From Terriglobia bacterium (lineage in GTDB: Bacteria; Acidobacteriota; Terriglobia; Versatilivoradales; Versatilivoraceae): 64,000 bases of DNA. The stretch lies in the NCBI GenBank assembly GCA_951813285.1, contig OX638355.1, positions 2,373,136-2,437,135 on the forward strand, in the 5' to 3' direction. How positions within the stretch are numbered: the first letter of the stretch is position 1; each line of letters begins with the position of its first letter. The notes under the pieces are model-generated. The model was given only the letters and a program-made list of their open reading frames with translations, searched no databases and was not told the origin of the DNA. Positions 1 through 64,000 of this stretch are shown here, one piece after another. The position numbers and the translations under genes are program-made.

Positions 1-11
1 GTGGGTCGGGG

Positions 12-953
12 TCAGACGTGGTCGATCTTGCAGAATCGGTCGGCGGTCGCTAGGTGCCTCTCCTGGATCTTCAACCCGGCGTCCAGGGATTTGACCATGG
101 TGACGGATTGGGTGCGGGGTTGAAGGTCGAACAGGGACCGGATGGCGGGCTCGTCGGGCAGCCAGCCTCGAACCTCGGTCTTCCCTATTTTCCCCGCCAG
201 GTCGATGACCAGCCTGAACAGCAGGCGGAGAGAGTCGGACCGTTCCCGTCTGACCGCGAAGTCGCTGAATTGCCAAGCCCCGTCCATCTCGGTGACCCGC
301 ACGTATCCCTGTGTCTGCGACTCCGGGTCTTTCAGCCAATAGAATTCGTCCCCAGGTTGCTTGAGCAAGGTGTATTTCCAGTAGTCGAGCGAACGCGCCA
401 CGGCCAGGGGGTAGGATCCGTGATAGGCGCGGTAGAAGCCTTGCAGCTCGGGTAAGGCCTGAGAAGCGGAAAATCGCTGCAAGGCCCAGGAATGCTCCCC
501 GGTTTCGAGCGGAGCACGATGGGTTGCCGTCCGGGCGTTCCAGGAAGGACAGCCCAGGTAACCCTGCTTGGCATAGTAGCCCGGATCGATGTCGGAGTAG
601 AGAGAACTGAGTCGGGCTCCTTGCTTCTTTCGGTCGCGTTCCGCCCAATCCATGACTGCTGCCGCACAACCCCGCCGCCGATATTCGGGACGGGTGTGAA
701 CCGATCCGATGGAAAAGCCCTCCACCTCCCGGCCGTCGATGTGAAACTTCAAGGGGAAGCATCCCAGCGAAGCCACCACCTTGCCGTCCAGGCATCCGGC
801 ATACCAATGGGCCCGTTGATGTTTGGGCGAAGCCAGTCGGAGTCGAAGGTGCTCTTCCAGAGAGGAAGCCATGGGCCAGAACTCGTAGACATTCTCATAG
901 CACTGCAACCGCTCCTCGGGAGAAGCGGGATGGATATCGAGTGTTTCGGCCAT
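12..953 (-). CDS. GNAT-family N-acetyltransferase (Eis-like, GNAT core plus ~180-aa C-terminal extension). Start taken at MAETLDI.
   Basis: GNAT acetyl-CoA motif region 'RRRGCAAAVMDWA' and overall GNAT-like layout. The upstream M codons in the ORF carry non-protein-like arginine/glycine-rich text. Confidence 0.65.
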   Translation of the reverse strand: MAETLDIHPASPEERLQCYENVYEFWPMASSLEEHLRLRLASPKHQRAHWYAGCLDGKVVASLGCFPLKFHIDGREVEGFSIGSVHTRPEYRRRGCAAAVMDWAERDRKKQGARLSSLYSDIDPGYYAKQGYLGCPSWNARTATHRAPLETGEHSWALQRFSASQALPELQGFYRAYHGSYPLAVARSLDYWKYTLLKQPGDEFYWLKDPESQTQGYVRVTEMDGAWQFSDFAVRRERSDSLRLLFRLVIDLAGKIGKTEVRGWLPDEPAIRSLFDLQPRTQSVTMVKSLDAGLKIQERHLATADRFCKIDHV

Positions 954-1051
954 GAAATCTCCCCGTCGGAGGCCGGCGGCGCAACGGGCATTGCCGACTC
1001 CACCCATAATCTACTACGGATGGAATCGAAATGGAACGTGAGGTATCGGTC

Positions 1052-3868
1052 ATGATGAAGCCGTTGGTGATGATTAGCCTGGTCGTGCTGCTGGCGCTGT
1101 CCCCGCGGGGGACGGCAGGAGGGCCGGATGAGTCCGGCGACACAGTTATAGCCGGCAAGGGACTCTTCAAGGTCGTCCACCAGGGATTCGAGGCTTTCTC
1201 CAAGGGTGAATTCGAGCATGCCGGTCAAAACATCTATGTCTCCCGAGGTGGGCGCATCCAGCTCATTCACCGCTGGGACCTGAACAACGACGGTTATTAC
1301 GAGTTCGTCTTCAGCAATACCCATAACGTGATGCTGGGTGGGGTGGATGCGCTGGGTTACCTTCAGACGGGGCGGGGATTTCGTTCCGCCATATCGCCCG
1401 TCCACCGTTCCATTGCCCTATACGACCTGTGGCTCCAGGAAGAGAAGAGCCGAGACTGGGTGGTCCGATTTCCGGTCGAGCGTCCCTCCGCCGTGCAGTT
1501 TCACGATCTGGACCGGGACGGTTCGATGGACATTCTCTTTGCCTCCTCGGGAGCCGGAGACACCGTCTCGACCGACAGCCTGATCTACTGGGGCGATCCT
1601 ACCGGGTACCGGACGCGGAGACGGGTGGAACTGCCGACGGTTGGAGCCCGGGACCTGGCGGTCGGCGACCTGAATCGGGACGGCTACACCGACATCGTTT
1701 TTGCCAATTCCGGCAGCAGAAAGCCCCCCAAGATCAACGAGGGATCCTACATTTACTGGGGTTCGGGCGACCGCTACGGCACGCACCACCGGAGCGTGGT
1801 GCCGACCCGGTCCGCGATCGGCTGCGCTTTGGGCGAGGTGAACGGAGACGGCCACCCGGACTTGATCTTCGCCACCTCGGAGCAGGGCCGGGGCGGACTG
1901 TGGTTCTATCCGGGCTCGCCCGAAGGGCCGGATCTTGAGGCCGTGGTCAAGGTTTCGGTCCCCGACCTGCAGTCGGTGCGTGTCGGGGATGTCGACGGTC
2001 TGGGCAAGGTGGTGCTGGCCCTGTCCAAGAAGCGCCTGCGGTTGTTTTCCTGGGATGCGGGAGGTCTGGTAGAGAAAAAGACCCTGGCCCTGGGAGGCGC
2101 CCGGGCCGTCATGGCCGATCTGGATCGGGATGGGCGCACCGACTTGGTGATTGCAAGCGGCGACCGCTCCGTCGTTCTGTGGGGGAAGTCGGGCTGGTCG
2201 ACCGATGCGGCCCTGTGGTTGCCGACCCTGAAGGCCACCGACGTGGCGGTTGCCGATCTCAATGGCGACGACAGACCCGAAATCGCCTTTGCCAACCAGT
2301 TGCAGGGAACTCACGGGGATCTGGATGTGGCTTCGTATGTTTACTGGGGAGAATCCTGGGGCTACGGGACGGAAAGCCGCACCGATCTGCAGACCTTTGG
2401 AGCCACAGCCGTAGCCGCCGGCGACATCGACCGTGACGGCCGCTCGGACCTTCTCTTCGGGAACTCGGGCAGCGGCATCCAGGGGGGAAAGGGTGAAGAG
2501 ATCTACGTCTACTGGGGCCGACCCCACCGGGGCTACAACCCTGCCGCCATGACGGCCTATCCTTGCGTGATGGGGATGGCGACGCTGATGGCGGATCTGG
2601 ATGACGACGATCACGCCGAGCTGCTGGTAGCCAATTCCGGCCGTCACTATAGTGGGAAACCGGGGGCCAGCTACATTTACCGAGGTGGGTCCTCCGGGCC
2701 GTCCTTGGAGGGTCGGCTGGAAATTCCCGCGCAGGAGGTGGGATCCTGGTCCGTGGCCGACCTCAATCGCGACGGCTTTCTGGATGCCCTGGCCTGCGAC
2801 TTCGATTCCCTGGCCATTGCCTGGGGTTCGGCAACGGGAGTTTCCACAGATCCCCAACGCGTCGACGGAGTGGCCAAAGCCAGCCAGAACTGCCGGCTGG
2901 TAGACTTCAACCGGGATGGGTGGCTGGATGTCCTGGTGGCCGATGTGCAGGGCTCCAGGAGCCGGGTGTTGTTGGGAGACGGCCAGGGCTTCTCACTGGA
3001 CCGATCGGCCTGGGTGGAGGCGGCTTTTGTCGCCAACAGCGAGTTTGCCGATCTGGACGGGGACGGTTGGCTGGACATGATGCTCACCCGGTCCTACAAC
3101 TCGTTCGACCGCAACGATTCCTGGATCCGCATCTACCCGGGTAGCCCCGACGGGTTTGCCCAAACCCACCGGTTCGAGTTCCCCACCGCCGGTGCATTCG
3201 ACATGGCCGTGGCCGACCTCGACAGCGACGGCGATCTGGACGTTGCCGTTTCGCAGTACGCTTCCCGGGATCGGCGCAATCTGCCCGTCTACCTCTTCTG
3301 GAACGATGGCAGCGGCCAGTTTTCTTCCGGGAGACGGACGGATCTGCCGGCGGAAAGCTCTTCCGGATTGCTGGCCGCGGACTTCGACGAAGACGGACAC
3401 CGGGATTTGCTGGTCTTCAATCATAAAACCACCTACAAGGAAGACAATCACAGCAACGAGAGCTTCGTCTACTGGGGGTCTCCCCGGGGTTACCACACCC
3501 GCAATCGCAGCTATCTGCCGGCCCACGGACCGCACTTCATGCAGAACGTGGACATTGGAAACCTGTCCAGCCGCAAGGCCGGAGAATCCTACCTGTCGGT
3601 TCCGATCGAGCTGAGCCCGAAACCGGCCACGCTGGTTCTCTCCTTCCAGGCGGAAACTCCGCTGGATTCGGAGGTGAGCTTCGCAGTTCGAACGGCCGGC
3701 ACCTCGGCCGCGCTGGCGCAAGCAGGCTGGCGGGAGCCGGGACCAGGTGGCGAGTTGGCCGTCCGGAAGGAAGATCGCTGGCTGCAGTACCGGGCGACGC
3801 TGAAAGCGGGGCGGGGACATGCGACGCCTTACCTGACCCGCGTAGCCGTGGAGGCAGTGGCGGAGTGA
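1052..3868 (+). CDS. Secreted FG-GAP/integrin-alpha-like beta-propeller repeat protein with N-terminal signal peptide.
   Basis: Signal peptide MMKPLVMISLVVLLALSPRGTAG. Many 'DLNxDGxxDIVF/DLDRDGxxDLL' FG-GAP repeats. A GAGGT Shine-Dalgarno sits 8 nt before ATGATG at 1052. Confidence 0.8.
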   Translation: MMKPLVMISLVVLLALSPRGTAGGPDESGDTVIAGKGLFKVVHQGFEAFSKGEFEHAGQNIYVSRGGRIQLIHRWDLNNDGYYEFVFSNTHNVMLGGVDALGYLQTGRGFRSAISPVHRSIALYDLWLQEEKSRDWVVRFPVERPSAVQFHDLDRDGSMDILFASSGAGDTVSTDSLIYWGDPTGYRTRRRVELPTVGARDLAVGDLNRDGYTDIVFANSGSRKPPKINEGSYIYWGSGDRYGTHHRSVVPTRSAIGCALGEVNGDGHPDLIFATSEQGRGGLWFYPGSPEGPDLEAVVKVSVPDLQSVRVGDVDGLGKVVLALSKKRLRLFSWDAGGLVEKKTLALGGARAVMADLDRDGRTDLVIASGDRSVVLWGKSGWSTDAALWLPTLKATDVAVADLNGDDRPEIAFANQLQGTHGDLDVASYVYWGESWGYGTESRTDLQTFGATAVAAGDIDRDGRSDLLFGNSGSGIQGGKGEEIYVYWGRPHRGYNPAAMTAYPCVMGMATLMADLDDDDHAELLVANSGRHYSGKPGASYIYRGGSSGPSLEGRLEIPAQEVGSWSVADLNRDGFLDALACDFDSLAIAWGSATGVSTDPQRVDGVAKASQNCRLVDFNRDGWLDVLVADVQGSRSRVLLGDGQGFSLDRSAWVEAAFVANSEFADLDGDGWLDMMLTRSYNSFDRNDSWIRIYPGSPDGFAQTHRFEFPTAGAFDMAVADLDSDGDLDVAVSQYASRDRRNLPVYLFWNDGSGQFSSGRRTDLPAESSSGLLAADFDEDGHRDLLVFNHKTTYKEDNHSNESFVYWGSPRGYHTRNRSYLPAHGPHFMQNVDIGNLSSRKAGESYLSVPIELSPKPATLVLSFQAETPLDSEVSFAVRTAGTSAALAQAGWREPGPGGELAVRKEDRWLQYRATLKAGRGHATPYLTRVAVEAVAE

Positions 3869-3904
3869 GGGAGAGTGGGGATCGGGGAGTGGAGAGTGGA
3901 GAGA

Positions 3905-4005
3905 CCCGCCCCCGCCCTGTCGGGAACAAGAGCCATGTCGTGCTAAACCGGTTTTCTACTTATTGAACATGGATGCACAGGATAAACAGGATAAACATCA
4001 TTGCG
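3905..4005. repeat. Dispersed repeat family P ('...gggaacaagagccatgtcgtgctaaaccggttttctacttattgaacatggatgcacaggataaacaggataaaca'). Other copies at ~44040-44150 (inverted) and ~63345-63470.
   Basis: Direct comparison of the three loci shows >85% identity over ~100 bp. Confidence 0.7.
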
Positions 4006-4034
4006 TCGGCTTGTGCTTCACTTGGGCACACCGG

Positions 4035-4130
4035 CATTTGCTGCCGCCGCCTACGCGGCTCGACACCCATAGGCGACGTTTCCCATGGGCTGACGCCCAC
4101 GGCTAAGTGCTGCCGCGGCTACGCCGCTCT
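4035..4130. repeat. Dispersed GC-rich repeat family Q ('cgccgcctacgcggct...gggctgacgcccacggctaagtgctgccgcggctacgccgct'). Other copies at 5855-5945 (+), 6090-6175 (-) and 63855-63950 (-).
   Basis: Four copies recognised by eye. The reverse complement of 6090-6175 aligns almost base-for-base with 4040-4130. Confidence 0.7.
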
Positions 4131-4146
4131 CAAGAAAGCCGGCTAG

Positions 4147-5729
4147 GAGTCTGCGCCGCAGAAAACCCATCAGGGCTGAATGATACAATAAGGGGCACAG
4201 AGAGAACATTGGAGGTGGTGGATGGGGATAAGGTTTCGCCCGTATCAACCGAAGCAGCTGTTGATGTTGCCGCCGGACCTGGGGGAGTGGGTAGGGGAAG
4301 GGCACTTGGCCCATCAGGTGAGTGAGTTGGTGGATGGGCTGGAGTTGAGAGCATTTTACAAGCCCTATGAAGAGGACGGGAGGCGCAACTCGCCCTACGA
4401 GCCGCGGATGATGGTGAAGGTGTTGATTTACGCCTATGCGACGGGGGTATTCTCGTCGCGCAAGATCGCCAGGAAGCTGGAGGAAGACGTGGCGTTTCGG
4501 ATGCTGGCGGCGGGGAACTTTCCGCAGCATCGGACGCTGAGCGAGTTTCGCCGCCGACACTTGAAGGACTTCAAGAAGCTGTTCGTACAGGTGGTGAGCT
4601 TGGCACGGGAGATGGGGATGGTGGGATTGGGGCGTTTGGGGATCGATGGGACGAAAGTGCGGGCGAACGCGAGCCGGCGCAAGGCGATGAGCTATGGTCG
4701 GATGCGGGAGCGGGAGCGGCAACTGAGGGAAGAGATCCATGAGTTGTTGAAGAAGGCGCGGCGGGAGGACAGGGAGGAAGATGAGCGCTACGGGGAAGAC
4801 CGGCGTGGGGACGAGTTGCCGGAGGAGTTGCGTCGGCGGGAAGACCGGCTGGCGGCGATCGAGGCGGCCAAGCAACGGCTGGAGGCGGCGCAGCGAGAGG
4901 CCGACGACGAACGGGGCCGGAAACCGGGGCAAGAGCGGAACCCGAAAGGGGGAAGACCGTACAAGCGGGACTACGGGGAAGTGGAGGAGAAGGCGCAGAG
5001 CAACTTCACCGATCCGGAGAGCCGGATCATGAAGACCAGCACGGAGGGGTTCCAGCAGTGCTACAACGCGCAGGTGGCGGTGGACGGAGAGCAGCAGATC
5101 ATTGTGGCCACCGAGGTAACGGCGCAGGCGAGCGATCAGGGACAGATGATGGGGTTGTTGGAGGAGGTGGAGGAGACCTTCGAGGAGACACCCCAACAGG
5201 TGCTGGCGGATGCGGGCTACTGCAATGAGGGGGACTTGCAGGAACTGGAAGCGAGGGGAGTGGACGGTTACGTGGCGCTGGGGCGTGAGGGGAAGCGGGC
5301 GGTGGACGTCAATCCCGGCCGGTATCCGGCCAGGAGTCGTATGAGGAAGAAGCTGGCGAGTCTGGCCGGTCAGGTAGCCTATGCGCGGCGGAAGTGGATT
5401 GCCGAAGCCCCCCATGGGTGGATCAAGGAGGGGCTGGGATTTCGACGGTTCAGTCTGCGGGGCTTGCAGTCAGTGCAAGGGGAGTGGGACTTGGTGTGTC
5501 TGGCTCTCAACATCAAGAGGATGAGTGCGTTGATGGCGGCCTGAAGCAAGGGATTTCTACCTAATCCAGAGGACCAGGACGGTCCTCAACCTGCCATTCC
5601 GGGAGCCCGCAGGTGGCTTGAGACTCTATCGACGCCAAAGCGGCTCCCAAGCACTCCTTCGAACAGTTCTTCGACAAGATTCTCTCGCTCTCCCACCTTC
5701 CGAAATCGTCCTGCGGCGCAGACTCCTAG
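4147..5729 (+). mobile_element. Insertion sequence (~1.58 kb) with 19-bp perfect terminal inverted repeats 'CTAGGAGTCTGCGCCGCAG', carrying one IS5/IS1182-like DDE transposase gene.
   Basis: Left end at 4147-4166 'ggctaggagtctgcgccgcag'. Right end at 5710-5729 'ctgcggcgcagactcctag' is its exact reverse complement. A single transposase ORF lies between them. Confidence 0.75.
4222..5544 (+). CDS. IS5/IS1182-type (IS4 superfamily) DDE transposase, with an InsH-like N-terminal domain and a DDE C-terminal domain.
   Basis: 440-aa ORF with GGAGGTGG RBS. Motifs 'RKIARKLEEDVAFRMLA' and 'YNAQVAVDGEQQIIVATEV' are typical of IS1182/IS5 transposases. A lysine/arginine/glutamate-rich coiled region sits in the middle. 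Confidence 0.85.
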   Translation: MGIRFRPYQPKQLLMLPPDLGEWVGEGHLAHQVSELVDGLELRAFYKPYEEDGRRNSPYEPRMMVKVLIYAYATGVFSSRKIARKLEEDVAFRMLAAGNFPQHRTLSEFRRRHLKDFKKLFVQVVSLAREMGMVGLGRLGIDGTKVRANASRRKAMSYGRMRERERQLREEIHELLKKARREDREEDERYGEDRRGDELPEELRRREDRLAAIEAAKQRLEAAQREADDERGRKPGQERNPKGGRPYKRDYGEVEEKAQSNFTDPESRIMKTSTEGFQQCYNAQVAVDGEQQIIVATEVTAQASDQGQMMGLLEEVEETFEETPQQVLADAGYCNEGDLQELEARGVDGYVALGREGKRAVDVNPGRYPARSRMRKKLASLAGQVAYARRKWIAEAPHGWIKEGLGFRRFSLRGLQSVQGEWDLVCLALNIKRMSALMAA

Positions 5730-5854
5730 AGCAGCATATTCTCAGACAAGTCCGGCCCCCGCCCAGGTGTGCGGATCATACGAGAGTAAAACAGGGGAGT
5801 TCCTGACAGGCGTGGCTTTGGGGAGGCCGTGGGGTCTCGGAACGCGGTTTTTAA

Positions 5855-6175
5855 GTCGCCGCCTTCGCGGCTAGGGCAGTGCAGGGTCCACACGCCCCCG
5901 GGCTAACGCCCGGGGCTAAGTGCTGGCGCGGCTACGCCGCTTTATAAGGAAGGTCTGTAGGAGGGGTTTCCTCCCCAGACCTGGCTCAACCGCGGCTTCG
6001 CCGCTCTCTCCGAAGTCAAGACATTGCTCGGACGCGGGATGCTTATTTAAATGATTATCTCCCGTGCGTCAGCCCGGGGTTCCAGACAGCCGCCAAGGCG
6101 GCGGCAGCGCTTAGCCGTGGGCGTCAGCCCATGGAATAGGGCAAGTCCCCCCGAGCCGCGTAGGCGGCGACTACA
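5855..6175. repeat. Inverted pair of Q-family repeats (5855-5945 direct, 6090-6175 inverted), forming a MITE-like ~320-bp unit without coding capacity.
   Basis: Two Q copies in opposite orientation 145 bp apart. Confidence 0.55.
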
Positions 6176-6179
6176 ATAG

Positions 6180-6900
6180 AAAACTTGTAACTGCTCATTA
6201 TAATAGACCTACTGTGGTTTGTCCTGTTGTAATCCCCTCATTATATCCCTCTAATTGAACGGGAATCCACTGGACTATTCAGGACGTTGGTGGACAGTAA
6301 CTGTTCGGTCAAGCCGTGGAAGAACGGTCAGTCGTCATCCTCCCCACAGCGATCAAGCCACATTGCATCGGTGTCGCCGCTGAGCCACCAACGCAGCGGC
6401 TGGACCACCCCCCGGACAGGCCAGCCGAGGGTGCTCGCCAGCCGCGAAACCCCTCTACACAGCTGGCGAACCGACCCTATCGTTCCGACACCACGGGTCT
6501 CATCTCCGCTCTCTGCCCCCAGTCCCGATGGAGGTGGAAGGGGGACGCTTCGTCGGTTGCTCGGTCGGCATAAAGGACAAACCCGGAGGAGGTCGACCCC
6601 ACGGCTTGACCGAACGGTTACGGTGGACAGGTCTTACGATGTTGCAACCCCCGAGACTCTGCGTCCGAGACCGTCGAGCGGGGTGGTAGGCTGCCCCTGG
6701 GTTCGGATCGGAGATATTGGGTTGTGAGCCTCCTCCAGCCTTGCCCTTCTCGGCCTCTGGGCCATTTGTGGTCTTCGGTTCTTCGAGGGACTCATCGACG
6801 AGGGCGCGCAGCCAGGAGCCGACGTTGAAGTGCCGCTGGATGCCGAGGCGCTGGAGACCTTGACGGGTTTCGGGAGAGACGGGGATATGAAGTGGAACAT
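6180..6900. repeat. Degenerate paralogous copy of the segment 27480-27800 (3' end of a small gene plus its downstream region), interrupted by a ~340-bp insertion at 6300-6640.
   Basis: 6240-6300 and 6640-6790 align with 27505-27720. Both share 'ggatcggagatattgggtt...cctccagccttgccc...ggccatttgtggtc'. Confidence 0.55.
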
Positions 6901-7014
6901 GGTGCAACAAAAAGGCACACAACAACACATAGAGCAACAAACAGGTTACAAAGCTACACAAAGCCACACGGAGTAGACACTCCTCCTCCATGAGCGCGAA
7001 AGCGCGCCTGGAGG

Positions 7015-7560
7015 CCTTCCCGCAAGGGATCACTGTGGAGGGAGCGACCCCCAAAAGGGGAGGGGAGGTGGTGGATTTTGGCGTGCACCACCTCCCCCTG
7101 CCCGGTGCCGCACCAGCGGTCAAAAAGGGGGGGTCGCTCCCTCCACTTCCTCCCCCTCTCGTGCGGTGCGGCGAGGCGCCGTGCGAGGCGGGGGACACGC
7201 AGGCCGACGCCCTACGGCGCTTTACCGCAGAGGACTCGGGCAATCCGTGCCAACCCGCGTCCAATGCGGATTTCCAAGAATAGCCTCGACCACAACGGCG
7301 AGGGGTGCGCCCTCTGATAGTGCAGATTTGTAATTGTCAAAATCGTGCACCACCTGCCTGCGCCACCCCCCATTTGTAACCGTGTCACCCATACGACGCC
7401 ACGTCCTTGACCCCCAGAGGCGGAAATCGTCAATCATTCCACGACCGTTGGAGGCCGGGTTTTTCTGTTCCCATTGGTCGATCTTCTCCACAATAACATC
7501 GAGGCCGCCATGGCGTTCGACGGCGTCCCGACCGGCATCACCGATCGCCTGCCGGAGCCC
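7015..7560. repeat. Left arm of a large inverted repeat. S-element (7015-7290) plus a partial inverted copy of the 'solo-CRISPR-repeat element' (7300-7560, lacking the CRISPR repeat itself). Right arm at 10920-11445.
   Basis: 7120-7285 equals the reverse complement of 11180-11350 ('caaaaagggggggtcgctc...ctctcgtgcgg...'). RC of 7300-7440 aligns with 11040-11200 ('ggaatgat[c/t]gacg..ttc.gcctctgggggtcaag'). Confidence 0.7.
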
Positions 7561-8296
7561 CACTGCTCGTGTCGCGACCGTTGCCGTGTCTCGGGATGCC
7601 CAAGCCTGGAGAACACGCTTGTTACGGTCGAGATGGTGCTGGTCCCAAGCGACCGCAAATACTTCGACAGTCCGGCTTGCATTGCAACCGGCCGGTTGAG
7701 TATGGTGGGTCTTATCTGTCGAAGAAATCGTCGAAGAAATCGGGAGCGGTACAAGGCCAACTTTCGAGACCATTCCTGATGAGTCCACAGCATGCTTTCG
7801 TAAACGCCCACGCCGTTGTCACTGTCGGGCCGGTAGTGTGCTGTAATATCTGGAATCAGCGCCTACGATGGGTTGCCGAACCTTGATAAGGTGAGGCACC
7901 CACGCGGAGAGTACGTCAAAGGGGCAACGTACACTAATGGCGTAGAGAGCTTCTGGGCGCTGCTGAAGCGGGTATACTACGGGACCTACCACTACTGGAG
8001 CAAGAAGCACCTGCCACGTTAATTGGAGGAATTTAGTCAGAGAAGCAACATGCGTCCACTAAACATCATTGACCAAACGGCTAAGGTGTTCCATGGGATT
8101 GGGGGGTCGGAGTTTGACTTGGAGGGAGTTGGTGGGGCGACTTGAGTACTGATTGTTGTGTGGATAGATCGAAGCTCTGCCAGAATCCTCTCTACGTCTT
8201 TCCACACCCACCAGAAAATCAAGAAAAACAAAACGCTTAGACTGAGACTGATAGGCGAAACAACAATGTCGCAAACAATTCCGGGTTCTTCCTCCA

Positions 8297-8716
8297 TCAC
8301 TCAAAGCTCCTGCGCAGTTTGTTCAGGCCTACAGTTTCTACATCCGGCCTAGGCTTAATGAGCACTCCCCCATCCAGGTGCTCTGGGACCAATATAACCT
8401 CTTTGCGCTTTTCCTCAGACCCACATTCCATCCTATACACTTGAGCCCCGGCATTAGGGTCTTCCATGTCGTCTTCCGGACCGTACATACGTGAATACCT
8501 CTTCCAGCCCCCCTGTTCCTTGATCTCATTCGGAGCACACGGCCCTCCGCGCAGTACGCCAAAAGCAGCGACAACGAAAGCCTCTTTGTGCTTTTCGTAG
8601 TCGTCTGACTCCTGAACCAGTGTGTCGAAAAACTCCTTGTCTTCAGGTGAGACTTTATACGCAGATGGAGTACAGCTCAGTAAGGAAACAACCATGATGA
8701 GTAGAAGGGCTCTCAT
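8297..8716 (-). CDS. Hypothetical lipoprotein (signal peptide with lipobox LLSCT), encoded in a lower-GC patch.
   Basis: Strong RBS (AGGAGGAG then ATG) and signal peptide MRALLLIMVVSLLSC. Confidence 0.6.
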   Translation of the reverse strand: MRALLLIMVVSLLSCTPSAYKVSPEDKEFFDTLVQESDDYEKHKEAFVVAAFGVLRGGPCAPNEIKEQGGWKRYSRMYGPEDDMEDPNAGAQVYRMECGSEEKRKEVILVPEHLDGGVLIKPRPDVETVGLNKLRRSFE

Positions 8717-8958
8717 TACTCCTCCTTAGTCGCGGGACAGTCCGGGGTGGGACTGTCCCGCAGGGCTCCCCGATGGCGCGGGAGGGGAGGGGAGCCAATC
8801 TCTATTCAAACAACCGATCCAGCTTCCGGTTGAGGACAATCTTTGGCGGTTCGCTTAGTCTTCGAAGTAGCCAAAACGTGAAAATCGCCAGACATGGGGT
8901 TAACACTTGCTTGCCACTTGGGCCTGGCGACGGAGCAATTTCCTCAAGAAAGAAGCTA

Positions 8959-10445
8959 GAGCCTTTTGCAAAATTCGGAATCGGGCATGACATTGGGCTG
9001 GCAACAGTGATGTTCCGGCGGTGACAACCCAGCTGCAAAGACCCTTTTGAAGGAAAAAGCCCGAATCTGATGGCCGGATGGCCAGCGGTCGCCGGACGCA
9101 GGCACAGCTTACCCGCTCCCGGCCTTGAGGCGGGCGAACCTGCTGTGCGGTTGGGGGTGGCAACCCGGTTTTCAGAGCGTCAGGCGCATCAACTGATCCA
9201 CCGTCAGGGCCAGAATGCCGAACATCAGGTGGCACCTCACCTTGTCGGGGCCGCGAACCCTCACCTGCCTCCCGCCAAACTCCTCCTTGAGCCGTCCGTT
9301 GACCCGCTCCACCGTCGAGCGTTCCCGGTAGCGCCGCGCCTCGGGAGTCACTTGGCCGATACAGCGCCGGGCCAGTGCCTCCCGCTTCCGCTCGGCTTTC
9401 AAGGCAGCTCTTCGGCGGGGGTTGACGTCAATAATCGGCACATGCCCCAGCTTCTCACTGAAGGCCCGGATCTCCGGCGCATCGTAGGCGCTGTCCATCA
9501 AGTCGTAGAGACTCTCGACCCGCCTTGCCGTCAGCGTCGCCAGCGGGATGGCTGCCTGAGAGTCATGCACCGAGGCCGAGGTCAGCAGACAACTGACCGG
9601 AATCCCGCCGTCAATGGCGTCGAGGTGCAGCTTGTAGCCGGTCCAGCTCTCCTGATGCCCCTTGGCGTTGCGCTTGACGCCGATGTCGCAGGCCTTGGGC
9701 AACTCCTTCAACATTTCCTCCAGCGTCATCGACCCCTGCCGCTCCAGCCGGCTCAACCGCTTGGGCCGTCGTTCGCCCTTCGGCGGCCGGCCCCGCCGGC
9801 GCTTCCGCTTGGCCTCCGGGGCAGCCTTGGCCGCTGGCTTTTCCCGTCCCGCAATCGCCGTCGAGTCCCTCGACACATGCCCCGCCAAGTGGCCCTTCAG
9901 CGTCTCCTCCAGCAATGCCTCGTGCAAACGCCCCGGCAGGTCGCTCTCAGCGAATTCCGCAAAGGCCCGCGAGAAGGTCGACTCGCTCGGCACCTCCCAC
10001 GCCCTCTCCCAGCCGCACAGCCGCCGCAGCCTCCCCTCACTCCTCAGCCGCTCCACCAAACCCCGCGTGGTCTCCACCTCCAGCATCGACTTCGCCAGAT
10101 AGGCCCGCGCCAGCACTGCCCGATCCTCCAGCGGCCGGCCACGCCAGCCCCGACTGTAAGGCAGCAACTCCTCCACCCGCACCAACTCCAATACCTGCAC
10201 CAGCCGCTGGTAACGCTCTCCCAGAGGCCCCAAAACCTCCTCCAGCAGGGGAAACAGCTCTCGTTGAAACCGGAACCAGTGTCGTGATAGGGTTTCCCTA
10301 AGGGGCAAGTTCCACCTCCGTTCATCATGTGGTTCAGACACCTTCATGATACAACAGACAGTGGTCTTGCCCCTCCTTCCACCTGCCCTCCTTGATCTTT
10401 CCCCCCGTGAAAATTCCCGCTATCTGCGAATTTTGCAAAAGGCTC
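8959..10445 (-). mobile_element. Insertion sequence (~1.49 kb) with terminal inverted repeats 'GAGCCTTTTGCAAAATTCG', carrying an IS4/IS5-type (DDE_Tnp_1) transposase.
   Basis: TIRs at 8959-8977 and 10427-10445 (reverse complement). The same TIR sequence recurs at 38051, 38332 and 51067. Confidence 0.75.
9172..10347 (-). CDS. DDE transposase (IS4/IS5 superfamily, DDE_Tnp_1-like).
   Basis: 391-aa ORF. C-terminal 'STVERVNGRLKEEFGGRQVRVRGPDKVRCHLMFGILALTVDQL' is typical of IS4/IS5 transposases. It lies between the TIRs. Confidence 0.8.
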   Translation of the reverse strand: MKVSEPHDERRWNLPLRETLSRHWFRFQRELFPLLEEVLGPLGERYQRLVQVLELVRVEELLPYSRGWRGRPLEDRAVLARAYLAKSMLEVETTRGLVERLRSEGRLRRLCGWERAWEVPSESTFSRAFAEFAESDLPGRLHEALLEETLKGHLAGHVSRDSTAIAGREKPAAKAAPEAKRKRRRGRPPKGERRPKRLSRLERQGSMTLEEMLKELPKACDIGVKRNAKGHQESWTGYKLHLDAIDGGIPVSCLLTSASVHDSQAAIPLATLTARRVESLYDLMDSAYDAPEIRAFSEKLGHVPIIDVNPRRRAALKAERKREALARRCIGQVTPEARRYRERSTVERVNGRLKEEFGGRQVRVRGPDKVRCHLMFGILALTVDQLMRLTL

Positions 10446-10977
10446 GCTAATTAGTCAATACGAGTTTTCATTAAGTATCGTACTGGAACAGCGCTAAGTC
10501 AACAGCCGCAAGACAGCTGTCGCTGGCGGCGCCACCGAGACCCTGTGCTCCTGCGGAACCTTGGCACCCGGGAAAACGACTGTACCAATGGCAAAACACG
10601 CACCCTGCAGAAGCAAGCCTTGCGCAAAGTTTTGGTTTACCGCCCTATCTTCGAACGGTACCAGGGGTGGGTAGCCCTGGGCGCCGCTTTCGGTATACTT
10701 CAGGGCTTGCTGAGCGCCAGCGCTAGTTTCGACTACGTCTCCGATTCAACAATGGCAAAAACCCACGCGGCCTTAACCCTTCCTGCTGGAGTCATTGGTT
10801 TTCTAGCGGCGCCGAAGATGGGCGAGATCTACCACGTGCCGCCAAGCACCGGTCGGGCGCAACGCTCCCCGGAGAAACGGAGGCAACGAGAGACCACACC
10901 GGTTCGGGGTCAGAGGACCACGTCGCCAGTAAGGAAACTGATCCGTCTTCAGCCATTCGGGAATACCGGTCACGGTC

Positions 10978-11007
10978 CCGTTCCCCGCAGACGCGGGGAT
11001 GAATCGG
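10978..11007 (+). repeat. Solitary type I-E-like CRISPR repeat 'CCCGTTCCCCGCAGACGCGGGGATGAATCG'. A degenerate repeat-like sequence follows ~32 nt downstream. It is embedded in a ~280-bp repeated element (10920-11200).
   Basis: It matches the I-E repeat architecture (GTTCCCCGC-N4-GCGGGGAT-GAAnCG). The 7-bp palindromic stem is CCCCGCa/GCGGGG. No second repeat lies at ±61 bp. Confidence 0.6.
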
Positions 11008-12106
11008 AGCACAAAACAGGCTCTCCCCATGACGCTGGAATGATCGACGCTTTCTGCCTCTGGGGGTCAAGCAGATGCCGTCAGATGGGTGTCACTCTTT
11101 CAGAAGGGGGGGTGACATGGAAGGGTGACATGATTTTGACAACCACAACGCTTATCTCTCAGAGGGCGGAGCCCACGCCACTGTGGTCGGGACTTTCCCG
11201 AAATGCCGCATCAGACGCGGGACGACACGGATTCCTCGCGACCGTTGCGGAAAAGCAAAGCGAGGCTGCGCCTCGCGTGTCCCCCTCGCCCAGCGCAACG
11301 GCGCGCCGCACGAGAGGGGTGCTGGTGGTGAGAGCGACCCCCCCTTTTTGGCCGCTGGTGCGGCACGGGGGAGGGAAAAGGGTGACAGGGAAAACGACAC
11401 CCTTTCCCCCCCTTGCGGGGAGGTCGCTCTCACCACAGTGATCCCTGCGGACTTTATCTGCCATTGATGTAACGCACTTTATACAAAGGACTTATGGATT
11501 TCAAGACGGTGTCCTGCCCCACATTATGCCCCTAGAAAAAAACGGATTCCCCTGGCTCTTCTTGGCCGTATAGGGAGTAACGGTTCGGTCAGGCAGTGAT
11601 GGCTTGGACCCGGACGAGGTTGGAGGTGCCTGCAATCGCAGGCGATCCGCCGGTTCTGCTCGCTACGCCTCCCCCGGACGGCGGATAGACTCCACGGGTT
11701 GGCCGAACAGTTACTTGCGGACACCTCAGTTGAGTATCAACCCTGAGTCTCGGAGTCTGGATCCGTCAAGAGGATCCGCCAAGTGGATCCTGAGCCCGCC
11801 ATGCGATATCCATAGCCAATGCAGTGCCAGCGGTTCGGTCCATACTATTTTTGATCACCGGCCCTTCCTACCACCTACGGACCCGCGGCGCGCTACGGTC
11901 GCCTTATCGGTTCCCTTCGCGCCCCTAGGTCCCCCGTTTCTTCCTCTGGACATAGCGTGATCCTCCCGTCCGATAGCTTCTGCTATAGTTTTTCAAATCA
12001 CTGTCCGAAGAAATCGTGGGGCAGGGAAATCTTTCAAATACAATCTGGATATTCCATCAGTTAATGGAATATCTGTGCTTAAATGGGACCTCTCAAAACA
12101 TCTGTC

Positions 12107-12158
12107 TATTCTGACTCTTAATCAGCAGGTTCGGAGTTCGATTCCCTGGCGGCTCACT
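12107..12158 (+). pseudogene. 3' fragment of a tRNA-Lys(CUU)-like gene (anticodon arm, T-arm, acceptor 3' strand). The 5' half is absent. Probable integration-site (att) remnant.
   Basis: Anticodon stem-loop ctga/cTCTTaa/tcag gives anticodon CTT. T-loop is TTCGATT. No complementary acceptor 5' strand or D-arm lies upstream. Confidence 0.5.
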
Positions 12159-12189
12159 ACCATCCTTTAATGCGAACGGAGAGTCGTAT

Positions 12190-15100
12190 ATGAAATCTAT
12201 GTTTGTCCAGGCTGTCGGGCTCTTCGAGGCCGCTCGGACCGAGGCTGACGTGCGTGACAAACTGAAGCTACTCGAGCAGGCAGAAGCCGTCTTCCAGAAA
12301 ATCATTGATCGAAATCCGTCCGCCGACCGTACGGTCACCGAGAGTGAGGCCGCCCGATCAGCTTATGTCTCTGTCATCTCGCAAGCGCTTGTTATTGCAC
12401 AGACGATCATTGACGAGGGAGTGTTCGAGAAGAACGAGAAAGGTGTTCAGGTGCTGGTGGGTATTGCCGAGGCACAAGCACGGTCGGGAGACGACATTGG
12501 TTCTCAAGAGAGTCTCTCCAATGCACTCGCCGTAGCGCGAACCATCAGCAATGGACCCCGATTGCTGGCGGACATTGCAGAAGCGCAAGCACGGTCTGGC
12601 GACCGTGTCAGTGCTCTGGAGAACTTCGCCCAAGCGGTTGTGTTGGCGCAGGCAAGAGGAGAGAAAAGGGAGGAATTTTCGAAGGAATCAGGCATCAACG
12701 GAAGTTATAGAGAGGACTACGTCAACCAACTGGCTTACATTGCCGAGGCGCAGGCACGGTTGGGGGATCGCACTTGTGCCCAAGAGAGTTTCTCGAAGGC
12801 ATTCGGGGTGTTGCAAACGATCACTTCGGAGTCGGAACGGATCAAGCTGCTGGCTCAAATCACCGCGGCACAAAACCGAGCGCTGCTGCACGTCGGTGAA
12901 GAGGACGGCAATGTCCAGGCGGTCGTGGCGGCGCGAACGATCACCAACGAATGGCGGAAGGCCGCAATACTGGGTCCAATGTGGTTGAATCCGTTTAGTC
13001 GAGGTTCACAAAATGACGACATCGAGGCTAACAAACAAATCCTTGCATTGATGGGCGTGGCCGCAAAGCAACGAGCGCAGACCAGGGACATAATGGAGGC
13101 GCTTGAGCGAATGAGTGCCGACAAATGGGAACGGGTCCGGGTGCTTGGGGCCATTGGCGAGGGACAAGCTCGGGCGGGGAACCACACTGCCGCCAAAGAG
13201 AGCTTTTCCCAAGCATATACAGTCGCACGAAGGCTCACGCATAGAGGGTGGTTATGGTTCCTGACGATCGGCGTCTTCCTGGCGAAGTTGATGATCATCA
13301 AGATACTCCGATACGAAGGGTGGGAGGCTCGAACGTTAGCGGAAATTTCTGAGGTTCAAGCCCAGTCACTGGTTCGCCTTGTCGGCGCAGAAGCCGAGTC
13401 CGGTGACATTCCACGTATGCCAGCTGTCGAGCAAACGATTAGACACGACAGAGGGTGGCGTGCCTGTGCGATAACTCGCAACCTGCAGAGTATGGTTGTT
13501 GGCTCCAAGGAGTTCTCCGACAGAGAGGGGAAAGCCGGGGCAATGGCCGATCTATCTTTAGCGCAGGTTCGGGCGGGGGATCTGTCGGGCGCACAAGAAA
13601 CCATTACCTATGCGCTGAAGCTGGCACGAAGGATTCGTAACGAAGGCAAGCGGGCCTGGGTTCTCGGCCGAATCGCCGAGGGACAGGCTCGGGCGGGGGA
13701 TCTGTCGGGAGCACGAGACACCACCCAGCAAGCGCTGGCCCTTGCGCAGCTGATAAGCATTCAGAAACTACGGGCGGGTATGTTCGTCGTTATCATCAAG
13801 GCGCGTATTGAGGCGGGGGATTTTGAGCAGGCGGTCGAGATTGCTTCAACAATCGATGATCAAGACATGCGGGATGGGGCGCTGGCGGAAGTCGCCAAGA
13901 CACAAGCCGAGACTGGGGATATCGCACAGGCACTTGAGGTCGCCCGTACGATTGACAGTGAAGATGTTCGGGATGGCGTGTTGGCTGAAATCGCCAAGGT
14001 ACAAGCCCAAGCCGGTGCCATTGCGCAGGCGTTTACACTTACGAAGACAATCACCGACAAGGAACAAAAGATCCGAGGTCTGTCGGCCGTTGCTGAGGAA
14101 TTGGCCAAGTTGGATAACACTACGGACCTAAGGGAACTCACCCAACCACTTGCCGCCAAGGAGCAGCAGGTTGGGAGGCTAGCCATTTTGGCAACTGGTC
14201 TCGCGGCTGCTTGGTCGACTTATGAGTGTGTCATCGACCAGGCGCTCACGCTAGTGCTTAAAGGGCTTGAGTCAAGTTTCCATGCAAAGGATTACGTCAC
14301 ATGCTTGGTCGATATCGCCAAGCTCCAGGCCCAAGCGGGCGACTTCACCGGAGCTCGGAAGAGTTTCTCCCAAGCATTCACTGCGGCGCAGGCTCTCCCC
14401 GAAGAGGACCACTATGAAGGATGGAGTCGCCGTGGACTGCTCTGCGACATCGCCAAAGAACAGGCCGGTGCCGGAAACGTAGAGCAGGCCCTGGCGCTGG
14501 TGCAGATGGTCACCCCTCAAGAGGAACGAGTCAGACCGATGATCGACATCGCCAAGGAGCAAGCCGAGGCAGGGGATCGCACAGGTGCTCAAGAGACTCT
14601 TTCGCAAGCGCAAGAGCTCGCCCAAACGATCACCCACCAACGGTACCGGGACTGGGTACTGGCCAATGTTGCCGAGACGCAAGCCGCGACAGGGGGCATT
14701 GCACAGTCGCAGACGGTCGGCCGAACGATCACCGACGAAAACAGTCGGAACCGCGTGCTGGCAAATGTCGCTGTAGCCCAAGCCAAGGCTCAAGTCCGGA
14801 AGGGTGACCGCGCCGGTGCCCGGGAGATCTTCTCGCAAGTGGTCGCGGAAGCGCAGAAGCTCCCAGAGATGGACGATTATGGGAAGAGTCGCTACGAGGT
14901 GCTCGGCGACATCGCCAAAGAACAGGCCCGCACCGGGGACGTAGAACAGGCCCTGGCAGTGGCGCAGACGATCACCATTGTAAACAGAAGGGACTGGGTA
15001 CTGGCCGACATTGCCGAGACGCAAGCCGCGACAGGGGGCATTGCGCAAGCGCAGACGGTCGGCCGAACGATCACCGACGAAAACAGTCGGAACCGCGTGC

Positions 15101-15735
15101 GGGTAAATGTCGCTGTAGCCCAAGCCAAGGCTCAAGCCCGGAAGGGTGACCGCGCCGGTGCCCAGGAGATCTTCTCGCAAGCGGTCGCGGAAGCGCAGAA
15201 GCTCCCAGAGTTGGATATTGGAGTAGGGGCTCGCAATGGTGCATTGGCCGACATTGCCAACGCGCAAGCCGAGACGGGGGGCGTTGAGCTGGCGGTCGAT
15301 GTCGCACAGACGATTACCGACAAGGAATTCGGCGAGTGCGTATTGGCTGACATTGCCAACGCGCAAGCTAGAACAGGGGGTATTGCACGAGCGCAGAAGG
15401 TTGCGCAGATGATCACCGACGAAGACAGTCGAAACTGGGTGCTGGCGAACATCGCTGTGGCCGAAGCTAAGGGATACGCACAGACAGGAGATCGCACCAG
15501 GGCTCGAAGGAGTGTCTCCCAAGCGGTCACACTGGCAGAGAGAGTCGCCGATAGGGTGGTCCAGGACTCACTACGGGCGAGAATCGCCCAGGCGCAAGCG
15601 GAAACAAGAGACTTTGCACATGCGTTCGCGCTCGCACAGATGATAGACAGCGATAGGACAAAATCCTTTGTGCTGGCGGCTATTGCCAAGGAACAACTAA
15701 TAAACTCAGGACTGCAAGTCAGGACTGCAAGTTAG
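12190..15735 (+). CDS. Giant (1181 aa) tandem-repeat protein (~36-40-aa alpha-helical repeats with the pattern '..R..VLA.IA.AQA..GD...A.E.FSQA...A..I..'), TPR/HEAT-like alpha-solenoid with no signal peptide.
   Basis: The repeat is visible throughout the translation. GGAG RBS lies 8 nt upstream. A near-identical internal duplication is present (14640-14840 versus 14995-15190). Confidence 0.7.
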   Translation: MKSMFVQAVGLFEAARTEADVRDKLKLLEQAEAVFQKIIDRNPSADRTVTESEAARSAYVSVISQALVIAQTIIDEGVFEKNEKGVQVLVGIAEAQARSGDDIGSQESLSNALAVARTISNGPRLLADIAEAQARSGDRVSALENFAQAVVLAQARGEKREEFSKESGINGSYREDYVNQLAYIAEAQARLGDRTCAQESFSKAFGVLQTITSESERIKLLAQITAAQNRALLHVGEEDGNVQAVVAARTITNEWRKAAILGPMWLNPFSRGSQNDDIEANKQILALMGVAAKQRAQTRDIMEALERMSADKWERVRVLGAIGEGQARAGNHTAAKESFSQAYTVARRLTHRGWLWFLTIGVFLAKLMIIKILRYEGWEARTLAEISEVQAQSLVRLVGAEAESGDIPRMPAVEQTIRHDRGWRACAITRNLQSMVVGSKEFSDREGKAGAMADLSLAQVRAGDLSGAQETITYALKLARRIRNEGKRAWVLGRIAEGQARAGDLSGARDTTQQALALAQLISIQKLRAGMFVVIIKARIEAGDFEQAVEIASTIDDQDMRDGALAEVAKTQAETGDIAQALEVARTIDSEDVRDGVLAEIAKVQAQAGAIAQAFTLTKTITDKEQKIRGLSAVAEELAKLDNTTDLRELTQPLAAKEQQVGRLAILATGLAAAWSTYECVIDQALTLVLKGLESSFHAKDYVTCLVDIAKLQAQAGDFTGARKSFSQAFTAAQALPEEDHYEGWSRRGLLCDIAKEQAGAGNVEQALALVQMVTPQEERVRPMIDIAKEQAEAGDRTGAQETLSQAQELAQTITHQRYRDWVLANVAETQAATGGIAQSQTVGRTITDENSRNRVLANVAVAQAKAQVRKGDRAGAREIFSQVVAEAQKLPEMDDYGKSRYEVLGDIAKEQARTGDVEQALAVAQTITIVNRRDWVLADIAETQAATGGIAQAQTVGRTITDENSRNRVRVNVAVAQAKAQARKGDRAGAQEIFSQAVAEAQKLPELDIGVGARNGALADIANAQAETGGVELAVDVAQTITDKEFGECVLADIANAQARTGGIARAQKVAQMITDEDSRNWVLANIAVAEAKGYAQTGDRTRARRSVSQAVTLAERVADRVVQDSLRARIAQAQAETRDFAHAFALAQMIDSDRTKSFVLAAIAKEQLINSGLQVRTAS

Positions 15736-16744
15736 GTAAGCAAGGCTGCGACAACGAGCGGCTGTCAATCATTTGGGTTCGTAGTGCTGGATATTAACCT
15801 CATTTCCCAAGGGCACGCATGTGTAAAGCATTGAATCAAGTCTAGCAGGGCGACCTCTCCAGGGGCCGGCCAGGGCAAGAGGCAGGTCATGCTGCTCGGG
15901 AAATTTAGGCGTTCGTTGAAAAGCAGAAACGACTCGCAAATCTGGATTGCAAACGCACGAGACCGCCAGCACATTCTGAAAATCTTAAAAGCTGTTCCGA
16001 AAAACTTCGAGCGAACAGATCCCCCTTATGCTGTTGTAGCGGCAGACGGTACAGTAGTAACCATTGGATATTGGACGCGAAAAATTCACCGTCGTTGAAA
16101 GGAGCCAGCGGTTATGTGTGGCAATGCCTATCCAACGGAGCGAGGCCGGAATTGACCCGTGCTCATTGACCGAGTTTTCGGGTGCGGACCAAGAGGTGGT
16201 CGGCGGGCTGCTGGACGACCTCGGTGCCGGTCGCGGATCAGGATTTGCCGCTTCTGTCCCGGACGGTGATGGTGAGGCCAGCGAGGTTCTAAGCCAAGGC
16301 ATTGGGATTGGTACCTGCATGGAAGCGTGCCCAGAAGCCATCGCGGAAGCGCGCAGACCTCAAGCCTTCGAGGGGAGCAGATGCTGGCAGTGGGGTGGCG
16401 GCGATGGCCTTGGATCTGCACTTCCTGGACCGTCCTGGTGGAGGCTTGAGTTCTGGGTAGCGGGCGACAAAGGGGAACCTCCCAGGAAGTGACCTTCCTC
16501 CGGCGAGCCATCGGTGATGCCGATCGGGACACCGTCGAACGCCATGGCGCGGCCTTGATCCAGTAACGGGGAAGACCCTCCAGTCGGAGGTGGAAAGGGT
16601 GGCCTCGGCCGTGGCAGGATTGATCGACGATTTCCGCCTCTGGAGGTCAGGGCGGTGTAGAAAGACCAACGCGCCGCCCGCAACCATGGCGACCAGTCCA
16701 CACCCCTTCGACCACCCTCCGAGGGTGTGATAGCATCCTTGACC

Positions 16745-17500
16745 ATGACAAACGACAGCGCCCTGTTTCCGGTCGTCTCCGAAAGATGGGGCTTCGGCAT
16801 GTCGCCTCCAAAGCCAGCAGTCCAAGAGAGTCGCCGCGCCGCGTCTGAGTGTACTCTACGGATCTTGGAACACAAGAGTACGGCACCCAACGTTGATCCT
16901 CTAGTGATGGAATCCCTGAGTGTAGTCAAGGGCTTGTTCAATAGGATCGTGCGAGAGGATCAGTGGGATTGGTTTACCGTTGCCGGCCAACTCGGATATC
17001 CGTCTCGACGGATATCGCGCGTTATCGCTCAGGAGCTTTCTCATCTCCGTACTGCCATCAAATTGGGACACAAGACGACATACGAGACAACGAAAACCAA
17101 CCTACGTCGTCTTCCAAGCCGGCGTTGTCTCTCTGTACTTCTCGGAACAGCTAAGATAGTGGATGAACCTGGTGCTGGTTGGATCTACATTCTGTCGACG
17201 CGCGAAATGCGGAACCTCTTGAAAGTTGGGATGACAACTCGTTCAGTAGAGGAACGGGTCAAGGAGATCAACGCTGCAACAGGCGTAGCGATACCGTTTG
17301 GCGTAAGGCGATGCTGGAGGGTGTCCGACCCTTCTCTTGCGGAAGGGCTGGTCCACGACGCCCTGAGGGAGCATCGGCTGCGACAGGACCGAGAGTTCTT
17401 TCAAGTGTCATTCAAATACGCAGGCAAAGTCGTAGACGCTGTGATTCGCGAGAGTTCGCAGGAAATACGGACACTCGACGCCTTGGCCGGATTGGCATAG
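16745..17500 (+). CDS. T5orf172-domain (GIY-YIG-like) protein with an N-terminal domain of unknown function.
   Basis: C-terminal 'GWIYILSTREMRNLLKVGMTTRSVEERVKEINAATGVAIPFGV...REFFQV' fits the T5orf172/MUG113 family. ATG at 16745; the track ORF starts at GTG 16727. Confidence 0.7.
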   Translation: MTNDSALFPVVSERWGFGMSPPKPAVQESRRAASECTLRILEHKSTAPNVDPLVMESLSVVKGLFNRIVREDQWDWFTVAGQLGYPSRRISRVIAQELSHLRTAIKLGHKTTYETTKTNLRRLPSRRCLSVLLGTAKIVDEPGAGWIYILSTREMRNLLKVGMTTRSVEERVKEINAATGVAIPFGVRRCWRVSDPSLAEGLVHDALREHRLRQDREFFQVSFKYAGKVVDAVIRESSQEIRTLDALAGLA

Positions 17501-17654
17501 AGAATTAAGAGTGCAGGTTGGAACGAATACTTACTTATGTCGTCGCTTGTCTCGACAGCGAACACTACGACCGTTGGGCGTTGCTTGGCGATGAGGTCTT
17601 GACGTGACTGTTCAAAATTAAAAGGCACGGACGGGGTCTGCCGGCTGTGCCGTC

Positions 17655-18275
17655 CTAGTAAACGATAAGGCCGCGCGCGCCGCGTGAGAAGTGCGTTGTC
17701 ATATCCCAGAATCTGCCAAAGGTGTCTAGCTCCGAATAGGTCACTCCGTCCATACCGGGAAAACTGTTTGTTGCGAATTGACCCATTTGGATAAGTGGCG
17801 CTTCAACGGGGTCAGAAAGAATAGTCACGCTTTGGGGAAGAACATAGGCATTGTGCTGGCGATTTCGCCGGATTGTGCCGTCCTTCTTTGTCGGCGCGGG
17901 CAGTGTAGGTAGGCCTGAGACGTCGAGGAGCCAGGTCTCTTTCAATAGATTCGTGGATCTCCTCAGTTCCTGCGTATTACCAACTAGGGGAAAGGCATAA
18001 AACACTGAGCGCATTGCACCTCCTGCTAGGCCGCGCAAGGCGAGCAGTTGGTCATGGTCTAGCTGGAACTTGCGCTCTCCGCTCCGGAGACGATGGTTCG
18101 ATGCTTTAAACTGAAAAAGGAGAAGCCTACCGCCGAGCTTCGCACAGGTATCGAATCCCATGCGTGCTTCCTGACGCTGTGTTAGCCCAAACCAGATCAA
18201 ACGCGCACGTGGAAACACGGCGGTGTGCACCTGCGCGCAGATATTGAGTTCAAGTGTCTTTTCCGAAAGCTTCAT
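17655..18275 (-). CDS. Hypothetical protein, possible PD-(D/E)xK nuclease fold (motif 'GFD...LFQFK'), convergent with the T5orf172 gene.
   Basis: 206-aa ORF in lower-GC DNA. The fold assignment rests on the motif only. Confidence 0.4.
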   Translation of the reverse strand: MKLSEKTLELNICAQVHTAVFPRARLIWFGLTQRQEARMGFDTCAKLGGRLLLFQFKASNHRLRSGERKFQLDHDQLLALRGLAGGAMRSVFYAFPLVGNTQELRRSTNLLKETWLLDVSGLPTLPAPTKKDGTIRRNRQHNAYVLPQSVTILSDPVEAPLIQMGQFATNSFPGMDGVTYSELDTFGRFWDMTTHFSRGARGLIVY

Positions 18276-18514
18276 TCCCTAGACCCGCGATTCTGCTCCA
18301 CCCAGCTTACCGCTGCGATCTGCTGTTTCATCGCTCTAGCTGTGTTGTTCGCGCTTTGTGTAGGCTGGATTGATCCTTCCTTGCCTGCCTCGCTTGTTTC
18401 GATTGTCGTTGCCAGAACGTCCTCCTTCTCCACCTGGTTCCGCTTGGGGATGTCGTCTGTCATATGGCGCACGCTAACGGCTTTTTTTTATCAGGACGGC
18501 GTCCCGCGCTTCAC

Positions 18515-18895
18515 CTAGCTGTTCAAGTGAATACGGAAATAGGTCATACTCCGAATCGGTATGCCATCCTTCTCGTACCTTCCGAACGACCACCTGTCGG
18601 AATGATTCATCGCCGCCTCCCAGACGAACAACCCGAAGCAGAGCCCGGCAGCGACCGTGTCGTACTGGCATGCGTTTGCGTAGACCGGCTCCCAGACCGT
18701 ACCCGTCCAGTCACTCCCCGGCATCCAGCCAGCCGTGTGAATTTCGTCACCCGCTATCATGCGTTGAAGCTCGATACGGATCGTCCGCAACTGGATAGGA
18801 GAAAGTCGCGAACACCATGCGTCAAACTCGGACTGATGGGGGATGTGTGTGATCTTGTGGTGTTCGCCGTGATTGTCGATCGAATAGAGTGCCAT
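18515..18895 (-). CDS. Hypothetical small protein (126 aa), same strand and operon-like spacing with 17655-18275.
   Basis: ORF only; no recognisable motif. Confidence 0.3.
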   Translation of the reverse strand: MALYSIDNHGEHHKITHIPHQSEFDAWCSRLSPIQLRTIRIELQRMIAGDEIHTAGWMPGSDWTGTVWEPVYANACQYDTVAAGLCFGLFVWEAAMNHSDRWSFGRYEKDGIPIRSMTYFRIHLNS

Positions 18896-19194
18896 CGTCT
18901 GAGGTTATAATAGGAATCAGCGGTGGTGCCCGTGCTCTACAGACACACCCATCTTAGATCAACAACCGTCTTGGAATCCACCGACACCCTTGTTGCGAGC
19001 CACCTTCGTCCGCACCTACGCCTGGATGGCCCTGACACTGCCTCAGACAAGCCGAGCGCGGAGCACTCGAATTGCCCGGGAATCGTCTTGGAACGACGGC
19101 TCCGCCAATACAATGACGGTGAGGTCTTATATGATGCCCTCATCAGGAACATGCTTCGCGGTCACCGTTCCATGCGGGGTGTGATCAATTCCGC

Positions 19195-19345
19195 GCCGTC
19201 GGCCTCAGGTAACACGCCCAATCGTCCATCAGGACATGCTGGCGCTTGAACAGGTCCGAGCAGGCATAGGCCGCGTCGACCTGGTTCCGGACTGCATGCG
19301 CCTGGACCGCCTCGATCACCTCCCGGAGATGGTCTGTCTTCAGCC
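19195..19345 (-). pseudogene. Orphan 3' fragment of a tyrosine-integrase gene, encoding '...IPEWLKTDHLREVIEAVQAHAVRNQVDAAYACSDLFKRQHVLMDDWACYL', directly abutting a solo CRISPR-repeat element.
   Basis: About 75% nucleotide identity to the 3' end of the integrase gene at 20517-20650. The translation matches the integrase C-terminus 'DHPREVIEAALAHVVRNRVEAAYARSDLFERRRVLMDDWARYL'. Confidence 0.65.
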
Positions 19346-19367
19346 ATTCGGGAATAGTGGTCACGGT

Positions 19368-19397
19368 CCTGTTCCCCGCAGACCCGGGGATGAACCG
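19368..19397 (+). repeat. Second solitary type I-E-like CRISPR repeat 'CCTGTTCCCCGCAGACCCGGGGATGAACCG', within repeat-element copy 2 (19320-19600).
   Basis: Same architecture as 10978-11007, with the compensatory pair substitution g/c giving CCCCGCa/GACCCGGGG. The flanks are ~80% identical to copy 1. Confidence 0.6.
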
Positions 19398-20314
19398 GAG
19401 CAGGAAACAGGCACACCGAATGACTGTTGAATGGTCGACGAATTGCGCCTCTGGGGGTCACGCAGATGCCGTCAGATGGGTCGCCACCCTTCCGACGGGG
19501 GGTGGCGGTCTAACATGGCGGCGATCCTGCTACACACAACGCCTTTCTCTCAGAGGGCGAAGCCCCTAGCCGTTGTGGTTGGGGATGCAGGTTGGCGAAG
19601 CCAGCTTCGAGTTTGGAGTCGACGCCCAGCGGCTCAAGAGTCCGGCTTACGGCGGTACGGACCACGGCGCCTTGGCCCGACTCACCGCGAGCTGGTAGCA
19701 GACACGCGAATCCAGTGGCGGCAATGGAACGCGCGACGGCTATGGAAAGTGCCGCCCCTGCTGGAAACCCGGTCTGACTGCGCTCGGGTTCCCGCAACTT
19801 CCCGCAGCCCCGTCGGCGGGTTGACCAGGAACGATGAACCTGCAGGGCGGGTTCCGGTTACCTTGTCAAAGCGATCCTTCAACCTGCTGTGGTTCCCCGG
19901 CCGTCCGGCAACCGGTTGGGAATCCAGTTGGCATGTCTCGATCAAGGCCCCGGCCGATCCGGACAGGGCACTGGCCCGATCGTTGAGGCGTGGGCAACCG
20001 TCTTCAGGCCGGGCGCGTTTCCATGGCCGGCCCATACGGTCCACCGGCATCCGATGTCGTCCATAAGTATCTGAATAATAGTCACTTGACCCCAACCAGG
20101 GCTTTGACTCATCCGATCCCGACTCGATACCATTGCTGAAGTTTCCACAGCCTGGGAGAGGTGGAGGAGGAGGTTGTGAGGGGACCTCACCGTCCGAGAT
20201 CGGGACCCGACATGCGGTCGCGTTCCCCGGAAGAGGAGGGGGCGGATCCAGGCGCGCTTCTTGTTGCGAGACGGGTGCTCAGCCGGAGCACGGCACGCTC
20301 CGTGAGACAGGGGA

Positions 20315-20348
20315 GCCAGCCTACCCAATGTAATACATTGGGGCTGGC
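20315..20348. promoter_or_regulatory. 34-bp near-perfect palindrome 'gccagcctacccaatgtaATacattggggctggc' ~110 bp downstream of the integrase stop. Candidate recombination (att) core or protein-binding site.
   Basis: Perfect 9-bp arms cccaatgta/tacattggg flanked by gccagc/gctggc. Confidence 0.35.
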
Positions 20349-20455
20349 GAGGGGCTTCGGCCCCTTCGAACCCCCGACCGGGGGGAACTCCCCCTGCTCC
20401 CCCCACCACCCCCGCCGCTCCCGTCTCCCTCTCCCGAGAACTTCGAGCCTGGCTC

Positions 20456-21710
20456 TCACCCTGGCCTGCACGGGGCGAAGTCCCGTTGCTGGGCTTGGCG
20501 CGGGCACCCGATCCCTGGGGCCAAGTAACGCGCCCAGTCGTCCATCAGGACACGCCTGCGCTCGAATAGGTCGGAGCGGGCATAGGCCGCCTCGACCCGG
20601 TTGCGGACCACATGCGCCAGGGCCGCCTCGATCACCTCTCGGGGATGGTCGGTCTCCTCGGCCGCCCAGTCCCGAAAGCTGGATCGGAACCCGTGCGGCA
20701 CGGCTGCAATCCCCTGCTCGCGGACCAGCCACCGCAGCTCCTTGTCATTGAGCGGTTTCCCTTGCCCACGGCTGAACACCAGAGGACCGTCGCCGAGGGT
20801 CCGTGCCGCCTCGAGAATCTCCAGGGCGCGTCGGCACAGCGGCACCCGGTGCTGGCGGTTAGCCTTCATCCGCTTGGCCGGGACGGTCCATACACCAGCG
20901 TCTCGATCGATCTCCGCCCACTCGGCCCACCGGACCTCACTCCACCTGGCCTCCGTCAGCACCAGGAACTACGAAGGCCAGCTTGGCCACCTCCGGCGCC
21001 GTCGCTGCCTGCACCGTCCGGATAGCCGCAAGCACCTCCCGATGCGGCAAAGCCTGCATGTGCTCGGTAACGTCCTGTTGGAGACCCAGGACCGGGCCGA
21101 TCCTGTCGCAGGGGTTGTCAATGCGGAACTCCATGGCTACGGCCCATTCCAGGATCGCCCGCAGGCGCTGGCGCACTCGCCGGGCGCTGGACGGCTTCCG
21201 GTGCCAGATGGGGGTGAGGACCTCAAGCACGTCGGCGCTCGTAACCTCAGAGACCGGCATCTTGCCGATGCGCGGGAAGGCGAACCGCCTCAGGCTCGAC
21301 ATCCACTCGCGATGGTGACGCCGGCCGCGCCAGCCGCCCCGCTTCTGCTCCAGCACACGCATGGCGGCTTCGGCGAAGGTGGGGATGCCCTCGGTGCGGC
21401 GTTTCTCGGCAAGGGGATCTCCGCCCTGGCGGGCGAGCTTGCGGTTGGCCAGGGCTTTCTCCCTGGCCTCTGCCAGGGGGACCAAGGCGACGCTGCCGAG
21501 ACCGAGCTCACGGCGACGGCCACGGACGACGAGGCGTTGAATCCAACTGCGGGTTCCGCTGGGTTGGACGAAGAGGTACAATCCGTTTCCATCGGCGTAT
21601 CTTCCGGGCGGAGCGGAGCGCAGGAAGGCGGCCGAAAGGGCGTTGCTGGGGTGGCGGCCGGTGGGCTTGGTCTTAGGTCGGACCGGAGCGAAGTCCGTTA
21701 CAGCATCCAT
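20456..21710 (-). pseudogene. int: P4-type tyrosine integrase (N-terminal DUF4102 arm-binding, SAM-like and catalytic domains), split by a frameshift at ~20955 into ORFs 20937-21710 and 20456-20962.
   Basis: N-terminal 'GLYLFVQPSGTRSWIQR' (DUF4102) and C-terminal 'VPHGFRSSFRDWAAE' (HxxR box). The expected 'FLVLTEARWSEV' reads in the +1 frame immediately after a TAG. Confidence 0.8.
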
Positions 21711-21889
21711 CCCCCCATTATATGAGGGATGGCAGTGGATTGCAAGGGATGTTCGTGGCAGGTCCAGCCACAGTAGAGCTTATATAAGACACTCATAAAT
21801 AATACAGTTATAGACTCTACTGGACGGCGGTAGACATCACTGGAATTTGATGTGCCGTTGCGGCGGCGACAGCAGGTAGCAGGAGCGTG

Positions 21890-22140
21890 GCAGGTGTTTG
21901 GACGCACCCCTGGTTCTTCGACGGGCGACTCATTCAGGGCAATACCGGGGTTGTTTCAGGCAAGCCGGGCCCCCGCCCCCCACGACGGGGCGGATCATTC
22001 GAGGGTAAAACAATCAGAAATCGAAAATCCTTTCGCGACCTTGGAATCCCGTCGCGGTTTACCTCAACGCCTTAGTGTCCCTTCGTCGTTCTTCGTGTCC
22101 CTTCGTGGATTCCTCTTTTTCTTTTGTCTTTATTCGTTTG
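21890..22140 (-). repeat. Partial (leader-only, ~170-250 bp) copy of the R-element family: 'gaaacaaacga(a)aaagacaaaag...ggccactaagg...cactctcgtatgatccgccc'.
   Basis: Reverse complement aligns with 43497-43660 and 50292-50470. Confidence 0.6.
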
Positions 22141-22173
22141 TTTCAGGCAGGCAGGCAAGCAAGCAGGCAGGCG

Positions 22174-22923
22174 CTATCGGTAGGATGATTCCAGGTTGGA
22201 ATAGACCAGTCGGCCGGCCGAATCCCGGTAGCTGACGATATCCGGTTTGACTCCGCCGGCGGTTGTGTCCGGCAGGTCTTGGCCATAAAGCCGGCTGATC
22301 TTGTGGACGTAGTCCCGAGTCTCTCGGTAGGGGGGAATGCCGTCATGCTTGCGGACGGCATTTTCGCCCGCGTTGTAAGCCGCCAGCACCAGGGAAAGGT
22401 TGCCGGGAAACCGATTCTGCAGGAACTTGAGGTAGCGTATTCCTCCCTCGATGTTTTGGGCGGGATCGTATGCGTCAGCCACGCCGAACCGCTTGGCGGT
22501 CGCCGGCAGCAACTGCATGACTCCCAGGGCTCCCCTGGGGGAAATTGCTGTTGGATTATAGTTCGACTCCACCCTGGCCACCGCCCTGACCAGCTCAGGA
22601 TCCATCCCGTGCTTTCGGGCGATGCGATCGATGAGTCGTCCGATCCCGGCAGGAGGCTGCCCCCTTCGGCGAGTCCTCGGTGGCGGGCTCGGCTCGGGCA
22701 GTGTGGGAGAACTGGCCGGGGCTATGGCAATGTTTCGAGTATTGGAAAATATGCGGTGTCCGTCGGGTCCGGTGAAGCTGTCGATCTCCCCGCCGATCGA
22801 GGTCGGGCACACGACCAGGGTGAACAGGCAACCGGCCGAAGCCATGTATCGGTTAAGGTTCCAACCGGGAGTGTTGATTTTCGTGGGGGTAACCATGGGA
22901 ACGGGAGCTGAATGATGGGGCAA
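22174..22923 (-). CDS. Lytic transglycosylase (SLT domain).
   Basis: 'MDPELVRAVARVESNYNPTAISPRGALGVMQLLPATA...LAAYNAGENAV' is the SLT catalytic region. Confidence 0.8.
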   Translation of the reverse strand: MPHHSAPVPMVTPTKINTPGWNLNRYMASAGCLFTLVVCPTSIGGEIDSFTGPDGHRIFSNTRNIAIAPASSPTLPEPSPPPRTRRRGQPPAGIGRLIDRIARKHGMDPELVRAVARVESNYNPTAISPRGALGVMQLLPATAKRFGVADAYDPAQNIEGGIRYLKFLQNRFPGNLSLVLAAYNAGENAVRKHDGIPPYRETRDYVHKISRLYGQDLPDTTAGGVKPDIVSYRDSAGRLVYSNLESSYR

Positions 22924-23061
22924 CGTTCTCTCTCTCAGGACATTTAGATGGTTCGGAACCGGAAATAGTCTAACGCTTTCTCCAAGGACCGATGACCGGC
23001 GGGCCCTTCTCGGTTGGCCCGACCATGCAGATTCATGGGCGCTGCTGAAAAAATCGGCGGG

Positions 23062-25713
23062 TCAACCCGCCCCTTGGACATGCCTCTCGACGTAGTCGGC
23101 GACCGCCTCCAGCGCCAGGGGTAATTTGCTCGGGTCCCTGCCTCCGGCTTCAGCCAGGTCCGGTCTGCCGCCGCCGCCCCCGCCGACCACCGAGGCGATT
23201 TCCTTGACCATCCTGCCCGCGTGGAGACGGGGAGTCAGATCGGAGGTAATGGCCGCGACCAGGGAGACTTTGCCGGAACCCGAAGTGGCCAGCACCACCA
23301 CGCCCCGGCCGATCCGAGACTTCAGCTCGTCAGCCAGATTGCGGAGCGAGGCATTGTCTAGCTGATCCACCACAGAAGTCAAGACCTTGATGTCATTTAC
23401 GTTCTTGGCGGTATGCAGCAGTTGTCCGGCCCGGTCCTGGGCCAGGCGGTAGCGCATTGCCCGCAATTCCTTCTCCAAAGACCTGATGGAGGCCTGGTAC
23501 TTGCGGACCGACCCCACCAGCTCGGGCCGAGTGCCTTTGAAAAGCCCCTCCAACTGGCTGAGCAGTGCCTCGTCCTCGCGAAAGCGGCGGAGCGCCCCGG
23601 TGCCCGTTATGGCTTCGATACGGCGGACCCCTGCGGCGATCCCACTCTCGCTGACGATCTTGAACAATCCGATGTCGCCGGTGCGGGAGACGTGGGTGCC
23701 GCCGCAAAGCTCCTTGCTGAAGCCATCCACCGACACCACCCTCACCTGTTCTCCGTACTTCTCTCCGAAGAGAGCCATGGCTCCTTCCGACACCGCCTGG
23801 CTCAATTCCTGAACCAGCGTGGTGACGGACAGGTTGTCCATGACCTTGCGGTTCACCAGGTCCTCGATCTCGATGAGGTCCTCCGGCGAAAGGGCCGCAT
23901 AGTGGGTGAAGTCGAAGCGCAAGCGATCGGGAGCCACCAGGGAGCCGGACTGTTTGACGTGAAATCCGACCAGTCGGTGGAGGGCGGCATGGAGCAAGTG
24001 AGTGGCCGTGTGGTTTTTCCTGATGGAATCGCGGCGGATCGGGTCCACCCTGGCCTCGACCCTTTCCCCCACTCGCAGGGCTCCCCCTGCGCACCTGACC
24101 CGGTGAGCGGAATAGCCGGGAGGAGCCGGATAGGTATCCTGCACGACGGCCTCGGCCTCGGCGCCCTGCAAGACCCCGGTGTCTCCGATTTGGCCTCCCG
24201 TTTCCGCATAGAAGGGCGTCTGGTCCAGGAAGATCTCTCCCACCTCTCCGGCCTGCAGCCAGTCGGTCTGCTTGCCCTCGATCAGGATTCCCGTGACGGT
24301 CGACTGGTCGGTGCCAAGCCGGGTATAGCCGAGAAATCGGGTCTTCTTGGCGGTGGGCGGCGGCGCCGAGCCGGCAGCGGTGGCCGTTTCCTTCCAACTG
24401 GCCCGCCCCCTCTCGCGCTGGGCCGACAGCCGCCGGTTGAAGCCTTCTTCGTCCAGCATCAGTCCATTTTCGTCCGCGATCTCCTGCATCAGGTCCAGGG
24501 GCAGGCCGTAGGTGTCATAGAACTTGAACATGACCTCGCCCGGCAGCCGGCGCGGTTGGCTCCCGGAGGGTTGCAGTCGAGACAGCACGTCGCCGAGCTG
24601 GTCCAATGCGATCCGCAGCGTGGACGAGAACCGCTGCTCTTCGTGGCGCACCACCCTGGACACGTAATCCCGGGTGGAGGCCAGCTCCGGATAGGCGTCC
24701 TGCATGAGATCCGCCACCCTGTCGGCCATCCGGTGCAGAAACTCGTCCTGGATTCCGATGAGCCTTCCGTGCCGTATGCCGCGGCGCATGATTTTTCGCA
24801 GGACATAGCCACGGCCGTCATTGTCGGGCACCACCCCGTCGCTGACGAGGAAAGCCGTCGCCCTGGCATGGTCGGCGATCACCCGCATGGAAACGTCGGC
24901 GGCCCTGTCGTCGCCGTAGTCCCGTCCGGCTATTTCGGCTGCGAATTGCGTCAACGGCTTCAGCAGGTCCGTGTCGTAGTTGCTGTACTTGCCCTGGAGC
25001 ACCGCTGTCATTCGCTCCAGGCCCATGCCGGTGTCTACCGAGGGCTTGGGTAGGCGAACCAGTTGACCCGATTTCTGCCGGTCGAACTCCATGAACACCA
25101 GGTTCCAGATTTCGACAAAGCGGCCGCACTCGCAGGGAAAACTGCATTGCGTATGTCCGGCCTCGCTGCCGGCCGGCCCCTGGTCGAAGTGCATCTCGGA
25201 ACAGGGACCGCAGGGACCGGTGTCTCCCATGGCCCAGAAGTTGTCCTTCTCTCCCAGTCGAAAGATGCGGTCGGCCGGAACCCCGATCTCTCGGTTCCAG
25301 ATCCGGTGGGCGTCGTCATCGTCCCGGTAGACCGTAATCCAGAGTTGCTCCGGCTTGAGCCCATAGACTTCGGTCACCAGTTCCCAGGCCAGCGGGATGG
25401 CTTCCGACTTGAAGTAGTCGCCGAAGGAAAAGTTCCCCAGCATTTCGAAGAAGGTGTGGTGCCGGGCGGTCTTGCCCACGTTCTCGAAGTCGTTGTGCTT
25501 TCCGCCTGCCCGAACGCATTTCTGGGAGGTGGTAGCCCGAAGGTAGTCCCGCTTCTCTCGTCCCAGGAATACGTCCTTGAACTGGTTCATGCCGGCATTG
25601 GTGAACAGCAGCGTGGGATCGCCGGCGGGGACCAGCGAGGAGCTCCTGACGATGCGGTGCCCTCTCTGTTGAAAATATTCCAGGAACTGCCTGCGGGTTT
25701 CGGTTCCGGTCAC
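23062..25713 (-). CDS. alaS: Alanine--tRNA ligase.
   Basis: 883 aa. N-terminal 'FTNAGMNQFKDVFLG' and overall AlaRS architecture. Confidence 0.95.
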   Translation of the reverse strand: MTGTETRRQFLEYFQQRGHRIVRSSSLVPAGDPTLLFTNAGMNQFKDVFLGREKRDYLRATTSQKCVRAGGKHNDFENVGKTARHHTFFEMLGNFSFGDYFKSEAIPLAWELVTEVYGLKPEQLWITVYRDDDDAHRIWNREIGVPADRIFRLGEKDNFWAMGDTGPCGPCSEMHFDQGPAGSEAGHTQCSFPCECGRFVEIWNLVFMEFDRQKSGQLVRLPKPSVDTGMGLERMTAVLQGKYSNYDTDLLKPLTQFAAEIAGRDYGDDRAADVSMRVIADHARATAFLVSDGVVPDNDGRGYVLRKIMRRGIRHGRLIGIQDEFLHRMADRVADLMQDAYPELASTRDYVSRVVRHEEQRFSSTLRIALDQLGDVLSRLQPSGSQPRRLPGEVMFKFYDTYGLPLDLMQEIADENGLMLDEEGFNRRLSAQRERGRASWKETATAAGSAPPPTAKKTRFLGYTRLGTDQSTVTGILIEGKQTDWLQAGEVGEIFLDQTPFYAETGGQIGDTGVLQGAEAEAVVQDTYPAPPGYSAHRVRCAGGALRVGERVEARVDPIRRDSIRKNHTATHLLHAALHRLVGFHVKQSGSLVAPDRLRFDFTHYAALSPEDLIEIEDLVNRKVMDNLSVTTLVQELSQAVSEGAMALFGEKYGEQVRVVSVDGFSKELCGGTHVSRTGDIGLFKIVSESGIAAGVRRIEAITGTGALRRFREDEALLSQLEGLFKGTRPELVGSVRKYQASIRSLEKELRAMRYRLAQDRAGQLLHTAKNVNDIKVLTSVVDQLDNASLRNLADELKSRIGRGVVVLATSGSGKVSLVAAITSDLTPRLHAGRMVKEIASVVGGGGGGRPDLAEAGGRDPSKLPLALEAVADYVERHVQGAG

Positions 25714-25758
25714 GACTTCGGTGTCCTCTATGCCGAACTGTTCTGGCGGGGAGCTGCT

Positions 25759-26322
25759 TCAGTCCGCCCATTCAAAGGGTCGATGGAATCGCTTCCTGAA
25801 TTCACGCCGCACGGCCTCCAATGGGAAGCCTCGGGCGAGCAGGTAATTATAGAGCCTGGCCACCCTTTTTTCATCCAGCGGCTCGGACAAGGCCTCCAGC
25901 TTGCGTTCCAGGCTGTGCCGCAAATGGGCCAGCTCTTTTTCCGGCGGGAACATCTCGTCCAGCACCTGGTCGACCAGGCGCCTGGGCAGTCCCCGAGCAG
26001 CCATCTCCTTCTGCAGCCTGGATCGGCTGCAGGCGCCGCGGCGCAGACGGACGGTGACGAGGGTCTCGAGGCACTGCCGGTCATCCAGGTAGCCACTCGC
26101 CTTCAACCTGGCAAGGACGCCGGCCACCGCGGACGCATCATCGGTCCGGGCCAGCAGCTTGACTTCCAGTTCTCGGGTGGAGTGGATCTTTCGGCCCAGG
26201 GCCCGGAGCGCCCATTGGAAAAGGGCCTCTGAATCGTGTGGACGGGGCTCCTCGCTCACGGAGCGTTTTGCAGGATTTGAGCTGTCGGAATCATACGAAG
26301 GCCAGCCAATCGGGGTGGTCAT
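25759..26322 (-). CDS. recX: Recombination regulator RecX (start uncertain; a longer ORF extends to 26511).
   Basis: RecX three-helix repeats ('[22 protein letters not shown]...DQVLDEMF'), immediately upstream of alaS. Confidence 0.7.
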
Positions 26323-27211
26323 CGCTCTTGCCTTCAACGATCTGGAAGAACCGTTGCTGGATTCTGGCGGTGACCGGCCCCCGGCGGCCGCTGCCGACGC
26401 TGATCTTGTCCACGCTGCGGATCGGCGTGACTTCTGCGGCGGTTCCCGTAAAGAACAACTCGTCCGCCAAGTAGAGAAATTCGCGAGCGATGCCCTGCTC
26501 CCGGACTTCAATGCCGAGGTCGCGGCAGATCTCGATCACTGCCCGCCTTGTGATTCCAGGGAGGACGGAGGAGGCCAGCGCGGGCGTCAGGACCACGCCT
26601 TCCTTGATGACAAAGATGTTCTCGCCACTGCCTTCGCTGACGTAGCCGGCGGTGTCCAGGGCAATGCCCTCCGAGTAGCCGGCCTGCATGGCCTCCATCT
26701 TGATGAGCTGGGAGTTCATGTAGTTGGCTCCCGCTTTGGCCAGGGTGGGGAGCGTATTGGGGGCGATGCGGTTCCAGGAGGAGACGCAGACGTCCACGCC
26801 TTCCTCCAGAGCTTCCTTGCCAAGATACCGACCCCACTCCCAGACGGCAATGACGACTTCCAGTGGGCAGCCCAGAGGGTTGACCCCAATCTCGCCGTAG
26901 CCTCTGAGAATGATGGGACGGATGTAGCATTCCTTCAGTCGGTTTTCCCGAATGGTGCCCAGGATGGCCTGGCAGAGATCCTCGGCGGAATAGGGGATCT
27001 GCATCCGGTAGAGCTTGGCCGAATTCAGAAGACGCTCCACGTGTCTATCCAGGCAGAAAACCGCCGAACCCTTGACCGTGTTGTAACAGCGAATGCCTTC
27101 GAAAACGGCGGATCCGTAGTTCACCACGTGGGAGAGAACGTGGATCTTGGCATCGTCCCAGGGAACGAAGTGTCCGTTGAACCAGATCTTTTGCGACTTG
27201 GGAATGGGCAA
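26291..27211 (-). CDS. ilvE: Branched-chain amino acid aminotransferase (TTG start with GGAG RBS).
   Basis: '[36 protein letters not shown]' BCAT class IV. TTG at 27211 is preceded by GGAGCTGAG. Confidence 0.85.
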
Positions 27212-27643
27212 CTCAGCTCCTTGACTGGGACCTTCGCCGGGTGCCAGGAAGGGTGCGATTCCCGGGGAGCCTGCCCCGAGGAGCGAGCAGTATAGCACAG
27301 CGCCGGAGTTTCCCGGCAACCGCCCAAGCCCGCCCAAACCCGCATTGCCCACCGGGTTGCATTGTTCAGAAGGGTGCAGAAAGGGAGGGTCGATTCTGAA
27401 GAGGCCCTGCGGCTCGGAAGGATGCTCCTGCGCGGCTATAAGCTGTAGCCTGTAAAACTCTAATAATAATAGACTTAAGTCGGATCAGCCTAGTTCCATT
27501 CCCTCATTGAATCTCTCTGATTTAACAGGAATCCATTAGACCATCCAGGACGTTGGCGGACAGGTCAGCCGAGTTTCGATCCTGAGCCGGAGGCCGTCAA
27601 GCGGAGAGGCAAGCTGCCCGTGCAGCGGATCGGAGATATTGGG

Positions 27644-27985
27644 TTACTTGCATCCTCCAGCCTTGCCCCTCTCGGCCTGAAGGCCATTTGTGGTCCGCTG
27701 TTTTTCGCTCCTCAAGGTCCCGACCCGGCTGCCGGTTTCGGGAATGGGAACGTCGAGGCTCCTGAGATAGTCGATGGCGTTGGTGGCGATCATCTGCTGG
27801 TGGGGGCCCAGCATGTCGGTGGCGGTGGCGGGGGTGCTCGGCCCGCCGGCTTCGGCCGTGTAGGTGAAGTTGAGCATGGCCGCATCGGATCCCCGGTTGG
27901 TCAGGGCCAACTCCGAAGTGAAGTGGGAGTTGTTCTTCCCCCTCGAGTCCAGCACCACCGGGACGAACTGGGTCATGGTGTCCAT
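27644..27985 (-). CDS. Hypothetical small protein (~114 aa). Its 3' end and downstream region are duplicated at 6240-6790.
   Basis: The only protein-like segment of ORF 27644-28732. The upstream part of that ORF overlaps the 1465-aa gene and is arginine/glycine-rich junk. Confidence 0.35.
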   Translation of the reverse strand: MDTMTQFVPVVLDSRGKNNSHFTSELALTNRGSDAAMLNFTYTAEAGGPSTPATATDMLGPHQQMIATNAIDYLRSLDVPIPETGSRVGTLRSEKQRTTNGLQAERGKAGGCK

Positions 27986-28164
27986 GCCCGGCGCAGGCGT
28001 TGTCTTGTAAAAACCGGAGGCAAAGATGAGTGGCGGGAGTAAATGCTCAAATCCGGGGAGCAGGCTATGCTGGCGCACAAAGGCTGTCTTGGGAATTTCG
28101 GCGCTGTCGGAATCATCGGCGGGATCGTCGAACGGAAGGTTTCCCTGAACTCCTTTGCAATGCT

Positions 28165-31100
28165 CTAATCCAGCACCAGCTTCACGCCGGTTTCGAATTG
28201 TCTGTAGTCGGTGAACCGGGTGACGTTTCGAGTGTGGATCCGGGCACTCTGCAGGATGCCGACGGACATGTTGAACTGAGCCCTGATCGGAAGCCAGTGT
28301 TGGTTCTCCCCGATCCGGACCTGGTCGTAGGCGATGCTCACCTCCGAGGTCTTGATGGGGAAATCCTCGGGGAGATCCACCGTCTCCTTGATCAGTTTGA
28401 CCACCTGGTAGGAGTTGACGTCGATCCAGCACAATCCTCGGTAACCCACCCGCAGGGGATTGCCCTGGTAGATCAGTTGAATCGAGGAAGTCTCCTGGGG
28501 AACCCGAAAGGCCACCCGCACCGTCTGATGCCCCGCGAATTCTTCGGCGCCCTCCAGACGGAAAGAGGTTCTGCTCCCGGGAGCGAACACGTTTCGGAGG
28601 GCGGCGGCGTACTCCCCGATGGAATAAGCGCCGTCTTGGCTGACCGACGGCCCTTGCCCCTGGACGGGCTGGTACCTTTCTTCTCCGTTCGAGTACAGGA
28701 GATCCTCCTGGAGCTGGTCCTTTTCCTGCCAACCTCGGAACAGCCGCTCAAATCGGGCTGTCCGGCGGCGACACACGAAATTGGGCAGGTCGTGGGTGTA
28801 GGCATCGATCCTGCGGCGGACGGCTTCCAAAAAATCCGGCCATTCGCTGTCGGTCGGCACCCCGCCGGGCCGGCTGGAGGCGAGAGTTAGCGCTGCGGTG
28901 TCGCTGACGGTAAACTCCTCGGACCCGGTTTCCATCATGAACTCGGGGCGATGGTAGGCAGAGGGGGTCTGGGTGGCCTGCATTTTCCTGGTCTCAGCCT
29001 GTTGGGGATCGAACGGCAATCGAGTGCTCTCGTCGTAGCGGGCTCCTGCAAACCGCGTCTTGCCGATTCTGATGTTGCCGGCAAGGGGAATAAAGAGGTT
29101 GGCCTCCCTTCCTTCGACCAGAGCGGCTCGGGTCAATCTGGCCCCCCGCAGGTCGGCTTTCCTCAGATCGCTGCCGAACAGGACTGCTTCGGACAGGTCG
29201 GCCACCTGCAGATTGGCCCGGCTCAGGCGGGCGTCTTTCAGGACGGCGCCCTGCAGATTGGCGCCCAGCAAGCTGGCGCCCTCCAGGCCGGCTTGGGTCA
29301 GGCTGGCATCAGCCAGCTCGGCCCCGTCCAGTTGTGCGCCGTCCAGCTTGGCCTTGATCAGTTCCGCGCCGGTCAGTTTGGCGCCCCGCAGGTCGGCCCC
29401 TCGCAGATCGGCCTCCCAAAGCTTGGCTTGGGTCAGGTCGGCTCTCAGCAGCACCGCATCCCGGAGGTCGGCCTTCCGCAGGTCCATGCCGCTCAGGTTG
29501 GCTCCAAAGAGATTCTTCCCCTTCAAGTCGTGCGACTGCAGTCGGCTCCCCCGCAAATCGCCGCATTCGCCCCGAAGATCCGGGTTGTACCCGAGCTCTC
29601 CCTGGTCGTTGGCGCAGGCCAGGGTATGGCTGCGAAATCGGTAGGTTTGTAAAGAAGCGGTATGGCCCGAGGAACGTGGAATCTCCAGACTGTCTCTGAT
29701 CTTTTTCAGGTCGAGGCGAACGGCCGGTTCCGGCTCGGACGTATTTTGGGCGCGAGTCTGATCGCCGATGGCCGGTGTCGGCACGACCTCGGGTTCGGCC
29801 GCTGCAGATCCCCGCGTCACCACCAACTCGGTCTCGGAGATGGTGGCACGGCCGCTGGCCGACTCCTCGGTGGTAATCTCGAATCGGTAGTCGCCCGGGC
29901 TCAAGGGTTGGGTGGACAGCTTGAAGCCCACCGCAACCTGTCCCGGCGCCCGCTCTTCCAGGTGGTTCCGGTCCAGCGCGATTGACGGGAAGTCGACGGT
30001 CTCTCCGCTGTCCTTCACTGCCTGGATGTGAGCCGTGAGATTGCCGTCCTGCAGCTTGGAGGCGTTGTAGAGTTTGTAAAACACGGCCAGAGGTCGGGGA
30101 GGGACAATTTTGTTCCTGACCGACGGCTTCACCTGGAACCCACGGTGAAACAGCCAGCGGGTCTCCGGGACCTGCATTCCGGCGACGGCGGGGGAAAAGG
30201 GCTCCAGTTCCTGACTCAGGACCAGGCCGCTGGTCATGAGCACATCCGGGGGAAGGGCCGGAACCCATAGAAGCTGTTCGGCCGTCCCCAATCTGGCGTG
30301 GCGGTCCGCGGCCACCAGCTTGATGCGATACTTGCCCGGCTCCAGCTTGAGAAAACCCTGCACGGCGGATTCCGCCTTCCCGTTTGCCAGCGGGAGGGTC
30401 TGGTCGAAAACCGAAGCCGCCTGCCCGTCGTCAGAGAAGGCAACCCCCATCAGGCGAAGGTCTTTCCCCGGCAACCAGCTCTTTGGGGTATCCCCGTCCG
30501 AATCGTGGGAAACCCTGGCCGAGATCAGGACCAGAGCCCGCTCAGTCTCCTGGTAGAAGAAGTGCGCCTTGAAATCCAAAGCCAGATCGTGCTGTTGCTC
30601 CGATGCCTGCAGTCCCCGGAGCACGGTCCTTTCCAGAGATCCCGCCGTGTCCCGGTCCGACAACAGGGGCACCTCGACGGTTCGGCGCAGAGACCCCAGT
30701 CCGGCGTTGAGGTTCTCGCGTGCCGCAACCTTGACTTGATACCGCCCCGGTGGGACTTTCAGGACGACCTTGGAGGTCAGGCCCGATCGAAGAAGAGCCT
30801 GGTAGCTGCCGTCGCCGAGCTTGAAATCCCAGGCCTTTTCGTCGCCCCCGACGTACTCGTCCTTGGCATCGAAGGCGACTACAGCCAGATTGATTCGATT
30901 GATCCGCTTGCCCTCTTCGATCAGGAAGGGGAGATCCTCAAAGCCCAGGCGGGTCAGGATCTCCAACCGGTAAGTGTCCCCATCCAGGCTGGAGCTGTGG
31001 AAGGACATCTGCAGCGGGATTTCCCTGAGATCGGTGGGCGCCCGCATGGCTTCCAGCATTTCCTTCTTCTTTCGTTCCTCCGGGGACAATCGCTCCTTGG

Positions 31101-32481
31101 GGGCAAAGAAGCCCTTGCGGTGAGTGACTCGGACGCCGGGCCGCAACACTTTCACTCGAAGCCTGTAGTAGCGGCCGTTGGGCTTCTTGGGAGGGGTGGC
31201 GTAGCTCAGGACATAGTAGGAGAACTGCTGATCCACCACCTGTCTCAGACCTGCCACCAAGTCGTTGTTGTCTCTGAAGTAGATTCCTCCCGTAGCCTTG
31301 GCCAAGTACTCCAGGGACATGCCCTTTTGCTTGCGGTCCTCCGAAACCAGCAAGGATTTGTCGAGCCGGAGACCACTGTTATTGGTAAATTCGTCGCTGA
31401 CGTCGTACATCGGGCTGGTTTGCAGCCCGGTGGCCCGGATGGAGTTGAAGATAATGCCGGTCTTCAGCGCCATGTCGACCAGGCGCTCCAGGTCATAGCG
31501 AAGCGCGCGGTGCAGGAAGCCTCCGGAGAGCAGCACCAGAGATTTCTGCGCCTCAACCGGTCCGAGAGAACGGATGTGCGCTCGCAGGACGTCCAGCAAG
31601 CGACGGATGCGGCTCCGTTGTCCGGCTAGGTGCTGGGAAGCCAGGGTCCGCACATAGTTTTCAACGATCTGCTGGGTTGGATCAATGGGACTTCCACCGA
31701 TCCCGGCACCTAGTGTTTGGCCCTGCGGGGCGTCCAGGCCGGCGCCGATCCCGCAGTCTTCGGCTTCGGCCATGGCCACGTCGATGGCCCGGTTTCCCGG
31801 CACGGGCCCAAATACCTCAATCTCTTCCGCCTGAGCATCGGTCAGTGTGACGCATCCGCGCTGGCGCAGCGACTGGGTGAAATCCAGTTTATTGTGGAGT
31901 CGGTCGATCTCTGCCAGCAACAACTCCTTGTCCTGAGTGAAGGGGACGAAATGGCCGCGGGAGGCCGTCATGATGGAGATGTGGTTTTGTTCTTTCAACC
32001 CCCTTTCCACGAATCCGCGAATGGCTTCTACGGTGCGGTTGAGGGTGCCCATCGGGGGATAGGTGAGGTCGTCGATGACCAGGCTCAACAGCCGGGGTTT
32101 GTCGGGGGCCGCCTCCGGGGCCGGTTCCTCCTGGCTGGCCTGGCTGCCCCAGGTCATGGAACTCTGCGGGTTCTGGTAGAATTCCTGGGAGAAAGACTGA
32201 ATGGTCTGCATCTTGCGGTTTTCGAAGACCTCGAAATCGTCCACGGTCAGATCGGTGATGGGGTTGCCGTCCCGGTCGGTGACAATGGTGTTGACCACCA
32301 CCACTTCCACCGGCACCTTGAGGGTGAATCCGGAGGAGGGCTGACCGCGGGCTTTTTCGGTTTTTTCGGGCTTGGCCTCCGCTGTTGCCGGGCTTGGCTC
32401 CAAGGCGGCTGTCAACCAACCGGCAACCATGGTTCCCGCCAGAACGGCGCCAGTGAGAAAGGGCCTTCTGAGAGACATTGT
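28165..32481 (-). CDS. Giant secreted protein. Two VWFA-related Acidobacterial-type modules, a central pentapeptide-repeat block and a C-terminal region.
   Basis: Signal peptide MSLRRPFLTGAVLAGTMVAGWLTAA. 'VVVNTIVTDRDGNPITDLTVDDFEVFEN' VWFA-related motif. ~25 A(D/N)L.G pentapeptide repeats at aa ~985-1110. Confidence 0.8.
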   Translation of the reverse strand, partial: TMSLRRPFLTGAVLAGTMVAGWLTAALEPSPATAEAKPEKTEKARGQPSSGFTLKVPVEVVVVNTIVTDRDGNPITDLTVDDFEVFENRKMQTIQSFSQEFYQNPQSSMTWGSQASQEEPAPEAAPDKPRLLSLVIDDLTYPPMGTLNRTVEAIRGFVERGLKEQNHISIMTASRGHFVPFTQDKELLLAEIDRLHNKLDFTQSLRQRGCVTLTDAQAEEIEVFGPVPGNRAIDVAMAEAEDCGIGAGLDAPQGQTLGAGIGGSPIDPTQQIVENYVRTLASQHLAGQRSRIRRLLDVLRAHIRSLGPVEAQKSLVLLSGGFLHRALRYDLERLVDMALKTGIIFNSIRATGLQTSPMYDVSDEFTNNSGLRLDKSLLVSEDRKQKGMSLEYLAKATGGIYFRDNNDLVAGLRQVVDQQFSYYVLSYATPPKKPNGRYYRLRVKVLRPGVRVTHRKGFFAPKERLSPEERKKKEMLEAMRAPTDLREIPLQMSFHSSSLDGDTYRLEILTRLGFEDLPFLIEEGKRINRINLAVVAFDAKDEYVGGDEKAWDFKLGDGSYQALLRSGLTSKVVLKVPPGRYQVKVAARENLNAGLGSLRRTVEVPLLSDRDTAGSLERTVLRGLQASEQQHDLALDFKAHFFYQETERALVLISARVSHDSDGDTPKSWLPGKDLRLMGVAFSDDGQAASVFDQTLPLANGKAESAVQGFLKLEPGKYRIKLVAADRHARLGTAEQLLWVPALPPDVLMTSGLVLSQELEPFSPAVAGMQVPETRWLFHRGFQVKPSVRNKIVPPRPLAVFYKLYNASKLQDGNLTAHIQAVKDSGETVDFPSIALDRNHLEERAPGQVAVGFKLSTQPLSPGDYRFEITTEESASGRATISETELVVTRGSAAAEPEVVPTPAIGDQTRAQNTSEPEPAVRLDLKKIRDSLEIPRSSGHTASLQTYRFRSHTLACANDQGELGYNPDLRGECGDLRGSRLQSHDLKGKNLFGANLSGMDLRKADLRDAVLLRADLTQAKLWEADLRGADLRGAKLTGAELIKAKLDGAQLDGAELADASLTQAGLEGASLLGANLQGAVLKDARLSRANLQVADLSEAVLFGSDLRKADLRGARLTRAALVEGREANLFIPLAGNIRIGKTRFAGARYDESTRLPFDPQQAETRKMQATQTPSAYHRPEFMMETGSEEFTVSDTAALTLASSRPGGVPTDSEWPDFLEAVRRRIDAYTHDLPNFVCRRRTARFERLFRGWQEKDQLQEDLLYSNGEERYQPVQGQGPSVSQDGAYSIGEYAAALRNVFAPGSRTSFRLEGAEEFAGHQTVRVAFRVPQETSSIQLIYQGNPLRVGYRGLCWIDVNSYQVVKLIKETVDLPEDFPIKTSEVSIAYDQVRIGENQHWLPIRAQFNMSVGILQSARIHTRNVTRFTDYRQFETGVKLVLD

Positions 32482-32945
32482 CGGATCCTGTTTATGGACG
32501 GTTGTAACGGACCGGTAAGAGTAGGCCATTATGGAACGATGGCCCATTGCGGGCAACCTCATTTTGCGCGGCCGTGCGGCTACCTCTGGCTTGACCCTTC
32601 TTCCAGCCCTTTGCTAACATCGCCCGAGGTTGAGCGGAACGGCTGAAACTCAAGCCAGGCAAAGGATTCCGGACACTTCCCGCCTTCAGTGGTGTGCAAT
32701 CATGACCCCGAGTCCGCATTTCTCACCGGGGGGCGTGATGATGGCGCAGGAATTTTTCCCTCAGCGCCTGCTCGCGAGCGAAGAGCGTAGCGGTCACTAC
32801 GTTCGAGCGAGCATGTGCACGCTGAGGGGAAAAGGACAAGCCAGGGCACGCCCAGCGCAGCCTGGTTCAGCATGCCCTCAAGACAGCACCCATATAGCCC
32901 TGAAAATCAATATCTTTCCTGATGCGTCCAGCGACTCGGTGAGAA

Positions 32946-35555
32946 ATGCGGGCTAAATACACCCCCGACAGGATCGAAGCCAAGTGGGCCGACCGCTGGG
33001 AACGGGACGGGCTCTATCGGACCGCTCCGGCCAGCGGTCGCCCCAAGAAATACGTGTTGGATTTCTTTCCCTACCCTTCGGGGGACGGGCTCAGCGTGGG
33101 CCACTGCCGGAATTACGTCCCCACCGACGTGTTGAGTCGCTACTACCGCATGCGGGGCGAGAACGTGCTCCATCCCATGGGCTGGGATGCCTTCGGTCTT
33201 CCCGCGGAAAACGCGGCCATCCGTCAGAAGACCAACCCGGCCAAGCTCATCGCCCGCTTTGCCGGCAACTACAAGCGGCAGATGCGGCTGCTGGGCATCT
33301 CCTTCGACTGGAGCCGGGAGATCAACTCCTCCCAGCCCGACTACTACCGTTGGACTCAGTGGGTTTTTCTGCAGCTCTACCATTCCTGGTACGACCCGCG
33401 GCTGCAGAAAGCCTGTCCCATCTCCGGCCTGGAGGAGGAACTGGCGACGCGGGGCAGCGACGGCATTCCCGGAGCCCCGGCCATGACCGCCGAGGCCTGG
33501 AGGCAATTGCCGGTCACCGAGAGAAAGGACTATCTGAGCCACTGTCGGCTGGCCTACCGCGGGGCATCCACGGTGAACTGGGACCCGGTGGAAAAGACGG
33601 TGCTGGCCAACGAAGAGGTGGTGGACGGGCGGGGCTGGCGAAGCGGGGCGCTGGTCGAGAAGAAGCGGCTGATGCAGTGGTTCTTTCGAATCACGGCCTA
33701 CGCCGACAGGTTGCTGGCCGACCTGGACGGCCTGGACTGGCCGGAGAGCATCAAGCTGATGCAGCGCAACTGGATCGGACGCAGCCGGGGGGCCGAAGTC
33801 AGTTTCTCCACCGCGGCCGGGCCATTGAAGGTGTTCACCACCCGCCCCGATACGCTTTGGGGCGCCACCTTCATGGTGCTGGCGCCGGAGCATCCTCTGG
33901 CGCCCGCCCTCACAACCCCCTCCTCGGCTCGAGAGGTCGAGACCTATCTGCGGCAGGTCCAGGGCAAGAGCGATCTGGATCGTACCGCCCAGGGCCGAGC
34001 CAAGTCAGGGGTGTTCCTGGGATCCCATGCCACCAATCCGGTCAACGGTGAAGCGATCCCGATCTGGGTGGCGGATTATGTGCTGATGGGGTATGGAACC
34101 GGCGCTATCATGGCGGTTCCGGCCCACGACCAGAGAGATTTGGAGTTCGCCCGACAGCACGGCTTGGAGATCCGGGTGGTGATCCAACCCGGGGGGCGGG
34201 ATGAACCGCTTCGGTCCGACACCATGGAGGAGGCCTGGACGGGTGAGGGGGTCATGAGCCGGTCCGGCTTCTTCGACGGCACCCCCACCAGCCAGGCCGT
34301 CGACAGGGTCACCGACTGGTTGGAGAAGACCGGTCGGGGCAGGTCCAGCGTCCATTACAAGCTGCGCGACTGGGGGATCAGCCGCCAGCGCTACTGGGGC
34401 ACCCCGATCCCGATCGTTCACACCTCCGAAGGCGAGGCGCCCGTGGCCGCCGCCGATCTTCCTGTGCGGCTTCCGGAGGTTCGCCACTACGAGCCCACCG
34501 GCAGTGGAGAGTCGCCCCTGGCAGCCATTTCCGATTTTGTCCAGGTGTCCCTGCCCGGAGGCATCCGGGGACGCCGTGAGACCGATACCATGGGAACCTT
34601 CGCCTGTTCCTCCTGGTACTTTCTGCGCTTCGTGAGTCCCCGCAATGTCCAGGCCGCCTTCGATCGCAAGGAAGTGGATTACTGGCTGCCGGTAGACGTG
34701 TACGTGGGAGGTGCCGAGCACGCGGTCATGCACCTGCTCTATGCCCGCTTCTGGACCAAGGCGCTCTACGACCTGGGCCACCTGCCCTTTACCGAGCCCT
34801 TCAAATCCCTGCGGAATCAGGGGATGATTTTGGGTCAGGACGGAGAAAAGATGTCGAAGAGCCGGGGCAACGTCATCACACCGGACGAAATGGTGGAGGC
34901 CTGGGGCGCCGACGCCTTGCGTGCCTACGAGATGTTCATCAGCGATTTCGAAATGTCCACGCCCTGGAACACCAACGGTCTCTCCGGAACCTTTCGTTGG
35001 CTGCGCCGTGCCTGGGAGGTGATTTTGCGGCCTCCGCCCGAGGAGTCCTCCTCCTCTAAGACTCGGAAGCCGGACCGGGATCTGCGCCGCTGGACGCACA
35101 AGACCTTGTTCAAGGTTTCGAGCGACATCGAGGGATTTCGTTTCAACACCGTGATCTCGTCACTCATGGAGTTCACCAATGCGCTTCAGGACGCCGTCAG
35201 GCAGCCGGTTGGCCGGGAGGCCTTGGTGGAGGCCACCGATGCGCTGCTCCTGATGGTGGCGCCGATAGCTCCCTTTATGGCAGAGGAGCTCTGGGCCTTG
35301 AAGGGGCGTCCCTACTCGATCCACCAGCAGCCCTGGCCCCGGGCCGATCGCCTCCTGGCGGCCGAGGAGGAAATCACGCTGGTGCTTCAGGTCAACGGCA
35401 AGGTCCGGGGGCGCCTGAACCTTCCGGTCGACTTGACGGAAGCACAGGCTCGGGAGGCGGCCTTGAGCCAGGAGTCGGTGCAGCGCCACTTGAACGGCAA
35501 AACCCCCAAACGGCTGATTTATGTTCCGGGAAAACTGGTCAATATCGTGGTCTGA
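32946..35555 (+). CDS. leuS: Leucine--tRNA ligase.
   Basis: 869 aa, class I LeuRS ('HMGH'-type 'SVGHCRNY', KMSKS). Confidence 0.95.
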   Translation: MRAKYTPDRIEAKWADRWERDGLYRTAPASGRPKKYVLDFFPYPSGDGLSVGHCRNYVPTDVLSRYYRMRGENVLHPMGWDAFGLPAENAAIRQKTNPAKLIARFAGNYKRQMRLLGISFDWSREINSSQPDYYRWTQWVFLQLYHSWYDPRLQKACPISGLEEELATRGSDGIPGAPAMTAEAWRQLPVTERKDYLSHCRLAYRGASTVNWDPVEKTVLANEEVVDGRGWRSGALVEKKRLMQWFFRITAYADRLLADLDGLDWPESIKLMQRNWIGRSRGAEVSFSTAAGPLKVFTTRPDTLWGATFMVLAPEHPLAPALTTPSSAREVETYLRQVQGKSDLDRTAQGRAKSGVFLGSHATNPVNGEAIPIWVADYVLMGYGTGAIMAVPAHDQRDLEFARQHGLEIRVVIQPGGRDEPLRSDTMEEAWTGEGVMSRSGFFDGTPTSQAVDRVTDWLEKTGRGRSSVHYKLRDWGISRQRYWGTPIPIVHTSEGEAPVAAADLPVRLPEVRHYEPTGSGESPLAAISDFVQVSLPGGIRGRRETDTMGTFACSSWYFLRFVSPRNVQAAFDRKEVDYWLPVDVYVGGAEHAVMHLLYARFWTKALYDLGHLPFTEPFKSLRNQGMILGQDGEKMSKSRGNVITPDEMVEAWGADALRAYEMFISDFEMSTPWNTNGLSGTFRWLRRAWEVILRPPPEESSSSKTRKPDRDLRRWTHKTLFKVSSDIEGFRFNTVISSLMEFTNALQDAVRQPVGREALVEATDALLLMVAPIAPFMAEELWALKGRPYSIHQQPWPRADRLLAAEEEITLVLQVNGKVRGRLNLPVDLTEAQAREAALSQESVQRHLNGKTPKRLIYVPGKLVNIVV

Positions 35556-35598
35556 GGGACAACGGGCTCGGCAGACATCCGGGCGTGTGCCCGCCAGG

Positions 35599-36111
35599 AT
35601 GGTTCCGGGGCCGGCAGTATGGTTGCTGAGCGGCCTGTTGGCTGCCGGCTGCGGGTACCGCCTGGCCGGGAAAGCCACGGCCATCCCCGAGTCCGTCGAT
35701 TCCATCGCCGTTCCCATTTTCACCAATCGGACGACCAAGTACCGGCTGGAGCAGCGCCTGACCTCGGCAGTGGTGGATGAGCTGACTTCACGCACCCGGT
35801 ACCGTATTTCCTCCGATCCCGCTTCGGCCGCGGCCGTGCTGACCGGCGTTGTCACCGGCTTCACCTCCACGCCGGTGATCTTCTCGGGCAGGGCGGGGTC
35901 CACTTTTCTGGTGACGGTGCGCCTGCGGGTCGAGTTGAAGGACTCCAAGTCCAAGAAGCTTCTTTTCGAGAATCGAAACTATTTCTTCCGGGAAGAGTTC
36001 GAGATCAGTCGGTCCTCCCAGGACTTTTTTCCCGAGGAAGGGCCCGCTCTGGATCGGCTGGCCGAGGCCTTTTCGCGGGACCTGGTGAGTACCATCCTGG
36101 AATCCTTCTGA
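35599..36111 (+). CDS. lptE: LPS-assembly lipoprotein LptE-like.
   Basis: Lipobox LAAGC. Conserved leuS-lptE-holA synteny. Confidence 0.6.
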   Translation: MVPGPAVWLLSGLLAAGCGYRLAGKATAIPESVDSIAVPIFTNRTTKYRLEQRLTSAVVDELTSRTRYRISSDPASAAAVLTGVVTGFTSTPVIFSGRAGSTFLVTVRLRVELKDSKSKKLLFENRNYFFREEFEISRSSQDFFPEEGPALDRLAEAFSRDLVSTILESF

Positions 36112-36116
36112 CCGAC

Positions 36117-37133
36117 ATGTCCTTTTCCCAGTTCCAGGCACACCTCCGCAAAGGAAAGTTCAGTCCGGCTTATTTCATTTTCGGTCCCGACGCCTACCTG
36201 AGAGATGCGGCCAGAAAGGCGCTCATGGACGCCTTGACCAAGGCTTGGGGGGGCGAACCGCCAACTTCGAGTGTCGATCTGGACCAGACCCGGTTGGATG
36301 AGCTGCTGGCCTCGGCCGCGACCCCCTCGCTGTTTGCGCCCAGGCAGGTCATGCATATCCGGGGAGTCATGAAGCTGCGAGACCGGCAAGTCAGGGAACT
36401 GGCCGACTACCTGGGCCGTCCCAGCCCGGCTACCGTCCTGGTGTTCCTGGCGGGGGAACTGGGCCGCGACCACCGCAGGAAAAAGATTTTCAAGACGCTG
36501 CAGGCAGGCAGTCGGATGGTCGACCTTGCCCTCCTGAATGAGGCTCAGACCCGAAGCTGGATCACCAAGGCTCTGGGCAAGCGGGGCTTCAGCATCCAGG
36601 AGGAGGCGGTGGAGTGCCTGGTAGAACTCCAGGGAACCGATTTGGGCCGGGTGCATCTGGAGGTAGAGAAGCTGGCCCTGCTTGCCGGGGATGGGAAGAC
36701 CGTCACTCTGGAAATGGTTCAGGAGTCGGCCGGATATTGCCGAGACCACACCGTTTTCGACTTTCTGGACGCGGTTTTGGCCCAGGATCGCCGCCAAGCC
36801 TTGCGGCTGTGCTGCGAATTGTCGGCTCAGCCGGCCGAAATGCTGTCAATGGTCACGCTGCTGGGGCGGCGGCTGCGCAGCCTGCTTCAAATCCAGGAGA
36901 TCCCGCCAACCACGGGCCTGGGGGAAATGGCCCGTCAGGTCGGGGCCAATCCCTACTTCCTGAAACGGCTGCTGGGCCCTGCCAAACGTTTCCGCCGCCA
37001 AGCCCTGCTCACGGCCATAGACCGATTGGCTTCCATCGACGACGGGATCAAACGGTCCAGCCCCGACAGCCGCCTCTGCCTGGAACGCCTGGTTGCAGAT
37101 CTGAGCGCCGGCGCCGGTAGCGCCCGGCGTTAG
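36117..37133 (+). CDS. holA: DNA polymerase III delta subunit.
   Basis: N-terminal 'AYFIFGPDAYLRDAARKAL' and position after leuS-lptE. Confidence 0.8.
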   Translation: MSFSQFQAHLRKGKFSPAYFIFGPDAYLRDAARKALMDALTKAWGGEPPTSSVDLDQTRLDELLASAATPSLFAPRQVMHIRGVMKLRDRQVRELADYLGRPSPATVLVFLAGELGRDHRRKKIFKTLQAGSRMVDLALLNEAQTRSWITKALGKRGFSIQEEAVECLVELQGTDLGRVHLEVEKLALLAGDGKTVTLEMVQESAGYCRDHTVFDFLDAVLAQDRRQALRLCCELSAQPAEMLSMVTLLGRRLRSLLQIQEIPPTTGLGEMARQVGANPYFLKRLLGPAKRFRRQALLTAIDRLASIDDGIKRSSPDSRLCLERLVADLSAGAGSARR

Positions 37134-37260
37134 TGGGTTCAGAGGGTTTTGCGGTATTCCCTCACGAATCCCACGAAGAGCGTTCGGTGCAACTCTTCGT
37201 CCGCCACCAGCCGGATGGACAGTTCCCGGGTGACGTAGTCCAGGCCTTCACAGAGGCGGA

Positions 37261-37662
37261 TCACGCGGTTTCCCGGTCGGACCGATCGGTTCTGCGGAAG
37301 ATCTCCTCGGCGGATTGCAGTCCTTCCCAGGCGGAGGGGAAGCCCGCATAGAAGGCCATTTGCAACATGGTCTCCCGGATCTCCTCTCGGGTGGCGCCGT
37401 TGCCCAGGGCCATCTCCACGTTGAGCTCCAGCGCCCGGGTTCTCCCCAGGGCAGTCAGGCCTGCGATGGTGACCAGGCTCCGAGTGCGCCGGTCGAGCTT
37501 GGACCGTGTCCAGACCTCGCCGGCCAGCACTCCCAATACGAATTGCTGGAAGTCGGGAGAAATTTCCCCCCACACGTCCCGCAGCTGGCGGGCTCTGTCT
37601 GCGCCGGCCATTTCCACGAACTGCTCGAACCCTCGCTGCACCCTGTCTTGAGTCGGTTCCAT
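37261..37662 (-). CDS. Carboxymuconolactone decarboxylase (AhpD-like) family protein.
   Basis: 'ALELNVEMALGNGATREEIRETMLQMAFYAGFPSAWEGL' CMD core. Confidence 0.7.
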   Translation of the reverse strand: MEPTQDRVQRGFEQFVEMAGADRARQLRDVWGEISPDFQQFVLGVLAGEVWTRSKLDRRTRSLVTIAGLTALGRTRALELNVEMALGNGATREEIRETMLQMAFYAGFPSAWEGLQSAEEIFRRTDRSDRETA

Positions 37663-38050
37663 AATGAAAATCCTCCCGCGTCGGTTTTCGAGATTCCTAG
37701 GCGTTTCCGGTTTCCAAAAGCCCTGATCCTTATCGCGGCAATCGGAAGTCTTCACGTAGTTTGGCTACATCGATACTTTCCCAGCACTTCTGTGTCAAGA
37801 AGTCAACAAACACACTTACGCGGTAAAGCTGGCTAGGCAATGGATCACGATCAGTCACTATGTACCCCACAAAATTACAGGGACGCACAAGGCGTCCCTG
37901 GGGTCATAATAAACCGGACACTCGTTTTGCCCTTTTCGGGAGATGGTCCGGCGGATCTTATAAGCGCAATTAAGTCATAAGGGACGTTACTTGGCAACTT
38001 GTTTTTGGCTTCCTGCTCAGCGACCCTTCAGTTGCCACAAGAAGGGCCAT

Positions 38051-38350
38051 GAGATAAGAGCGAGCCTTTTGCAAAATTCGGAGTCGGGCGATCTTTATCC
38101 AGATCGAGGGTTGTTCCTTCCGAGTCCGTCAAGGAACAGGTGTCACTGAACCCTTTTGCCGTCTGAAGCTCAATGGCCACAAAAGGCACAAAAAACACAA
38201 AAGGAACCATCCGATCGGCAAGACTCGAAACAAGAAACAAGAGACTCGTTTTGTGACTCTTGTGCTTTTTGTGGTGAATGCCGGAGTCCGCAGCACACCA
38301 CCTTTTGCCGCTTCAATGTCATTCCCGATTGCGAATTTTGCAAAGGGATC
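38051..38350. mobile_element. ~300-bp MITE bounded by the same TIRs as the IS at 8959-10445 (GAGCCTTTTGCAAAATTCG...CGAATTTTGCAAAGGGATC), with no transposase.
   Basis: TIRs at 38051-38069 and 38332-38350. A further solo TIR with ~200 bp of similarity is at 50880-51085. Confidence 0.55.
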
Positions 38351-38432
38351 GAGCTCTAGTTAATTACCCCTTTGACTGTTGCGGAGGTAAAGCAGTGACT
38401 ATTTCTGAGAAAGAAGAACAGCTATTCAAGAA

Positions 38433-39413
38433 GTGGGAAAAAAACCGAAAGAACCGAAGACCCTTATGAAAGGTCAAGCCGTTTTGCTGATCGGTTTCGG
38501 GGGACCGACCCGAAGCGAGGAGATCCGTCCCTTTCTGGACAACGTCCTGCGCGGGCGTCCCGTACCCCCGAAACGGATCGAGGAAGTGGCCCACCATTAC
38601 GAATTGATCGGAGGACGGTCTCCCTTCAACGAACTTACCTTCCGCCAGGCGGATGGGCTCAGGAGCCTGCTGGAACGGGAAGGCCCCCCGGTCCCGGTGT
38701 ACGTGGGAATGCGCAACTGGCATCCGCTGCTGGCCGACGTTCTGGAAAAGATGGCCGGAGACGGGGTGGAGCGGGCGGTGGGGGTCATCCTGGCGCCCCA
38801 CCAGGGCGAGGCCAGTTGGGGACGCTATCAGGCCTCGGTTCGGGAGGCCGGGATCGCCGTGCAGGAAAAGCTGGGACGGCCGGCGCCGGCGGTGGACTAT
38901 TGCGAGGCCTGGTTCGACCATCCCGACTTTGTCGGAGCGGTCACCGATCGGGTTCGGCGCCAATGGGAGCGGATTCCGAGCCGGGACCGGCCCCGGACCA
39001 GGCTGCTCTTTACGGCTCACAGCGTCCCCAGCCGCTTCGACAGCCCCTACGTGGACCAGCTTCGGGAGTCCTGCCGGGCGGTAGCTTCGGCCCTGGAGAT
39101 ATCGGAATGGGATCTGGTCTACCAGAGCCGCAGCGGCGGGCCGAGGGATCCCTGGCTGGAGCCGGATGTCTGTGACGTTATCGAGAGCCTGGGCAGAAAA
39201 CAGTGTCCCGGCGTGTTGCTGGCCCCCATCGGATTCGTGTGCGATCACGTGGAGGTTCTCTACGACCTGGACGTCGAGGCTCGGCAAGTGGCCGCCAAGT
39301 GGAAGATGGACTTTTTGCGGGCTCCAACGGTCAACGATCACCCCCGCTTCATCCGGATGCTGGCCGACGTGGTCAGACGGGCTCTCGAGGGTGGGGTGTC
39401 TCGGGGGTTGTAG
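38433..39413 (+). CDS. hemH: Ferrochelatase (start may be at 38466).
   Basis: 'VLLIGFGGPTRSEEIRPFLDNVLRGRPVPPKRIEEVAHHYELIGGRSP'. Confidence 0.85.
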   Translation: MGKKPKEPKTLMKGQAVLLIGFGGPTRSEEIRPFLDNVLRGRPVPPKRIEEVAHHYELIGGRSPFNELTFRQADGLRSLLEREGPPVPVYVGMRNWHPLLADVLEKMAGDGVERAVGVILAPHQGEASWGRYQASVREAGIAVQEKLGRPAPAVDYCEAWFDHPDFVGAVTDRVRRQWERIPSRDRPRTRLLFTAHSVPSRFDSPYVDQLRESCRAVASALEISEWDLVYQSRSGGPRDPWLEPDVCDVIESLGRKQCPGVLLAPIGFVCDHVEVLYDLDVEARQVAAKWKMDFLRAPTVNDHPRFIRMLADVVRRALEGGVSRGL

Positions 39414-39935
39414 TCCGCGATTTCTCTTACGGGACGCCGCGTCTGCCCCCCTCCGGATCGACTGCGGGCTGCGCCCTTGTCCGACTCCCCCTCAAGGGGG
39501 GAGTGATACTTGAGGCCTGCATATGACGCTCGCCGACTTCCCTCAAGGGGGGAGTGATTAGGATTGCGGGGTGAATAAAGCTTCAGACACCCCCAATAGG
39601 GGAATCCCACCACCACTCGCCAATCGACAATCAGAAATCAGCAATCAACAATTCTTTGTTTTGACCTTGGACCGATCAACCTTGCCTGATCGCCTGGCGG
39701 GGGAAACCTTGGCCGCTTCGGAGTGGTGTTCGGTGTGCTCGGCCAGGGTTGACGAGGCGGCAGGCGTCTTCTTTCCTTCCTTGGCAATCGCCGCGAATTC
39801 CTGCGACAATTTCTTCAGCCTGTCGATCTGGCTCTTGGTGAGTGTGCCGGCCATGGTGTGAGCGGGTGGAAATGCAATGCGCCGGTCGGCCTTCGCCTGG
39901 GCTTGGCAAGGGCCGGCACTTCGGTCTGAGGCGGG

Positions 39936-40775
39936 CTATGCCGGATCTTCGAGCTCAACCGCCTGAAACAGTCCTTCGGTCACCCAGCCGCGGAACCAGG
40001 AGAAGAGCTGCACCTCTCCAACCGGCTGGCGCCCCCCTTTCAAAACGCTGCTCAATGCGTCTCCAAGCGGAACGCCGCTGACCAGAGCATGCAGAAGCCT
40101 GTAGGCGGGACGGGACAGATCCAGCCAGCGGAGCGCGTATTGACGCCTGTAAACCACCGCCCAGTGGTTCTTGCGCCGGGTACCGGGGCAGGTCTTGCCC
40201 TGGCGCACCGCCTCCAGGTAGGCTCCCACCGGGTAGCGAAGCACCTCCACCGAAAGGGCCGCGATGGGTTTGAGACGGGCTGTCTCCCAGCTTTCCGGGG
40301 GTACCGCGGCGATGGCTTCGGGGGTGAGGACCGGTGATTCCTCAGCGTCGAACAGTCGACTCATCAACAGCTCAAAGCGAGCCAGCTCGTGGAGGAAGTC
40401 CTGCCGCACTATCCCGGGACTGCTCCGGATATAGTCGGGGAGACGATCTCCCAGGCGGTTCAAGGTATAGCTCCGGGAGGGATAGCGGTCGACATAGCCC
40501 CTGACCAGCTCGGAGAAGCGCTTCCGACCCAGAAAATGAAGCAGCCCGGGAAAGTCGGCCTCCAAGGCTTCCTGCAAGCGGGCCAGGTACATGCCGCGGT
40601 AGATGCCGATTCGGTCGAAGGAATCCAGCGTGCGGGATGGCCTTATCAGGCGTGGAAACTGGCTCGCCGGCACTAGCTTGCGGGCTTTCGGGGAAGCCAC
40701 CGCCTCGCGATCGGAGCCCGGATGCAGAATGACCGCCTGCATCCATTGCTGGGTGTTGCCCAGATCAGGTGCCAT
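39936..40775 (-). CDS. DUF2063 protein (MbnC/BufC-like RiPP partner protein).
   Basis: N-terminal 'QQWMQAVILHPG...' and a start that overlaps the stop of the DUF692 gene. Confidence 0.8.
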   Translation of the reverse strand: MAPDLGNTQQWMQAVILHPGSDREAVASPKARKLVPASQFPRLIRPSRTLDSFDRIGIYRGMYLARLQEALEADFPGLLHFLGRKRFSELVRGYVDRYPSRSYTLNRLGDRLPDYIRSSPGIVRQDFLHELARFELLMSRLFDAEESPVLTPEAIAAVPPESWETARLKPIAALSVEVLRYPVGAYLEAVRQGKTCPGTRRKNHWAVVYRRQYALRWLDLSRPAYRLLHALVSGVPLGDALSSVLKGGRQPVGEVQLFSWFRGWVTEGLFQAVELEDPA

Positions 40776-41625
40776 AGGCTCTCTTGAGGTCCGGCTCGGG
40801 AAGGCCGCGGTGCCGGCGGGCTTTCAAGGCTTCGGCGTGAACCACCTCAAAGCTGGGAATGTTCTCGTCCCACTCCAGCAGGGTTGCCACCCCGCCGGTT
40901 CTCCGGCAGGAGCGTCGATAGAGGGACCAGACTTCGTCGATGACGTAATCGCTGTGGGTGTCCAGAATGTGGGTTCCCTTGTGGGTGTGTCCGGCCAGGT
41001 GATACTGAACGACACGGTCGGCCGGGACGCGGTCGATGAAGGCGTCCGGGTCCAGGCCGTGGTTGAAGCAGCTGACGTAGACGTTGTTCACGTCCAGCAG
41101 TATCCCGCAGTCGGCCTCCTGGGCCAGGGTGGACAGAAAGTCGACTTCGCTCCAGGTCGAGGTCCCGAACTCCAGGTAGGTCGAGGGATTCTCCAGCACC
41201 AGGGGACGCTCCAGGATTTCGGAAACCGCCTTCACCCGTTCGATGGTGTAGCGCAGGGATTCGTCGGTGTAGGGCATCGGCAGCAGGTCGTGGACGTTGA
41301 TGCCGCTCACGCCGGTCCAGCAGAGGTGGTCGGAGACCCAGTGGGCCCTGGTACGGTCGGCCAAAGCCTTCAGTTTCTTCAGATAGTCCAGGTTCAAGGG
41401 GTCGGTGCTTCCCACCGACATGGAAACGCCGTGGAGCACGACCGGGTAGCGTTCCGCCACCTGGTCCAGCACGTAGAGCGGCCGTCCTCCCGTATCCATG
41501 TAGTTCTCCGACAGGACTTCGAACCAGTCGATGGGGGGATGGTTGGCGAGAATATAGCTGTAGTGGACGGTGCGGAGACCGATTCCAAACCCCAGGTCGG
41601 GCAAATTCCATCGGTTCCTGCCCAT
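40765..41625 (-). CDS. DUF692 (UPF0276, MbnB/BufB-like) TIM-barrel di-iron enzyme.
   Basis: 'LGFGIGLRTVHYSYIL...DWFEVLSENYM...PVVLHGVSMSVGS...AHWVSDHLCWTG'. AGGAGG RBS before ATG at 41625. Confidence 0.85.
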   Translation of the reverse strand: MGRNRWNLPDLGFGIGLRTVHYSYILANHPPIDWFEVLSENYMDTGGRPLYVLDQVAERYPVVLHGVSMSVGSTDPLNLDYLKKLKALADRTRAHWVSDHLCWTGVSGINVHDLLPMPYTDESLRYTIERVKAVSEILERPLVLENPSTYLEFGTSTWSEVDFLSTLAQEADCGILLDVNNVYVSCFNHGLDPDAFIDRVPADRVVQYHLAGHTHKGTHILDTHSDYVIDEVWSLYRRSCRRTGGVATLLEWDENIPSFEVVHAEALKARRHRGLPEPDLKRAYGT

Positions 41626-41744
41626 AAGGGACCTCCTGTTCCGACGCACGGACTCGCCCGGCATCCCGCTTCCCGGCCGCGGAGTCGTGGGCAGCACCCG
41701 GCGGTCGGAAAAGTCGGGAGACCGGTTGGTCCTGGAGAGTCAGA

Positions 41745-42119
41745 CTATTTCTTCTTTTCGGTCCCGTGAACGGGAACGGCGCAGCCGCCCTTGCCCTTGC
41801 AGGAATTCTTGCCGGCGCAGCCGTTGTCGCCACTGCCGCAGCCGCCCTGGCCCTTGCACTCGTTCTGACCCTTGCAGGCGTGCTTGGCCACGGTGGCGCA
41901 GCCACCCTTGCCCTTGCAGGAATTCTTGCCGGCGCAGCCATTGTCGCCGCTGGCGCAGCCACCCTGGCCCTTGCACTGGTTACGGCCCTTGCAGACGTGC
42001 TTGGACTTCTTGTCTTCATCGGCCAACAACAGCGAATCCGTTTGGCTGACCGTTTTGGAACCCGCCACCATGCCGGCCACCGCGGCTCCCATGACCTGAG
42101 TGAATTTTCTTCGATCCAT
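41745..42119 (-). CDS. Secreted 12-Cys RiPP precursor peptide (bufferin BUF_6/12Cys-like), made of two near-identical 6-Cys modules 'CKGxNxCKGQGGCxSGDNGCAGKNSCKGKGGCA'.
   Basis: Tat/Sec-type signal 'MDRRKFTQVMGAAVAGMVAGS'. AAGGAGG RBS 8 nt upstream. 12 Cys in 75 aa. A ~108-bp tandem DNA duplication is present. Confidence 0.75.
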   Translation of the reverse strand: MDRRKFTQVMGAAVAGMVAGSKTVSQTDSLLLADEDKKSKHVCKGRNQCKGQGGCASGDNGCAGKNSCKGKGGCATVAKHACKGQNECKGQGGCGSGDNGCAGKNSCKGKGGCAVPVHGTEKKK

Positions 42120-42446
42120 TGAGGAATCCTCCTTGAGGATGGGTGCGAACGTCATCTCCATAGCGATCCGACGAGCCATGCCCGCCGGTCAACTGGTACT
42201 TTCGAGAGAGCCAGAATATAGCCCAACCTCCCGGAAAAATCAAAGCTCGCTCTTCGCCGATAGAGCGGGGATGCCCAACTGCCGTGCCTGTCTTGCTGGA
42301 CCGGCGGCATGGACAACTGCAGGCGTTCGCCAGTTGGTTCGAGGCCTCTGCGTTTGATCCCCGGGTGCCCGGTTACTGTGGTATAGTCCCCGGCGTTTGA
42401 GGCAAGGTTTCCTGTGTCGGGGTCACCACCCGGGAGGTCAGAGGTC

Positions 42447-43496
42447 ATGTTCGAGACCATCGCATGGAGCGACGAAGGCGTGGTCATGATCGACCAGCGG
42501 AAGTTGCCGGCGGTCGAAGAGTACCCGGTGTTCAAGACCTACCAGGAAGTGGCGCAGGCAATCAGGGACATGGTCATTCGAGGCGCGCCGGCGATTGGAG
42601 TCGCCGCTGCCATGGGAGTGGCGCTGGGGGCCGAGTCCGTCAAGTCCCATGAGCCGGAGCGGTTTGACCAGGAGTTTCAAGCCATATGCGGGACTCTGGC
42701 GGCGACCCGGCCCACGGCAGTGAATTTGTTCTGGGCCATCGAACGGATGAAGGGGGTCTACCGGCGGAAAAGGTCCCAGGGGCCGCTGGCCGTGGCTGCC
42801 GCCCTCAAGGCGGAGGCCCTGAGCATCCACGACGAGGATATTCGACTCAACCGGCGCATGGGGAGCCACGGGGCCGGTCTTATCCAGGACGGATCCCGGA
42901 TTCTGACCCATTGCAATGCCGGCGCCCTGGCGACCGCCGGCTACGGCACGGCTCTGGGAGTCATTCGGGCCGCGGTGGAGCAGGGCAAGAGAGTGGAGGT
43001 GCTGGCGGATGAGACGCGGCCTTTCCTGCAGGGAGCCCGCTTAACCGTTTGGGAGTTGCAGAAGGACAATATCCCGGTCACCCTGATCACCGACAACATG
43101 GCGGGGTATTACATGAAAGAGGGCCAGGTGGACTGCGTCGTCGTTGGAGCCGACAGGATCGCAGCCAACGGAGACGTCGCCAACAAGATCGGCACCTATT
43201 CGGTCGCCGTGCTGGCCCGGGAGCACGAGATCCCCTTCTACGTGGCGGCGCCCCTCTCGACGGTCGACCTGGACGTTTCCACGGGCGACGAGATCCCCAT
43301 CGAGCAGCGCTCCCCGCGAGAAGTGACCCACCTGGGCGAAAGGGCCATTGCTCCTCAGGGAGCCCCCGCCGGAAACCCCGCCTTTGACGTGACCCCTCAC
43401 CGCTACGTGGCGGCCATCATCACCGACGCCGGAGTTGCCCGGCCTCCCTTTCTGGAGAATCTGAGAGCTCTGAAAGACCGGGGAGGTCTTACCTGA
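42447..43496 (+). CDS. mtnA: S-methyl-5-thioribose-1-phosphate isomerase (eIF-2B alpha/beta/delta family).
   Basis: '[21 protein letters not shown]...[14 protein letters not shown]...TDNMAGY...[13 protein letters not shown]'. Confidence 0.85.
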
Positions 43497-44205
43497 AACA
43501 AACGAAAAAAGACAAAAGAAAAAAGAGCTATCCACGAAGGGCCACTAAGAACGACGAAGGGCCACTAAGGCGTTGAGGTTAACCGCGACGGGATGCCAAG
43601 GTCGCGAAGGGATTTTCGATTTCTGATTGTTTCACTCTCGTATGATCCGCCCGGTACGGCGGGGGCTGGGCTCGCGGACAAACCGGAGTTTTCCAGAAGG
43701 CGACCGTCGGCTTTCAGAGAATTCGCCCGCCGGATGCCCTCCATCGCACCATCGGGACGACCCACCCGGGAGCGCGGGCGTCTCGCCCGCACAGGACTTG
43801 GCACCATTGTAACGATCCCCACAATGGCCGGTTTGGTGCACTGTGCGAGGAAGTGGCCCTGCATCGCAGGCTGTTTGCACCAATAAGGTTGCGGGCGGGA
43901 CGCCCGCGCTCCCGGGGGGGCATTCTCCCATGACGCCGTGATACCCACGTCACAATATTGCAGAAGCACCCGGGCGCCGCTCGTCATTGAAGGAGCTCCA
44001 TCCCTAATCGTCCCCATTCGTGTTCATTGGTGGTTCGTCTTCATTGCCAAAACGAAAACGGCTGGCTGTTTATCCTGTCTATCCTGTACATCCATGTTCA
44101 ATAAGTAGAAAACCGGTTTTGCACGACAGGGCCCTTGTTCCCGACAGGGCATGAAGATGCGTTGTTTCACTCTCGTATGATCCGCCCGGCAGGGTGGGGG
44201 TTGGA
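43497..44205 (+). repeat. Full copy of a composite non-coding element. Order: leader L (43497-43625), 37-bp repeat A (43625-43660), R body with a long hairpin, inverted P repeat (44040-44150), second A (44165-44205).
   Basis: About 95% identical to 50292-50740 and to the reverse complement of 63480-63840. 'gtttcactctcgtatgatccgcccgg.a.gg.ggggg' occurs at both ends. Confidence 0.7.
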
Positions 44206-44228
44206 CTCGCTATTTCCCCGGGGAATGC

Positions 44229-44642
44229 TCAGTCCAGGCCCTCGAAGTCCTTGATCTGTTGCCGCATCGTCTCGGGAATGGGGACCGTCCGTCCGCTCTT
44301 CCTGTCGAAACAGGCTTGCACCGACAGGCCGTCGGCGATCAGACGCCCGCTCCGACTCTCGATCAGGCGGTATTCGAAGGTGAAGCTGGAATTCCCCAGG
44401 GCCGAGACGCGTGCGGCGATGTCGATGGTCTCTCCCAGAAGCGCCGGGGAGCGGTAGTTGCATTCCGTCCGCACCATCACGAAACCCCAGTCATCGGGGG
44501 GAGGAAGGCCGAACAGACGCTTCCAGTATCGGGTTCGAACGATCTCGAAATAGGTGAGGTAGACGGCGTTGTTGACGTGGCCCAGCGCGTCCAGATCTCG
44601 AAAACGGATCTCCAGGGCGGTGGTGAAGCGAAAGGATGGCAT
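44229..44642 (-). CDS. Acyl-CoA thioesterase (4HBT/YbgC family).
   Basis: 'LDALGHVNNAVYLTYFEIVRTRYW' hot-dog fold motif. Confidence 0.75.
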   Translation of the reverse strand: MPSFRFTTALEIRFRDLDALGHVNNAVYLTYFEIVRTRYWKRLFGLPPPDDWGFVMVRTECNYRSPALLGETIDIAARVSALGNSSFTFEYRLIESRSGRLIADGLSVQACFDRKSGRTVPIPETMRQQIKDFEGLD

Positions 44643-44736
44643 CAGCTGGCAGTCGTCGGTTCTTCCGAGAGGTCGTGAAAGCCCGGGAAGAGGTCAACTC
44701 GGTATTTCGTCGAGCGAACTCCCTTAGTCCTCGGCT

Positions 44737-45825
44737 TCACTCAAAGGGATACTGAGTCACCTCGGCATCGGTCCGCGCGCCGCCGTTCTCCACTCCGACG
44801 GTGGTGCCGGGATCCCAGGCCTCCTTGCGGACATAAGCCAGGGCGATGGCTCGCCCTAGCCTGGGAGAGTAGGCGCTACCCGTAACCCAGCCCACCTCCT
44901 TCCCGGCACGGAATATCTTGTCTCCCCCGTGGGCGGGCTTACCGGATGACAGGAGGAGGCCCATGAGCTTGCGATTGACCTGCCCGCGGAAGGTGGACCG
45001 GGCGACGACTTCCTGGCCGATATAACACCCCTTGCTATAGCTGATGGCCTCTTCCATGCCGGCCTCCAGGGGTATGCGGGCTTCGTCCATGTCGGTCCCG
45101 TACCAGGCGATTCCCGCCTCGAGCCGGTGGATGTTCCAGGCTTCAAGGCCCACCGGCTGAAGGCCGGCCGGCTCTCCCGACTGTAGCAGGAGGTTCCAGA
45201 GATCGACTGATTGGGCTTCGGGCACAATGAGATCGTAGCCTCCCGAGCCGGTTCGCCGCATGCGGATACAGCGGGCCGGCAGGTTCCCGAATTGAACGAG
45301 ACGGTGTTCGAAGGGAGCCTCGGGCAGGGACTGTCCAGGACACAGCCTGGACAGGGCCTCGGAGGCCTTGGGTCCTTGCAGCGAAAGAACAGTCAGGTCG
45401 GCCGACCGGTCGATGATCTCGACCTGATCCGCAATAATGTACTTCCTCAATAGAGCCAGGTCCTTCTCCATGAGGTCGGCTTCGACCATCAGCATCAGGG
45501 CCTCCTCCAGGCAGAGGACCCGCATGTCGGTGAGGATCCGCCCCTGGGGAGTGAGCATGAGCGCATAGCAGCCCTGTCCGGGTGAGAGATTCCGGATGTC
45601 GTTGGTGACCATTCCGTGGAGAAAACGCGATCGATCCCTGCCCCTCAGCTCGGCCACGCTTTGAAGCGACAGGTCGAGAAGACCAGCCTCGCGTCCCAAG
45701 GCGGCGTACTCCTCTTCCAGAGAACTGAAGCGGCTCGGGACCTCCCGGTCCCGAAATTCCACGAAATCCGCTCCCGCGTCCCGCTGAGTCTCAAAAAGGG
45801 GAGATCGCTTGGGCATGATCCTCAA
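44737..45825 (-). CDS. Aminomethyltransferase (GcvT) family folate-binding protein (YgfZ-like).
   Basis: '[36 protein letters not shown]'. Confidence 0.75.
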
Positions 45826-47270
45826 CCGTCCAACCTGGTTCTCAACAGTTCATTGACCAACCGCGGATTGGCCTGCCCTCTGGTGGCCTTCATGACCTGG
45901 CCCACAAAGAAGCCGAAGGTGGCCTTCTTCCCGCCCTTGTACTGTTCATGGATTCTGGGATTGGCCGCAAGGACTTCTTCAATCACGGCTGTGATCGCAT
46001 CGGGATCGGTGATCTGCTTCAGGCCCTTTTCACGGATCACCTTCCCGGCGGTCTTCTTCTCCCGAAACATGACCTCGAAGATATCCTTGGCCATCTTGCC
46101 CGAGATCTCTTTGCTGTCGATGCAACCTATCAATTCAGCCAATTGGAGCGGGCCGACCGGAGAAGACTCGATGTCGAGATTGAACTCCTTGAGGTCCCGC
46201 AACAGATCTCCCATGATCCAGTTGGAAGCAGCCTTGGGATTGCGGGATCGGTCGGTGGTTTCTTCGAAGAAATCGGCCAGGGCGCGCGTGGTGGTGAGCA
46301 CGCCGGCGTCGTAGTCCGGAATCGCGTACTGGTCCACGAACCGCTGCTTTTTCTCTTCGGGCAACTCCGGCATGTCGGCACGAATTCGACCCTGCCAATC
46401 GGTGTCCACCACCAGAGGAGGCAGGTCGGGTTCGGGGAAATAGCGGTAGTCGTGAGCCTCCTCCTTGCTGCGCATGGGGAAGGTGCGTTGCTCGGTTGTG
46501 CTCCAGAGGCGGGTTTCCTGGGTGACGGTTCCTCCTTGCTGCAAGAGGCGGGTCTGGCGGCCGATCTCATATTCCAGCGCCTTCTGAAGGAATCGGAAGC
46601 TGTTCAGGTTTTTCAGCTCGGTCTTGGTTCCGAGGGTGCCTGAACCGGCCGGGCGAATCGACACGTTGGCGTCGCAGCGGAGACTACCCTCTTCCATGTT
46701 GCCGTCGCAGACTTGCAGGTATTCGAGAATAACCTTCAGGCGGGTGAGGTAGTCGTGGGCCTGGGCCGGCGAATAGATCTCAGGCTCGCTGACGATTTCC
46801 ATCAGTGGGGTGCCGCTCCGGTTCAAGTCGATATAACTGTAGCGATCGGAATCGGCAAATCCGTCGTGGATGGATTTGCCGGCATCTTCTTCCAGATGGA
46901 CCCTCTTGATCGCCACCCGATGGCGATGGCCGTTCTCGTCGAGATCGAGGTGTCCGAACTCTGCCAGGGGTTTGTCGAATTGGGAGATCTGGTAGCCCTT
47001 GGGAAGATCGGGATAGAAATAATTCTTGCGTGCAAAAATCGAAAGGGAATTGATGCGGCAGTTGAGCGCCATTGCCGCTATGGCGGCCATGACAACGGCC
47101 TCGCGATTGAGCACCGGAAGAGCTCCGGGCAGACCCAGACAGACCGGACAGGTATTGGTATTGGGAGGGGCTCCGAATTGGGTCGGGCAGGAGCAGAAGA
47201 TCTTGGTTCGAGTCCGCAGTTGGGCGTGAACCTCGAGGCCAATGACGGCTTCATAGGTCATAGGGGTCAT
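45822..47270 (-). CDS. gatB: Asp/Glu-tRNA(Asn/Gln) amidotransferase subunit B.
   Basis: '[49 protein letters not shown]'. Confidence 0.95.
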
Positions 47271-47355
47271 GGGATCTTGTGGATGCGGCTAATGACGAGT
47301 TTCTATGGGTTGAGTACTGCTCGGGTATGAGGAGCGCGACCGGGAGCCGGATGAT

Positions 47356-48939
47356 TTATTTTCCCTGCTTCTTGACCAGCAAGTCAGGATCGACCGGGTC
47401 ACGGCTGATAAGTGCCTTGGCCTGAGGAAGCACCTCGAGGGCCTTGGCGAATTGGGGGTCGTTCTCCAGGAAAACCTTGTGAGCTTCAGCTTGACCCACC
47501 CGAGAGAGGAAGTATTCGTAGCGCATCTGGAACTTGATGAAGTCCAGGTTGTCCGTAAAGTCGCTTTCCTTGAAGACGAGCTTCTGGCTGGTCAGATAAG
47601 TCCGGAACTCTTCCAGAATTTCAGGCGTCGTCTGGAATTTCCGGTCCACCGTGGGATGGTTGGCATTATAGGTGCGGATGAAGCTGAAAATCATTCCCTT
47701 GCTGGTGAGCAGCAACTGGAATTCATTGATCTTATTGGGTTTGACCTGGAAATCCGGAGTGATGCCGCCCCCCCCGTAAACCTCACGGCCGCTGTCGGTT
47801 TTGTAGACCTGCCTTTTCTCGGGATCCTTGTTTCTGGCGTAGTAATAGTCGATATAGGACTGGTTGGCGTAATCTCTCTGGATGAGCCGGCCACTGGGAG
47901 TGTGCCACTTGGCGGTGGTGAGGGAGACTCCTGCGCCGTTGTCGAGGGGATAGACTGTCTGAACCAATCCCTTGCCGAAACTGACCTCGCCGACCAACAT
48001 GCCGCGATCATGGTCCTGGATGGCCCCGGCCACGATTTCGGAAGCGCTGGCGCTGCCGGTATTGATGAGCACCACCAGGGGGAACCGAACGCCCCCCGAT
48101 CCTCTGGGAGCTTCGTAGGACTGCTTGGCGCTCGCCGTGCGTCCATCGGTAATCAAGACCTTCTGGCCCTTCTCCAGGAATTTGTCCGCCACCTGAATGG
48201 CCGCCTGCAGGTACCCTCCGGGATTGAACCTCAGGTCAAAAATCAGACCCTTCAGATCCGTTCCCAGTTCTTCCAGGCTTTCTTGAACTTCCCTGTTGGT
48301 GGTCTCGTTGAAAGTGCTGAGCTTGATGTAACCGATGCCGGGGCGGAAAAAGAAGGCGAAGGGGACACTGTGATGGGGGATTTCATCGCGGATGACCGCC
48401 ATATCCAGCAATTTCGGTATTCCGGCTCGGTCTATGGAGATGTTGACCACCGTTCCCTTGGGGCCCCGCAGCTTTTCCACGACTTCCTGAATGTCCAGTC
48501 CCTCGGTCGGACTCCCTTCAATCCTGGCAATGACGTCCCCGGAGCGTATGCCCAGGCGATATGCGGGGGTCCCGGGAATCGGCGTTATGACGGTGGGCTT
48601 GGCATTCTTCATGGAGATGATGATGCCCAGCCCATAGAAATTTCCTCGCTGGTCTTCCCGGAATTGGGCGAACTGCTTGGCGTCAAAGAAGTTGGAATGC
48701 GGGTCCAGCGTCTTCAGCATGCTTCGCAGGGAGGCGTGGACGCTCTTTTCAACGTTGATTTCGTCGGCGTAGTACTTCTCGGCCAGATCGAGTACCTGGG
48801 AGTAGACGTTGACCAGGTGTTCACGGACGTTGGACTGGGCGGTCGCTTGTACCGGCCTCCCCCAGAATCCTCCAACCAGGGAGGCGATAACGATCACGGT
48901 AACGACCGTGGTCCAGGAACGAAGTCTTTGCATACCCAC
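47356..48939 (-). CDS. ctpA: Carboxyl-terminal processing protease (S41 family) with signal peptide and PDZ domain.
   Basis: 'LVVLINTGSASASEIVAGAIQDHDRGMLVGEVSFGKGLVQTV' S41 catalytic region. 'GDVIARIEG' PDZ. Confidence 0.9.
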   Translation of the reverse strand: MGMQRLRSWTTVVTVIVIASLVGGFWGRPVQATAQSNVREHLVNVYSQVLDLAEKYYADEINVEKSVHASLRSMLKTLDPHSNFFDAKQFAQFREDQRGNFYGLGIIISMKNAKPTVITPIPGTPAYRLGIRSGDVIARIEGSPTEGLDIQEVVEKLRGPKGTVVNISIDRAGIPKLLDMAVIRDEIPHHSVPFAFFFRPGIGYIKLSTFNETTNREVQESLEELGTDLKGLIFDLRFNPGGYLQAAIQVADKFLEKGQKVLITDGRTASAKQSYEAPRGSGGVRFPLVVLINTGSASASEIVAGAIQDHDRGMLVGEVSFGKGLVQTVYPLDNGAGVSLTTAKWHTPSGRLIQRDYANQSYIDYYYARNKDPEKRQVYKTDSGREVYGGGGITPDFQVKPNKINEFQLLLTSKGMIFSFIRTYNANHPTVDRKFQTTPEILEEFRTYLTSQKLVFKESDFTDNLDFIKFQMRYEYFLSRVGQAEAHKVFLENDPQFAKALEVLPQAKALISRDPVDPDLLVKKQGK

Positions 48940-49056
48940 CTCTTAACCTGGCCCCAATATAGCATCGGCCTCCAATCGAAGTAAAGCCTCAAACAGGAAG
49001 CCCGCCTTGACTTGTACCCCCGCTCCAATTATGATTCGGTACGTTTGGAGGAACGA

Positions 49057-49518
49057 ATGGGCCCCATCGGCGTACCCGAGTTGATCATCATTTTTGTGGT
49101 GGCGTTGCTGGTATTCGGGCCACGCAAGCTGCCTGAGTTGGGGAAATCTCTCGGTCGGGGACTCTCCGAGTTCCGACGCGCCTCCAACGAACTCAGAAAT
49201 ACCCTGGAGGAAGAGGTTCGCGCGGCTGAATACGAGCCTCCCCCTCCCCCTCCCCCGCCCAAGCTGGAAAAGCCGGCGGAAGCTGCAACTGCCGACCCTG
49301 CACCGGCCGTCGATACCGGGGAGGAAGCGGCGGCACCGACCTCTTCCGAAGCGGAAGGCGGTGATGTTGCGGCGGAAGCTGTCTCCGCCGAAGAGAAATC
49401 TGAAGCACCCTCCCAACCTTCAGAAGGCGACGCCGGCCAGGAGCCGGAGGCTGCGACAGCCTCCTCGGTCGGCTCAAGCTCGGAGCCCAAGCCTGAACCC
49501 AAGCCGGATGGACACTGA
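49057..49518 (+). CDS. tatA: Sec-independent translocase TatA/TatB-family protein with a long proline/alanine/glutamate-rich tail.
   Basis: 'MGPIGVPELIIIFVVALLVFGPRKLPELGKSLG'. Confidence 0.8.
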   Translation: MGPIGVPELIIIFVVALLVFGPRKLPELGKSLGRGLSEFRRASNELRNTLEEEVRAAEYEPPPPPPPPKLEKPAEAATADPAPAVDTGEEAAAPTSSEAEGGDVAAEAVSAEEKSEAPSQPSEGDAGQEPEAATASSVGSSSEPKPEPKPDGH

Positions 49519-50278
49519 CCCAAGGGACGACAACGAGCTTGCGGCGACCGGCAAGATGTCCTTTTTGGATCATCTGGACGAGTTGCGCCGGCGCATCATC
49601 GTCGCCGTCGTTGTGGTGGGCATCAGTTTTGTTGCCTGCTGGATCTTTCACGAGAAAATCTTCGAGTTCCTGTCGGTTCCGATCACCCAGCACTTGGGGG
49701 ACCGCAAGCTCACCTATCTGCGCCCCACCGAGCCCTTCATGATCTACATGAAGGCTTCTTTCTACGCGGGGATCTTTCTGGCCTCCCCGCTTGTCCTGTG
49801 GCAGGTCTGGCTGTTCATTGCCCCCGGCCTCTATTCCCGGGAAAAGCGATACGCCATACCCTTCCTGCTTTCCTCCAGCATTCTCTTTATCCTGGGGGGG
49901 GTCTTCGCCTACTCGGTCGGCCTTCCCATGACCTTGAATTTTCTCACCGATTTCGGCCAGAACTTTGAGGAGATGGTGACCGCAACCTTCTACTTCGACT
50001 TCGCTCTGGTCATCATCCTGGGATGCGCCATCATTTTCGAAATTCCGATCGTCATTTTCTTCCTCTCCATCATGGGCATCACCAATGCCCGATTCCTGTT
50101 GAGGAATCTCCGCTACGCCGTCCTCATTATTTTCATTACAGCAGCCATCATCACGCCAACGCCGGACATCCCAACCTTGATGGTCTTCGCCGCGCCCATG
50201 CTCTTGCTGTACCTGGTAGGCGTACTGGTAGCCTGGATCTTCGGCAAAAAGCGCCTGAGGGGCGAGGATTCCGACTGA
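49508..50278 (+). CDS. tatC: Sec-independent translocase TatC.
   Basis: 'MSFLDHLDELRRRII...PLVLWQVWLFIAPGLYSREKR'. Start overlaps the tatA stop. Confidence 0.9.
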   Translation: MDTDPRDDNELAATGKMSFLDHLDELRRRIIVAVVVVGISFVACWIFHEKIFEFLSVPITQHLGDRKLTYLRPTEPFMIYMKASFYAGIFLASPLVLWQVWLFIAPGLYSREKRYAIPFLLSSSILFILGGVFAYSVGLPMTLNFLTDFGQNFEEMVTATFYFDFALVIILGCAIIFEIPIVIFFLSIMGITNARFLLRNLRYAVLIIFITAAIITPTPDIPTLMVFAAPMLLLYLVGVLVAWIFGKKRLRGEDSD

Positions 50279-50291
50279 GGTTCCTCCACCC

Positions 50292-50870
50292 CTTACTTGA
50301 AACAAACGAAAAAAGACAAAAGAAAAAAAGAAAAAAGAGGAATCCACGAAGGGCCACTAAGGACGACGAAGGGCCACTAAGGCGTTGAGGTGAACCGCGA
50401 CGGGATACCACGGTCGCGAAGGGATGATCGATTTCCGATAGTTTCACTCTCGTATGATCCGCCCGGTACGGCGGGGGCTGGGCTCGCGGACAAACCGGAG
50501 TTTTCCAGAAGGCGACCGTCGGCTTTCAGAGAATTCGCCCGCCGGATGCCCTCCATCGCACCATTGGGACGACCCACCCGGGAGCGCGGGCGTCTCGCCC
50601 GCACAGGACTTGGCACCATTGTAACGATCCCCACAATGGCCGGTTTGGTGTACTGTGCGAGGAAGTGGCCCTGCATCGCAGGCTGTTTGCACCAATAAGG
50701 TTGCGGGCGGGACGCCCGCGCTCCCGGGTGGCATTCTCCCATGACGCCGTGACACCAACCTCACAATATTGCAGAAGCACCCGGGCGCCGCTCGTCATTG
50801 AAGGAGCTCCATCCCTATTCGCCCCCATTCGTGTTCATTGGTGGTTCGTCTTCATTGAGAAACGACCAAG
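50292..50870 (+). repeat. Second copy of the L+A+R composite element (lacks the P arm), inserted immediately after the tatC stop.
   Basis: About 95% identity to 43497-44040. Confidence 0.7.
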
Positions 50871-51140
50871 GCATGCGGGCTTTGTGTGATCAGATCCGCC
50901 AGACGGCCTTCGACCTGCATGGAACTCTTCGTATCGGGCATCTCGAGAAGGCATACGATAAATTCGTTTTGTGCTTTTTGTGGTTAGACAGCATTTTTCA
51001 CCAAGTCGCACCCGATATTGAAAAAGGCAGAACATCGCGTTTGCCGGCAAAATGACCTGCCCCGTTGCGAATTTTGCAAAAGGCTCCAGAGACAATCGGC
51101 TGTTTTTCCTCTGAAGGAGCCGCCCGCCCCGTGACCTGCC

Positions 51141-52535
51141 GTGGCCGACTCCTCCAGCACAGATCGGACGTCTTTTCGAACCCGCGTCAAGGGCAAGCCG
51201 ATCTTCAGGCGCCACCTCTTTATCAGCTCCGCTCTCTTTCTGGTGGTGATCGGGGCCATCGCCTTTTCGCTGATCGATTTGGCCAACCGCTGGGCAAGCG
51301 AGCGGGTGGAGCTTGTAATGGAGGCATTGCGCGACGATTTACAGGATCGGATCGAAAATCAAATCCGTCTTCTCGATCTGGAGCTGCCGGGCGCCGATCC
51401 TGCCGATGAACTTCGCCGCCGGCACCACATGGAAGGGTTTCTGGAGGAGTTGTTGGCCGGCAACGACCAGGTCGTCTACGTTTTTGCCCAGCATCCCCGG
51501 GGAGATCTGCTTTGGCGCCGCTTGCAGATGGGAAGGGAACTGGAACAGAGCCACTTTCCGGATCTCATTCTGTCCTCCAGGGCAAGGCAGGAAATCGCTT
51601 CGGTCAGCAGTCCCGGGAAGCGCATCACCGACTGGGTCGAACCGGTGGTATCCGAGGGTCAAGTGAGGCTGCTTATCCATTTCGGTTTCGACAACACCCT
51701 GATTGCCGGCCGGGTGGCTGAAGACCAGATCCGGATCAACCGGCAGATTCTGATGGCCTCCTCGGTGGTGCTGGCGCTACTGCTGGTGGCCTTGTTTTAT
51801 GTGCTCTGGCTGCTCAAGCGAGCCCAGCTGATCGAGGCCGAAGCACACACGGCCGACCGGCTGGCAGTGCTGGGGACGCTGGCCAGCGGATTGGCCCATG
51901 AGATCCGGAACCCTTTGAGCGCCATCAACCTGAATCTGCAGATGATCGAAGAGGAAGTTTCCGAGTCTCCTACGTATTCCGGAGAGATGGCCCAACTACT
52001 GGCCGGGGCCAAGTCCGAGATTCGGCGGTTGGAGCGGTTGGCGCGCAATTTCCTGGTGTACGCCAAACCCTTGAAGCTGGATCGACAGGTGGTTTCGCTG
52101 CCCCAGGTCCTGGATCAGGTGGTCCAGCTTGTGGCCAAGGAATGTGACAGAGCAGGAATCGAGCTGGTGAGGCAGGATGGACCGGGGGTGCTGGAGGTTC
52201 GGGGAGACCGCGACTTGTTGCAGCAGGCCTTGATGAACCTGTTGGTCAATGCCAGGGAATCGGTCCTGGCCAGTGGGGATGGACCGCGCCGAATCTCAAT
52301 GGGGGCCAGGCGGGAGTCGTCGGGCCGTTTGGCGGTGTGGGTTCGCGATAGCGGTACCGGAGTCTCGGAGGAGGAATCCGGCCGGCTCTTTGACCTCTTT
52401 TATTCGAGTAAGCGCGGCGGGACGGGTTTGGGCCTGCCCATAGCCCAACGGATCGTGGAAGCCCACGGCGGGCGGCTGGAATGGAAGAATTGTGATGGTG
52501 GAGGGTCGGAGTTTTCGATGCGCTTCGACCTCTGA
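51141..52535 (+). CDS. Sensor histidine kinase (membrane anchor, HisKA, HATPase_c).
   Basis: H-box 'LASGLAHEIRNPLSAI', N-box 'LMNLLVNARES', G-box 'GTGLGLPIAQRIVEAHGG'. Confidence 0.8.
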   Translation: MADSSSTDRTSFRTRVKGKPIFRRHLFISSALFLVVIGAIAFSLIDLANRWASERVELVMEALRDDLQDRIENQIRLLDLELPGADPADELRRRHHMEGFLEELLAGNDQVVYVFAQHPRGDLLWRRLQMGRELEQSHFPDLILSSRARQEIASVSSPGKRITDWVEPVVSEGQVRLLIHFGFDNTLIAGRVAEDQIRINRQILMASSVVLALLLVALFYVLWLLKRAQLIEAEAHTADRLAVLGTLASGLAHEIRNPLSAINLNLQMIEEEVSESPTYSGEMAQLLAGAKSEIRRLERLARNFLVYAKPLKLDRQVVSLPQVLDQVVQLVAKECDRAGIELVRQDGPGVLEVRGDRDLLQQALMNLLVNARESVLASGDGPRRISMGARRESSGRLAVWVRDSGTGVSEEESGRLFDLFYSSKRGGTGLGLPIAQRIVEAHGGRLEWKNCDGGGSEFSMRFDL

Positions 52536-52542
52536 AAAAAAA

Positions 52543-52566
52543 GCCACCGGAGCAGGCTCCGGTGGC
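52543..52566. terminator. Bidirectional intrinsic terminator hairpin (gccaccggag-cagg-ctccggtggc), A-tract before and T-rich after, between the convergent kinase and groEL genes.
   Basis: Perfect 10-bp stem with flanking AAAAAAAA and TCTGAGCTTTCT. Confidence 0.6.
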
Positions 52567-52588
52567 TCTGAGCTTTCTGGTGCCGGCG

Positions 52589-54211
<1,623 letters not shown>

Positions 54212-54280
54212 TCATTCCTCCATGTTTTTCGTGGGTTGATCTATCGAGGCCGGATTGGCCCGGGGGGACGCCACGGCCTG

Positions 54281-54577
54281 CTAGCCGGCGTCCGCAAGGA
54301 TACCGAGGACCTCGTCTTCCCTCAGGATGAGGTATTCCTCACCTTCAATCTTGATGTCGGTGCCCGAATATTTGCCGAATAGGATGCGATCGCCTTCTTT
54401 GACCTCCAAGCTCAAGCGCGTGCCATCGTCCAGGATCTTTCCGTTTCCAACCGCCGCCACGATCCCCTCCTGGGGTTTCTCCTTGGCGGTGTCGGGAATG
54501 ATAATCCCACCCCTGACGTTTTCAGTCTCCTCGATGCGCCTGATCAGTATCCGGTCGTGGAGCGGTCTGACCTTCAT
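54281..54577 (-). CDS. groS: Co-chaperonin GroES.
   Basis: 98 aa, '[18 protein letters not shown]...[16 protein letters not shown]'. Confidence 0.95.
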
Positions 54578-54632
54578 ACCGGGATCTCCTTTCTATTCCA
54601 AGTGTGACCAGTCTCAGTTCGGATCGGGGTTG

Positions 54633-54659
54633 TTAGCACTCCAGATCCGAGAGTGCTAA
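54633..54659. promoter_or_regulatory. CIRCE operator (HrcA binding site) TTAGCACTC-N9-GAGTGCTAA upstream of groES.
   Basis: Perfect consensus inverted repeat 55-80 bp upstream of the groES start. Confidence 0.85.
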
Positions 54660-54675
54660 TAATAGGAACGGGTCC

Positions 54676-54960
54676 CTACCGAGTCAAGCGTTTTTTGGGT
54701 GGCCCGGCTTTTTTTCGGGGCTGGGAGCGGTTGGAGGCGGAAAGCTTTTTCTGCAGGGTGTTGCGGTGGATTCCCAACCTGTTGGCGGCCTGGGTCCGAT
54801 TGCCCCCGGTTCGTTCTAAACACTTCATGATAAACTGTTTTTCAAATTCCTTGGTGGCTTCTTCAAAGAGTAGTCCGCGATCCAGCATCTCGGAGATCAG
54901 GCGGTGCAGTTGGTCTTTCACGATCGAATCCCCATCAGTTTGCTGGGCCGCGCCTCGGAA
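54676..54960 (-). CDS. Fis-family DNA-binding protein (C-terminal HTH_8); start uncertain.
   Basis: 'GGNRTQAANRLGIHRNTLQKKL' Fis-type helix-turn-helix. Confidence 0.5.
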   Translation of the reverse strand, partial: FRGAAQQTDGDSIVKDQLHRLISEMLDRGLLFEEATKEFEKQFIMKCLERTGGNRTQAANRLGIHRNTLQKKLSASNRSQPRKKAGPPKKRLTR

Positions 54961-55060
54961 TCGCCTTGAGACCCGGCTACTTTCCCGACCCACGGGCTCA
55001 AAGTGGCTCGGCGCCTTACTCCCGGTTGAAAAGGACCCTGCACAGACAGCCAAACACGGC

Positions 55061-55627
55061 CTATGCCTCCTCTTCGCTCGCCGGCTCGGACTGTTCCCGC
55101 CAGAATCTCTCCACTTCGCCGTAGCCTTCCATGAATCGATCCTTCAGCGACTTGGGGGTGACCAGGATCAGGACACGGGCGCTGACCAGCAGGAAGGGAG
55201 CCAATCTGGCTTCCTGGATGCTGGCCAGTTTCACCGGGAAGGCCGTCAGGAGCAGAACCATGACGGCAGCGATCATCCACCCCCGAATCAGGCCGAAGGC
55301 AGCTCCCAGCAGGCGATCGAACCACTGCAGGTGAGCCACTCGCACGAATTTGTGGACGAAGGAGGAGACGAGGGCGCCTGCAATCAGACACCCGCAAAAT
55401 ATCGTCACAAAACCCAGGATGGCGGCCAGGTCCTGGCCGCTGACGAGCTGAAGAAAAAAGCTCGCGGTCATGGGGTAGAACCAGGAAGCCAGCACGATTC
55501 CAACCACGACCGACCCCAGAGAGATGGACTCTCGGGCGAAGCCCTTCAGGAGACTGCCCAACACGGAGACAAACACCACCGCCAGGATGACCCAGTCGAG
55601 GGAGTTCAGGTCGTGGAGAGGCTCCAT
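55061..55627 (-). CDS. cvpA: CvpA-family membrane protein.
   Basis: Four predicted TM helices. 'LDWVILAVVFVSVLGSLLKGFARE'. Confidence 0.7.
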   Translation of the reverse strand: MEPLHDLNSLDWVILAVVFVSVLGSLLKGFARESISLGSVVVGIVLASWFYPMTASFFLQLVSGQDLAAILGFVTIFCGCLIAGALVSSFVHKFVRVAHLQWFDRLLGAAFGLIRGWMIAAVMVLLLTAFPVKLASIQEARLAPFLLVSARVLILVTPKSLKDRFMEGYGEVERFWREQSEPASEEEA

Positions 55628-55631
55628 CCAA

Positions 55632-56516
55632 TCAGCCCTTCCTTTCCATCAACTCTTCAATCATCTCTCTGCCGCGGGCCTTGACGGAGCCGATACTGAC
55701 GTGGGGTTTGACTCTTCCGTGAAAATCCGAGCCCGCGGTCCTCACCAGATCCCAGCGGGCCGCCCAGTCCGCGAAACGTCGAGTGGAGCGGGGCTCATGG
55801 TAGGAGGAATAGACCTCCAGCCCCGCCAGCCCATGGGCGACAAGAGTCTGCAGAACACTCTCGTCAGCCTCGTAGCCGGGAGCCCCCGGGTGGGCCAGCA
55901 CGGGAACACCCCCCGACCGGCGGATCAACTGCAGGGCTTCCAGGGTTCCCAGCCTCTCCATTTCGGCGAAGGCGGGTTTCCCCCGGGCAAAGAAGTCTCG
56001 ATAAAAGGCAATGATCCCTCGAGCGGATTCATTCCCATGGAGATAGCGGTGCAACCTGGGGGACTCATGGGATTCGGGTTTTGCCAGAAGGATTTGAACA
56101 ATGGCCGGGCCGGTCGGTATCGGGTTGCCGGACCCTCGGATGACCTCCTCAAAAGTAATGTCGAAGCCCAGATCCCGAAGCCGGTCAACCCTGACTTTCG
56201 CCTGTTGGCGTCTTCCCTCGGCCAAGCCCTGAAGCTTTGATTGCAACTCGGCAGACTGGAAATCGACCAAGGGAGCCAGCACATGGAACTTGCGGGTCCC
56301 GTAATGGGTGCTGATCTCGACGTTCGGGTAGAACTCGAGGGGAAATTCCCGAGCCAGCTGCGTCCCTTCGGCCATGGCCGCCACCGTATCGTGGTCGGAG
56401 ATGGCAATACCGGCAAGGCCGGCCTCGCAAGCCATTTCAAAGAGAAGCCGGGGGGGATGGTCGGCGTCGCTGGAGTAATTCGAGTGAATGTGCAGATCGT
56501 AGAAGCTGGCCCGCAT
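55632..56516 (-). CDS. PHP-domain metal-dependent phosphoesterase.
   Basis: 'DLHIHSNYSSDADHPP...IAISDHDT' PHP motifs. Confidence 0.75.
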   Translation of the reverse strand: MRASFYDLHIHSNYSSDADHPPRLLFEMACEAGLAGIAISDHDTVAAMAEGTQLAREFPLEFYPNVEISTHYGTRKFHVLAPLVDFQSAELQSKLQGLAEGRRQQAKVRVDRLRDLGFDITFEEVIRGSGNPIPTGPAIVQILLAKPESHESPRLHRYLHGNESARGIIAFYRDFFARGKPAFAEMERLGTLEALQLIRRSGGVPVLAHPGAPGYEADESVLQTLVAHGLAGLEVYSSYHEPRSTRRFADWAARWDLVRTAGSDFHGRVKPHVSIGSVKARGREMIEELMERKG

Positions 56517-56691
56517 TTCTCACCGGGGGGAGTGACAATGGCGCTGGATTTTTTCCTTCAGCGCGAAAATAGAGGCTGAAAGCTGTCATGAACAGGGAAG
56601 AGGCCCTTGTTCAATCGATTATGCGGTTAACTGGTGGGAACACACTTCATCGGCAGGCCCCGTACTCCTCTGCAGGGCCAATTCCCGGCAT

Positions 56692-57591
56692 TCAGCCATC
56701 CAGTTTTCTCCCGGTGAGGCGCTCGAAAGCATCCATGTACTTTCGGCTGGTTGCCTCCACGACCCAGTCGGGCAGCTCGGGCGCGGGGGGCTTCTTGTCC
56801 CACTGAATTTCTTCCAGGTAGTTCCGTACGAACTGCTTGTCGAAGGGCTGCTGGGGTTTTCCGGGCTGGTAGTCGGAAGCCAGCCAGAACCGCGAAGAGT
56901 CCGGAGTCAGGACCTCGTCGATCAGAATGATGTCGCCCTGGTAGGTGCCGAACTCGAACTTGGTGTCGGCGATGATGAAGCCCTTGGAAGCCGCGTAATC
57001 GCGAGCCTTGCAGTAGATATCCAAACTGATATCACGAAGGCGCTCCGCCGTGTCCTGCCCGACCAGGTCCACCATCCGCTCAAAGGAGATATTTTCGTCG
57101 TGACCAGTGGTGGCCTTGGTGGCGGGAGTAAAGAGAGGTTCCTCCAGACGGGCCGATTCGGGCAGTCCGGCCGGCAGCCCGATGCCGCAGACCGACCGGG
57201 ACTGCCGGTACTCCTTCCAGCCCGATCCGGCCAGGTAACCCCTGACCACGCATTCCACCGGAAAGACCTCCGATTTCTTCACCAGCATGGATCGTCCGGC
57301 CAGCACCCGGGCATAGGGCTGAAGATCGGCTGGGAACTCCTCGACCCTGGCGGTCACCAGGTGGTGGGGAACGATTTCGCCGATGCGCTCGAACCAGAAG
57401 AGCGACATCTGGGTCAGGATACTTCCCTTGTTGGGAATGCCGCTGGCCAGCACGTAGTCGAAGGCGGAAATTCTGTCGGTGGCGATGATTAGCAGGTGGT
57501 CCCCAATCTCGTAAATGTCACGGACCTTGCCTCTGCCGACCAGATGATGATCGGGTAAATTCACCTCGGTTTGCAGGCTCTCTTCGGCCAT
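56692..57591 (-). CDS. purC: Phosphoribosylaminoimidazole-succinocarboxamide synthase.
   Basis: 'GKVRDIYEIGDHLLIIATDRISAFDYVL'. Confidence 0.9.
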   Translation of the reverse strand: MAEESLQTEVNLPDHHLVGRGKVRDIYEIGDHLLIIATDRISAFDYVLASGIPNKGSILTQMSLFWFERIGEIVPHHLVTARVEEFPADLQPYARVLAGRSMLVKKSEVFPVECVVRGYLAGSGWKEYRQSRSVCGIGLPAGLPESARLEEPLFTPATKATTGHDENISFERMVDLVGQDTAERLRDISLDIYCKARDYAASKGFIIADTKFEFGTYQGDIILIDEVLTPDSSRFWLASDYQPGKPQQPFDKQFVRNYLEEIQWDKKPPAPELPDWVVEATSRKYMDAFERLTGRKLDG

Positions 57592-57807
57592 GGGATTGCA
57601 CGCTCTCCTTTCGTTTGGGAGTGTCAGGCGGGTATAGGGGGGAGACCCTTGAACCAGCCCGTGGCTTTCGGCTTGCCCGGATTTTTCCAGCAGAAGGTGG
57701 CCATTCTAGTACAACGGGGACGCTTGTCAAGACCCATGTGAAAACCCTGTCCATAGCGTCTGAAAACCCGGGTGGAACCCATGGCAGGACGGCCGGCGGC
57801 AGGGGAA

Positions 57808-60800
57808 TCAGTTCATCCGGACCGAGACCAGTTTGGACACGCCGGCCTCTTCCATGGTCACTCCGAAGAGGGCGTCAGCCGCCTCCATGGTCCGCTTGCT
57901 GTGGGTGATGAGCACGAATTGGGTCTCACCGCTCATGGACTTGATCTTCTGGGAGTAACGCCCCAGGTTGACGTCGTCCAGCGGAGCGTCTACTTCGTCC
58001 AGGACGCAAAAGGGGCTGGGTTGGTAGCTGAATATGGCCAGCAGGAGGGCGATGGCGGTCAAGGCCTTTTCGCCTCCCGAGAGCAGCAGCACATTCTGCA
58101 ATCGTTTCCCCGGAGGCTGGGCCACGATTTCGATCCCCGTCTCCAGAGGATCCTGAGGATCCAGCAATTTCATTTCGCCCCGTCCGCCGCCGAACAGCTC
58201 CCGAAAGCTTTCCCTGAAGTTCAGGTTCACCGCATCGAAGGCTTGCTGAAACTGCTCGCAGGAAACCTCATCGATCTCGCGGATGGCAGTGCTGGTGTCC
58301 TCTATGGAATCGAGCAGGTCCTGACGTTGCCGGTTGAGGAAATCGAACCGTTGCTCGCATTCCTGGAATTCCTCCAGGGCCATCATGTTGACCGGTCCCA
58401 TGGAATCCAGGCGGTTCCTGAGGCGGAGGTATCGTTCCTCCGATTGCCGATAGTCTTCCTGGTTGAATTCGCCGGCCTCCTCCACCTGAAGCGATTCCAG
58501 GGTTTCCCCCAGCTCCTGGCGGCAGGATTCCTCCAGATGGGAGTGGTCGGAGGCGAGTCTGGCCCGCTCGACCTCGGTTTGCGTCCTACGGTTCCGTAGC
58601 TCGTCCAGTTCCAGACGCCACCCTTGCAGCTCTTCTTCCAGTTGTGCCTGGACCCTTCGGGACGCCTCCATCCGACCTTCCCCGATCCGGATCTCCGCCT
58701 CCAGAGAAGCGCGTTTGACGGCTCGATTGAAGACGGTCTTTTCCAGTTGTCGAACCGAGGTCTGGATCTCCAGGCTCTGGGCGGTCCACTCCTCTCGCTG
58801 GGCGTTCAGCCTGGTCCCGCGTTGGAGGCAATCTTGCAGGCTGGCTTGAACCCGTTCCCGGTCGGCCTCGGTAGCGAGCTTGCGCTCGCCGCATGCGGCC
58901 AGCTCCGAGCCCACCTGGCTGAGCTGCTGCGAATGGTGCAGCCATTCGTCCCTCAAGCGCCGCCAGTCGGCCTGAATCGAGTCGATGGACTGGTCCACCT
59001 CCGTCTTGCGTGCTGCGGCCCGCGTGATTTCCGATCGGGATTGGAGGAGGCGCTGGTCGATTTCCGACCGCTCTTGAGCCAGGTTCCGGATTTCCCCGGA
59101 GACTTCCCGCTCCCTATGGCTGAGGCGTTCGAGCTCGCCGGCGAGGGTCTCGAGTCGGTGGTTGGAGCCTACCAGCTCCTTTTCCAGTTCCTGCACCTGC
59201 CGGTTCACCCGGGTCAGCTCCTGCTCACGGGCTTGCACCGACCGATCCAGGTCCTGGAACCGTTCGTCCAGCAACAGCAGGTCCCGGCGGGCCGATTCGA
59301 GCCGCCGGTCCAGTTCGCGGATCTCTCGCTTCAGGGAGAGGTGCCCGCGCTGGTCACCGCTGCCGCCGGAAATGAGCTGCCCTCGAAACGCCTCGCCCTG
59401 CGGCGTCAGCACCGTCAACTTCGGATGGGCTTGAGCGATCTCCAGGGCTGCCTGATAGCCGGGGGCAATGAGGCTGTGGAACAGATGGGGGAGGGCGGAG
59501 CGAAGCCCCTGGCGATGGCGGGGCGGCACACGGATGACGCGGCTCATCGGAATGAGCCGCGGGTCTCGAGCCGCCAGATCCTGGATCAGGACGTCAAGGG
59601 TGTCGGCGGCCGGGTCGGAGGCGCCGTTGCCGGCGACCAGAAAGGTGGATCGGCCGGAGCCGCTCTTGCGCAGCAGATCGATGCCTTCCCGCGCATTGGA
59701 CGTAGAATCGACCAAGAGAAATTCGAGCTCCTGACGCACAAACTGTTCCACGGTCCGCTCGTGCTCGGTGTCCACCTCCACCAGATCGGCCAGGATCCCG
59801 TGGGTCCGAAACTCGGCCCCCCGGGACCGGTCGGCCACCGACAAGAGTGTCCGCACCGATTCGGCACTGTAGGCATGGTGCGCAGCCAGTTCCTTCAGGG
59901 ACTGGAGCCTTTGATCCTGCGCACTGAGCTCTTCCCGCTTCTCGGCCACCTTCTGCCGGGCTCGAACCAGCTGCTCCCGTTCCCGGTTGACTTCAACCGA
60001 GAGTGCTTCGACCCTGCCGGCCAACTCACGCAGCCGCGTTTCCTCCCGGGTGTGCCGGCTGCCGGCGCTTTCGCGGGTGTCCGCCAGGTTCCGGCGATCT
60101 CGGGATGCCTGTTTGTGTTCGTTTTCCAGGCGAACGGATTGCAAGCCCAGCTGCTTTTCGTGCTCCTCCAACTGGATGACGGCGCTGCCAAGGGTGGTCG
60201 CTCGACCCAGTAATTCCAGTTGTTCCGACCGCAGCCGGTCTCCCGAGACTTCCAGTTCGCCCAGCTTGTTCTGCCGTAGTTCCTGTTCCCGATTGCGGGC
60301 GTCGTACTGTTCCTCCAGCCTGTCGAACTGCCGGGTCACCTCCTGGAGGGACTGCCGATGTTCGCGGGCTTGCACCTGGTATTGCTCCTCCTGCTCCTTG
60401 AGCAGCTGGAGCTCCAGGGCATTTTCGCGAGACCGGACTCCCAGTTGGTCGAACCGGTCTTTCTGATGCTGAATCGTTTGCTGGTCCCTCTGGTTTTCCA
60501 TCTGCAACCGGGACAACTGTTCGCGTTGCCCTTTCAAGGCGGTCTCGGCCTCGAAGAGGGCGTCGTTTTCCCGACGAAAATGGGCTTCCCGCTCGTCGAT
60601 GAAGCGCTGTTTCCGATCGACCTGGTCCTGGAATTGCTCGAATTTTTCCGATACCTGGCTCAACTGGGCCTTCAGACGACGGGCCCGGGCGGAGAACAGG
60701 CTTCTGGAGAGATTCCGGGCTTCCAGGCTGAGCTCCCGGTAACGGCGGGCCTTGGCAGCCTGACGCTTGAGAGCATCCAACTGGCGGGAAACCTCCTCGG

Positions 60801-61572
60801 TGATATCGTTGACACGGAGCAGGTTCTGCCTGGCCTGCTCCAGCTTCGAGGCGGCCAGCTTGCGCTTGACCTTGAATTTGGTGACCCCCGCCGCCTCCTC
60901 GATGATGGCCCGTCGATCCGAGGGTTTGGAGCTGAGGATCAGGCCGACCCGGTCCTGCTCGATCAGCGCATAGGAATCCGGCCCCAGTCCGGTTCCCAGG
61001 AACACTTCCTGAACGTCCCGCAGTCGGACCCTCCGTCCGTCGAGCAGGTACTCGCTCTCTCCCGAACGAAAAAGGCGCCGGGATACCACCAGCTCACCCG
61101 GTTTGGCCGGCGTCTTGGTTCGCCTTCTCTTCCTTTTTCTGGAATCTGAGACCGGTTTGACCTCAAAGGGAGCAGGCCGGACGGAACCTTCGATTCTTGC
61201 CTCACCCTTGGGCATGGAGCCGTCGCGGCCGGCTTCCCGGTCATCGCCGGCCGGAGCCGCCTGGGGGGAGGAGGCGGCGGTTGAAAGCACTTGCTCGGCC
61301 CTCTCCGGATCGAACAGAACCACGCTGACCTCGGCCAGCCCCAGGGGCAGCCGGGAGCGGGTACCGTTGAAAATGACGTCCTGCATTCGCCCGCCGCGGA
61401 GGGTCCGGGCGCTCTGCTCCCCCAATACCCAGGCGATGGCATCCGAGATGTTGCTCTTGCCGCAGCCGTTGGGTCCCACAATGGCTGCTATGCCGGATCC
61501 GTCAAAGGTCAGTTCGGTTTTGTCGGCGAAGGATTTGAATCCTTGAATCTGAATTTGCTTCAGTTTCAGCAA
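57808..61572 (-). CDS. smc: Chromosome partition protein SMC.
   Basis: 1254 aa. Walker A 'GPNGCGKSNISDAIAWVLGEQS', long coiled coils, C-terminal 'LSGGEKALTAIALLLAIF' signature and Walker B. Confidence 0.95.
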   Translation of the reverse strand: MLKLKQIQIQGFKSFADKTELTFDGSGIAAIVGPNGCGKSNISDAIAWVLGEQSARTLRGGRMQDVIFNGTRSRLPLGLAEVSVVLFDPERAEQVLSTAASSPQAAPAGDDREAGRDGSMPKGEARIEGSVRPAPFEVKPVSDSRKRKRRRTKTPAKPGELVVSRRLFRSGESEYLLDGRRVRLRDVQEVFLGTGLGPDSYALIEQDRVGLILSSKPSDRRAIIEEAAGVTKFKVKRKLAASKLEQARQNLLRVNDITEEVSRQLDALKRQAAKARRYRELSLEARNLSRSLFSARARRLKAQLSQVSEKFEQFQDQVDRKQRFIDEREAHFRRENDALFEAETALKGQREQLSRLQMENQRDQQTIQHQKDRFDQLGVRSRENALELQLLKEQEEQYQVQAREHRQSLQEVTRQFDRLEEQYDARNREQELRQNKLGELEVSGDRLRSEQLELLGRATTLGSAVIQLEEHEKQLGLQSVRLENEHKQASRDRRNLADTRESAGSRHTREETRLRELAGRVEALSVEVNREREQLVRARQKVAEKREELSAQDQRLQSLKELAAHHAYSAESVRTLLSVADRSRGAEFRTHGILADLVEVDTEHERTVEQFVRQELEFLLVDSTSNAREGIDLLRKSGSGRSTFLVAGNGASDPAADTLDVLIQDLAARDPRLIPMSRVIRVPPRHRQGLRSALPHLFHSLIAPGYQAALEIAQAHPKLTVLTPQGEAFRGQLISGGSGDQRGHLSLKREIRELDRRLESARRDLLLLDERFQDLDRSVQAREQELTRVNRQVQELEKELVGSNHRLETLAGELERLSHREREVSGEIRNLAQERSEIDQRLLQSRSEITRAAARKTEVDQSIDSIQADWRRLRDEWLHHSQQLSQVGSELAACGERKLATEADRERVQASLQDCLQRGTRLNAQREEWTAQSLEIQTSVRQLEKTVFNRAVKRASLEAEIRIGEGRMEASRRVQAQLEEELQGWRLELDELRNRRTQTEVERARLASDHSHLEESCRQELGETLESLQVEEAGEFNQEDYRQSEERYLRLRNRLDSMGPVNMMALEEFQECEQRFDFLNRQRQDLLDSIEDTSTAIREIDEVSCEQFQQAFDAVNLNFRESFRELFGGGRGEMKLLDPQDPLETGIEIVAQPPGKRLQNVLLLSGGEKALTAIALLLAIFSYQPSPFCVLDEVDAPLDDVNLGRYSQKIKSMSGETQFVLITHSKRTMEAADALFGVTMEEAGVSKLVSVRMN

Positions 61573-61833
61573 TAGGAAGGCACCCTCAATGGCTTACCGG
61601 CAACTGCAGCCATTGGATGTGACGGGGTCGAGAAAAGGTAGGGTCTCATGCTGACCCGGCGAGTGTAACACGGATCCGCAACCAGTGCAAAGCACCCTGG
61701 AAAAGACTCGCCTGTATTGACTTATCGGTGAACGGCGGTCTATTCTAGCCGCGGAAACGGACCTGGGACGAGGTCGTGACCGGGCAGGCCTGCGCCGCCG
61801 CCGGGCTGCGACGGCTCGACGGAGATTTCACCC

Positions 61834-63225
61834 ATGCTGCGGCTTTCCAACACCCTTTCCGGGAGGGTCGAGCCCTTTCGACCGCTGGAGCCCCACCAGG
61901 CGAAAATGTACACCTGCGGCCCGACGGTGTACGACTTTGTCCACATCGGAAACCTGAGGACCTTCGTCTTCCAGGACGTTCTGAAGCGCTATCTGCGGCA
62001 CAAGGGCTTTCGGGTCTTTCACGTCATGAACATCACCGACGTCGACGACAAGACTATCCGGAATTCGGAGGCGCAGACCATCGCTCAGCTCAGAACGTTT
62101 ACGGACCATTTTACCCGGGCCTTTTTCGAGGACTGCGACCGGCTGGGCATCGAGAAACCCGATCGGGCCGTTCATGCGACCGATCACATCGATGACATGG
62201 TGTCTCTGATCCGGCAACTGCAGTCCGGAGGCTACACCTACGAGAAAGACGGCTCGATCTATTTCCGGATTGAAGCCTTCGGGGACTACGGGAAGCTGGC
62301 CAAGCTCGACTGGGAGGGAATCCAGGTGGGCGCCCGGGTGGATGTGGACGAATACGACAAGCAGGATGCGCGGGACTTCGTCTTGTGGAAGGCTCCCAAG
62401 AACGGGGAACCTCGCTGGGAGACCCCCCTGGGTCCCGGTCGGCCTGGATGGCACATCGAATGTTCAGCCATGAGCATGAAATATCTGGGTGAAACCTTCG
62501 ACCTGCATTGCGGCGCGGTGGATCTCATCTTTCCCCACCACGAGAACGAGATTGCTCAAAGCGAGGCCGCCACCGCCAAGCCGTTCGTGCGCTACTGGGT
62601 CCACGGGGAGCATCTCATCGTGGACGGCGAGAAGATGTCCAAGTCCAAGGGCAACTTCTTCACCCTCCGGGACCTGCTGGAGAAAGGGATCCAGCCCGGG
62701 GCCATCCGCTACGCTTTGCAGAGCGTTCCCTATAAGCGTCAACTCAACTTCACCATGGATGCGGTACAGCAAGCCGGGGCCTCGCTCCAGCGGCTGCAGG
62801 ACTTCAAGCATCGGATCGAGACCGAGTCATTGCCGAGGGGCGCCAGTCCCGAACTCCAGTCAGGCTGCAAGGCGGTTGTGGAGAAGTTCGAGGAAGCCAT
62901 GGATCAGGACCTCAACACGGCCCAGGCCCTGGCGGCCATCTTCGACTGGGTCCGTGAGGTCAACACCGCCCTGGCTGCGGGCCGGGTCCATGACGGCGAC
63001 AGCTCCGCGATTCTGGCCACCATGGAAACGCTCAACCGGGTCCTGCCGCTGTGGGAGTCCGGGGAATCCGGTCTGGACCCCCAAATTCAAGGCCTGATCG
63101 AGCAGCGCAGCCGGGCGCGGCAGGCCCGAGACTTCGCCCTGGCGGATGAGCTCCGCGACCGGATTTTCGACCTGGGCTACCTGGTCGAAGACACCAGGGA
63201 AGGCGTCCGCTGGAAGAAACGATAG
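61834..63225 (+). CDS. cysS: Cysteine--tRNA ligase.
   Basis: 'MYTCGPTVYDFVHIGNLR', KMSKS 'KMSKSKGN'. Confidence 0.95.
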   Translation: MLRLSNTLSGRVEPFRPLEPHQAKMYTCGPTVYDFVHIGNLRTFVFQDVLKRYLRHKGFRVFHVMNITDVDDKTIRNSEAQTIAQLRTFTDHFTRAFFEDCDRLGIEKPDRAVHATDHIDDMVSLIRQLQSGGYTYEKDGSIYFRIEAFGDYGKLAKLDWEGIQVGARVDVDEYDKQDARDFVLWKAPKNGEPRWETPLGPGRPGWHIECSAMSMKYLGETFDLHCGAVDLIFPHHENEIAQSEAATAKPFVRYWVHGEHLIVDGEKMSKSKGNFFTLRDLLEKGIQPGAIRYALQSVPYKRQLNFTMDAVQQAGASLQRLQDFKHRIETESLPRGASPELQSGCKAVVEKFEEAMDQDLNTAQALAAIFDWVREVNTALAAGRVHDGDSSAILATMETLNRVLPLWESGESGLDPQIQGLIEQRSRARQARDFALADELRDRIFDLGYLVEDTREGVRWKKR

Positions 63226-63282
63226 GACCGGTCCGGCCGCAGGCCGGCAACGCCCCGCCCCAGGCGACGGAGCGGATCATAC

Positions 63283-63950
63283 AGGGTGAAACAGGGGTGT
63301 TCCTGACAAGTTCCGCCCCCGCCGTACCGGGCGGATCATACGAGAGTGGAACTAACGAATCTTCATGTCCTATCGGGAATAAGAGCCATGTCTTGCTAAA
63401 CCGGTTTTCTACTAATTGAACATGGATGTACAGGATAGACAGGATAAACAGCCAGCCGTTTTGGTTTTGGAAATGAAGACGAACCACCAATGAACACGAA
63501 CGGGCCCGAATAGGGATGGAGTTCCTTCAATGACGAGCGGCGCCCAGGTGCTTCTGCAATATTGTGACGTGGGTGTCACGGCGTCAGGGGAGAATGCCCC
63601 CCCGGGAGCGCGGGCGTCCCGCCCGCAACCTTATTGGTGCAAACAGCCTGCGATGCAGGGCCACTTCCTCGCACAGTGCACCAGACCCGCCATTGTGGGG
63701 ATCGTTACAATGGTGCCAAGTCGTGTGCGGGCGAGACGCCCGCGCTCCCGGGTGGGTCGTCCCGATGGTGCGATGGAGGGCATCCGGCGGGCGAATTCTC
63801 TGAAAGCCGACGGTCGCCTTCTGGAAAACTCCCGTTTGTCCGCGAGCCCAGCCCCACAGCCGCCAAGGCGGCGGTAGCACTTAGCCGTGGGCGTCAGCCG
63901 GGCGAAGCCATTGGATCGGGTTGGCTTAAGAGTTGAGCCGCGTAGGCGGC
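63283..63950 (-). repeat. Inverted copy of the composite element, in the order A', P, R body (63480-63840) and an inverted Q repeat (63855-63950). The L leader is missing.
   Basis: Reverse complement of 63480-63840 aligns with 43660-44040. 63365-63465 is a P copy. 63855-63950 is a Q copy. Confidence 0.7.
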
Positions 63951-64000
63951 GACAGCAGCCATCCGTGAGCGTGAGCGGTTTCCAGGATAAGATAGCAGGG

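Follow-up and report, generated by a model that had tools for sequence, protein, structure and literature searches.

Organization of the locus

Within the window (the whole 64,000-nucleotide stretch of DNA analysed), two lone repeats of the type I-E CRISPR kind lie among partial copies of an element that comprises an integrase gene (int), a gene here called X, and a structured 3′ tail. In the following list, R denotes the repeat, S the 32-nt spacer-length segment upstream of it, the core a stretch of the X 3′ end used to scan for relatives, and class 1 those copies without a repeat.

7014–7788, minus strand: copy A (class 1, without a repeat), with a 5′-truncated X reading frame (7788 to 7222), the core (7431 to 7408), and a full tail to about 7014
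10946–10977, plus strand: copy B, segment S, a unique 32-nt sequence (TCTTCAGCCATTCGGGAATACCGGTCACGGTC) directly 5′ of R
10978–11006, plus strand: copy B, segment R, a 29-nt type I-E CRISPR repeat (CCGTTCCCCGCAGACGCGGGGATGAATCG) with its 6-bp stem intact
11007–11069, plus strand: copy B, last codons of X (..ESEHKTGSPHDAGMIDAFCLWGS), covering the 'spacer' and 'weak repeat' of the original prediction; core at 11046–11069
11070–11457, plus strand: copy B, tail of the X module, structured, about 400 nt, ending in ..CCACAGTGATCCCTGCGG
16498–16688, plus strand: copy D (class 1, without a repeat), a short X 3′ fragment with the core at 16626–16649 and the tail lost past about 16652
19196–19339, minus strand: copy C, displaced P4-like integrase 3′ fragment (..TDHLREVIEAVQAH..YL-stop), antisense to the repeat
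19337–19368, plus strand: copy C, segment S, with one mismatch to the family consensus
19369–19397, plus strand: copy C, segment R (CTGTTCCCCGCAGACCCGGGGATGAACCG), its stem shortened by a G>C change at 19384
19398–19585, plus strand: copy C, X 3′ end and truncated tail; core at 19437–19460
20456–21710, minus strand: P4-like tyrosine integrase (Arm-DNA-bind_3, Phage_int_M, and catalytic C-terminus), in two frames split near 20940–20962

Gene X encodes a winged-helix protein of about 315 amino acids, normally lies 3′ of the P4-like integrase gene, and gave no matches in Pfam or PHROGs searches. Together, int, X, and the tail form a module of about 2.85 kb that belongs to a dispersed family. The sequence immediately 3′ of R represents the last ~20 codons of X (..MIDDFRLWGS..); in L003, L020, L024, L025, L030, L044, L049, and L051, this frame extends uninterrupted over a full-length X, and the same X 3′ sequence is present without R in L023, L034, L052, and L005 (L023, L052, and L005 being class-1 copies). 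The weak repeat-like sequence that had been predicted some 32 nt downstream of each repeat is X coding sequence (DDFRLWGS), found in about 40 copies with no CRISPR repeat upstream. Since the core and the 32 nt downstream of R are both X coding sequence, the readings of the former as a degenerate repeat and of the latter as a spacer were rejected. A small open reading frame opposite the repeat was also discarded, given a conserved in-frame stop in the core and the lack of a consistent start.

The duplicated element of about 280 bp that was originally described does recur, but its actual extent is the X 3′ end plus a covarying structured tail of about 400 nt. Its predicted recurrence without the repeat near 7300–7560 and 16500–16700 was recovered at 7557 to 7020 on the minus strand, where copy A matches X residues 290–388, and at 16498–16652. 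The tail terminates at CCACAGTGATCCCTGCGGGAAGGC, a sharp end common to more than 40 copies, and shows a covariation of 0.181 versus 0.099 in shuffles (68 pairs, 95% paired). Absent from Rfam, it is a candidate for a large structured RNA following an unannotated gene.

The displaced fragment of copy C includes a stretch of about 134 bp (19206–19339) that is 85% identical to the integrase 3′ end at 20522–20655, and it matches int residues 103–149 by tblastn. An integrase pseudo-copy of 150 bp had been placed directly 5′ of the repeat; the pseudo-copy is there, but the 32-nt S intervenes.

Relationship of the lone repeats to type I-E arrays

Matches to the I-E-type repeat pattern occur on the plus strand at 10977–11006 and 19368–19397, whereas shuffled sequences give an expectation of zero, which bears out the predicted pair of solitary repeats. 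The R of copy B is a 29-nt unit, GTGTTCCCCGC-N4-GCGGGGATGAACCG, with the 6–7-bp GC stem and 8-nt 3′ handle typical of type I-E. When folded, as the original prediction had proposed, copy B adopts the canonical hairpin (6-bp stem, −14.5 kcal/mol), but copy C retains a stem of only 5 bp. The compensatory change said to preserve the stem does not exist; a single uncompensated G>C at 19384 costs the stem one of its 6 bp, leaving CCCCG/CGGGG (5 bp), and widens the loop from 4 to 6 nt.

Neither site is part of an array. The 61-bp periodicity is absent at both window repeats, in agreement with the prediction, and each of the 14 loci of this kind described below carries one repeat rather than two or more regularly spaced repeats with different spacers. 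No leader or Cas homologue adjoins the repeats, and no Cas homologue was detected in the window or in 53 related stretches (L001–L053). There is likewise no partial repeat within 100 bp, apart from a repeat-end-like stretch of about 12 nt located 32 nt upstream.

The 23-nt repeat body, TTCCCCGCAGACGCGGGGATGAA, is identical to the repeats of about 40 bona fide arrays with a 61-bp period. The array repeat of L064 and L065 (CTGTTCCCCGCAGACGCGGGGATGAACCG) shares 28 of 29 positions with the R of copy C, and the L065 array adjoins cse2-cas7e-cas5e-cas6e-cas1 genes (encoding Cse2, Cas7e, Cas5e, Cas6e, and Cas1), so that this repeat is in use beside type I-E cas genes. Judged by these matches, both lone repeats are genuine type I-E repeats; as had been proposed, they stand alone and are associated with a mobile element and with pieces of integrase sequence.

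Chance resemblance within integrase- or X-derived sequence, the outcome that would have undone the original prediction, has a negligible likelihood. MAFFT does weakly align the repeat region with class-1 X sequence, but chance is excluded by the exact 23-nt match to real arrays, AGAC loop included, and by the zero expectation of the pattern; moreover, S and R lack significant similarity to integrase. An integrase-coded origin of the repeat (antisense ..SAGNRTVT.., vaguely like the HGFR box) was separately considered and rejected: in comparisons with about 30 integrase genes, S and R did not outscore shuffled sequence, and R matches array repeats exactly.

A dispersed element family and its mosaic copies

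The 53 related stretches were obtained by scanning species-representative genomes for the core; nearly all come from Candidatus Versatilivorator, a name under which we found no literature, and from acidobacterial MAGs related to it, and a single genome can contain as many as 18. Neither the repeat nor the core pattern matched in viral contigs. Class-1 copies form the majority of the family. A mosaic carrying the repeat is present in 14 copies from seven genomes (two in the window and 12 in six other genomes). The order is an antisense integrase 3′ fragment, the 32-nt S, R, the X 3′ end, and the tail, with R solitary and 39 nt 5′ of the core in all 14. The integrase fragment is retained in about half of them and is replaced or truncated in six.

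Segment S, TCTTCAGCCATTCGGGAATACTGGTCACGGTC, precedes R as the same 32-mer (0–3 mismatches) in 12 of the 14 mosaics and contains an indel in the remaining two, L022 and L015. Compared with integrase genes, it shows no similarity beyond shuffled controls. It is these 32 nt upstream of R, not the 32 nt downstream, that look like the spacer. The mini-array with one fossil spacer, as first envisaged, put the spacer on the wrong side, in X coding sequence that repeat-less copies also possess.

In L006, L014, L022, L039, and the window, an inverted tail/X/R/S segment lies between directly repeated copies of the integrase 3′ end. Two arrangements were seen, one with int, X, and tail in the same direction and one with int facing an inverted tail, and no single inversion or integration model was reached.

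Junctions and origin of the mosaic

The left junction lies within integrase sequence, whose antisense strand reads CGGGGATG(A/G)TCCGTCT, very nearly the sequence with which the I-E repeat ends (CGGGGATGAACCG). Intact integrase genes contain CGGGGATG(A/G)TC(C/G)GTCTC at the junction site, and the antisense strand of the window integrase (CGGGGATGGTCGGTCT) also resembles the repeat 3′ end. At the right junction, ..GATGAA is followed by TCGGAGCA.., where X has ..CCAATCGGAGCA. Both junctions sit at microhomologies resembling the repeat 3′ end. The left breakpoints vary from 8 to 33 nt 5′ of S, and precise site-specific insertion at this end is unsupported.

The presence of the same 32-nt S and the same junctions in 14 copies from seven genomes points to capture on a single occasion and later dispersal along with the element, rather than to an array eroded in situ. 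Among the three explanations originally offered, an eroded array end that served as an integration site comes closest: an array remnant does lie at an integrase-fragment junction, but erosion in place conflicts with the shared S and junctions. We consider it probable, with moderate confidence, that the lone repeats are relics, left when the element recombined with a type I-E array, later spread with it, and now largely passengers. The ancestral piece would have been a 61-nt spacer-plus-repeat unit (S of 32 nt and R of 29 nt) from a genuine array. Illegitimate or microhomology-driven recombination between element and array may have joined the pieces once, after which the mosaic would have been copied along as the element moved, or as its many copies recombined with one another, and would have reached several sites and genomes in this way. 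The S–R unit, which lies trapped between an antisense integrase 3′ fragment and the last ~20 X codons, would now be mostly decaying. In 2019, Varble and colleagues reportedly described staphylococcal phages recombining with CRISPR loci by way of homology to spacers or repeats. That case likewise offers short homology between mobile element and array as a route for CRISPR DNA onto the element; here, unlike there, the homology would be an imperfect microhomology of ~13–16 nt, and the event is deduced from junction sequences.

It is very unlikely that the integrase uses, or once used, the repeat or the 3′ end of the repeat for attachment, the copies being att junctions that successive insertions into a CRISPR array or into repeat-like sites left behind. 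Such an origin would fit the integrase 3′ fragments flanking the S–R unit, the repeat-3′-end-like motif in the integrase gene at the junction, and the direct repeats around the inverted segment. However, because S is the same in all copies, these do not represent separate array insertions, and the scattered left breakpoints are unlike a precise crossover. Most element copies, those of class 1, have no repeat at all, and 56 metagenome stretches bearing arrays of this repeat yielded no int or X homologue. An ancestral intermediate, with the element sitting inside an array, was not found. The one integrase found beside an array (L100) adjoins a tRNA 3′ fragment that lies between the two, and we rejected it as evidence that the repeats act as attB.

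Islands that use P4-family integrases carry displaced 3′ gene fragments at their junctions, classically tRNA 3′ ends. The present locus resembles them in that a direct duplicate of a gene 3′ end marks a recombination junction beside a P4-like integrase, but it differs in that the duplicated end is the integrase gene's own and that what lies between the duplicates is CRISPR-derived DNA together with an inverted part of the element's own X and tail.

Decay or function of the captured unit

The stem of R is broken by unpaired changes in nine of the 14 mosaic copies, with no compensatory change in any, although these counts overstate the number of events because the copies are not phylogenetically independent. 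In the other five, window copy B among them, the hairpin is perfect or G·U-tolerant, so some copies could still bind Cas6e. Divergence amounts to 3.8% in S, 6.2% in R, and 7.9% in the neighbouring X-derived 39 nt. R thus shows no extra conservation relative to its flanks, and S is among the best-conserved segments, which could mean constraint rather than recent spread.

Against passenger status stands the idea of a working device of the element, in which a transcript of S, R, the X 3′ end, and the tail would be cut at R by host Cas6e and then act as a decoy or as a guide (S) recruiting the host I-E Cascade. We regard such a device as unlikely. If R is processed, the resulting RNA would end at ..GCGGGG or start at AUGAAUCG.

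For the decoy version, the relevant precedent is the solitary repeat units (SRUs), or RNA anti-CRISPRs (Racrs), described on phages and plasmids (Camara-Wilpert et al. 2023, PMC10651486). Cleavage of an R transcript would leave an 8-nt handle joined to X/tail RNA, which would nucleate aberrant Cas5e/Cas7e complexes and shield the element from the host I-E system. The window repeats share the traits used there as search criteria, namely a single repeat unaccompanied by further repeats or cas genes, nearly matching a real type and carried on a mobile genetic element, in this case an integrase-associated module; copy B folds into the canonical hairpin, and the stem is kept in five of the 14 copies. 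Yet the carrier is a chromosomal multi-copy integrase module rather than a virus or plasmid, the repeat and core patterns have no match in viral contigs, and a spacer-length segment travels with the repeat. Furthermore, a crude sigma-70 consensus scan revealed no promoter-like site within 250 bp upstream, on the plus strand, of either window copy. The hairpin is not generally preserved for Cas6 binding (intact in B, shortened in C, and broken in most copies), R is no better conserved than its flanks, and RacrIF1 variants mutated in the GC stem were assayed as loss-of-function controls (PMC10651486). Among the best 120 Cas6e homologues, none lay on a contig of Versatilivorator size. Taken together, we judge a Racr-like role doubtful.

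Mini-CRISPR arrays and crRNA-like regulators, such as virus mini-arrays and CreA, are also borne by mobile genetic elements. By analogy, the integrase-derived ..ATGGTCCG might supply a degenerate 5′ handle, S the guide, and R the 3′ hairpin, sending host Cascade to a competitor element or promoter. S is well conserved and exactly 32 nt long, the GGGGATGGTCCG directly 5′ of it is identical to the repeat 3′ end at 10 of 12 positions, and a full repeat follows; crRNA-like regulators (crlRNAs) with degenerate repeats are known (bioRxiv 10.1101/2024.12.27.630466). The likeness lies in one spacer-length segment flanked by a complete repeat at one end and, at the other, by sequence resembling a degenerate repeat end. 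The upstream 'repeat' differs here in being integrase coding sequence similar only over its last ~12 nt, and the unit is neither in nor near a cas locus. Lacking a hairpin, this upstream sequence could not yield a 5′ handle through Cas6e, and it is the part replaced or truncated in six of the 14 copies. The hairpin of R is decaying. Nor was any full or partial target of S found in the window, the 53 related loci, and viral contigs (~0.5 Mb plus the viral contigs), where a mini-array spacer would have a target with a PAM; in this search space, S matched nothing outside the mosaic copies. A guide function is, in our estimation, highly improbable.

Implications

Mobile elements are known to carry solitary CRISPR repeats, some of which function as RNA anti-CRISPRs. 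The route by which these repeats reach such elements is, to our knowledge, mostly a matter of conjecture. In the relic favoured here, the captured piece can be read across both of its junctions, with S and R bounded by mimics of the repeat 3′ end, one of them inside the integrase gene of the element, which offers a concrete and testable picture of how array DNA may be transferred to an element. If the working device were real after all, no RNA-based CRISPR counter-measure or hijack would have been described before it from a chromosomal integrase element of Acidobacteriota, and it would be physically joined to a large structured RNA with covariation. As passengers, such units can persist and multiply, which calls for caution wherever a survey treats each solitary repeat as a potential anti-CRISPR.

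Solitary type I-E repeats in the window

The two lone copies of a type I-E CRISPR repeat put forward in the original prediction are real and non-random, and the anatomy described around them needed correction. A pattern search of the 64-kb window returned exactly two matches, at 10977-11006 and 19368-19397 (both + strand), compared with none expected in shuffled sequence, while neither this search nor self-comparison found a further copy or periodic array within the window; no tRNA gene was found there either. The repeat in copy B of the shared unit described below folds into a 6-bp stem with a 4-nt loop (-14.5 kcal/mol), and that in copy C into a CCCCG/CGGGG stem with a 6-nt loop (-10.3 kcal/mol). 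The only stem difference between them is G>C at 19384, through which the loop-closing pair is lost without compensation, contrary to the compensatory change that had been claimed.

Exact matches to the 23-mer TTCCCCGCAGACGCGGGGATGAA were found in 56 metagenome stretches, some 40 of them being arrays that have a 61-bp period and hold as many as 90 repeats; judged by this exact occurrence in real arrays, the window repeats are genuine CRISPR repeats. Two arrays (L064 and L065) share the repeat CTGTTCCCCGCAGACGCGGGGATGAACCG, which has 28/29 identity with copy C, and the L065 array is followed by genes for Cas1, Cas6e, Cas5e, Cas7e, and Cse2, of which Cas6e groups with gammaproteobacterial I-E proteins. 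Array contigs with this repeat contain neither the core of gene X (defined below) nor relatives of the integrase or X. Truly solitary copies of the same repeat are also present in two unrelated metagenome contigs (L056, 4199-4227; L096, ~1964), one being intergenic: it follows an ordinary gene and has no integrase in its vicinity.

The shared unit, gene X, and the integrase

Self-comparison resolved four copies of a shared unit; their positions in the window are listed here with that of a P4-like integrase gene:
7557->7020, - strand, unit copy A
10939-11450, unit copy B
19330-19583, unit copy C
16498-16652, unit copy D
20456-21710, - strand, P4-like integrase (Arm-DNA-bind_3 and Phage_int_M domains; catalytic C-terminus in a second frame)

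The 3′ end of this integrase gene (20522-20655, - strand) is duplicated with 85% identity at 19206-19339. The gene is split into two reading frames, with a break near 20940-20962; because its relatives have one continuous ORF, it is probably a pseudogene or contains a sequencing frameshift.

When one genome per species was scanned with a degenerate pattern built on the 24 best-conserved nucleotides of the unit (the core), 53 stretches emerged, up to 18 per genome; Candidatus Versatilivorator / Versatilivoraceae and acidobacterial MAGs related to them supplied nearly all of these. The core frame reads ..MIDDFRLWGS.., and long open frames upstream of it at eight loci define a ~315-aa protein, X, whose 475 homologues are all unnamed and lack Pfam domains. 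What was reported as a "weak repeat-like sequence" downstream of each repeat is thus coding sequence for the C-terminus of X. The X gene directly follows that of the integrase in a module of ~2.85 kb that is conserved between copies; in a second common arrangement, the integrase converges on an inverted structured tail plus the 3′ part of X.

In Ca. Versatilivorator MAGs, the integrase, X (a winged-helix protein), and this tail form a module with many copies per genome. The order integrase, X, tail is seen in L020, L024, L025, L030, L051, and L053, and the convergent order in L002, L004, L008, L012, L016, L026, L038, and L043, alongside many partial copies consisting of the X 3′ part and tail. 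The two arrangements could not be accounted for by a simple model of inversion or integration.

Two classes of copy and the origin of the repeat unit

In class 1 (about 40 copies, including window A and D), the X coding sequence continues upstream of the core, whereas the 14 class-2 copies carry a CRISPR repeat in its place. Class 2 comprises window B and C and 12 copies from six other genomes (L006, L010, L014, L015, L018, L019, L022, L027, L033, L039, L040, and L045). All 14 have a single repeat, placed 39 nt upstream of the core. These 39 nt are X coding sequence, and class-1 copies L023, L034, L052, and L005 contain ..AATCGGAGCAAGAAACAGGCTCA.. with no repeat, so the "spacer" proposed downstream of the repeat is in fact part of X.

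Class-2 copies share a 32-nt segment, S (TCTTCAGCCATTCGGGAATACTGGTCACGGTC), which directly precedes the repeat, with 0-3 mismatches in 12 of the 14 and an indel in L022 and L015. Local alignment of S to about 30 integrase genes gave the same scores as shuffled S, with the top alignments lying away from the homologous site. The antisense integrase 3′ fragment upstream of S is kept in about half of the class-2 copies and replaced in the remainder, with breakpoints 8 to 33 nt from S.

On their antisense strand, intact integrase genes from these genomes read ..CACCTCCCGGGGATG(A/G)TC(C/G)GTCTC... Of 16 positions, 13-14 agree with the 3′ end of the repeat followed by the initial bases of S (CGGGGATGAACCG+TCT). 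At the left junction of class 2, integrase homology ends at ..GTCT, exactly 32 nt before the repeat; at the right junction, X homology begins within the last five bases of the repeat (GATGAA joined to TCGGAGCA, compared with ..CCAATCGGAGCA in X). The foreign piece thus spans a single repeat period of 61 nt, delimited at corresponding points in two consecutive repeat ends. It would have arisen when the element was joined twice, through microhomology, to an I-E array, perhaps in a double event or by integration and subsequent deletion. Since S and both junctions are shared by all class-2 copies, the unit probably originated once and then spread with the element.

A structured tail downstream of X

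The ~400 nt after X have a sharp common end (..CCACAGTGATCCCTGCGGGAAGGC) in more than 40 copies and form a structured-RNA candidate, with about 40 copies among the 53 scanned loci and two positions in the window:
11046-11457, + strand, structured-RNA candidate tail
7431-7014, - strand, structured-RNA candidate tail

The predicted secondary structure has 68 pairs and is conserved (95.2% paired). Covariation is 0.181 versus 0.099 in shuffles (0/500 reach 0.181), and 0.03-0.08 when pairing partners are slid; in one helix, both sides have changed at 7/7 pairs. Invariant G.U pairs are compatible with the X-sense strand only. Rfam has no match to the region, a strongly conserved structured-RNA candidate.

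At 11260-11276 (-), on the strand opposite the tail, a T-rich run follows a terminator-like hairpin, GCGAGGCGCAGCCTCGC, whose stem shows covariation between copies (AU in 16, GC in 9); where the arrangement is convergent, this hairpin could block read-through from the integrase gene. A small hydrophobic ORF (MLKTPTQVVLLNLALTAAGL..) begins right at the tail end in L004, L026, L027, L038, and L039, with a GGAAGG ribosome-binding-like site and an opposite-strand overlap with the integrase 3′ region.

Insertion sequences and genome relatedness

Acido-Lenti-1 RNA motif matches at 4083-4128 and 5896-5941 (+), both exceeding the gathering score at 49 and 44.6 bits, flank an IS5/DUF772-type transposase ORF (4222-5544), which suggests that the motif is part of the ends of this insertion sequence. 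A second IS5-like transposase occupies 9172-10347 (-), with an end near 10445. The 96 nt at 10350-10445 share 99% identity with sites in L012, L018, and L045 (OZ242296.1), indicating that the window genome is a close relative of that MAG.

Relic or decoy

The hairpin is intact (one G.U allowed) in 5 of the 14 class-2 copies, and these might act as decoys resembling RNA anti-CRISPRs (Racr). It is broken in the other nine, and no compensatory stem changes occur among the 14. Divergence from the family consensus is 6.2% in the repeat, compared with 2.4% in the core, 3.8% in S, and 7.9% in the X-derived 39 nt, so the repeat is not specially protected. A consensus scan found no sigma-70-like promoter on the sense strand upstream of window copies B and C. 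Neither full nor seed-length matches to S turned up in the rest of the window, the 53 loci, or viral contigs. Together, these results favour reading the captured unit as a relic. No cas genes were found in the sampled 0.5 Mb.

The defining features of the Racr class were taken from PMC10651486. The window repeats are best filed in a known class, solitary CRISPR repeat units on mobile elements. Outside the original question, the structured tail and the integrase-X module may be the more novel objects. The capture junctions of the repeat unit are unusually legible, and it shows signs of decay.

Follow-up and report, generated by a model that had tools for sequence, protein, structure and literature searches.

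The region between positions 16745 and 18895 of the window, by which is meant the whole analyzed stretch of 64,000 nucleotides from contig OX638355.1 of a Terriglobia bacterium, is quite probably part of an integrative island in decay, where three accessory loci of one gene each, unrelated and separately mobile, lie side by side rather than forming a functional three-gene unit. The genes and neighboring features are located as follows; L006 and L044 are metagenome contigs with closely similar DNA.

11817-19107, no strand assigned: 7.3-kb block comprising a TPR gene, a pseudo-ORF and the T5orf172, 206-aa and 126-aa genes (blastn against L044 and L006, 96-98% identity)
12190-15735, plus strand: 1181-aa TPR-repeat protein in the left part of the common block (sub-threshold TPR_12 and TPR_MalT; PADLOC STAND_TPR)
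15889-16489, plus strand: what is left of a 200-aa ORF after a frameshift, the ORF being intact in L044 (tblastn matches at 15889-16086 in one frame and 16082-16489 in another)
16745-17500, plus strand: stand-alone T5orf172-family gene, 251 aa (Pfam, homologues, AF2 model)
17177-17440, plus strand: T5orf172 (GIY-YIG-like) nuclease domain within that gene (Pfam match coordinates, invariant columns, model)
17655-18275, minus strand: stand-alone 206-aa protein of an unnamed family, probably a PD-(D/E)xK-type enzyme (homologues, invariant residues, AF2 model, Foldseek)
18272-18472, minus strand: 66-aa ORF of doubtful coding status that overlaps the 206-aa start (counterparts limited to two near-identical contigs, L006 and L044)
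18515-18895, minus strand: 126-aa protein of an unnamed family of phages and genomic islands (homologues, IMG/VR, phage neighbors)
19185-19364, minus strand: C-terminal fragment of a tyrosine integrase (translation like the C-terminus of the 20456-20962 product; DNA similar to the integrase region of L006)
20456-21710, minus strand: P4-type integrase pseudogene in two frames (N-terminal part 20937-21710, catalytic part 20456-20962)

The ORF list of the window placed all three genes where a preliminary description of the DNA had put them. The T5orf172 domain, the GFD...FQFK motif of the 206-aa protein and the low GC reported there were likewise recovered by Pfam, alignment and the GC and GC3 values. 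Judged by their homologues, more than 100 for each, all three ORFs are real genes; a word-indexed search at E<=1e-3 returned 151 for the 206-aa protein, 158 for the 126-aa protein and 315 for the T5orf172 protein. The T5orf172 and 206-aa genes are convergent with a spacer of 154 nt, and the 126-aa and 206-aa genes share one orientation with a gap of 239 nt. The description of the region as low-GC island DNA was confirmed by a GC content of 0.543 versus 0.605 for the whole window, a GC3 of 0.57 in both the T5orf172 and 206-aa genes versus 0.77-0.80 in large core genes such as alaS, and the presence of transposases and integrase fragments. The absence of housekeeping features also held for the 206-aa and 126-aa proteins, neither of which matched a Pfam, NCBIfam, PADLOC or PHROG family. 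The 66-aa ORF was considered as an antitoxin-like partner of the 206-aa gene and rejected, its conservation being limited to near-identical contigs. The ORFs upstream in L003 and L004 are unrelated to it except for the last ~9 codons, which fall in the conserved 28 nt preceding the 206-aa start.

The island contains two IS5-type transposase genes, the split P4-type integrase and the further integrase fragment, and adjoins the core genes SLT and alaS. The split integrase carries the Pfam domains Arm-DNA-bind_3 and Phage_int_M in one ORF and Phage_integrase in the other. No tRNA or tmRNA that could have served as integration site was found in the window. The STAND_TPR match to the 1181-aa protein concerned the repeats only (E 1e-5). 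When PADLOC was run on ten neighbors of homologues, no defense model was matched except for a weak AAA match; since the sampled neighbors were without PADLOC matches, there is no positive sign of embedding in a defense island.

It had been proposed that the three genes, or the 206-aa and 126-aa genes as a pair, constitute a cooperating defense or addiction module, such as a nuclease effector paired with a sensor or an antidote. This proposal is highly improbable and is already largely refuted by the neighborhood data. The genes are adjacent and low in GC, L006 and L044 preserve them as one block, and the 206-aa and 126-aa genes are co-oriented, but the T5orf172 gene lies on the opposite strand and no co-occurrence was detected outside contigs with at least 96% identical DNA. 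The trio was found elsewhere only in L006 and L044, which carry the same block at 96-98% nucleotide identity. Around the 206-aa homologues, tblastn detected a T5orf172 or 126-aa gene only at L006 (97.7% nucleotide identity) and at 0/34 other loci. Among 84 T5orf172-family loci, often short metagenome contigs with at least 1.5 kb upstream in 46/84 and at least 1.5 kb downstream in 40/84 such that some partners were possibly missed, a 206-aa or 126-aa gene was found only in L044 (96.3% nucleotide identity) and in 0/83 others. For the 126-aa family, 0/28 loci contained either partner. No neighbor family recurred in more than 4-5 of the 84 T5orf172 loci, and a conserved neighbor or partner sought for each of the three families was not found among the loci sampled. 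Thus, none of the families forms an adjacent pair co-varying across lineages, as expected of a toxin-antitoxin system, nor do they recur together in unrelated genomes, as expected of a multi-gene defense system.

The borders of DNA homology also argue against the module. Similarity to L001 (86%) is limited to 17651-18303, the 206-aa gene alone, and similarity to L010 (86%) to 18449-18987, the 126-aa gene alone, as determined by blastn; the more distant homology therefore ends at single-gene borders. Furthermore, the 206-aa gene is mobilized alone as an integron cassette and the 126-aa gene normally resides in phage head modules. Since each gene travels alone elsewhere, the results indicate a chance neighborhood and not a three-gene module. 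The 7.3-kb block is common to the window and the two metagenome contigs with different flanks; its intactness at 96-98% in these three contigs indicates that it has been transferred or maintained as a whole, and the three genes may conceivably be linked in function within a particular lineage. The ~200-aa gene upstream was also evaluated as a conserved partner of the T5orf172 gene and rejected, the versions in L044, L045 and L046 being mutually unrelated and the window copy frameshifted. The nuclease-like or mobile character ascribed to the individual genes stands, since the combination named in the preliminary description as speaking against it, no nuclease fold together with housekeeping homologues, was not what the analysis returned.

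Translation of the T5orf172 gene from the ATG at 16745 yields 251 aa, equal in length to close homologues such as P0242, whereas an alternative upstream GTG start at 16727 yields 257 aa. As had been proposed, the gene is of the GIY-YIG type with an unassigned N-terminal half: Pfam T5orf172 (PF10544) matched residues 151-238, in the numbering of the 257-aa form, at E 6.7e-15 and 55.9 bits, above the cut-off of 20 (99/101 profile positions), and no Pfam domain matched the N-terminal ~145 aa. MUG113 matched with E 1.9e-12. Alignment of 44 sequences of the family (A3) revealed invariant Y148, R166 and E217, and the invariant columns of the domain are Y148 (GIY), K160-x-G162 (YIG position), R166 and E217-F-F; the order of the motifs suggests that Y148, R166 and E217 are counterparts of the GIY-YIG catalytic residues. 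The AF2 model (pLDDT 84.1) showed helices at 24-133 and a beta-beta-alpha-beta-alpha core at 145-236, with predicted elements E145-152, E158-164, H168-178, E185-193 and H196-206 mostly at pLDDT above 80; the predicted order for the domain is beta-beta-alpha-beta-alpha-beta-alpha. The protein therefore consists of a conserved six-helix domain at residues ~24-133 and the C-terminal GIY-YIG-type T5orf172 domain at residues ~145-236. The N-domain may bind nucleic acid through a putative helix-turn-helix-like stretch at residues 76-100. Assignment of a fold to the N-domain was attempted and rejected, Foldseek against the PDB returning only generic helical bundles (E>=0.036), and the whole chain gave no significant Foldseek match in the PDB. 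The protein is basic (pI 9.9) and soluble, and no hydrophobic segment was detected in it (Kyte-Doolittle 19-residue mean peaking at 0.87). A near-invariant, disordered N-terminal motif, WGFGMAPPKP, is present in the ~250-aa family. In the mechanism considered most likely, the protein would act alone as a single-gene anti-invader or selfish nuclease, the N-domain selecting or gating the target and the T5orf172 domain, a putative nuclease, cutting DNA.

In the 206-aa protein, GFD corresponds to residues 40-42 and FQFK to residues 54-57. Across 42 aligned homologues with 43-79% identity, E5, K6, T7, E9, D42, Q55, F56 and K57 are invariant, as are R136, H141 and S154 toward the C-terminus, and the total of ~36 invariant polar or charged positions suggests that the family is an enzyme. 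The family comprises 525 clusters at 50% identity, and all of the 150 clusters listed have a single-domain length of ~200-250 aa. The protein is basic with a pI of 10.0. E9, D42, Q55 and K57 supply the E ... D ... (D/E/Q)xK residues of the PD-(D/E)xK superfamily, expected there in helix-strand-strand order, and the AF2 model (pLDDT 82.5) placed a helix at 5-20 and a strand at 52-56; the segment with D42 was modeled as a helix at pLDDT ~62. The top Foldseek match in BFVD was a DUF4365 protein of Leptospira phage LE1 (E 0.035, probability 0.96, TM 0.45/0.51), and the top match in the PDB was the resolvase Hjc (E 0.6); both scores are borderline and neither is significant. The catalytic residues of Hjc, which we take to be E12, D42, E55 and K57, coincide in numbering with D42, Q55 and K57 of the 206-aa protein (E9 versus E12). 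No sequence relation to known nucleases was found: in addition to the negative Pfam, NCBIfam, PADLOC and PHROG searches, a Pfam scan of all 42 aligned members gave no match, the family profile matched no PDB sequence, and hhalign matched the family neither to Hjc, the sequence of which was verified against 1hh1, nor to E. coli Mrr.

In view of the invariant residues and the best Foldseek matches, the most likely identity of the 206-aa protein is an Mg-dependent nuclease of the PD-(D/E)xK type, with E9, D42 and Q55-x-K57. The earlier suggestion of a possible PD-(D/E)xK protein is strengthened by the invariant E...D...QxK residues and by the identity of the best matches, DUF4365 and Hjc, although the structural scores remain borderline. 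The minority possibility is that the D...QxK motif is coincidental and that the fold or role is a different one, such as that of a binding or immunity protein. Consistent with this are the failure of sequence and profile searches to reach significance for any PD-(D/E)xK family, the Foldseek E-values above 0.01, the low confidence of the modeled motif region, and the SUKH/SMI1-type immunity genes that share a cassette array with the Rhodanobacter homologue, many integron cassettes being of such kinds; however, the best structural match is a PD-(D/E)xK protein in each of two independent libraries, and the residues of the motif are invariant along with the other polar and charged positions. A stand-alone nuclease working autonomously would accord with the distribution of the family, described below.

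A cassette was defined as a single ORF followed by attC, an imperfect palindrome of the form RYYYAAC ... GTTRRRY, within a same-strand array. In Rhodanobacter sp. OK091 the homologue at 6001-6621 is bounded by two attC-like repeats of 63 nt, 5920-5982 and 6621-6683, in an array that comprises at least 15 small same-strand cassettes; an attC covariance model matched the array at E 1e-13 to 1e-21. The homologue of Lysobacter hankyongensis has a canonical GGTCTAAC...GTTAGGC site after its stop codon. The homologues of Rhodanobacter and Lysobacter are therefore cassettes by this definition, and the window copy is not: no match to the Rhodanobacter-derived covariance model was found in the window, and a regex search of 15000-20000 found no core-site pair. 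The protein had no match in PLSDB plasmids or in IMG/VR. Since the gene is a one-gene integron cassette elsewhere, the results indicate that the 206-aa protein functions autonomously.

The 126-aa gene is a phage gene with its usual place between the large terminase and portal genes in phage head modules. The family was present in 24 IMG/VR viral contigs and had no match in GenBank phages. It was flanked by the TerL family in 18 loci and by the portal family in 17, and PHROG matches identified the neighbors as terminase large subunit (1.9e-186), portal (1.9e-154), protease and major head protein. At L007 the homologue directly follows an integrase. The copy in the window is probably a phage accessory gene stranded beside an integrase remnant.

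The defense-database screen with PADLOC that had been suggested in the preliminary description matched the T5orf172 domain to PDC-S57 and PD-Lambda-1 and matched nothing in the 206-aa and 126-aa proteins. The best match of the T5orf172 protein was the candidate system PDC-S57 (E 8.4e-23, profile positions 5-96 of 212); the PD-Lambda-1 model matched residues 150-244 (E 7.8e-5, profile positions 355-454 of 496). Single-gene defense roles are plausible for the two nuclease-like genes, and it is a tentative possibility that each is an independent anti-phage system, a streamlined nuclease like those reported in chromosomal integron cassettes. SNIPE, the PD-Lambda-1 protein, is a membrane-bound GIY-YIG/T5orf172 defense nuclease, shown experimentally, with catalytic E414 (Nature 2026, PMC13190303), and sedentary chromosomal integrons reportedly contain many small single-gene defense cassettes, among them nuclease-domain cassettes, for example a DUF4365-containing system (bioRxiv 10.1101/2024.07.02.601686). 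Both proteins are also basic with invariant residues of the catalytic type, and the 206-aa gene is itself an integron cassette in two genomes. On the other hand, the PADLOC matches are confined to the common domain, the neighbors tested were without PADLOC matches, and a GIY-YIG nuclease that is soluble and lacks an anchor would have to rely on some other self/non-self control; SNIPE without its membrane anchor is toxic (PMC13190303). Either gene may nevertheless have a defense role within the arrangement of independent single-gene loci favored here.

Overall, the results indicate that the apparent three-gene system is a chance neighborhood in a decaying island, a caution against inferring function from adjacency in one genome. 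Three well-conserved families for which Pfam, NCBIfam and PHROG hold no model of the whole protein now have defined contexts, namely a nuclease-like single-domain integron-cassette family, a widespread soluble T5orf172 protein with a new N-domain and a terminase-portal phage gene. A speculative and rather doubtful extension is that the 206-aa family is an undescribed, self-sufficient PD-(D/E)xK-like effector, carried as a one-gene cassette and directed against phages or plasmids, and that the ~250-aa T5orf172 family provides, quite separately, another immune nuclease encoded by one gene, in which the N-domain senses an invader component and releases the GIY-YIG domain. If either nuclease-like gene were a one-gene defense, the list of known compact immune genes would gain an entry, and if this were true for the T5orf172 protein, how a soluble GIY-YIG nuclease spares host DNA would become a question.

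Among known systems, the T5orf172 protein resembles SNIPE in being the product of a single gene with a C-terminal GIY-YIG-type nuclease domain, a catalytic Glu and a non-catalytic upstream domain thought to bind DNA. SNIPE differs in its length of ~490 aa and in having an N-terminal transmembrane anchor and DUF4041, whereas the 251-aa protein has neither according to Pfam and hydropathy, and its helical-bundle N-domain is unrelated to the upstream part of SNIPE. PDC-S57 is likewise a single-gene candidate with a T5orf172 domain; the domain is N-terminal there and C-terminal here, the remainder of either protein is unaligned, and the match to the PDC-S57 protein model covers the shared domain only. 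The literature searched contained no mention of PDC-S57.

In phages such as the ICP1-like and T5-like ones, T5orf172 proteins are homing endonucleases whose nuclease and DNA-binding part occupy opposite ends, CapR of the ICP1/PLE system is a domesticated relative of them, and dependence of T5orf172 proteins on the catalytic Glu has been reported (PMC10448857). That the window gene encodes a free-standing homing endonuclease, or a CapR-like regulator domesticated from one, rather than a defense protein is quite unlikely. It shares the two-part layout, in which the nuclease occupies one terminus and the opposite part is presumed to bind DNA, as well as the association with mobile DNA, IS elements lying around it. 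However, the phage homing genes carry the Zn-finger domains CapR, DUF723 or DUF4397 and adjoin essential phage genes (PMC10448857), whereas Pfam detected no such domain in the window protein and its gene is not beside essential phage genes, with no conserved neighbor or target gene in the 84 loci. The gene is chromosomal and, unlike fast-evolving homing genes, unusually well conserved over its full length (55-60% identity across phyla), and only 1 full-length relative was present among 2.9 million viral contigs.

DUF4365 is described as the nuclease domain of SPARDA short-Argonaute effectors (PMC10810196). The 206-aa protein differs from DUF4365 and Hjc in the absence of sequence or profile similarity, in the Gln that stands for the usual acidic residue at the middle catalytic position and in ~90 extra C-terminal residues containing its own invariant residues, and it stands alone without APAZ or other fused domains, unlike the DUF4365 of SPARDA. 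The likeness lies in the order of residues: a Glu in the N-terminal helix, an Asp after it, and (acidic/Q)-x-Lys in a strand. Unlike integron cassettes, the window copy is outside any integron, without attC and near an integrase that is P4-type and not IntI. The family nonetheless resembles the anti-phage integron cassettes in that, in Rhodanobacter and Lysobacter, it is a small, nuclease-like, promoterless-looking one-gene cassette bounded by attC.

The three genes, which the preliminary description had proposed to form one defence or addiction module, were found as ORFs at exactly the positions it reported. The features of the window to which the analysis refers are the following.

Features of the island and of the core genes to its right
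4222-5544, plus strand, DDE_Tnp_1/DUF772 transposase gene
9172-10347, DDE_Tnp_1/DUF772 transposase gene
12190-15735, plus strand, gene for a TPR-like protein of 1181 aa
16745..17500, plus strand, T5orf172 gene, 251 aa counted from ATG
17655..18275, minus strand, 206-aa gene
18515..18895, minus strand, 126-aa gene
19185-19364, minus strand, C-terminal fragment of a second integrase
20456-21710, minus strand, P4-type integrase pseudogene in two frames (20937-21710 and 20456-20962)
22174-22923, SLT transglycosylase, core gene
23062-25713, alaS, core gene

The T5orf172 and 206-aa genes are convergent with 154 nt separating their stop codons, and the 126-aa gene lies on the same strand as the 206-aa gene with a gap of 239 nt. 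A GTG at 16727 is an alternative start adding six residues to the T5orf172 protein; the ATG was adopted since close homologues, such as P0242, are likewise 251 aa. Searches at E≤1e-3 returned 315 homologues of the T5orf172 protein, 151 of the 206-aa protein and 158 of the 126-aa protein, indicating a real, conserved gene in each case. Pfam, NCBIfam, PADLOC and PHROGs offered no family for either the 206-aa or the 126-aa protein, a result unchanged when 42 members of each family were scanned singly. The GC content of 16745-18895 is 0.543 versus 0.605 for the whole window, and the T5orf172 and 206-aa genes have a GC3 of 0.57 where alaS and further large genes have 0.77-0.80, in agreement with the low GC described earlier. 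Overall, the ORF, Pfam and GC/GC3 data confirm what had been observed of the locus, namely three ORFs, the domain and low GC.

The stretch from ~4 kb to 21.7 kb contains the two transposase genes, the TPR gene, the three genes and integrase remnants. It is a decayed integrative island, since transposases, a split P4-type integrase and an integrase fragment lie left of the core genes. The 20937-21710 frame of the P4-type integrase encodes the Arm-DNA-binding and central domains and the 20456-20962 frame the catalytic domain; no tRNA or tmRNA integration target was found within the window. On the plus strand, the transposase gene at 4222-5544 has on either side of it a copy of the Rfam 'Acido-Lenti-1 RNA' motif (4083-4128 at 49 bits and 5896-5941 at 44.6 bits, against a gathering score of 37), for which reason the motif may be an IS terminal element rather than a free-standing sRNA. 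Its presence is also a hint of a host within Acidobacteriota or Lentisphaerota. A 7.3-kb block (11817-19107) comprising the TPR gene, a frameshifted 200-aa ORF and the three genes is common to the window and two metagenome contigs, L044 and L006, with 96-98% nucleotide identity and flanks that are not alike between the three. Matches of the 1181-aa protein were limited to TPR models below threshold and, weakly, to the repeats of PADLOC STAND_TPR; cross-matches of the window to L044 and L006 revealed ~540-nt internal repeats in its gene with 77-78% identity (e.g. 14648-15189 versus 14990-15528). The 200-aa ORF, Gly/Ala-rich in composition, is whole in L044 (7148-7750) and split by a frameshift in L006 and in the window (15889-16086 and 16082-16489, plus strand); relatives were not found in other T5orf172 loci.

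The neighbourhoods do not support a module of three genes. Homologues were sampled from 84 loci for the T5orf172 family, 28 for the 126-aa family, and 33 genome loci and three metagenome places for the 206-aa family. When these were searched by tblastn with the window proteins, the only contigs with joint presence were L006 and L044, which carry the block in near-identical form. All-against-all clustering of ORFs neighbouring the 206-aa family yielded antisense shadow ORFs and no recurrent neighbour. The most frequent true neighbours of the T5orf172 family were an SRAP-like gene (5/84 loci) and an integrase (4/84), in a sample of which short metagenome contigs left at least 1.5 kb upstream in only 46/84 and downstream in only 40/84. 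Where present (L081/L101, L094-L096), the SRAP-like gene, whose product begins MCNLYS..., is no more than ~1.5 kb away from the gene of the T5orf172 family; five loci are too few for a link, and some may be mutual copies, L081 and L101 having identical coordinates. In L044, L045 and L046 a ~200-aa gene precedes the T5orf172 gene; it was rejected as a partner, the sequences being mutually unrelated. DNA matches of 86% to two further loci, L001 and L010, are confined to 17651-18303 and 18449-18987 of the window, respectively; thus, homology of DNA of intermediate divergence stops at single-gene borders. The locus is best explained as three accessory genes, each solo and mobile on its own, that accreted in a decaying island.

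In two genomes a homologue of the 206-aa gene is carried in an integron. In Rhodanobacter sp. OK091 the homologue is one cassette of a chromosomal array (L004, the same as L011; FRCH01000001.1 876814-889434) of at least 15 small same-strand ORFs, which include SUKH/SMI1, glyoxalase, GFA, acetyltransferase and several of unknown kind. The spacers are ~63-nt repeats reading ..CTAAC...GTTCAAGGCGGACGGC..GCCGCCGCTTAACTCCAGCGTTAG.., with ends RYYYAAC...GTTRRRY as in integron attC sites, and copies at 5920-5982 and 6621-6683 flank the homologue on both sides. A covariance model built from these repeats found 19 sites there and a single one at the locus of Lysobacter hankyongensis, in which the stop codon of the homologue is directly followed by a site of canonical form, GGTCTAAC...(about 115 nt)...GTTAGGC. 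Since integrons move the 206-aa gene alone, it must work alone. No integron surrounds the window copy, and the family had no plasmid or viral-contig match in the collections searched. In Alloalcanivorax xenomutans (L012) a 69-nt palindromic repeat, GGGGTCAGGTCTTGCGTTTTGCC...GCAAAACGCAAGACCTGACCCC, lies just 5' of the homologue and again between downstream genes (5890-5958, 7234-7302, 7532-7600, 9255-9323 and 11510-11578); it may be REP-like or else a non-canonical attC. Adjoining a 79%-identical homologue in L001 (6833-8098) are genes for two 195-aa proteins, one weakly matching HEPN (E 0.0018), the other having a D...LQVK motif, and this neighbourhood looks defence-like despite having no PADLOC match.

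The 126-aa gene is no partner of the 206-aa gene but a phage accessory gene. Its place in 24 viral contigs of IMG/VR is the head module, with a terminase large-subunit family (18 loci) and a portal family (17) one on each side, followed by a head protease and a major head protein; a DUF1413/NikA-like small gene (~119 aa) is directly 5' in 12 loci. This terminase-portal slot is fixed in HK97-type head modules (L048-L071, e.g. L066 2931-8595). In L007 the gene comes straight after an intact P4-type integrase and in the window after an integrase remnant. The family, without match in GenBank phages or PHROGs, is strongly conserved, with T54, W57, P59, G60, W63, G88, L89, I114, T118, Y119 and F120 invariant.

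Searched in full with an HMM, 1.84 billion representatives yielded 525 clusters of the 206-aa family, which is uniform; among the 150 clusters listed, members of ~100-290 aa align end to end and fusions are absent. Invariant in 42 sequences are E5, K6, T7 and E9 in the first helix, WFGLTQ-x-QEA..GFD(42), Q55-F-K57-A-S, and R68, R89, D118, R136, H141 and S154. The protein is basic (pI 10.0) with no membrane segment. Its AlphaFold model (pLDDT 82.5, pTM 0.76) places D42 in a stretch, 31-50, modelled as helix with pLDDT of only ~62. The top Foldseek match in the PDB was Hjc resolvase, with more Hjc entries lower (E 0.6-5) and none significant; the first in BFVD was a DUF4365 protein of Leptospira phage LE1 (E 0.035, probability 0.96, TM 0.45/0.51, 205 columns). 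Both are PD-(D/E)xK proteins, and the Hjc catalytic residues, which we take to be E12, D42, E55 and K57, are numbered like E9, D42, Q55 and K57. The family profile showed no similarity to the Hjc sequence (confirmed against 1hh1) or E. coli Mrr. The PD-(D/E)xK assignment suggested earlier is plausible from the Foldseek matches, and the protein probably has this predicted fold.

In Pfam, the C-terminal ~90 residues of the T5orf172 protein match the T5orf172 domain at 55.9 bits (cut-off 20) and, overlapping it, MUG113; the gene is, as had been claimed, a nuclease-like gene in island DNA. Full-length homologues (~245-255 aa, 55-60% identity) occur in Sorangium (Myxococcota), Terriglobales (Acidobacteriota) and Pseudolabrys (Alphaproteobacteria), and remoter ones (35-45%) in many metagenomes and one viral contig. 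Invariant residues are G145, W146, Y148, K160, G162, T164, R166, E174, H204 and D215-R-E217-F-F in the nuclease domain and Q73-W-D, G84, P86, R102, P124 and C128 in the N-terminal half. W15-G-F-G-M-A-P-P-K23, almost invariant at the extreme N-terminus, is conserved across phyla and resembles a short linear interaction motif; it lies within 16745-16815 (residues 1-23), where AlphaFold predicts disorder (pLDDT <50). In the model (pLDDT 84.1) residues 1-16 are disordered, 24-133 form six helices and 145-236 a beta-beta-alpha-beta-alpha-beta-alpha domain. The N-terminal part, previously described as unassigned, had no Pfam match over ~145 residues and only generic helical bundles in Foldseek, and so is left without a fold assignment. 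Helices 76-82 and 88-107, bearing FTVAGQLGYPSRRISRVIAQ, might be helix-turn-helix-like, which we only infer. The basic (pI 9.85), soluble protein would most likely act as a stand-alone DNA endonuclease, with the N-domain serving in target recognition or gating.

The locus represents ordinary island content, with three unnamed yet well-defined protein families as a by-product. Either nuclease-like gene is a candidate for a one-gene defence system, as hinted by domain-level PADLOC similarity and by cassette status, integrons being reported as stores of compact defence genes (bioRxiv 10.1101/2024.07.02.601686); however, no sampled neighbour of the homologues matched PADLOC defence models. The PADLOC matches of the T5orf172 protein, PDC-S57 (8.4e-23) and PD-Lambda-1 (7.8e-5), are confined to the T5orf172 domain, which in PDC-S57 and the window protein is at opposite ends. 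SNIPE (PD-Lambda-1), a membrane-bound defence nuclease, requires a membrane anchor and DUF4041, loss of the anchor leading to toxicity (PMC13190303), and phage T5orf172 homing endonucleases have Zn-finger DNA-binding repeats and are positioned beside essential genes (PMC10448857); the window protein fits neither.

Follow-up and report, generated by a model that had tools for sequence, protein, structure and literature searches.

Results

We describe a three-gene cluster in a 64,000-nucleotide stretch of a Terriglobia genome (contig OX638355.1; hereafter the window) that is real and that, judging by its sequence, very probably encodes a copper-binding peptide rich in cysteine, modified by enzymes and secreted, namely a bufferin of the Buf2 type. 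We are highly confident in reading it as a bufA2-bufB-bufC operon in an Acidobacteriota (Terriglobia/Bryobacteraceae-like) host; its other class name is the 'Cys-Lys' captophorin group. The sequences establish which genes are present, the families they belong to, that the catalytic ligands are intact, that synteny is conserved and that the precursor is under purifying selection. An earlier note on this DNA had proposed three co-directional genes at 39936-42119 forming a bufferin-kind RiPP cluster; all three are present there, on the minus strand (which the note left unstated), in the order bufA2 (42119..41745), bufB (41625..40765) and bufC (40775..39936), and the expected parts were all found: a Cys-rich precursor with a probable signal peptide, the MNIO enzyme and its DUF2063 partner. 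The features are as follows.

42215..42243, minus strand: putative sigma-70-like promoter, TTGATT-17-TATATT, from a pattern scan, about 96 nt 5' of bufA2
42127..42134, minus strand: Shine-Dalgarno sequence AAGGAGGA, strong, 7 nt 5' of the bufA2 ATG, conserved in 6 relatives
41745..42119, minus strand: bufA2, 124-aa bufferin-2 precursor with 12 Cys
42021..42119, minus strand: probable signal peptide, residues 1-33, with putative cleavage after LLLA
41892..41999, minus strand: core module 1, residues 41-76, HVCKGRNQCKGQGGCASGDNGCAGKNSCKGKGGCAT
41775..41882, minus strand: core module 2, residues 80-115, HACKGQNECKGQGGCGSGDNGCAGKNSCKGKGGCAV, the second 36-aa module with 6 Cys
41778..42004, no strand: DNA tandem duplication with two copies of 110 nt, 91% identical, at a period of 117
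40765..41625, minus strand: bufB, 286-aa MNIO (DUF692) bufferin maturase, with Shine-Dalgarno AGGAGG at 41632-41637
39936..40775, minus strand: bufC, 279-aa DUF2063 partner of the PME1 type
39645..39854, minus strand: conserved 69-aa ORF about 80 nt 3' of bufC, a possible lineage-specific fourth gene of uncertain membership

The 124-aa, 286-aa and 279-aa gene calls recur on near-identical public contigs. The A-B-C order is retained in most of 80 related loci, drawn from Acidobacteriota, Planctomycetota, Myxococcota, Verrucomicrobiota and other phyla. The Cys-rich ORF, whose absence from relatives' loci the earlier note would have counted against its reading, lies directly 5' of bufB in most of the 80. 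No second copy of bufA, bufB or bufC occurs elsewhere in the window, and Rfam and tRNA searches gave no match within or adjoining the cluster. A horizontally acquired island was considered and rejected: the cluster does not differ from its neighbours in GC content (0.61-0.64), and it is flanked by housekeeping genes.

A duplicated, twelve-cysteine precursor

The precursor ORF encodes 12 Cys in two near-identical 36-aa modules of 6 Cys each, as the earlier note had claimed. Both modules have the spacing C-x5-C-x5-C-x6-C-x5-C-x5-C, and the precursor has N-x-C-K-G motifs, with Lys after Cys. Each of the 12 cysteines is either invariant or conserved to at least 90%, and the search recovered 6947 homologues at E<=1e-3. 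The precursor matches the NCBIfam equivalog NF050166 (Cu_RiPP_BufA2) at 63.7 bits, a score that barely exceeds the curated cut-off of 60 and sums over repeated stretches; the same profile is matched by 79 of 79 aligned homologues. The profiles that the earlier note had named fared unevenly: besides the BufA2 family, PF05114 (359 bits, bufB product) and PF09836 (71 bits against a gathering score of 27.2, bufC product) were matched, but DUF2282 (PF10048) gave no match to the precursor at E<=0.1. Comparison with a relative (locus L007) gave 18 synonymous versus 7 non-synonymous codon differences, which indicates purifying selection. An AlphaFold2 model of the precursor, built from a 79-sequence alignment, reached a pLDDT of only 47.7, so that neither a usable fold nor a disulfide pairing has model support.

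The two modules share 86% protein and 88% DNA identity, which bears out the earlier proposal that the 12 cysteines arose by internal duplication. The DNA repeat of about 108 bp that it reported is indeed visible, as direct-repeat copies at 41778-41887 and 41895-42004, but the implied recency does not hold. We reject a recent duplication because the between-module DNA identity of 0.88 lies within the range of 0.63-0.90 in 40 other loci, and because position-specific module ends (...CAT in module 1, ...CAVP in module 2) are common across classes. On these sequences the duplication is old and family-wide. Lineage-specific changes are common to both modules, and module number varies among close relatives (1, 2 or 3), with apparent single-module alleles at L036, which lacks exactly one 117-nt unit, and at P0014. 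The two-module, 12-Cys precursor is the commonest form among acidobacterial relatives. A 12-Cys tandem substrate is not itself new: Buf2 was first named BUF_6/12Cys, and duplicated 6-Cys domains are reported to make up about 10% of its members (PMC12452194).

The modifying enzymes and a downstream gene

BufB matches the MNIO_BufB model NF050167 at 356 bits (curated cut-off 310). Using the MbnB Fe-ligand list of PMC9060507, we located equivalents of all nine positions in BufB (H65, H100, E145, D178, N181, H209, D222, H224 and E251), and these are invariant in 80 of 80 related loci. The DUF692 enzyme thus has the metal ligands on which the earlier note had staked its reading.

The bufC ATG at 40775 lies within bufB, whose stop is at 40765-40767, giving an 11-nt overlap between the two genes, which the earlier note had described as translationally coupled. 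A sequence search of solved structures with BufC returned chance matches only, and a fold search was used instead. With an AlphaFold model of pLDDT 90.7, Foldseek matched BufC to TglI (8hci_A, E 2e-6, TM 0.64) and NGO1945 (3dee, TM 0.71), and its C-terminal part weakly to the RRE of TbiB1 (probability 0.69). BufC is thus a DUF2063/TglI/NGO1945-type protein and not the MbnC-like partner that had been supposed.

The 69-aa ORF always comes after bufC, even where the further flank differs. Its relatives number only 61, with identities of 64% or more and an invariant TEHHSEAA motif, and it has no match in Pfam or NCBIfam.

A probable, Tat-like signal peptide

The precursor N-terminus has a positively charged, twin-arginine-type n-region (D-R-R-K-F-T-Q), a 16-residue uncharged, Gly/Ala-rich h-region, Lys22 in the c-region and an A-x-A-like site. 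A typical Tat substrate has a motif of the S/T-R-R-x-F-L-K type, then an h-region of weak hydrophobicity and a basic residue in the c-region. Among the 79 aligned homologues, conservation of R3, R4 and F6 is 90% or higher, R-R-x-F is found in 108 of 121 homologues, and the conserved motif, R-R-x-F-x-K, is Tat-like. The window also contains the tatA/B and tatC genes. The Tat profiles TIGR01409 and PF10518 did not match the precursor, its N-terminus alone had no match at E<=10 in Pfam or NCBIfam, and Tat-signal models match 6-7 of the 79 relatives, weakly. The signal peptide is probably of the Tat type.

Expression signals and neighbourhood

The putative promoter is the sole conserved block in the otherwise diverged upstream regions of 6 loci. 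An ECF/SigF-type promoter was set aside, as the only conserved element is sigma-70-like. RNA folding of the 119-nt bufA2-bufB spacer gave no attenuator better than shuffled sequences (z = -0.48).

We found no DoxX, sigma or anti-sigma genes within about 10 kb, no SigF/NrsF or other copper regulator nearby, unlike in Caulobacter, and no other metal-resistance genes within 10 kb. The earlier note had taken the lack of DoxX and regulator genes to mark a minimal variant. The genes are absent, but this is the normal Buf2 layout: Buf2 clusters lack sigma/anti-sigma genes, the Caulobacter buf2ABC prototype lacks DoxX (PMC11626156, PMC12452194), and DoxX follows bufC in only 4 of 65 related loci.

Discussion

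The chemistry, the choice of modified cysteines, the bound metal and the physiological role proposed here are carried over from the characterised Caulobacter Buf1 and Buf2 systems. By this analogy, the 124-aa precursor would be synthesised in the cytoplasm, where the DUF2063/RRE-like BufC may recruit the multi-iron oxidase BufB to it. In each 6-Cys module, four-electron oxidation by BufB would convert the central cysteines to 5-thiooxazoles (-4 Da each), with the first and last cysteines left unmodified to pair as a disulfide. The modified protein would then leave the cytoplasm through its N-terminal signal peptide, probably by the Tat route here, the signal would be cleaved, and the mature peptide of about 91 aa would sequester excess Cu(I)/Cu(II) in the periplasm. 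With two modules, its capacity could be about twice that of a 6-Cys bufferin. The most likely product would carry about eight 5-thiooxazoles and two disulfides, with an expected total mass shift of about -36 Da (8 x -4.03 Da plus 2 x -2.02 Da). Experiments on Buf2 found four -4 Da Cys modifications and a disulfide, copper induction and copper protection, and both BufB and BufC are required for bufferin function in Caulobacter (PMC11626156); MNIO-PME1 pairs, BufB2 relatives included, broadly install 5-thiooxazole (PMC13097082). The periplasmic copper or metal chelator that the earlier note had anticipated is, by analogy, supported as the likely product.

Of the competing explanations, the best placed, though unlikely, is that the peptide is a modified bufferin with a target other than copper, such as another thiophilic metal (Hg, Au, Cd or Zn) or oxidative or sulfur stress, in a soil or aquatic acidobacterium. 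The lack of a copper regulator or copper-resistance gene nearby and a promoter of the sigma-70-like rather than the ECF-dependent type are consistent with this, as are literature accounts of MerC-Buf2 fusions and of gold or oxidative-stress induction in other species. However, all bufferins and captophorins characterised to date bind copper and give protection from it.

Methanobactin-type chemistry, in which BufB would make oxazolone-thioamide pairs and the product would be a secreted copper-acquisition chalkophore, is highly improbable. BufB and MbnB do belong to one Pfam family (PF05114) with the same Fe ligands, both would turn Cys into a copper-binding heterocycle, and oxazolone-thioamide and 5-thiooxazole are isomers that are difficult to distinguish. 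MbnA is a short leader-core peptide that yields a secreted chalkophore for copper uptake, with oxazolone-thioamide chemistry, whereas the precursor here has a probable signal peptide, and its core is about 91 aa long. The MbnB equivalog TIGR04159 scores BufB at only 54.5 bits against a cut-off of 325, BufC is of the DUF2063/PME1 type with no MbnC chain among its fold matches, and neither an MbnT-type TonB receptor nor other mbn genes, those for transport included, lie nearby. MNIO-PME1 products, including oxazolin, have now been reassigned to 5-thiooxazole (PMC13097082), and this is the chemistry to be expected of BufB-type enzymes (PMC11626156, PMC13097082), which argues against the methanobactin-like option, with oxazolone and thioamide groups, raised in the earlier note.

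It is equally improbable that the product is an unmodified Cys/Gly/Lys-rich protein, metallothionein-like in the periplasm or disulfide-rich, with BufB and BufC inactive on it or serving another substrate: soft metals could bind twelve thiols directly, the precursor model yields no structure, and many bufferin precursor genes in published surveys are unlinked to an MNIO gene (PMC12452194), but here the precursor gene adjoins bufB in most of 80 loci across phyla, the catalytic ligands are intact, and the Caulobacter system needs both enzymes.

Among known systems, the cluster shares with Bufferin 2 of Caulobacter vibrioides (buf2ABC, CCNA_02999-03001) the precursor-MNIO-DUF2063 order, the lack of DoxX and sigma/anti-sigma genes, a precursor with a probable signal peptide and six conserved Cys in each domain, and scores above the curated BufA2 and BufB cut-offs. 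It differs in having two modules rather than one, an Acidobacteriota rather than a Pseudomonadota host, a putative sigma-70-like rather than a SigF-dependent promoter, an additional conserved 69-aa gene downstream in its lineage, and an R-R-x-F-x-K signal where Sec signals are described in the Buf2 papers, of the Sec lipoprotein kind in about 16% of Buf2. As the 12-Cys duplicated form and the DoxX-free layout are already published (Leprevost et al. 2024, PMC11626156; PMC12452194, 2025), we regard the cluster as a new but ordinary addition to a known family.

The 'Cys-Lys' group of captophorins (ACS Chem Biol 2026, PMC13097082) likewise combines an MNIO with a DUF2063+RRE partner, a precursor with Cys followed by Lys, and predicted 5-thiooxazole. 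However, the members characterised in that work (fontiphorin, oxazolin and gonophorin) carry EGKCG 'Lys-Cys' 5-mer repeats, whereas the precursor here is C-K-G and not K-C-G, and enzyme specificity differs because FonBC did not process C-K substrates (PMC13097082). Membership of the oxazolin/HvfABC or fontiphorin groups is contradicted by the absence of EGKCG repeats and by the equivalog scores: 253 bits for BufB against HvfB (cut-off 360), and 46 bits for BufC against HvfC (cut-off 142), the only NCBIfam partner model that matches it. Bufferin 1 (buf1ABCD) agrees with the cluster in its enzyme pair, its export logic and its role in buffering copper, but its precursor is a DUF2282 protein with 4 Cys, and its clusters usually include DoxX and often SigF/NrsF. 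In the TglHI system (3-thiaglutamate/pearlin, PDB 8HCI), TglI is the best structural match of BufC and TglH the second-best solved relative of BufB, but the substrate is different and so is the reaction, which excises the beta-carbon of a C-terminal Cys, and sequence identity is only 11-14%.

The Tat-like signal, the variation in module number and the 69-aa gene are minor points absent from the bufferin literature that we searched. Together they suggest a tentative reading, to which we give distinctly less than even chances: that the precursors of this large, mostly acidobacterial and planctomycete branch of Buf2 are Tat rather than Sec substrates, exported only once BufB and BufC have completed their modification in the cytoplasm, that module number (1, 2 or 3) is tuned by unequal recombination of 117-nt repeats kept alike by concerted evolution, and that the 69-aa TEHHSEAA protein acts with the system.

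The value of the locus lies mainly in annotation, as the three genes, for which source databases give the labels 'DUF692', 'DNA-binding domain' and 'hypothetical', can now be named bufA2, bufB and bufC. Additionally, bufferins usually have two modules in Acidobacteriota, which published, Pseudomonadota-centred work barely covers, and this form would lend itself to testing whether metal capacity grows in step with module number. If the R-R motif directs Tat export, it would provide a useful mechanistic detail on how the export machinery receives a RiPP already modified in the cytoplasm. Tat export of the precursor, if true, would explain how modification and export are coordinated, a question raised in the published work.

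Gene content and family assignment

We file the cluster as a bufA2BC (Buf2 bufferin) cluster. It was correctly spotted in the earlier note but is an ordinary member of a family well described in recent work, and it is not methanobactin-like as that note had it. Three co-directional genes occupy exactly the predicted span, 39936-42119 on the minus strand, and were confirmed in every detail.

Features of the cluster and its surroundings
42243..42215, upstream of bufA2: sigma-70-like element TTGATT-17-TATATT, candidate promoter
42119..41745, minus strand: bufA2, 124 aa; AAGGAGGA 7 nt 5' of the ATG
41625..40765, minus strand: bufB, 286 aa; ATG start behind AGGAGG
40775..39936, minus strand: bufC, 279 aa; ATG lies within the end of bufB (11-nt overlap)
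39854..39645, minus strand: 69-aa ORF 3' of bufC, after a gap of about 80 nt; invariant TEHHSEAA motif
About 49057-49518, plus strand: tatA/B, 7 kb from the cluster
About 49500-50278, plus strand: tatC, 7 kb from the cluster

The 286-aa form of BufB follows gene calls on near-identical public contigs (a mechanical ORF list reaches a GTG at 41697), and sequences identical to BufB and BufC also occur on public contigs. As claimed, the BufA2 precursor carries 12 Cys in two near-identical 36-aa modules (residues 41-76 and 80-115; 86% protein identity), each spaced C-x5-C-x5-C-x6-C-x5-C-x5-C, and the duplication, put at ~108 bp, is still visible in the DNA as two 110-nt copies with 91% identity and a period of 117.

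Profile searches upheld the DUF692 and DUF2063 assignments, with the enzyme matching PF05114 (MbnB_TglH_ChrH) at 359 bits and the partner PF09836 at 71 bits (Pfam). NCBIfam equivalog models identify the precursor as NF050166, "BufA2 family periplasmic bufferin-type metallophore" (63.7 bits, cut-off 60), and the enzyme as NF050167, "MNIO family bufferin maturase" (356 bits, cut-off 310). The MbnB model scores 54.5 bits against a cut-off of 325, which removes the methanobactin likeness; HvfB (253/360), ApyH (108/400) and ChrH (43/600) identities were likewise rejected, all far under their cut-offs. The metal ligands on which the earlier reading of the DUF692 protein depended are intact: the MbnB Fe ligands His54, His90, Glu133, Asp163, Asn166, His192, Asp208, His210 and Glu239 (PMC9060507) correspond, in HMMER alignments to solved MbnB chains, to H65, H100, E145, D178, N181, H209, D222, H224 and E251 of BufB, all nine present and invariant in 80/80 related loci. 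Sequence search detected no solved relative of BufC. Its confident AlphaFold model (pLDDT 90.7) resembles TglI (8hci_A), partner of the MNIO TglH (E 2e-6, TM 0.64), and the DUF2063 protein NGO1945 (3dee; TM 0.71), and its C-terminal part weakly matches the TbiB1 RiPP-recognition element.

Distribution and published relatives

The window is Acidobacteriota DNA, and the closest genome records are Terriglobia, Bryobacteraceae and unclassified Acidobacteria MAGs. Two Acido-Lenti-1 RNA motifs (RF01687; 4083-4128 and 5896-5941, plus strand), which exceed the gathering score at 44.6 and 49 bits, are consistent with acidobacterial origin. Among 8000 candidates scored, 6947 were precursor homologues at E<=1e-3; the best 120 of these hold exactly 12 Cys in 66 cases and 13-15 in most others. 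Relatives do carry the Cys-rich ORF, as the earlier reading required, with A-B-C order retained in most of 80 genome loci located by way of BufB. The two-module precursor is the commonest form among the Acidobacteriota of this set, and Myxococcota and Planctomycetota include one-module, lipoprotein-type and 8-10-Cys variants. DoxX is the next gene after bufC in only 4/65 loci, with unrelated genes elsewhere; thus, an ABC cluster without DoxX is the norm.

Both the 12-Cys tandem substrate and the layout that the note had called a "minimal variant" are already published family properties. A Cys-rich ORF-DUF692-DUF2063 arrangement was noted in 2021 in Antarctic soil metagenomes (PMC8692599), and Leprevost et al. 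2024 defined bufferins and characterised the buf2ABC operon of C. vibrioides, comprising precursor, MNIO and DUF2063 genes explicitly without bufD/DoxX (PMC11626156), a gene content shared with the window. According to a 2025 survey, 90% of Buf2 precursors have 6 Cys and the remainder have 12, and an AlphaFold model in that survey shows "duplicated 6-Cys-containing domains" (PMC12452194). A 2026 grouping unites all MNIO + DUF2063/RRE ("PME1") systems as "captophorins" (PMC13097082), and N-x-C-K-G motifs place the window precursor, together with BufA2, in the Cys-Lys captophorin group.

Age and copy number of the modules

DNA identity between modules is 0.88 in the window and 0.63-0.90 in 40 other loci. 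Module-specific ends (...GGCAT/S in module 1, ...GGCAVP in module 2) are common to different classes; therefore, the duplication is older than these lineages. Additionally, lineage-specific substitutions appear in both modules at once in related loci L029 (T-A-D/N-H-D-C), L045 and L048 (C-H-G-K-N), L034 (C-K-S-K-N) and L021 (C-G-G-K-N). This sequence pattern argues against a fresh duplication and speaks for concerted evolution or parallel selection. Module copy number is labile among close relatives: L036, the closest species-level relative (BufB 97% identical; 5624-5881), and precursor homologue P0014 are each shorter by exactly one 117-nt unit, in frame, and three-module precursors occur in P0004 (18 Cys) and L077 (21 Cys). 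The source of this variation is either unequal recombination or, in the case of L036, a short-read MAG, assembly collapse.

Regulation and neighbourhood

The regions upstream of bufA2 in six relatives have diverged except for the sigma-70-like element, their sole conserved block; in two of these relatives a Zorya-like island has been inserted just upstream. Consistent with the note, no regulator adjoins the cluster: out to 10 kb, genes for an ECF sigma factor, NrsF, a CueR/CsoR-type regulator or metal resistance are all absent. Sigma/anti-sigma genes belong to Buf1 clusters and are absent from Buf2 clusters (PMC12452194). Folding found no significant RNA structure in the bufA2-bufB spacer. The neighbours are mtnA, a thioesterase, ygfZ/GCV_T, gatB, hemH, a CMD-family gene and holA, and cluster GC content equals that of the flanks. 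The 69-aa ORF lies 3' of bufC in every member of the window's lineage, even where an integrase replaces hemH as the next flank; it has only 61 relatives, each at least 64% identical, no family match and no signal peptide, and may be a lineage-specific accessory gene.

Other features were observed nearby. L007 (1850-9477) and L008 (1809-9367), loci with precursors 94% identical to the window's, hold a four-gene Zorya-like defence island (ZorA-like, OmpA/ZorB-like, EH_Signature, SNF2+Mrr) between mtnA and bufA2, with the promoter block kept; the window has no such island at about 42.2-42.4 kb. In both loci a GSDH gene also separates hemH from the CMD gene, on the far side of which lies a ferritin gene. 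In the window, the stretch between the CMD-family gene and hemH (37760-38430) has few ORFs and a GC content of about 0.50 vs 0.62. A dispersed intergenic repeat of ~500-670 nt, a candidate MITE-like element or sRNA, occurs at 43497-44168 (+), 50309-50862 (+) and 63349-63855 (-) with 93-97% identity, and partially at 21966-22144 and 3914-3997 (81-86%); one copy lies just past mtnA, 1.4 kb from the cluster, and spurious ORFs at the copies look alike because the repeat is the same. Tandem repeats at 13883-15557, spaced by 342 nt and 99 nt and with 226-nt units that are up to 95% identical, are presumably part of a repeat-protein gene.

Export and proposed function

The BufA2 N-terminus reads M-D-R-R-K-F-T-Q-VMGAAVAGMVAG-S-K and is similar to the S/T-R-R-x-F-L-K consensus of Tat signals. 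In an alignment of 79 homologues, conservation of R3, R4 and F6 is 90% or higher; R-R-x-F occurs in 108/121 precursor homologues, Lys stands two positions past the motif in 82/112 sequences bearing R-R-x-[FLIVM], and ~15 uncharged, moderately hydrophobic residues follow. Weighing against Tat, signal profile models for this route gave no match to the window precursor and weak matches in only 6-7/79 relatives, and sister clades with the same core have K-K or lipoprotein-type signals instead. Bufferin papers describe Sec signals, and Tat is nowhere mentioned in the bufferin literature searched. The tatA/B and tatC genes indicate that the host has a Tat system; their closeness to bufA2 is probably coincidental. 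We regard Tat export of the precursor as likely but unproven.

In Caulobacter Buf2, the two outermost Cys escape modification and probably pair in a disulfide, the central four show -4.03 Da shifts, and both buf operons are copper-induced and protective against copper (PMC11626156). The window holds the gene-level parts of such a mechanism, and by analogy with this system and related captophorins we infer its chemistry, Cys choice, metal and phenotype. Cytoplasmic BufB and BufC would convert four central Cys per module, eight in total, to 5-thiooxazoles, and the outer Cys of each module would form a disulfide. The modified protein would be exported, probably via Tat, and cleaved near Ala33, leaving a periplasmic peptide of ~91 aa that would buffer copper. 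The residual interest of this cluster lies in its conserved twin-arginine motif, its module copy-number variation and its small downstream gene.

Follow-up and report, generated by a model that had tools for sequence, protein, structure and literature searches.

A mosaic of interspersed non-coding repeats with a putative REP-ΔRAYT-REP core in a Ca. Versatilivorator-like acidobacterium

Similar stretches of DNA lie next to several unrelated genes of the 64-kb window, by which we mean the whole 64,000-nucleotide stretch analysed here. An earlier note on this DNA reported near-identical copies after mtnA, tatC and (inverted) cysS and a partial copy after a lytic transglycosylase gene, and took them for one recently active element or for a family of structured RNA genes. 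What are these repeats made of, and how did they come to lie where they do?

Copies A to D as nestings of independent modules

Three repeat copies of the window (A, B and C; Table 1) share an R body of 380 nt at 97-98% identity (A/B 97.6% and A/C 96.8% by blastn). Over a longer body, 43662-44168 of copy A matched 63349-63855 in inverted orientation (507 nt, 95% identity) and 50309-50608 together with 50723-50862 in direct orientation (94% identity), confirming that the near-identical copies after the three genes are real. So is the partial one, copy D, which showed 92% identity to the first 132 nt of copy A in blastn. Copy A starts across the stop codon of mtnA (43494-43496, within its L module), copy B starts 14 nt after the stop codon of tatC and copy C ends 21 nt from that of cysS.

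The copies consist of L/A (an A-rich leader and 10-bp-phased CACGAAG arrays), H, R, P (a MITE-like fragment) and other small repeats. A, B, C and D combine these modules differently, and the same modules are also found apart, reordered and in tandem. The single element of 600-700 bp that had been proposed was therefore abandoned; A to D are different nestings of independent modules, not one transposon.

Table 1. Repeat copies of the window and the modules of copies A, B and C.
Feature	Positions	Strand	Remarks
Copy A	43488-44228	+	3' of mtnA
Copy A, L module	43488-43531	+	CTTACCTGAAAC core and A-rich leader; contains the mtnA stop codon
Copy A, A array	43532-43571	+	four 10-bp-phased CACGAAGGGC/CACTAAGnnn units; matches at 43533, 43553
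Copy A, small hairpin CGCGAC-N11-GTCGCG	43584-43606	+	between A array and H; by sequence reading; kept in B, D
Copy A, H motif copy 1	43627-43676	+	contains the 37-mer; GC hairpin CCGCC..GGCGG, conserved 5' TTTCACTCTCGTATGATC; covariance model R1, 59.6 bits
Copy A, R5 (5' flank of R body)	43677-43764	+	by alignment with 33 non-redundant copies from relatives
Copy A, left REP (5' arm of long hairpin)	43765-43790	+	palindrome GCGGGCG-TCT-CGCCCGC
Copy A, putative RAYT pseudogene relic (loop)	43791-43890	+	N-terminal fragment (HRTWHH..DPH) fused to C-terminal motif PTMAGLVHCARKW; frame runs on into REP-coded GRDARAP
Copy A, right REP (3' arm of long hairpin)	43891-43916	+	
Copy A, R3 flank	43917-44046	+	ends in A' array 44016-44042 (inverted 10-bp-phased TTCGTG repeats)
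Copy A, P module	44072-44162	+	MITE-like fragment within the 5' part of the next H, between duplicated (T)GTTT; by comparison with copies lacking P (L063, L021)
Copy A, H motif copy 2	44162-44211	+	R's own 3' terminal H; covariance model R1, 58.1 bits
Copy A, tail to thioesterase stop codon	44212-44228	+	homologous to right junction of the L117 insertion
Copy B	50292-51154	+	3' of tatC
Copy B, L, A array, small hairpin and H	50292-50488	+	A array 50345-50384, H 50439-50488
Copy B, R body	50489-50857	+	REPs 50577-50602, 50703-50728; putative relic 50603-50702; A' array 50827-50853
Copy B, nested repeat of the TTTTGCAAAAGGCTC family	50858-51099	+	unrelated; inserted between A' and H; same sequence in L068
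Copy B, degenerate terminal H	51100-51154	+	covariance model R1, 14.9 bits, E = 0.008; overlaps start of histidine-kinase gene
Copy C	63246-63899	-	near cysS stop
Copy C, R body	63472-63855	-	REPs 63727-63752, 63601-63626; putative relic 63627-63726; A' array 63475-63501; orthologous to L108 1185-1568
Copy C, Acido-Lenti-1-like repeat	63856-63899	-	fused to 5' end of C where H would be
Copy C, P, H and degenerate H	63246-63470	-	P 63354-63470, H 63305-63354, second H 63246-63294
Copy D	21953-22149	-	L, A, small hairpin, H: a complete short unit, no R; H 76.7 bits; after SLT transglycosylase gene

The terminus of the L module of copy A recurs at 50292 (copy B), at 22149 (copy D, minus strand) and in three related loci (L037, L042, L051), and arrays of its A-array unit are likewise present in relatives. 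The TTATCCAC and CACGAAGG repeats resemble DnaA boxes or CsrA-sponge arrays, as a resemblance only. Besides that of copy A, P occurs at 3914-3997 and 63354-63470, and one related locus (L005) has a P-type MITE with terminal inverted repeats. In nearly all members of the family, R3/A' is followed by H.

A 37-bp direct repeat had been described at both ends of the R+P body. The 37-mer was found four times at up to 3 mismatches, against 0 expected, and it does flank R+P in copy A, whereas it is present on the upstream side only in copy B and on the downstream side only in copy C. In copy B, the degenerate H (51100-51154) stands where the downstream 37-mer would be, 240 nt further on, behind the inserted repeat. 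The 37-mer is part of an independent H motif of 55-65 nt and not an element-specific terminal repeat. With the covariance model R1, H was counted 7 times as a strong copy (7-8 in all) in the window and 271 times in 848 kb of DNA comprising the window and 99 related loci; 83% of the hairpin cells were paired, with one compensated pair. The first H of copy C is missing from its orthologue in L108, so that one H unit was gained in the window relative to L108. Integron cassettes carry an attC with R''/R' core sites (RYYYAAC...GTTRRRY) in an extended imperfect palindrome, and usually an ORF. H was rejected as an attC: it starts with GTTTCAC, which by eye does not fit GTTRRRY, only its 5-7-bp stem is palindromic, and its units have no ORF. 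It was also rejected as a Xer/dif-like site, as no dyad symmetry was seen in it.

REP arms and putative RAYT relics of the R body

The long internal hairpin described earlier was found in all three R copies of the window, and structure prediction of R gave its folded stem. The 26-nt arms contain an internal 7-bp palindrome, GCGGGCG-TC(C/T)-CGCCCGC (core written GGGAGCGCGGGCGTC(C/T)CGCCCGC), were invariant in 34 non-redundant copies and occurred as about 110 further left-right pairs in related loci. The exact 23-mer of the arm was present in at least 120 metagenome loci, which held 212 arm copies at up to 2 mismatches; closely spaced pairs were mostly inverted doublets 20-120 nt apart. The spacer of the R doublet (98-152 nt) is longer than this usual start-to-start spacing of the same REP. 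In three metagenomic contigs (L144, L148, L241) the REP overlaps both ends of an intact Y1 transposase gene, and in L123 it overlaps the one gene end lying inside the short contig. The proteins of L144, L123 and L148 scored 82.8-86.9 bits against the curated cut-off of 80 bits of NCBIfam NF047646, 'REP-associated tyrosine transposase', and that of L123 also matched PDB 4ER8, TnpA-REP. Among 6624 homologues, the source names, where given, are RayT, 'transposase' or 'putative DNA methylase'. The hairpin arms are the same REP that is found at both termini of intact RAYT genes in metagenomes. Searches of the window and of ~0.9 Mb of related loci turned up no intact RAYT and no other transposase that recurs. 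An autonomous copy with its gene in the hairpin or beside R was also rejected, the arm pairs being 100-250 nt apart and no ORF family recurring next to R.

R falls into two subfamilies, a majority type and the type of the window, between which the loop is replaced wholesale. The majority loop gave a tblastn match (E = 1e-7) with 21/35 residues identical, ungapped, to RAYT P0235, outside the residues coded by the REP. The best score of the window-type loop against 120 RAYTs was 49, a value that none of 300 shuffles reached; its hits fall on the C-terminal RAYT motif NPVxAGLV..W, colinear with the GRDARAP that the REP codes in frame. At the protein level both loop types show homology to the RAYT coding sequence, as relics in opposite orientation and from different parts of the gene. 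The majority loop thus reads as an N-terminal RAYT relic and the window loop as an N+C-terminal fusion, the assignment of this short (98 nt) relic being made on a 13-residue motif, frame and colinearity. An internal 23-mer of the window-type loop had 0 matches in genome contigs, and a 30-mer had 0 in metagenome contigs. The exact sequences of the window's MtnA and thioesterase also had no match, so these collections do not contain the source genome. An inversion switch (inverton), with the majority loop flipped between the arms, was rejected, as the loops are unrelated at the nucleotide level in either orientation, with scores within the shuffle range. Since the arms are REP and the loops appear to be RAYT relics, the R core would be REP-ΔRAYT-REP, a REPIN-like non-autonomous derivative.

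R was also considered as a protein-coding sequence or small ORF and rejected, for it has no codon periodicity (3-periodicity of substitutions, p = 0.69-0.83), no coding GC signature and no conserved start. A 150-aa ORF at 43565-44017 has no Pfam match and has GC1 = GC2 = GC3 of about 0.62, whereas the values in real genes here are 0.74-0.81 for GC3 and 0.39-0.47 for GC2; the long open frames on both strands are due to high GC. Mosaics of this kind yield such long spurious ORFs, and with them peptides such as 'GARASRP', 'GRDARAP' and 'GGTPALP'. These data support the view that the family is non-autonomous, non-coding and inserted into intergenic gaps between core genes.

Spread, age and competing explanations

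The family extends far beyond the window: related loci in MAGs of Ca. Versatilivorator and other Acidobacteriota number more than 110, and one genome alone has at least 37 distinct 8-kb loci when the R3-end pattern is used for counting. In Versatilivorator loci the REP doublet always comes with the R5/R3 flanks, a biased view because these loci were chosen by the R3 pattern. Some relatives have no insertion at the mtnA and tatC sites. Copy C has an orthologue (L108; R 96.1% identical) in a species at 94% nucleotide identity. At mtnA, another relative, L117, has an insertion of 166 nt with the same two junctions but a different content; the mtnA insertion was therefore built stepwise. Sister species have copy C and the mtnA insertion too, so the activity cannot be called very recent, and the words 'recently active' in the earlier note overstate the case; the identity between paralogues (97-98%) is slightly above that between orthologues. 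A shorter unit that includes ~30-40 nt of each flank lies in L001, at a position where both the window and L117 lack an insertion. The proposed preference for gene 3' ends was not borne out: by crude gene calls, 50 repeat clusters comprised 25 tandem (15 co-oriented and 10 anti-oriented), 14 convergent and 11 divergent arrangements. A link to the tyrosine integrase beside copy D was rejected, since this gene is frameshifted and no modules lie near the intact orthologue in L003.

Could a single MITE-like DNA transposon of ~600-700 bp (L+A+R+P), moved whole and recently by a DDE transposase, explain these copies instead? They are near-identical, a relative has empty sites in their place, copy A may be flanked by a 7-bp CCGGGGA duplication and the window holds an IS5/IS1182-like DDE insertion sequence. 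However, the inverted repeats of that insertion sequence (TAGGAGTCTGCGCCGCAG) match no module, and no terminal inverted repeats were seen at the unit ends (CTTRCCTGAAAC... / ...GGGGGCCGGACTTRCCTGAA) or the R ends, where the similarity is, by reading, direct. A target-site duplication was not definable at copy B, nor at a P-like small insertion (L069 against the empty L022). Moreover, A, B, C and D differ in their module sets and ends, every module occurs alone or otherwise combined in relatives, P, like the 240-nt block in B, is a secondary insertion nested in the unit, and the same junctions enclose other content at mtnA in L117, which makes this explanation very unlikely. Genes for a large structured non-coding RNA, whose fold would include the long hairpin and for which the H hairpin would serve in processing or as a terminator, are more improbable still. 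The stem is very stable (minus strand z = -3.37 against shuffles), one stem pair shows a CG<->UA exchange in 12/34 copies, and orthologous R is more identical (96.1%) than third codon positions (90-92%), although other intergenic DNA is just as conserved (95.4%). Against RNA genes, the RNAalifold covariation term was just -1.42 kcal/mol, with arms that are invariant rather than covarying; the loop (100-150 nt) is wholly different between subfamilies and carries a protein-gene relic; the copies lie in either orientation relative to neighbouring genes; and there are tens of them per genome, often in tandem. No Rfam family, HEARO and the IS605-orfB RNAs included, matched R at gathering score in the window or in 17 loci, where only Acido-Lenti-1 was matched, at other positions; the best sub-threshold hit on the element (MIR807, 26 bits against a gathering score of 113) is meaningless. 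IS110 bridge RNA, TnpB/IscB omega-RNA, group II introns and retrons were rejected as well, with no Rfam signal and no associated gene.

A different objection concerns present-day activity and is compatible with a REP-RAYT origin: the repeats may be inert fossils that no enzyme now transposes and that change only by homologous recombination, gene conversion, tandem duplication and deletion between H or REP copies. Copy C and the mtnA insertion are older than species splits, strains at about 99% identity differ in tandem copy number, the occupation of one orthologous site by different R subfamilies fits gene conversion, a copy without REP cores in L109 looks like a hairpin deletion, and the searches for a transposase partner in the window and the related loci found none. 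Yet the many separate loci in one genome need a transposition-like process at some time, A and B lie at sites that are empty in other relatives, and A and B are slightly more alike (97.6%) than copy C and its orthologue (96.1%). On balance we regard inert fossils as unlikely.

Origin of the R core and likeness to known repeats

The explanation that we favour, and consider probable, is that we are dealing with a mosaic in which at least five independent non-coding repeats, all specific to the lineage, have nested within each other in intergenic DNA, with REP-ΔRAYT-REP as the core of R, in a Ca. Versatilivorator-like acidobacterium. RAYT is a Y1/HUH enzyme of the IS200/IS605 superfamily. R would be an internal-deletion derivative of a REP-RAYT-REP unit, REPIN-like with an unusually long spacer, and its copies may have spread in the manner proposed for REPINs, with RAYT acting in trans on single-stranded REP hairpins. 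Alternatively, or in addition, R may have been carried within an R5-REP-relic-REP-R3-A'-H unit by a mover of H-terminated units. Recombination between the many H copies would then remodel the arrays, which change by gain or loss of a single H and by tandem copy number between strains. That the doublet always has the same R5/R3 flanks in the R3-selected loci suggests an amplified unit larger than a REPIN. Both copy C and the insertion at mtnA are old, and it may be that the copies are now fossils altered by recombination only. More tentatively, and with rather less than even confidence, R could be a preserved intermediate in the birth of a REPIN, in which REP-RAYT-REP would have undergone at least two independent internal deletions, one leaving an N-terminal relic of 152 nt and another, in the opposite orientation, an N+C fusion of 98 nt, with both derivatives then amplified to many copies.

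Classical REPIN/RAYT systems are described in Pseudomonas and Enterobacteria. REPINs are REP doublets associated with RAYT transposases (Bertels & Rainey 2011, PMC3116915, PMC3337134). Like them, the R element is extragenic, multi-copy and non-coding, with two short imperfectly palindromic REPs that are inverted and form a long hairpin; its REP flanks or overlaps genes above the curated RAYT model, and closely spaced metagenome copies are mostly short-spaced inverted doublets. R differs in that its spacer is 98-152 nt of apparent RAYT coding relic, whereas that of a REPIN is short and anonymous, and in that its doublet is always accompanied in this lineage by ~100-nt R5 and ~130-nt R3 flanks, A' and H. 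The host here is one of the Acidobacteriota, and no intact RAYT was found in the window or in the ~0.9 Mb of DNA from related loci.

The bacterial interspersed mosaic elements (BIMEs) of E. coli were described by Gilson, Bachellier, Hofnung and colleagues. As in BIMEs, the intergenic clusters here contain a REP-type palindrome next to further conserved motifs, whose order and number vary, and the copy number differs between strains; the likeness is one of organisation only, with no sequence homology to E. coli BIMEs. The modules here are larger (H 55-65 nt, L/A about 130 nt, R 380-450 nt), the mosaic includes 10-bp-phased arrays and a putative transposase relic, and no protein such as IHF, gyrase or Pol I is known to bind these modules. 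Palindrome-associated transposable elements (PATEs) are internal-deletion derivatives of IS200/IS605. Like MITEs and PATEs, R is non-autonomous, with most of the presumed transposase gene deleted and the end structures kept, and its ends, as in PATEs, are hairpins and not DDE-recognised terminal inverted repeats. Its relic, however, appears to come from the RAYT branch and not from an IS200/IS605 TnpA, as NF047646 scores well above NF033573, and for R no target-site duplication, tetra-/pentanucleotide target or cleavage sites are established. The BOX elements of Streptococcus pneumoniae (boxA-boxB(n)-boxC), Correia and ERIC elements are similarly modular and intergenic, with strong hairpin potential and no protein; they are unrelated in sequence and have defined ordered modules, whereas order and content are far more variable here.

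The insertions have left visible effects, in that the element supplies the final codons of MtnA together with its stop codon in copy A, and ~730 bp now separate convergent genes which overlap or adjoin each other in relatives. These effects are incidental, and no cellular function is implied. The mosaics probably break short-read assemblies, because most of the recovered RAYT contigs are just about 1 kb, and our data suggest that the Rfam 'sRNA' Acido-Lenti-1 is here just another interspersed repeat module.

The findings place a conspicuous repeat of an uncultured acidobacterial lineage with the REP/RAYT (HUH) systems and not with DDE-type MITEs or RNA genes. It is an ordinary kind of bacterial repeat DNA, yet a clear illustration of how such repeats arise: REP doublets with what are recognisable as RAYT relics offer a natural example of a REPIN-like origin by internal deletion. 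The REPIN literature lists as an open question (PMC3337134) whether the palindromes on either side of an ancestral IS200-like transposase gene gave rise to REP doublets. If R is indeed an intermediate in the birth of a REPIN, it would give direct sequence evidence for such a descent, and RAYT-type elements would act in Acidobacteriota like insertion sequences that spawn MITE-like offspring.

Repeat copies and their modules

The repeats described in the earlier note were recovered, and the neighbouring genes were as claimed, encoding MtnA (IF-2B family), TatC, CysS and an SLT transglycosylase. The 37-mer (GTTTCACTCTCGTATGATCCGCCCGGTACGGCGGGGG) occurs at 43629, 44164, 50441 and, on the minus strand, 63352 (chance expectation 0). 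A 507-nt inverted match (95%) links 43662-44168 with 63349-63855, and the 43662-44168 region directly matches 50309-50608 and 50723-50862 (94%). In blastn, the 380-nt R body was 97.6% identical between copies A (after mtnA) and B (after tatC), and 96.8% between A and C (cysS side); the first 132 nt of copy A were found again at 22142-22012 (92%). The long internal hairpin was present in all three R copies, with 26-nt arms (43765-43790 and 43891-43916 in copy A). The 37-mer was claimed at both ends of the body, which is so in copy A but not in copies B and C. Its downstream counterpart in B is degenerate and lies 240 nt further on (51100-51154), and the 5' side of C carries Acido-Lenti-1-like sequence in its place.

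A single element of about 600-700 bp, as the note proposed, was not borne out by alignment of copies A, B, C and D or by a scan of public genomes; the region consists of separable modules (Table). The scan, with the conserved R 3' end (GAAGAYGAACCACNAATGRACACGAA) as query, gave more than 110 loci among the matches listed, from Ca. Versatilivorator, Versatilivoraceae and other Acidobacteriota MAGs. The window belongs to the genus of Ca. Versatilivorator sp. OZ242296, with which positions 57004-64000 share 94% identity. With a covariance model of H, seven strong copies and one weak copy were found in the window; over all 848 kb covered (the window and 99 related loci), the matches numbered 271. 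The short GC hairpin of H was 83% paired, with one compensated pair. Compact members of ~190 nt (L037, L042 and L051, loci of related genomes) are L-A-spacer-A'-H, copy D is L-A-hairpin-H without R, and R is present either as single copies or as tandem arrays with H between the copies. R3/A' directly joins H in nearly all copies, similarity stopping at ...CTTRCCTGAA. Because of the compact units, the R-less copy D and the R3/A'-to-H joins, copy A resolves as [L-A-hairpin-H][R-A'-(P)-H]. Copy B has the same layout except that another repeat, of 240 nt, interrupts it ahead of the degenerate H, and copy C is [Acido-Lenti-1-like][R-A'-(P)-H-H]. This organisation is similar to that of BIME-type mosaics.

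Table. Modules of the family and other features of the window
Feature	Position	Description
L module		CTTRCCTGAAAC, then A-rich stretch
A module		Arrays of 10-bp-phased CACGAAGnnn units
H module		55-65-nt motif, includes the 37-mer
R module		R5 flank, arm, loop, arm, R3 flank; R3 ends in inverted array A' (TTCGTG units)
P module		MITE-like fragment, nested in 5' part of an H
Phased arrays, window	43532-43571, 44016-44042, 50345-50384, 50827-50853, 63475-63501	
Phased arrays, relative L004	15990-16060, 16385-16410	
Acido-Lenti-1	4083-4128, 5896-5941	Rfam hits
Acido-Lenti-1, divergent	6059-6129, 63829-63899	One fused directly to 5' end of R copy C
TTTTGCAAAAGGCTC / GAGCCTTTTGCAAAATTCG family	8945-9015, 10399-10448, 38048-38089, 38304-38353, 50858-51099	Often with phased CTTTTGTGC units
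IS5/IS1182-like insertion sequence	~4142-5729	ORF 4222-5544 (plus), DUF772 + DDE_Tnp_1 + DDE_Tnp_1_6; inverted ends TAGGAGTCTGCGCCGCAG; mid repeat mosaic (P 3914-3997, Acido-Lenti-1 both sides, H 5745-5794)
Tyrosine integrase, two ORFs	20456-21710 (minus)	Arm-DNA-bind_3 + Phage_int_M 20937-21710; Phage_integrase 20456-20962
Very large ORF	12190-15735 (plus)	342-bp tandem units (14648-15557); ~77-nt repeats, irregularly spaced
Very large ORF	28165-32562 (minus)	15-nt periodicity, typical of pentapeptide-repeat proteins

The short tandem CACGAAGnnn arrays, helically phased and flanking H and R in inverted orientation, look like putative protein-binding-site arrays. Their first unit, often TTATCCAC, resembles a DnaA box, and relatives add 7-bp ATAGTGA/CACTAAT units. 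Acido-Lenti-1 (RF01687, 'sRNA' in Rfam), with four copies in the 64 kb, behaves here as an interspersed repeat: a 700-nt insertion in one Versatilivorator genome (L046, 2490-3194), missing from a 95%-identical relative, holds at least one copy that passes the Rfam gathering score and, by eye, two more similar stretches. The TTTTGCAAAAGGCTC / GAGCCTTTTGCAAAATTCG repeats form a further family, whose ~240-nt copy nested in copy B recurs in a sponge-symbiont MAG locus (L068). The ends of the IS5/IS1182-like element show no relation to any of the modules L, A, H, R and P. The split integrase, probably a frameshifted pseudogene, is 91-92% identical in nucleotides to the gene of an intact 410-aa integrase located at another genomic site in L003, and no tRNA gene was found in the window. 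Both very large ORFs are unrelated to the mosaics; the orthologue of the minus-strand ORF in L117/L119 gives Pentapeptide Pfam hits. Typical Versatilivorator-type R and H copies (L077, L092) were also present on CBDCBK010000008.1 (45.8 kb, labelled Acidimicrobiia), probably a mis-binned acidobacterial contig.

Hairpin arms, RAYT genes and the loops of R

The exact 23-nt arm (GGGAGCGCGGGCGTCCCGCCCGC) was found in at least 120 metagenome loci, which hold 212 arm copies with up to two mismatches; closely spaced pairs are mostly inverted doublets 20-120 nt apart. Inverted doublets are the REPIN arrangement (PMC3337134). The arm overlaps both termini of an intact gene in the metagenome loci L144 (371-1051), L148 (1451-2398) and L241 (4001-4702), and in L123 (1208-1864) the one terminus inside its short contig. 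Each gene encodes a Y1/HUH transposase; the L144, L123 and L148 proteins score above the curated threshold for NCBIfam NF047646, 'REP-associated tyrosine transposase' (RAYT), and the L123 protein matches 4ER8, the E. coli TnpA-REP structure. Homologues numbered 6624, those with a source name being called RayT, 'transposase' or 'putative DNA methylase'. No intact RAYT was found in the window or ~0.9 Mb of related loci, and no recurrent transposase gene beside the copies. H was absent from the REP-selected metagenome loci but for one match; thus only the Versatilivorator-like lineage has H, L/A and the R flanks, and the REP is widespread.

By translated similarity, the R loops are recognisable as remnants of a RAYT gene. 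Read on the opposite strand from R, the loop of the majority subfamily gives ...LGARASRP HQAWHSLGHLPHLDQPGTAPWLSFGLADAVPADRV, an ungapped match to the N-terminal part of RAYT in which, REP-coded residues excluded, 21 of 35 positions agree with the RAYT protein P0235 (tblastn E down to 1e-7). The loop of the window's subfamily, on the plus strand, has the N-terminal HRTWHH..DPH joined to PTMAGLVHCARKW, a match to the NPVxAGLV..W motif conserved at the C-terminus of RAYTs (PVKAGLVQCAEQW in P0191). Its frame runs on into REP-coded GRDARAP, the ending of real RAYTs, the matches sit at the correct distance from the RAYT C-terminus, and its score of 49 was equalled by none of 300 shuffles. Since both loop types match RAYT between REP arms, the R centre is REP-ΔRAYT-REP. 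Judged from these alignments, two different internal deletions formed the R centres, and the two subfamilies carry them in opposite orientation. In L241, the 5' end of the RAYT gene has been partially duplicated twice in tandem (3650-4000); both duplicates begin with a REP and lie just upstream of the intact gene, and two REP copies follow its stop codon. REP-plus-N-terminal-relic units therefore arise beside a live gene.

Insertion sites and turnover of the arrays

Species differ in which sites are occupied, and strains differ in their arrays. In the related locus L001 (~88% nucleotide identity), mtnA overlaps the thioesterase gene and 92 bp separate tatC from the kinase gene; the window has 741 and 836 extra bases at the two sites. 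The mtnA site is also empty in L003 and L119, and the tatC site in L117 and L119. Not every insertion is young, and the recent activity proposed earlier is overstated. Copy C has an orthologue in OZ242296, with R 96.1% identical (third codon positions 90-92%, another intergenic stretch 95.4%). At mtnA, L117 carries a 166-nt insertion with the left and right junctions of the window but different content, hence the array was built stepwise. At cysS, the window has one H unit more than L108, and ~470-nt tandem units upstream of tatA differ in number between ~99%-identical strains. One orthologous site has R copies of different subfamilies (78% identity, flanks 96%). The tatA site (S41 protease gene to tatA; L003/L004/L005/L006/L109, e.g. 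L004 15954-16990) holds one or two such units in assemblies of one species, an inserted DUF772 transposase remnant in one assembly, and an R copy without REP cores in another.

A rough tally of the gene contexts of 50 clusters revealed neither the suggested preference for gene 3' ends nor one for the sense strand. The last codons and stop codon of mtnA are element-encoded, and the insertion, as read from the frame, replaced the MtnA C-terminus. In the window (43476-43496) MtnA ends ...LKDRGGLT, the last three codons and stop coming from the element's CTTACCTGA; in L001 (11020-11068) it ends ...LKAGAELSPDLRSP before the stop, with a 26-bp overlap with the convergent thioesterase gene. By eye, the upstream frame in L051 also stops at the element's TGA. 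In the window, ~730 bp separate convergent genes whose counterparts in relatives abut or overlap. The mtnA end and this spacing are the sole visible consequences, and are incidental.

Nature of the family and its likely spread

The family is modular, non-coding and multi-copy. A protein-coding element was ruled out, since the 150-aa ORF spanning the element has no Pfam match and no coding composition (GC1, GC2 and GC3 all ~0.62; real genes here, GC3 0.74-0.81 and GC2 0.39-0.47); 32 diverged copies showed no three-base periodicity of substitutions. The structured-RNA gene family offered earlier fared no better. The sole Rfam family was Acido-Lenti-1, elsewhere in the window and in 3 of 17 related loci. 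Among 34 non-redundant copies the RNAalifold covariation term was just -1.42 kcal/mol, and the arm sequences were constant instead of covarying, apart from a single CG/UA exchange. The loop is 152 nt in most relatives versus 98 nt in the window, the two lacking nucleotide similarity in either orientation. Rfam, RNAalifold and the unlike loops speak against a known or convincing RNA. Tests of membership among integron attC sites and Rfam RNAs were negative, and so was that for MITEs, no terminal inverted repeats of the units being seen. A consistent target-site duplication was not found either.

The closest known system is REPIN/RAYT, of which the REP and the inverted doublet are found here, and the RAYT association in metagenomic contigs only. 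On the translated matches, the R core descends from a RAYT gene flanked by REPs. Copies would have been spread in trans by a RAYT that acts on REP hairpins in single-stranded DNA, the mode proposed for REPINs; amplification of R within the H-terminated unit may have contributed, and later the arrays would have been remodelled by recombination between the numerous copies of H and REP. The finding is of interest chiefly as a case in nature of REP doublets in which a relic of their transposase survives.
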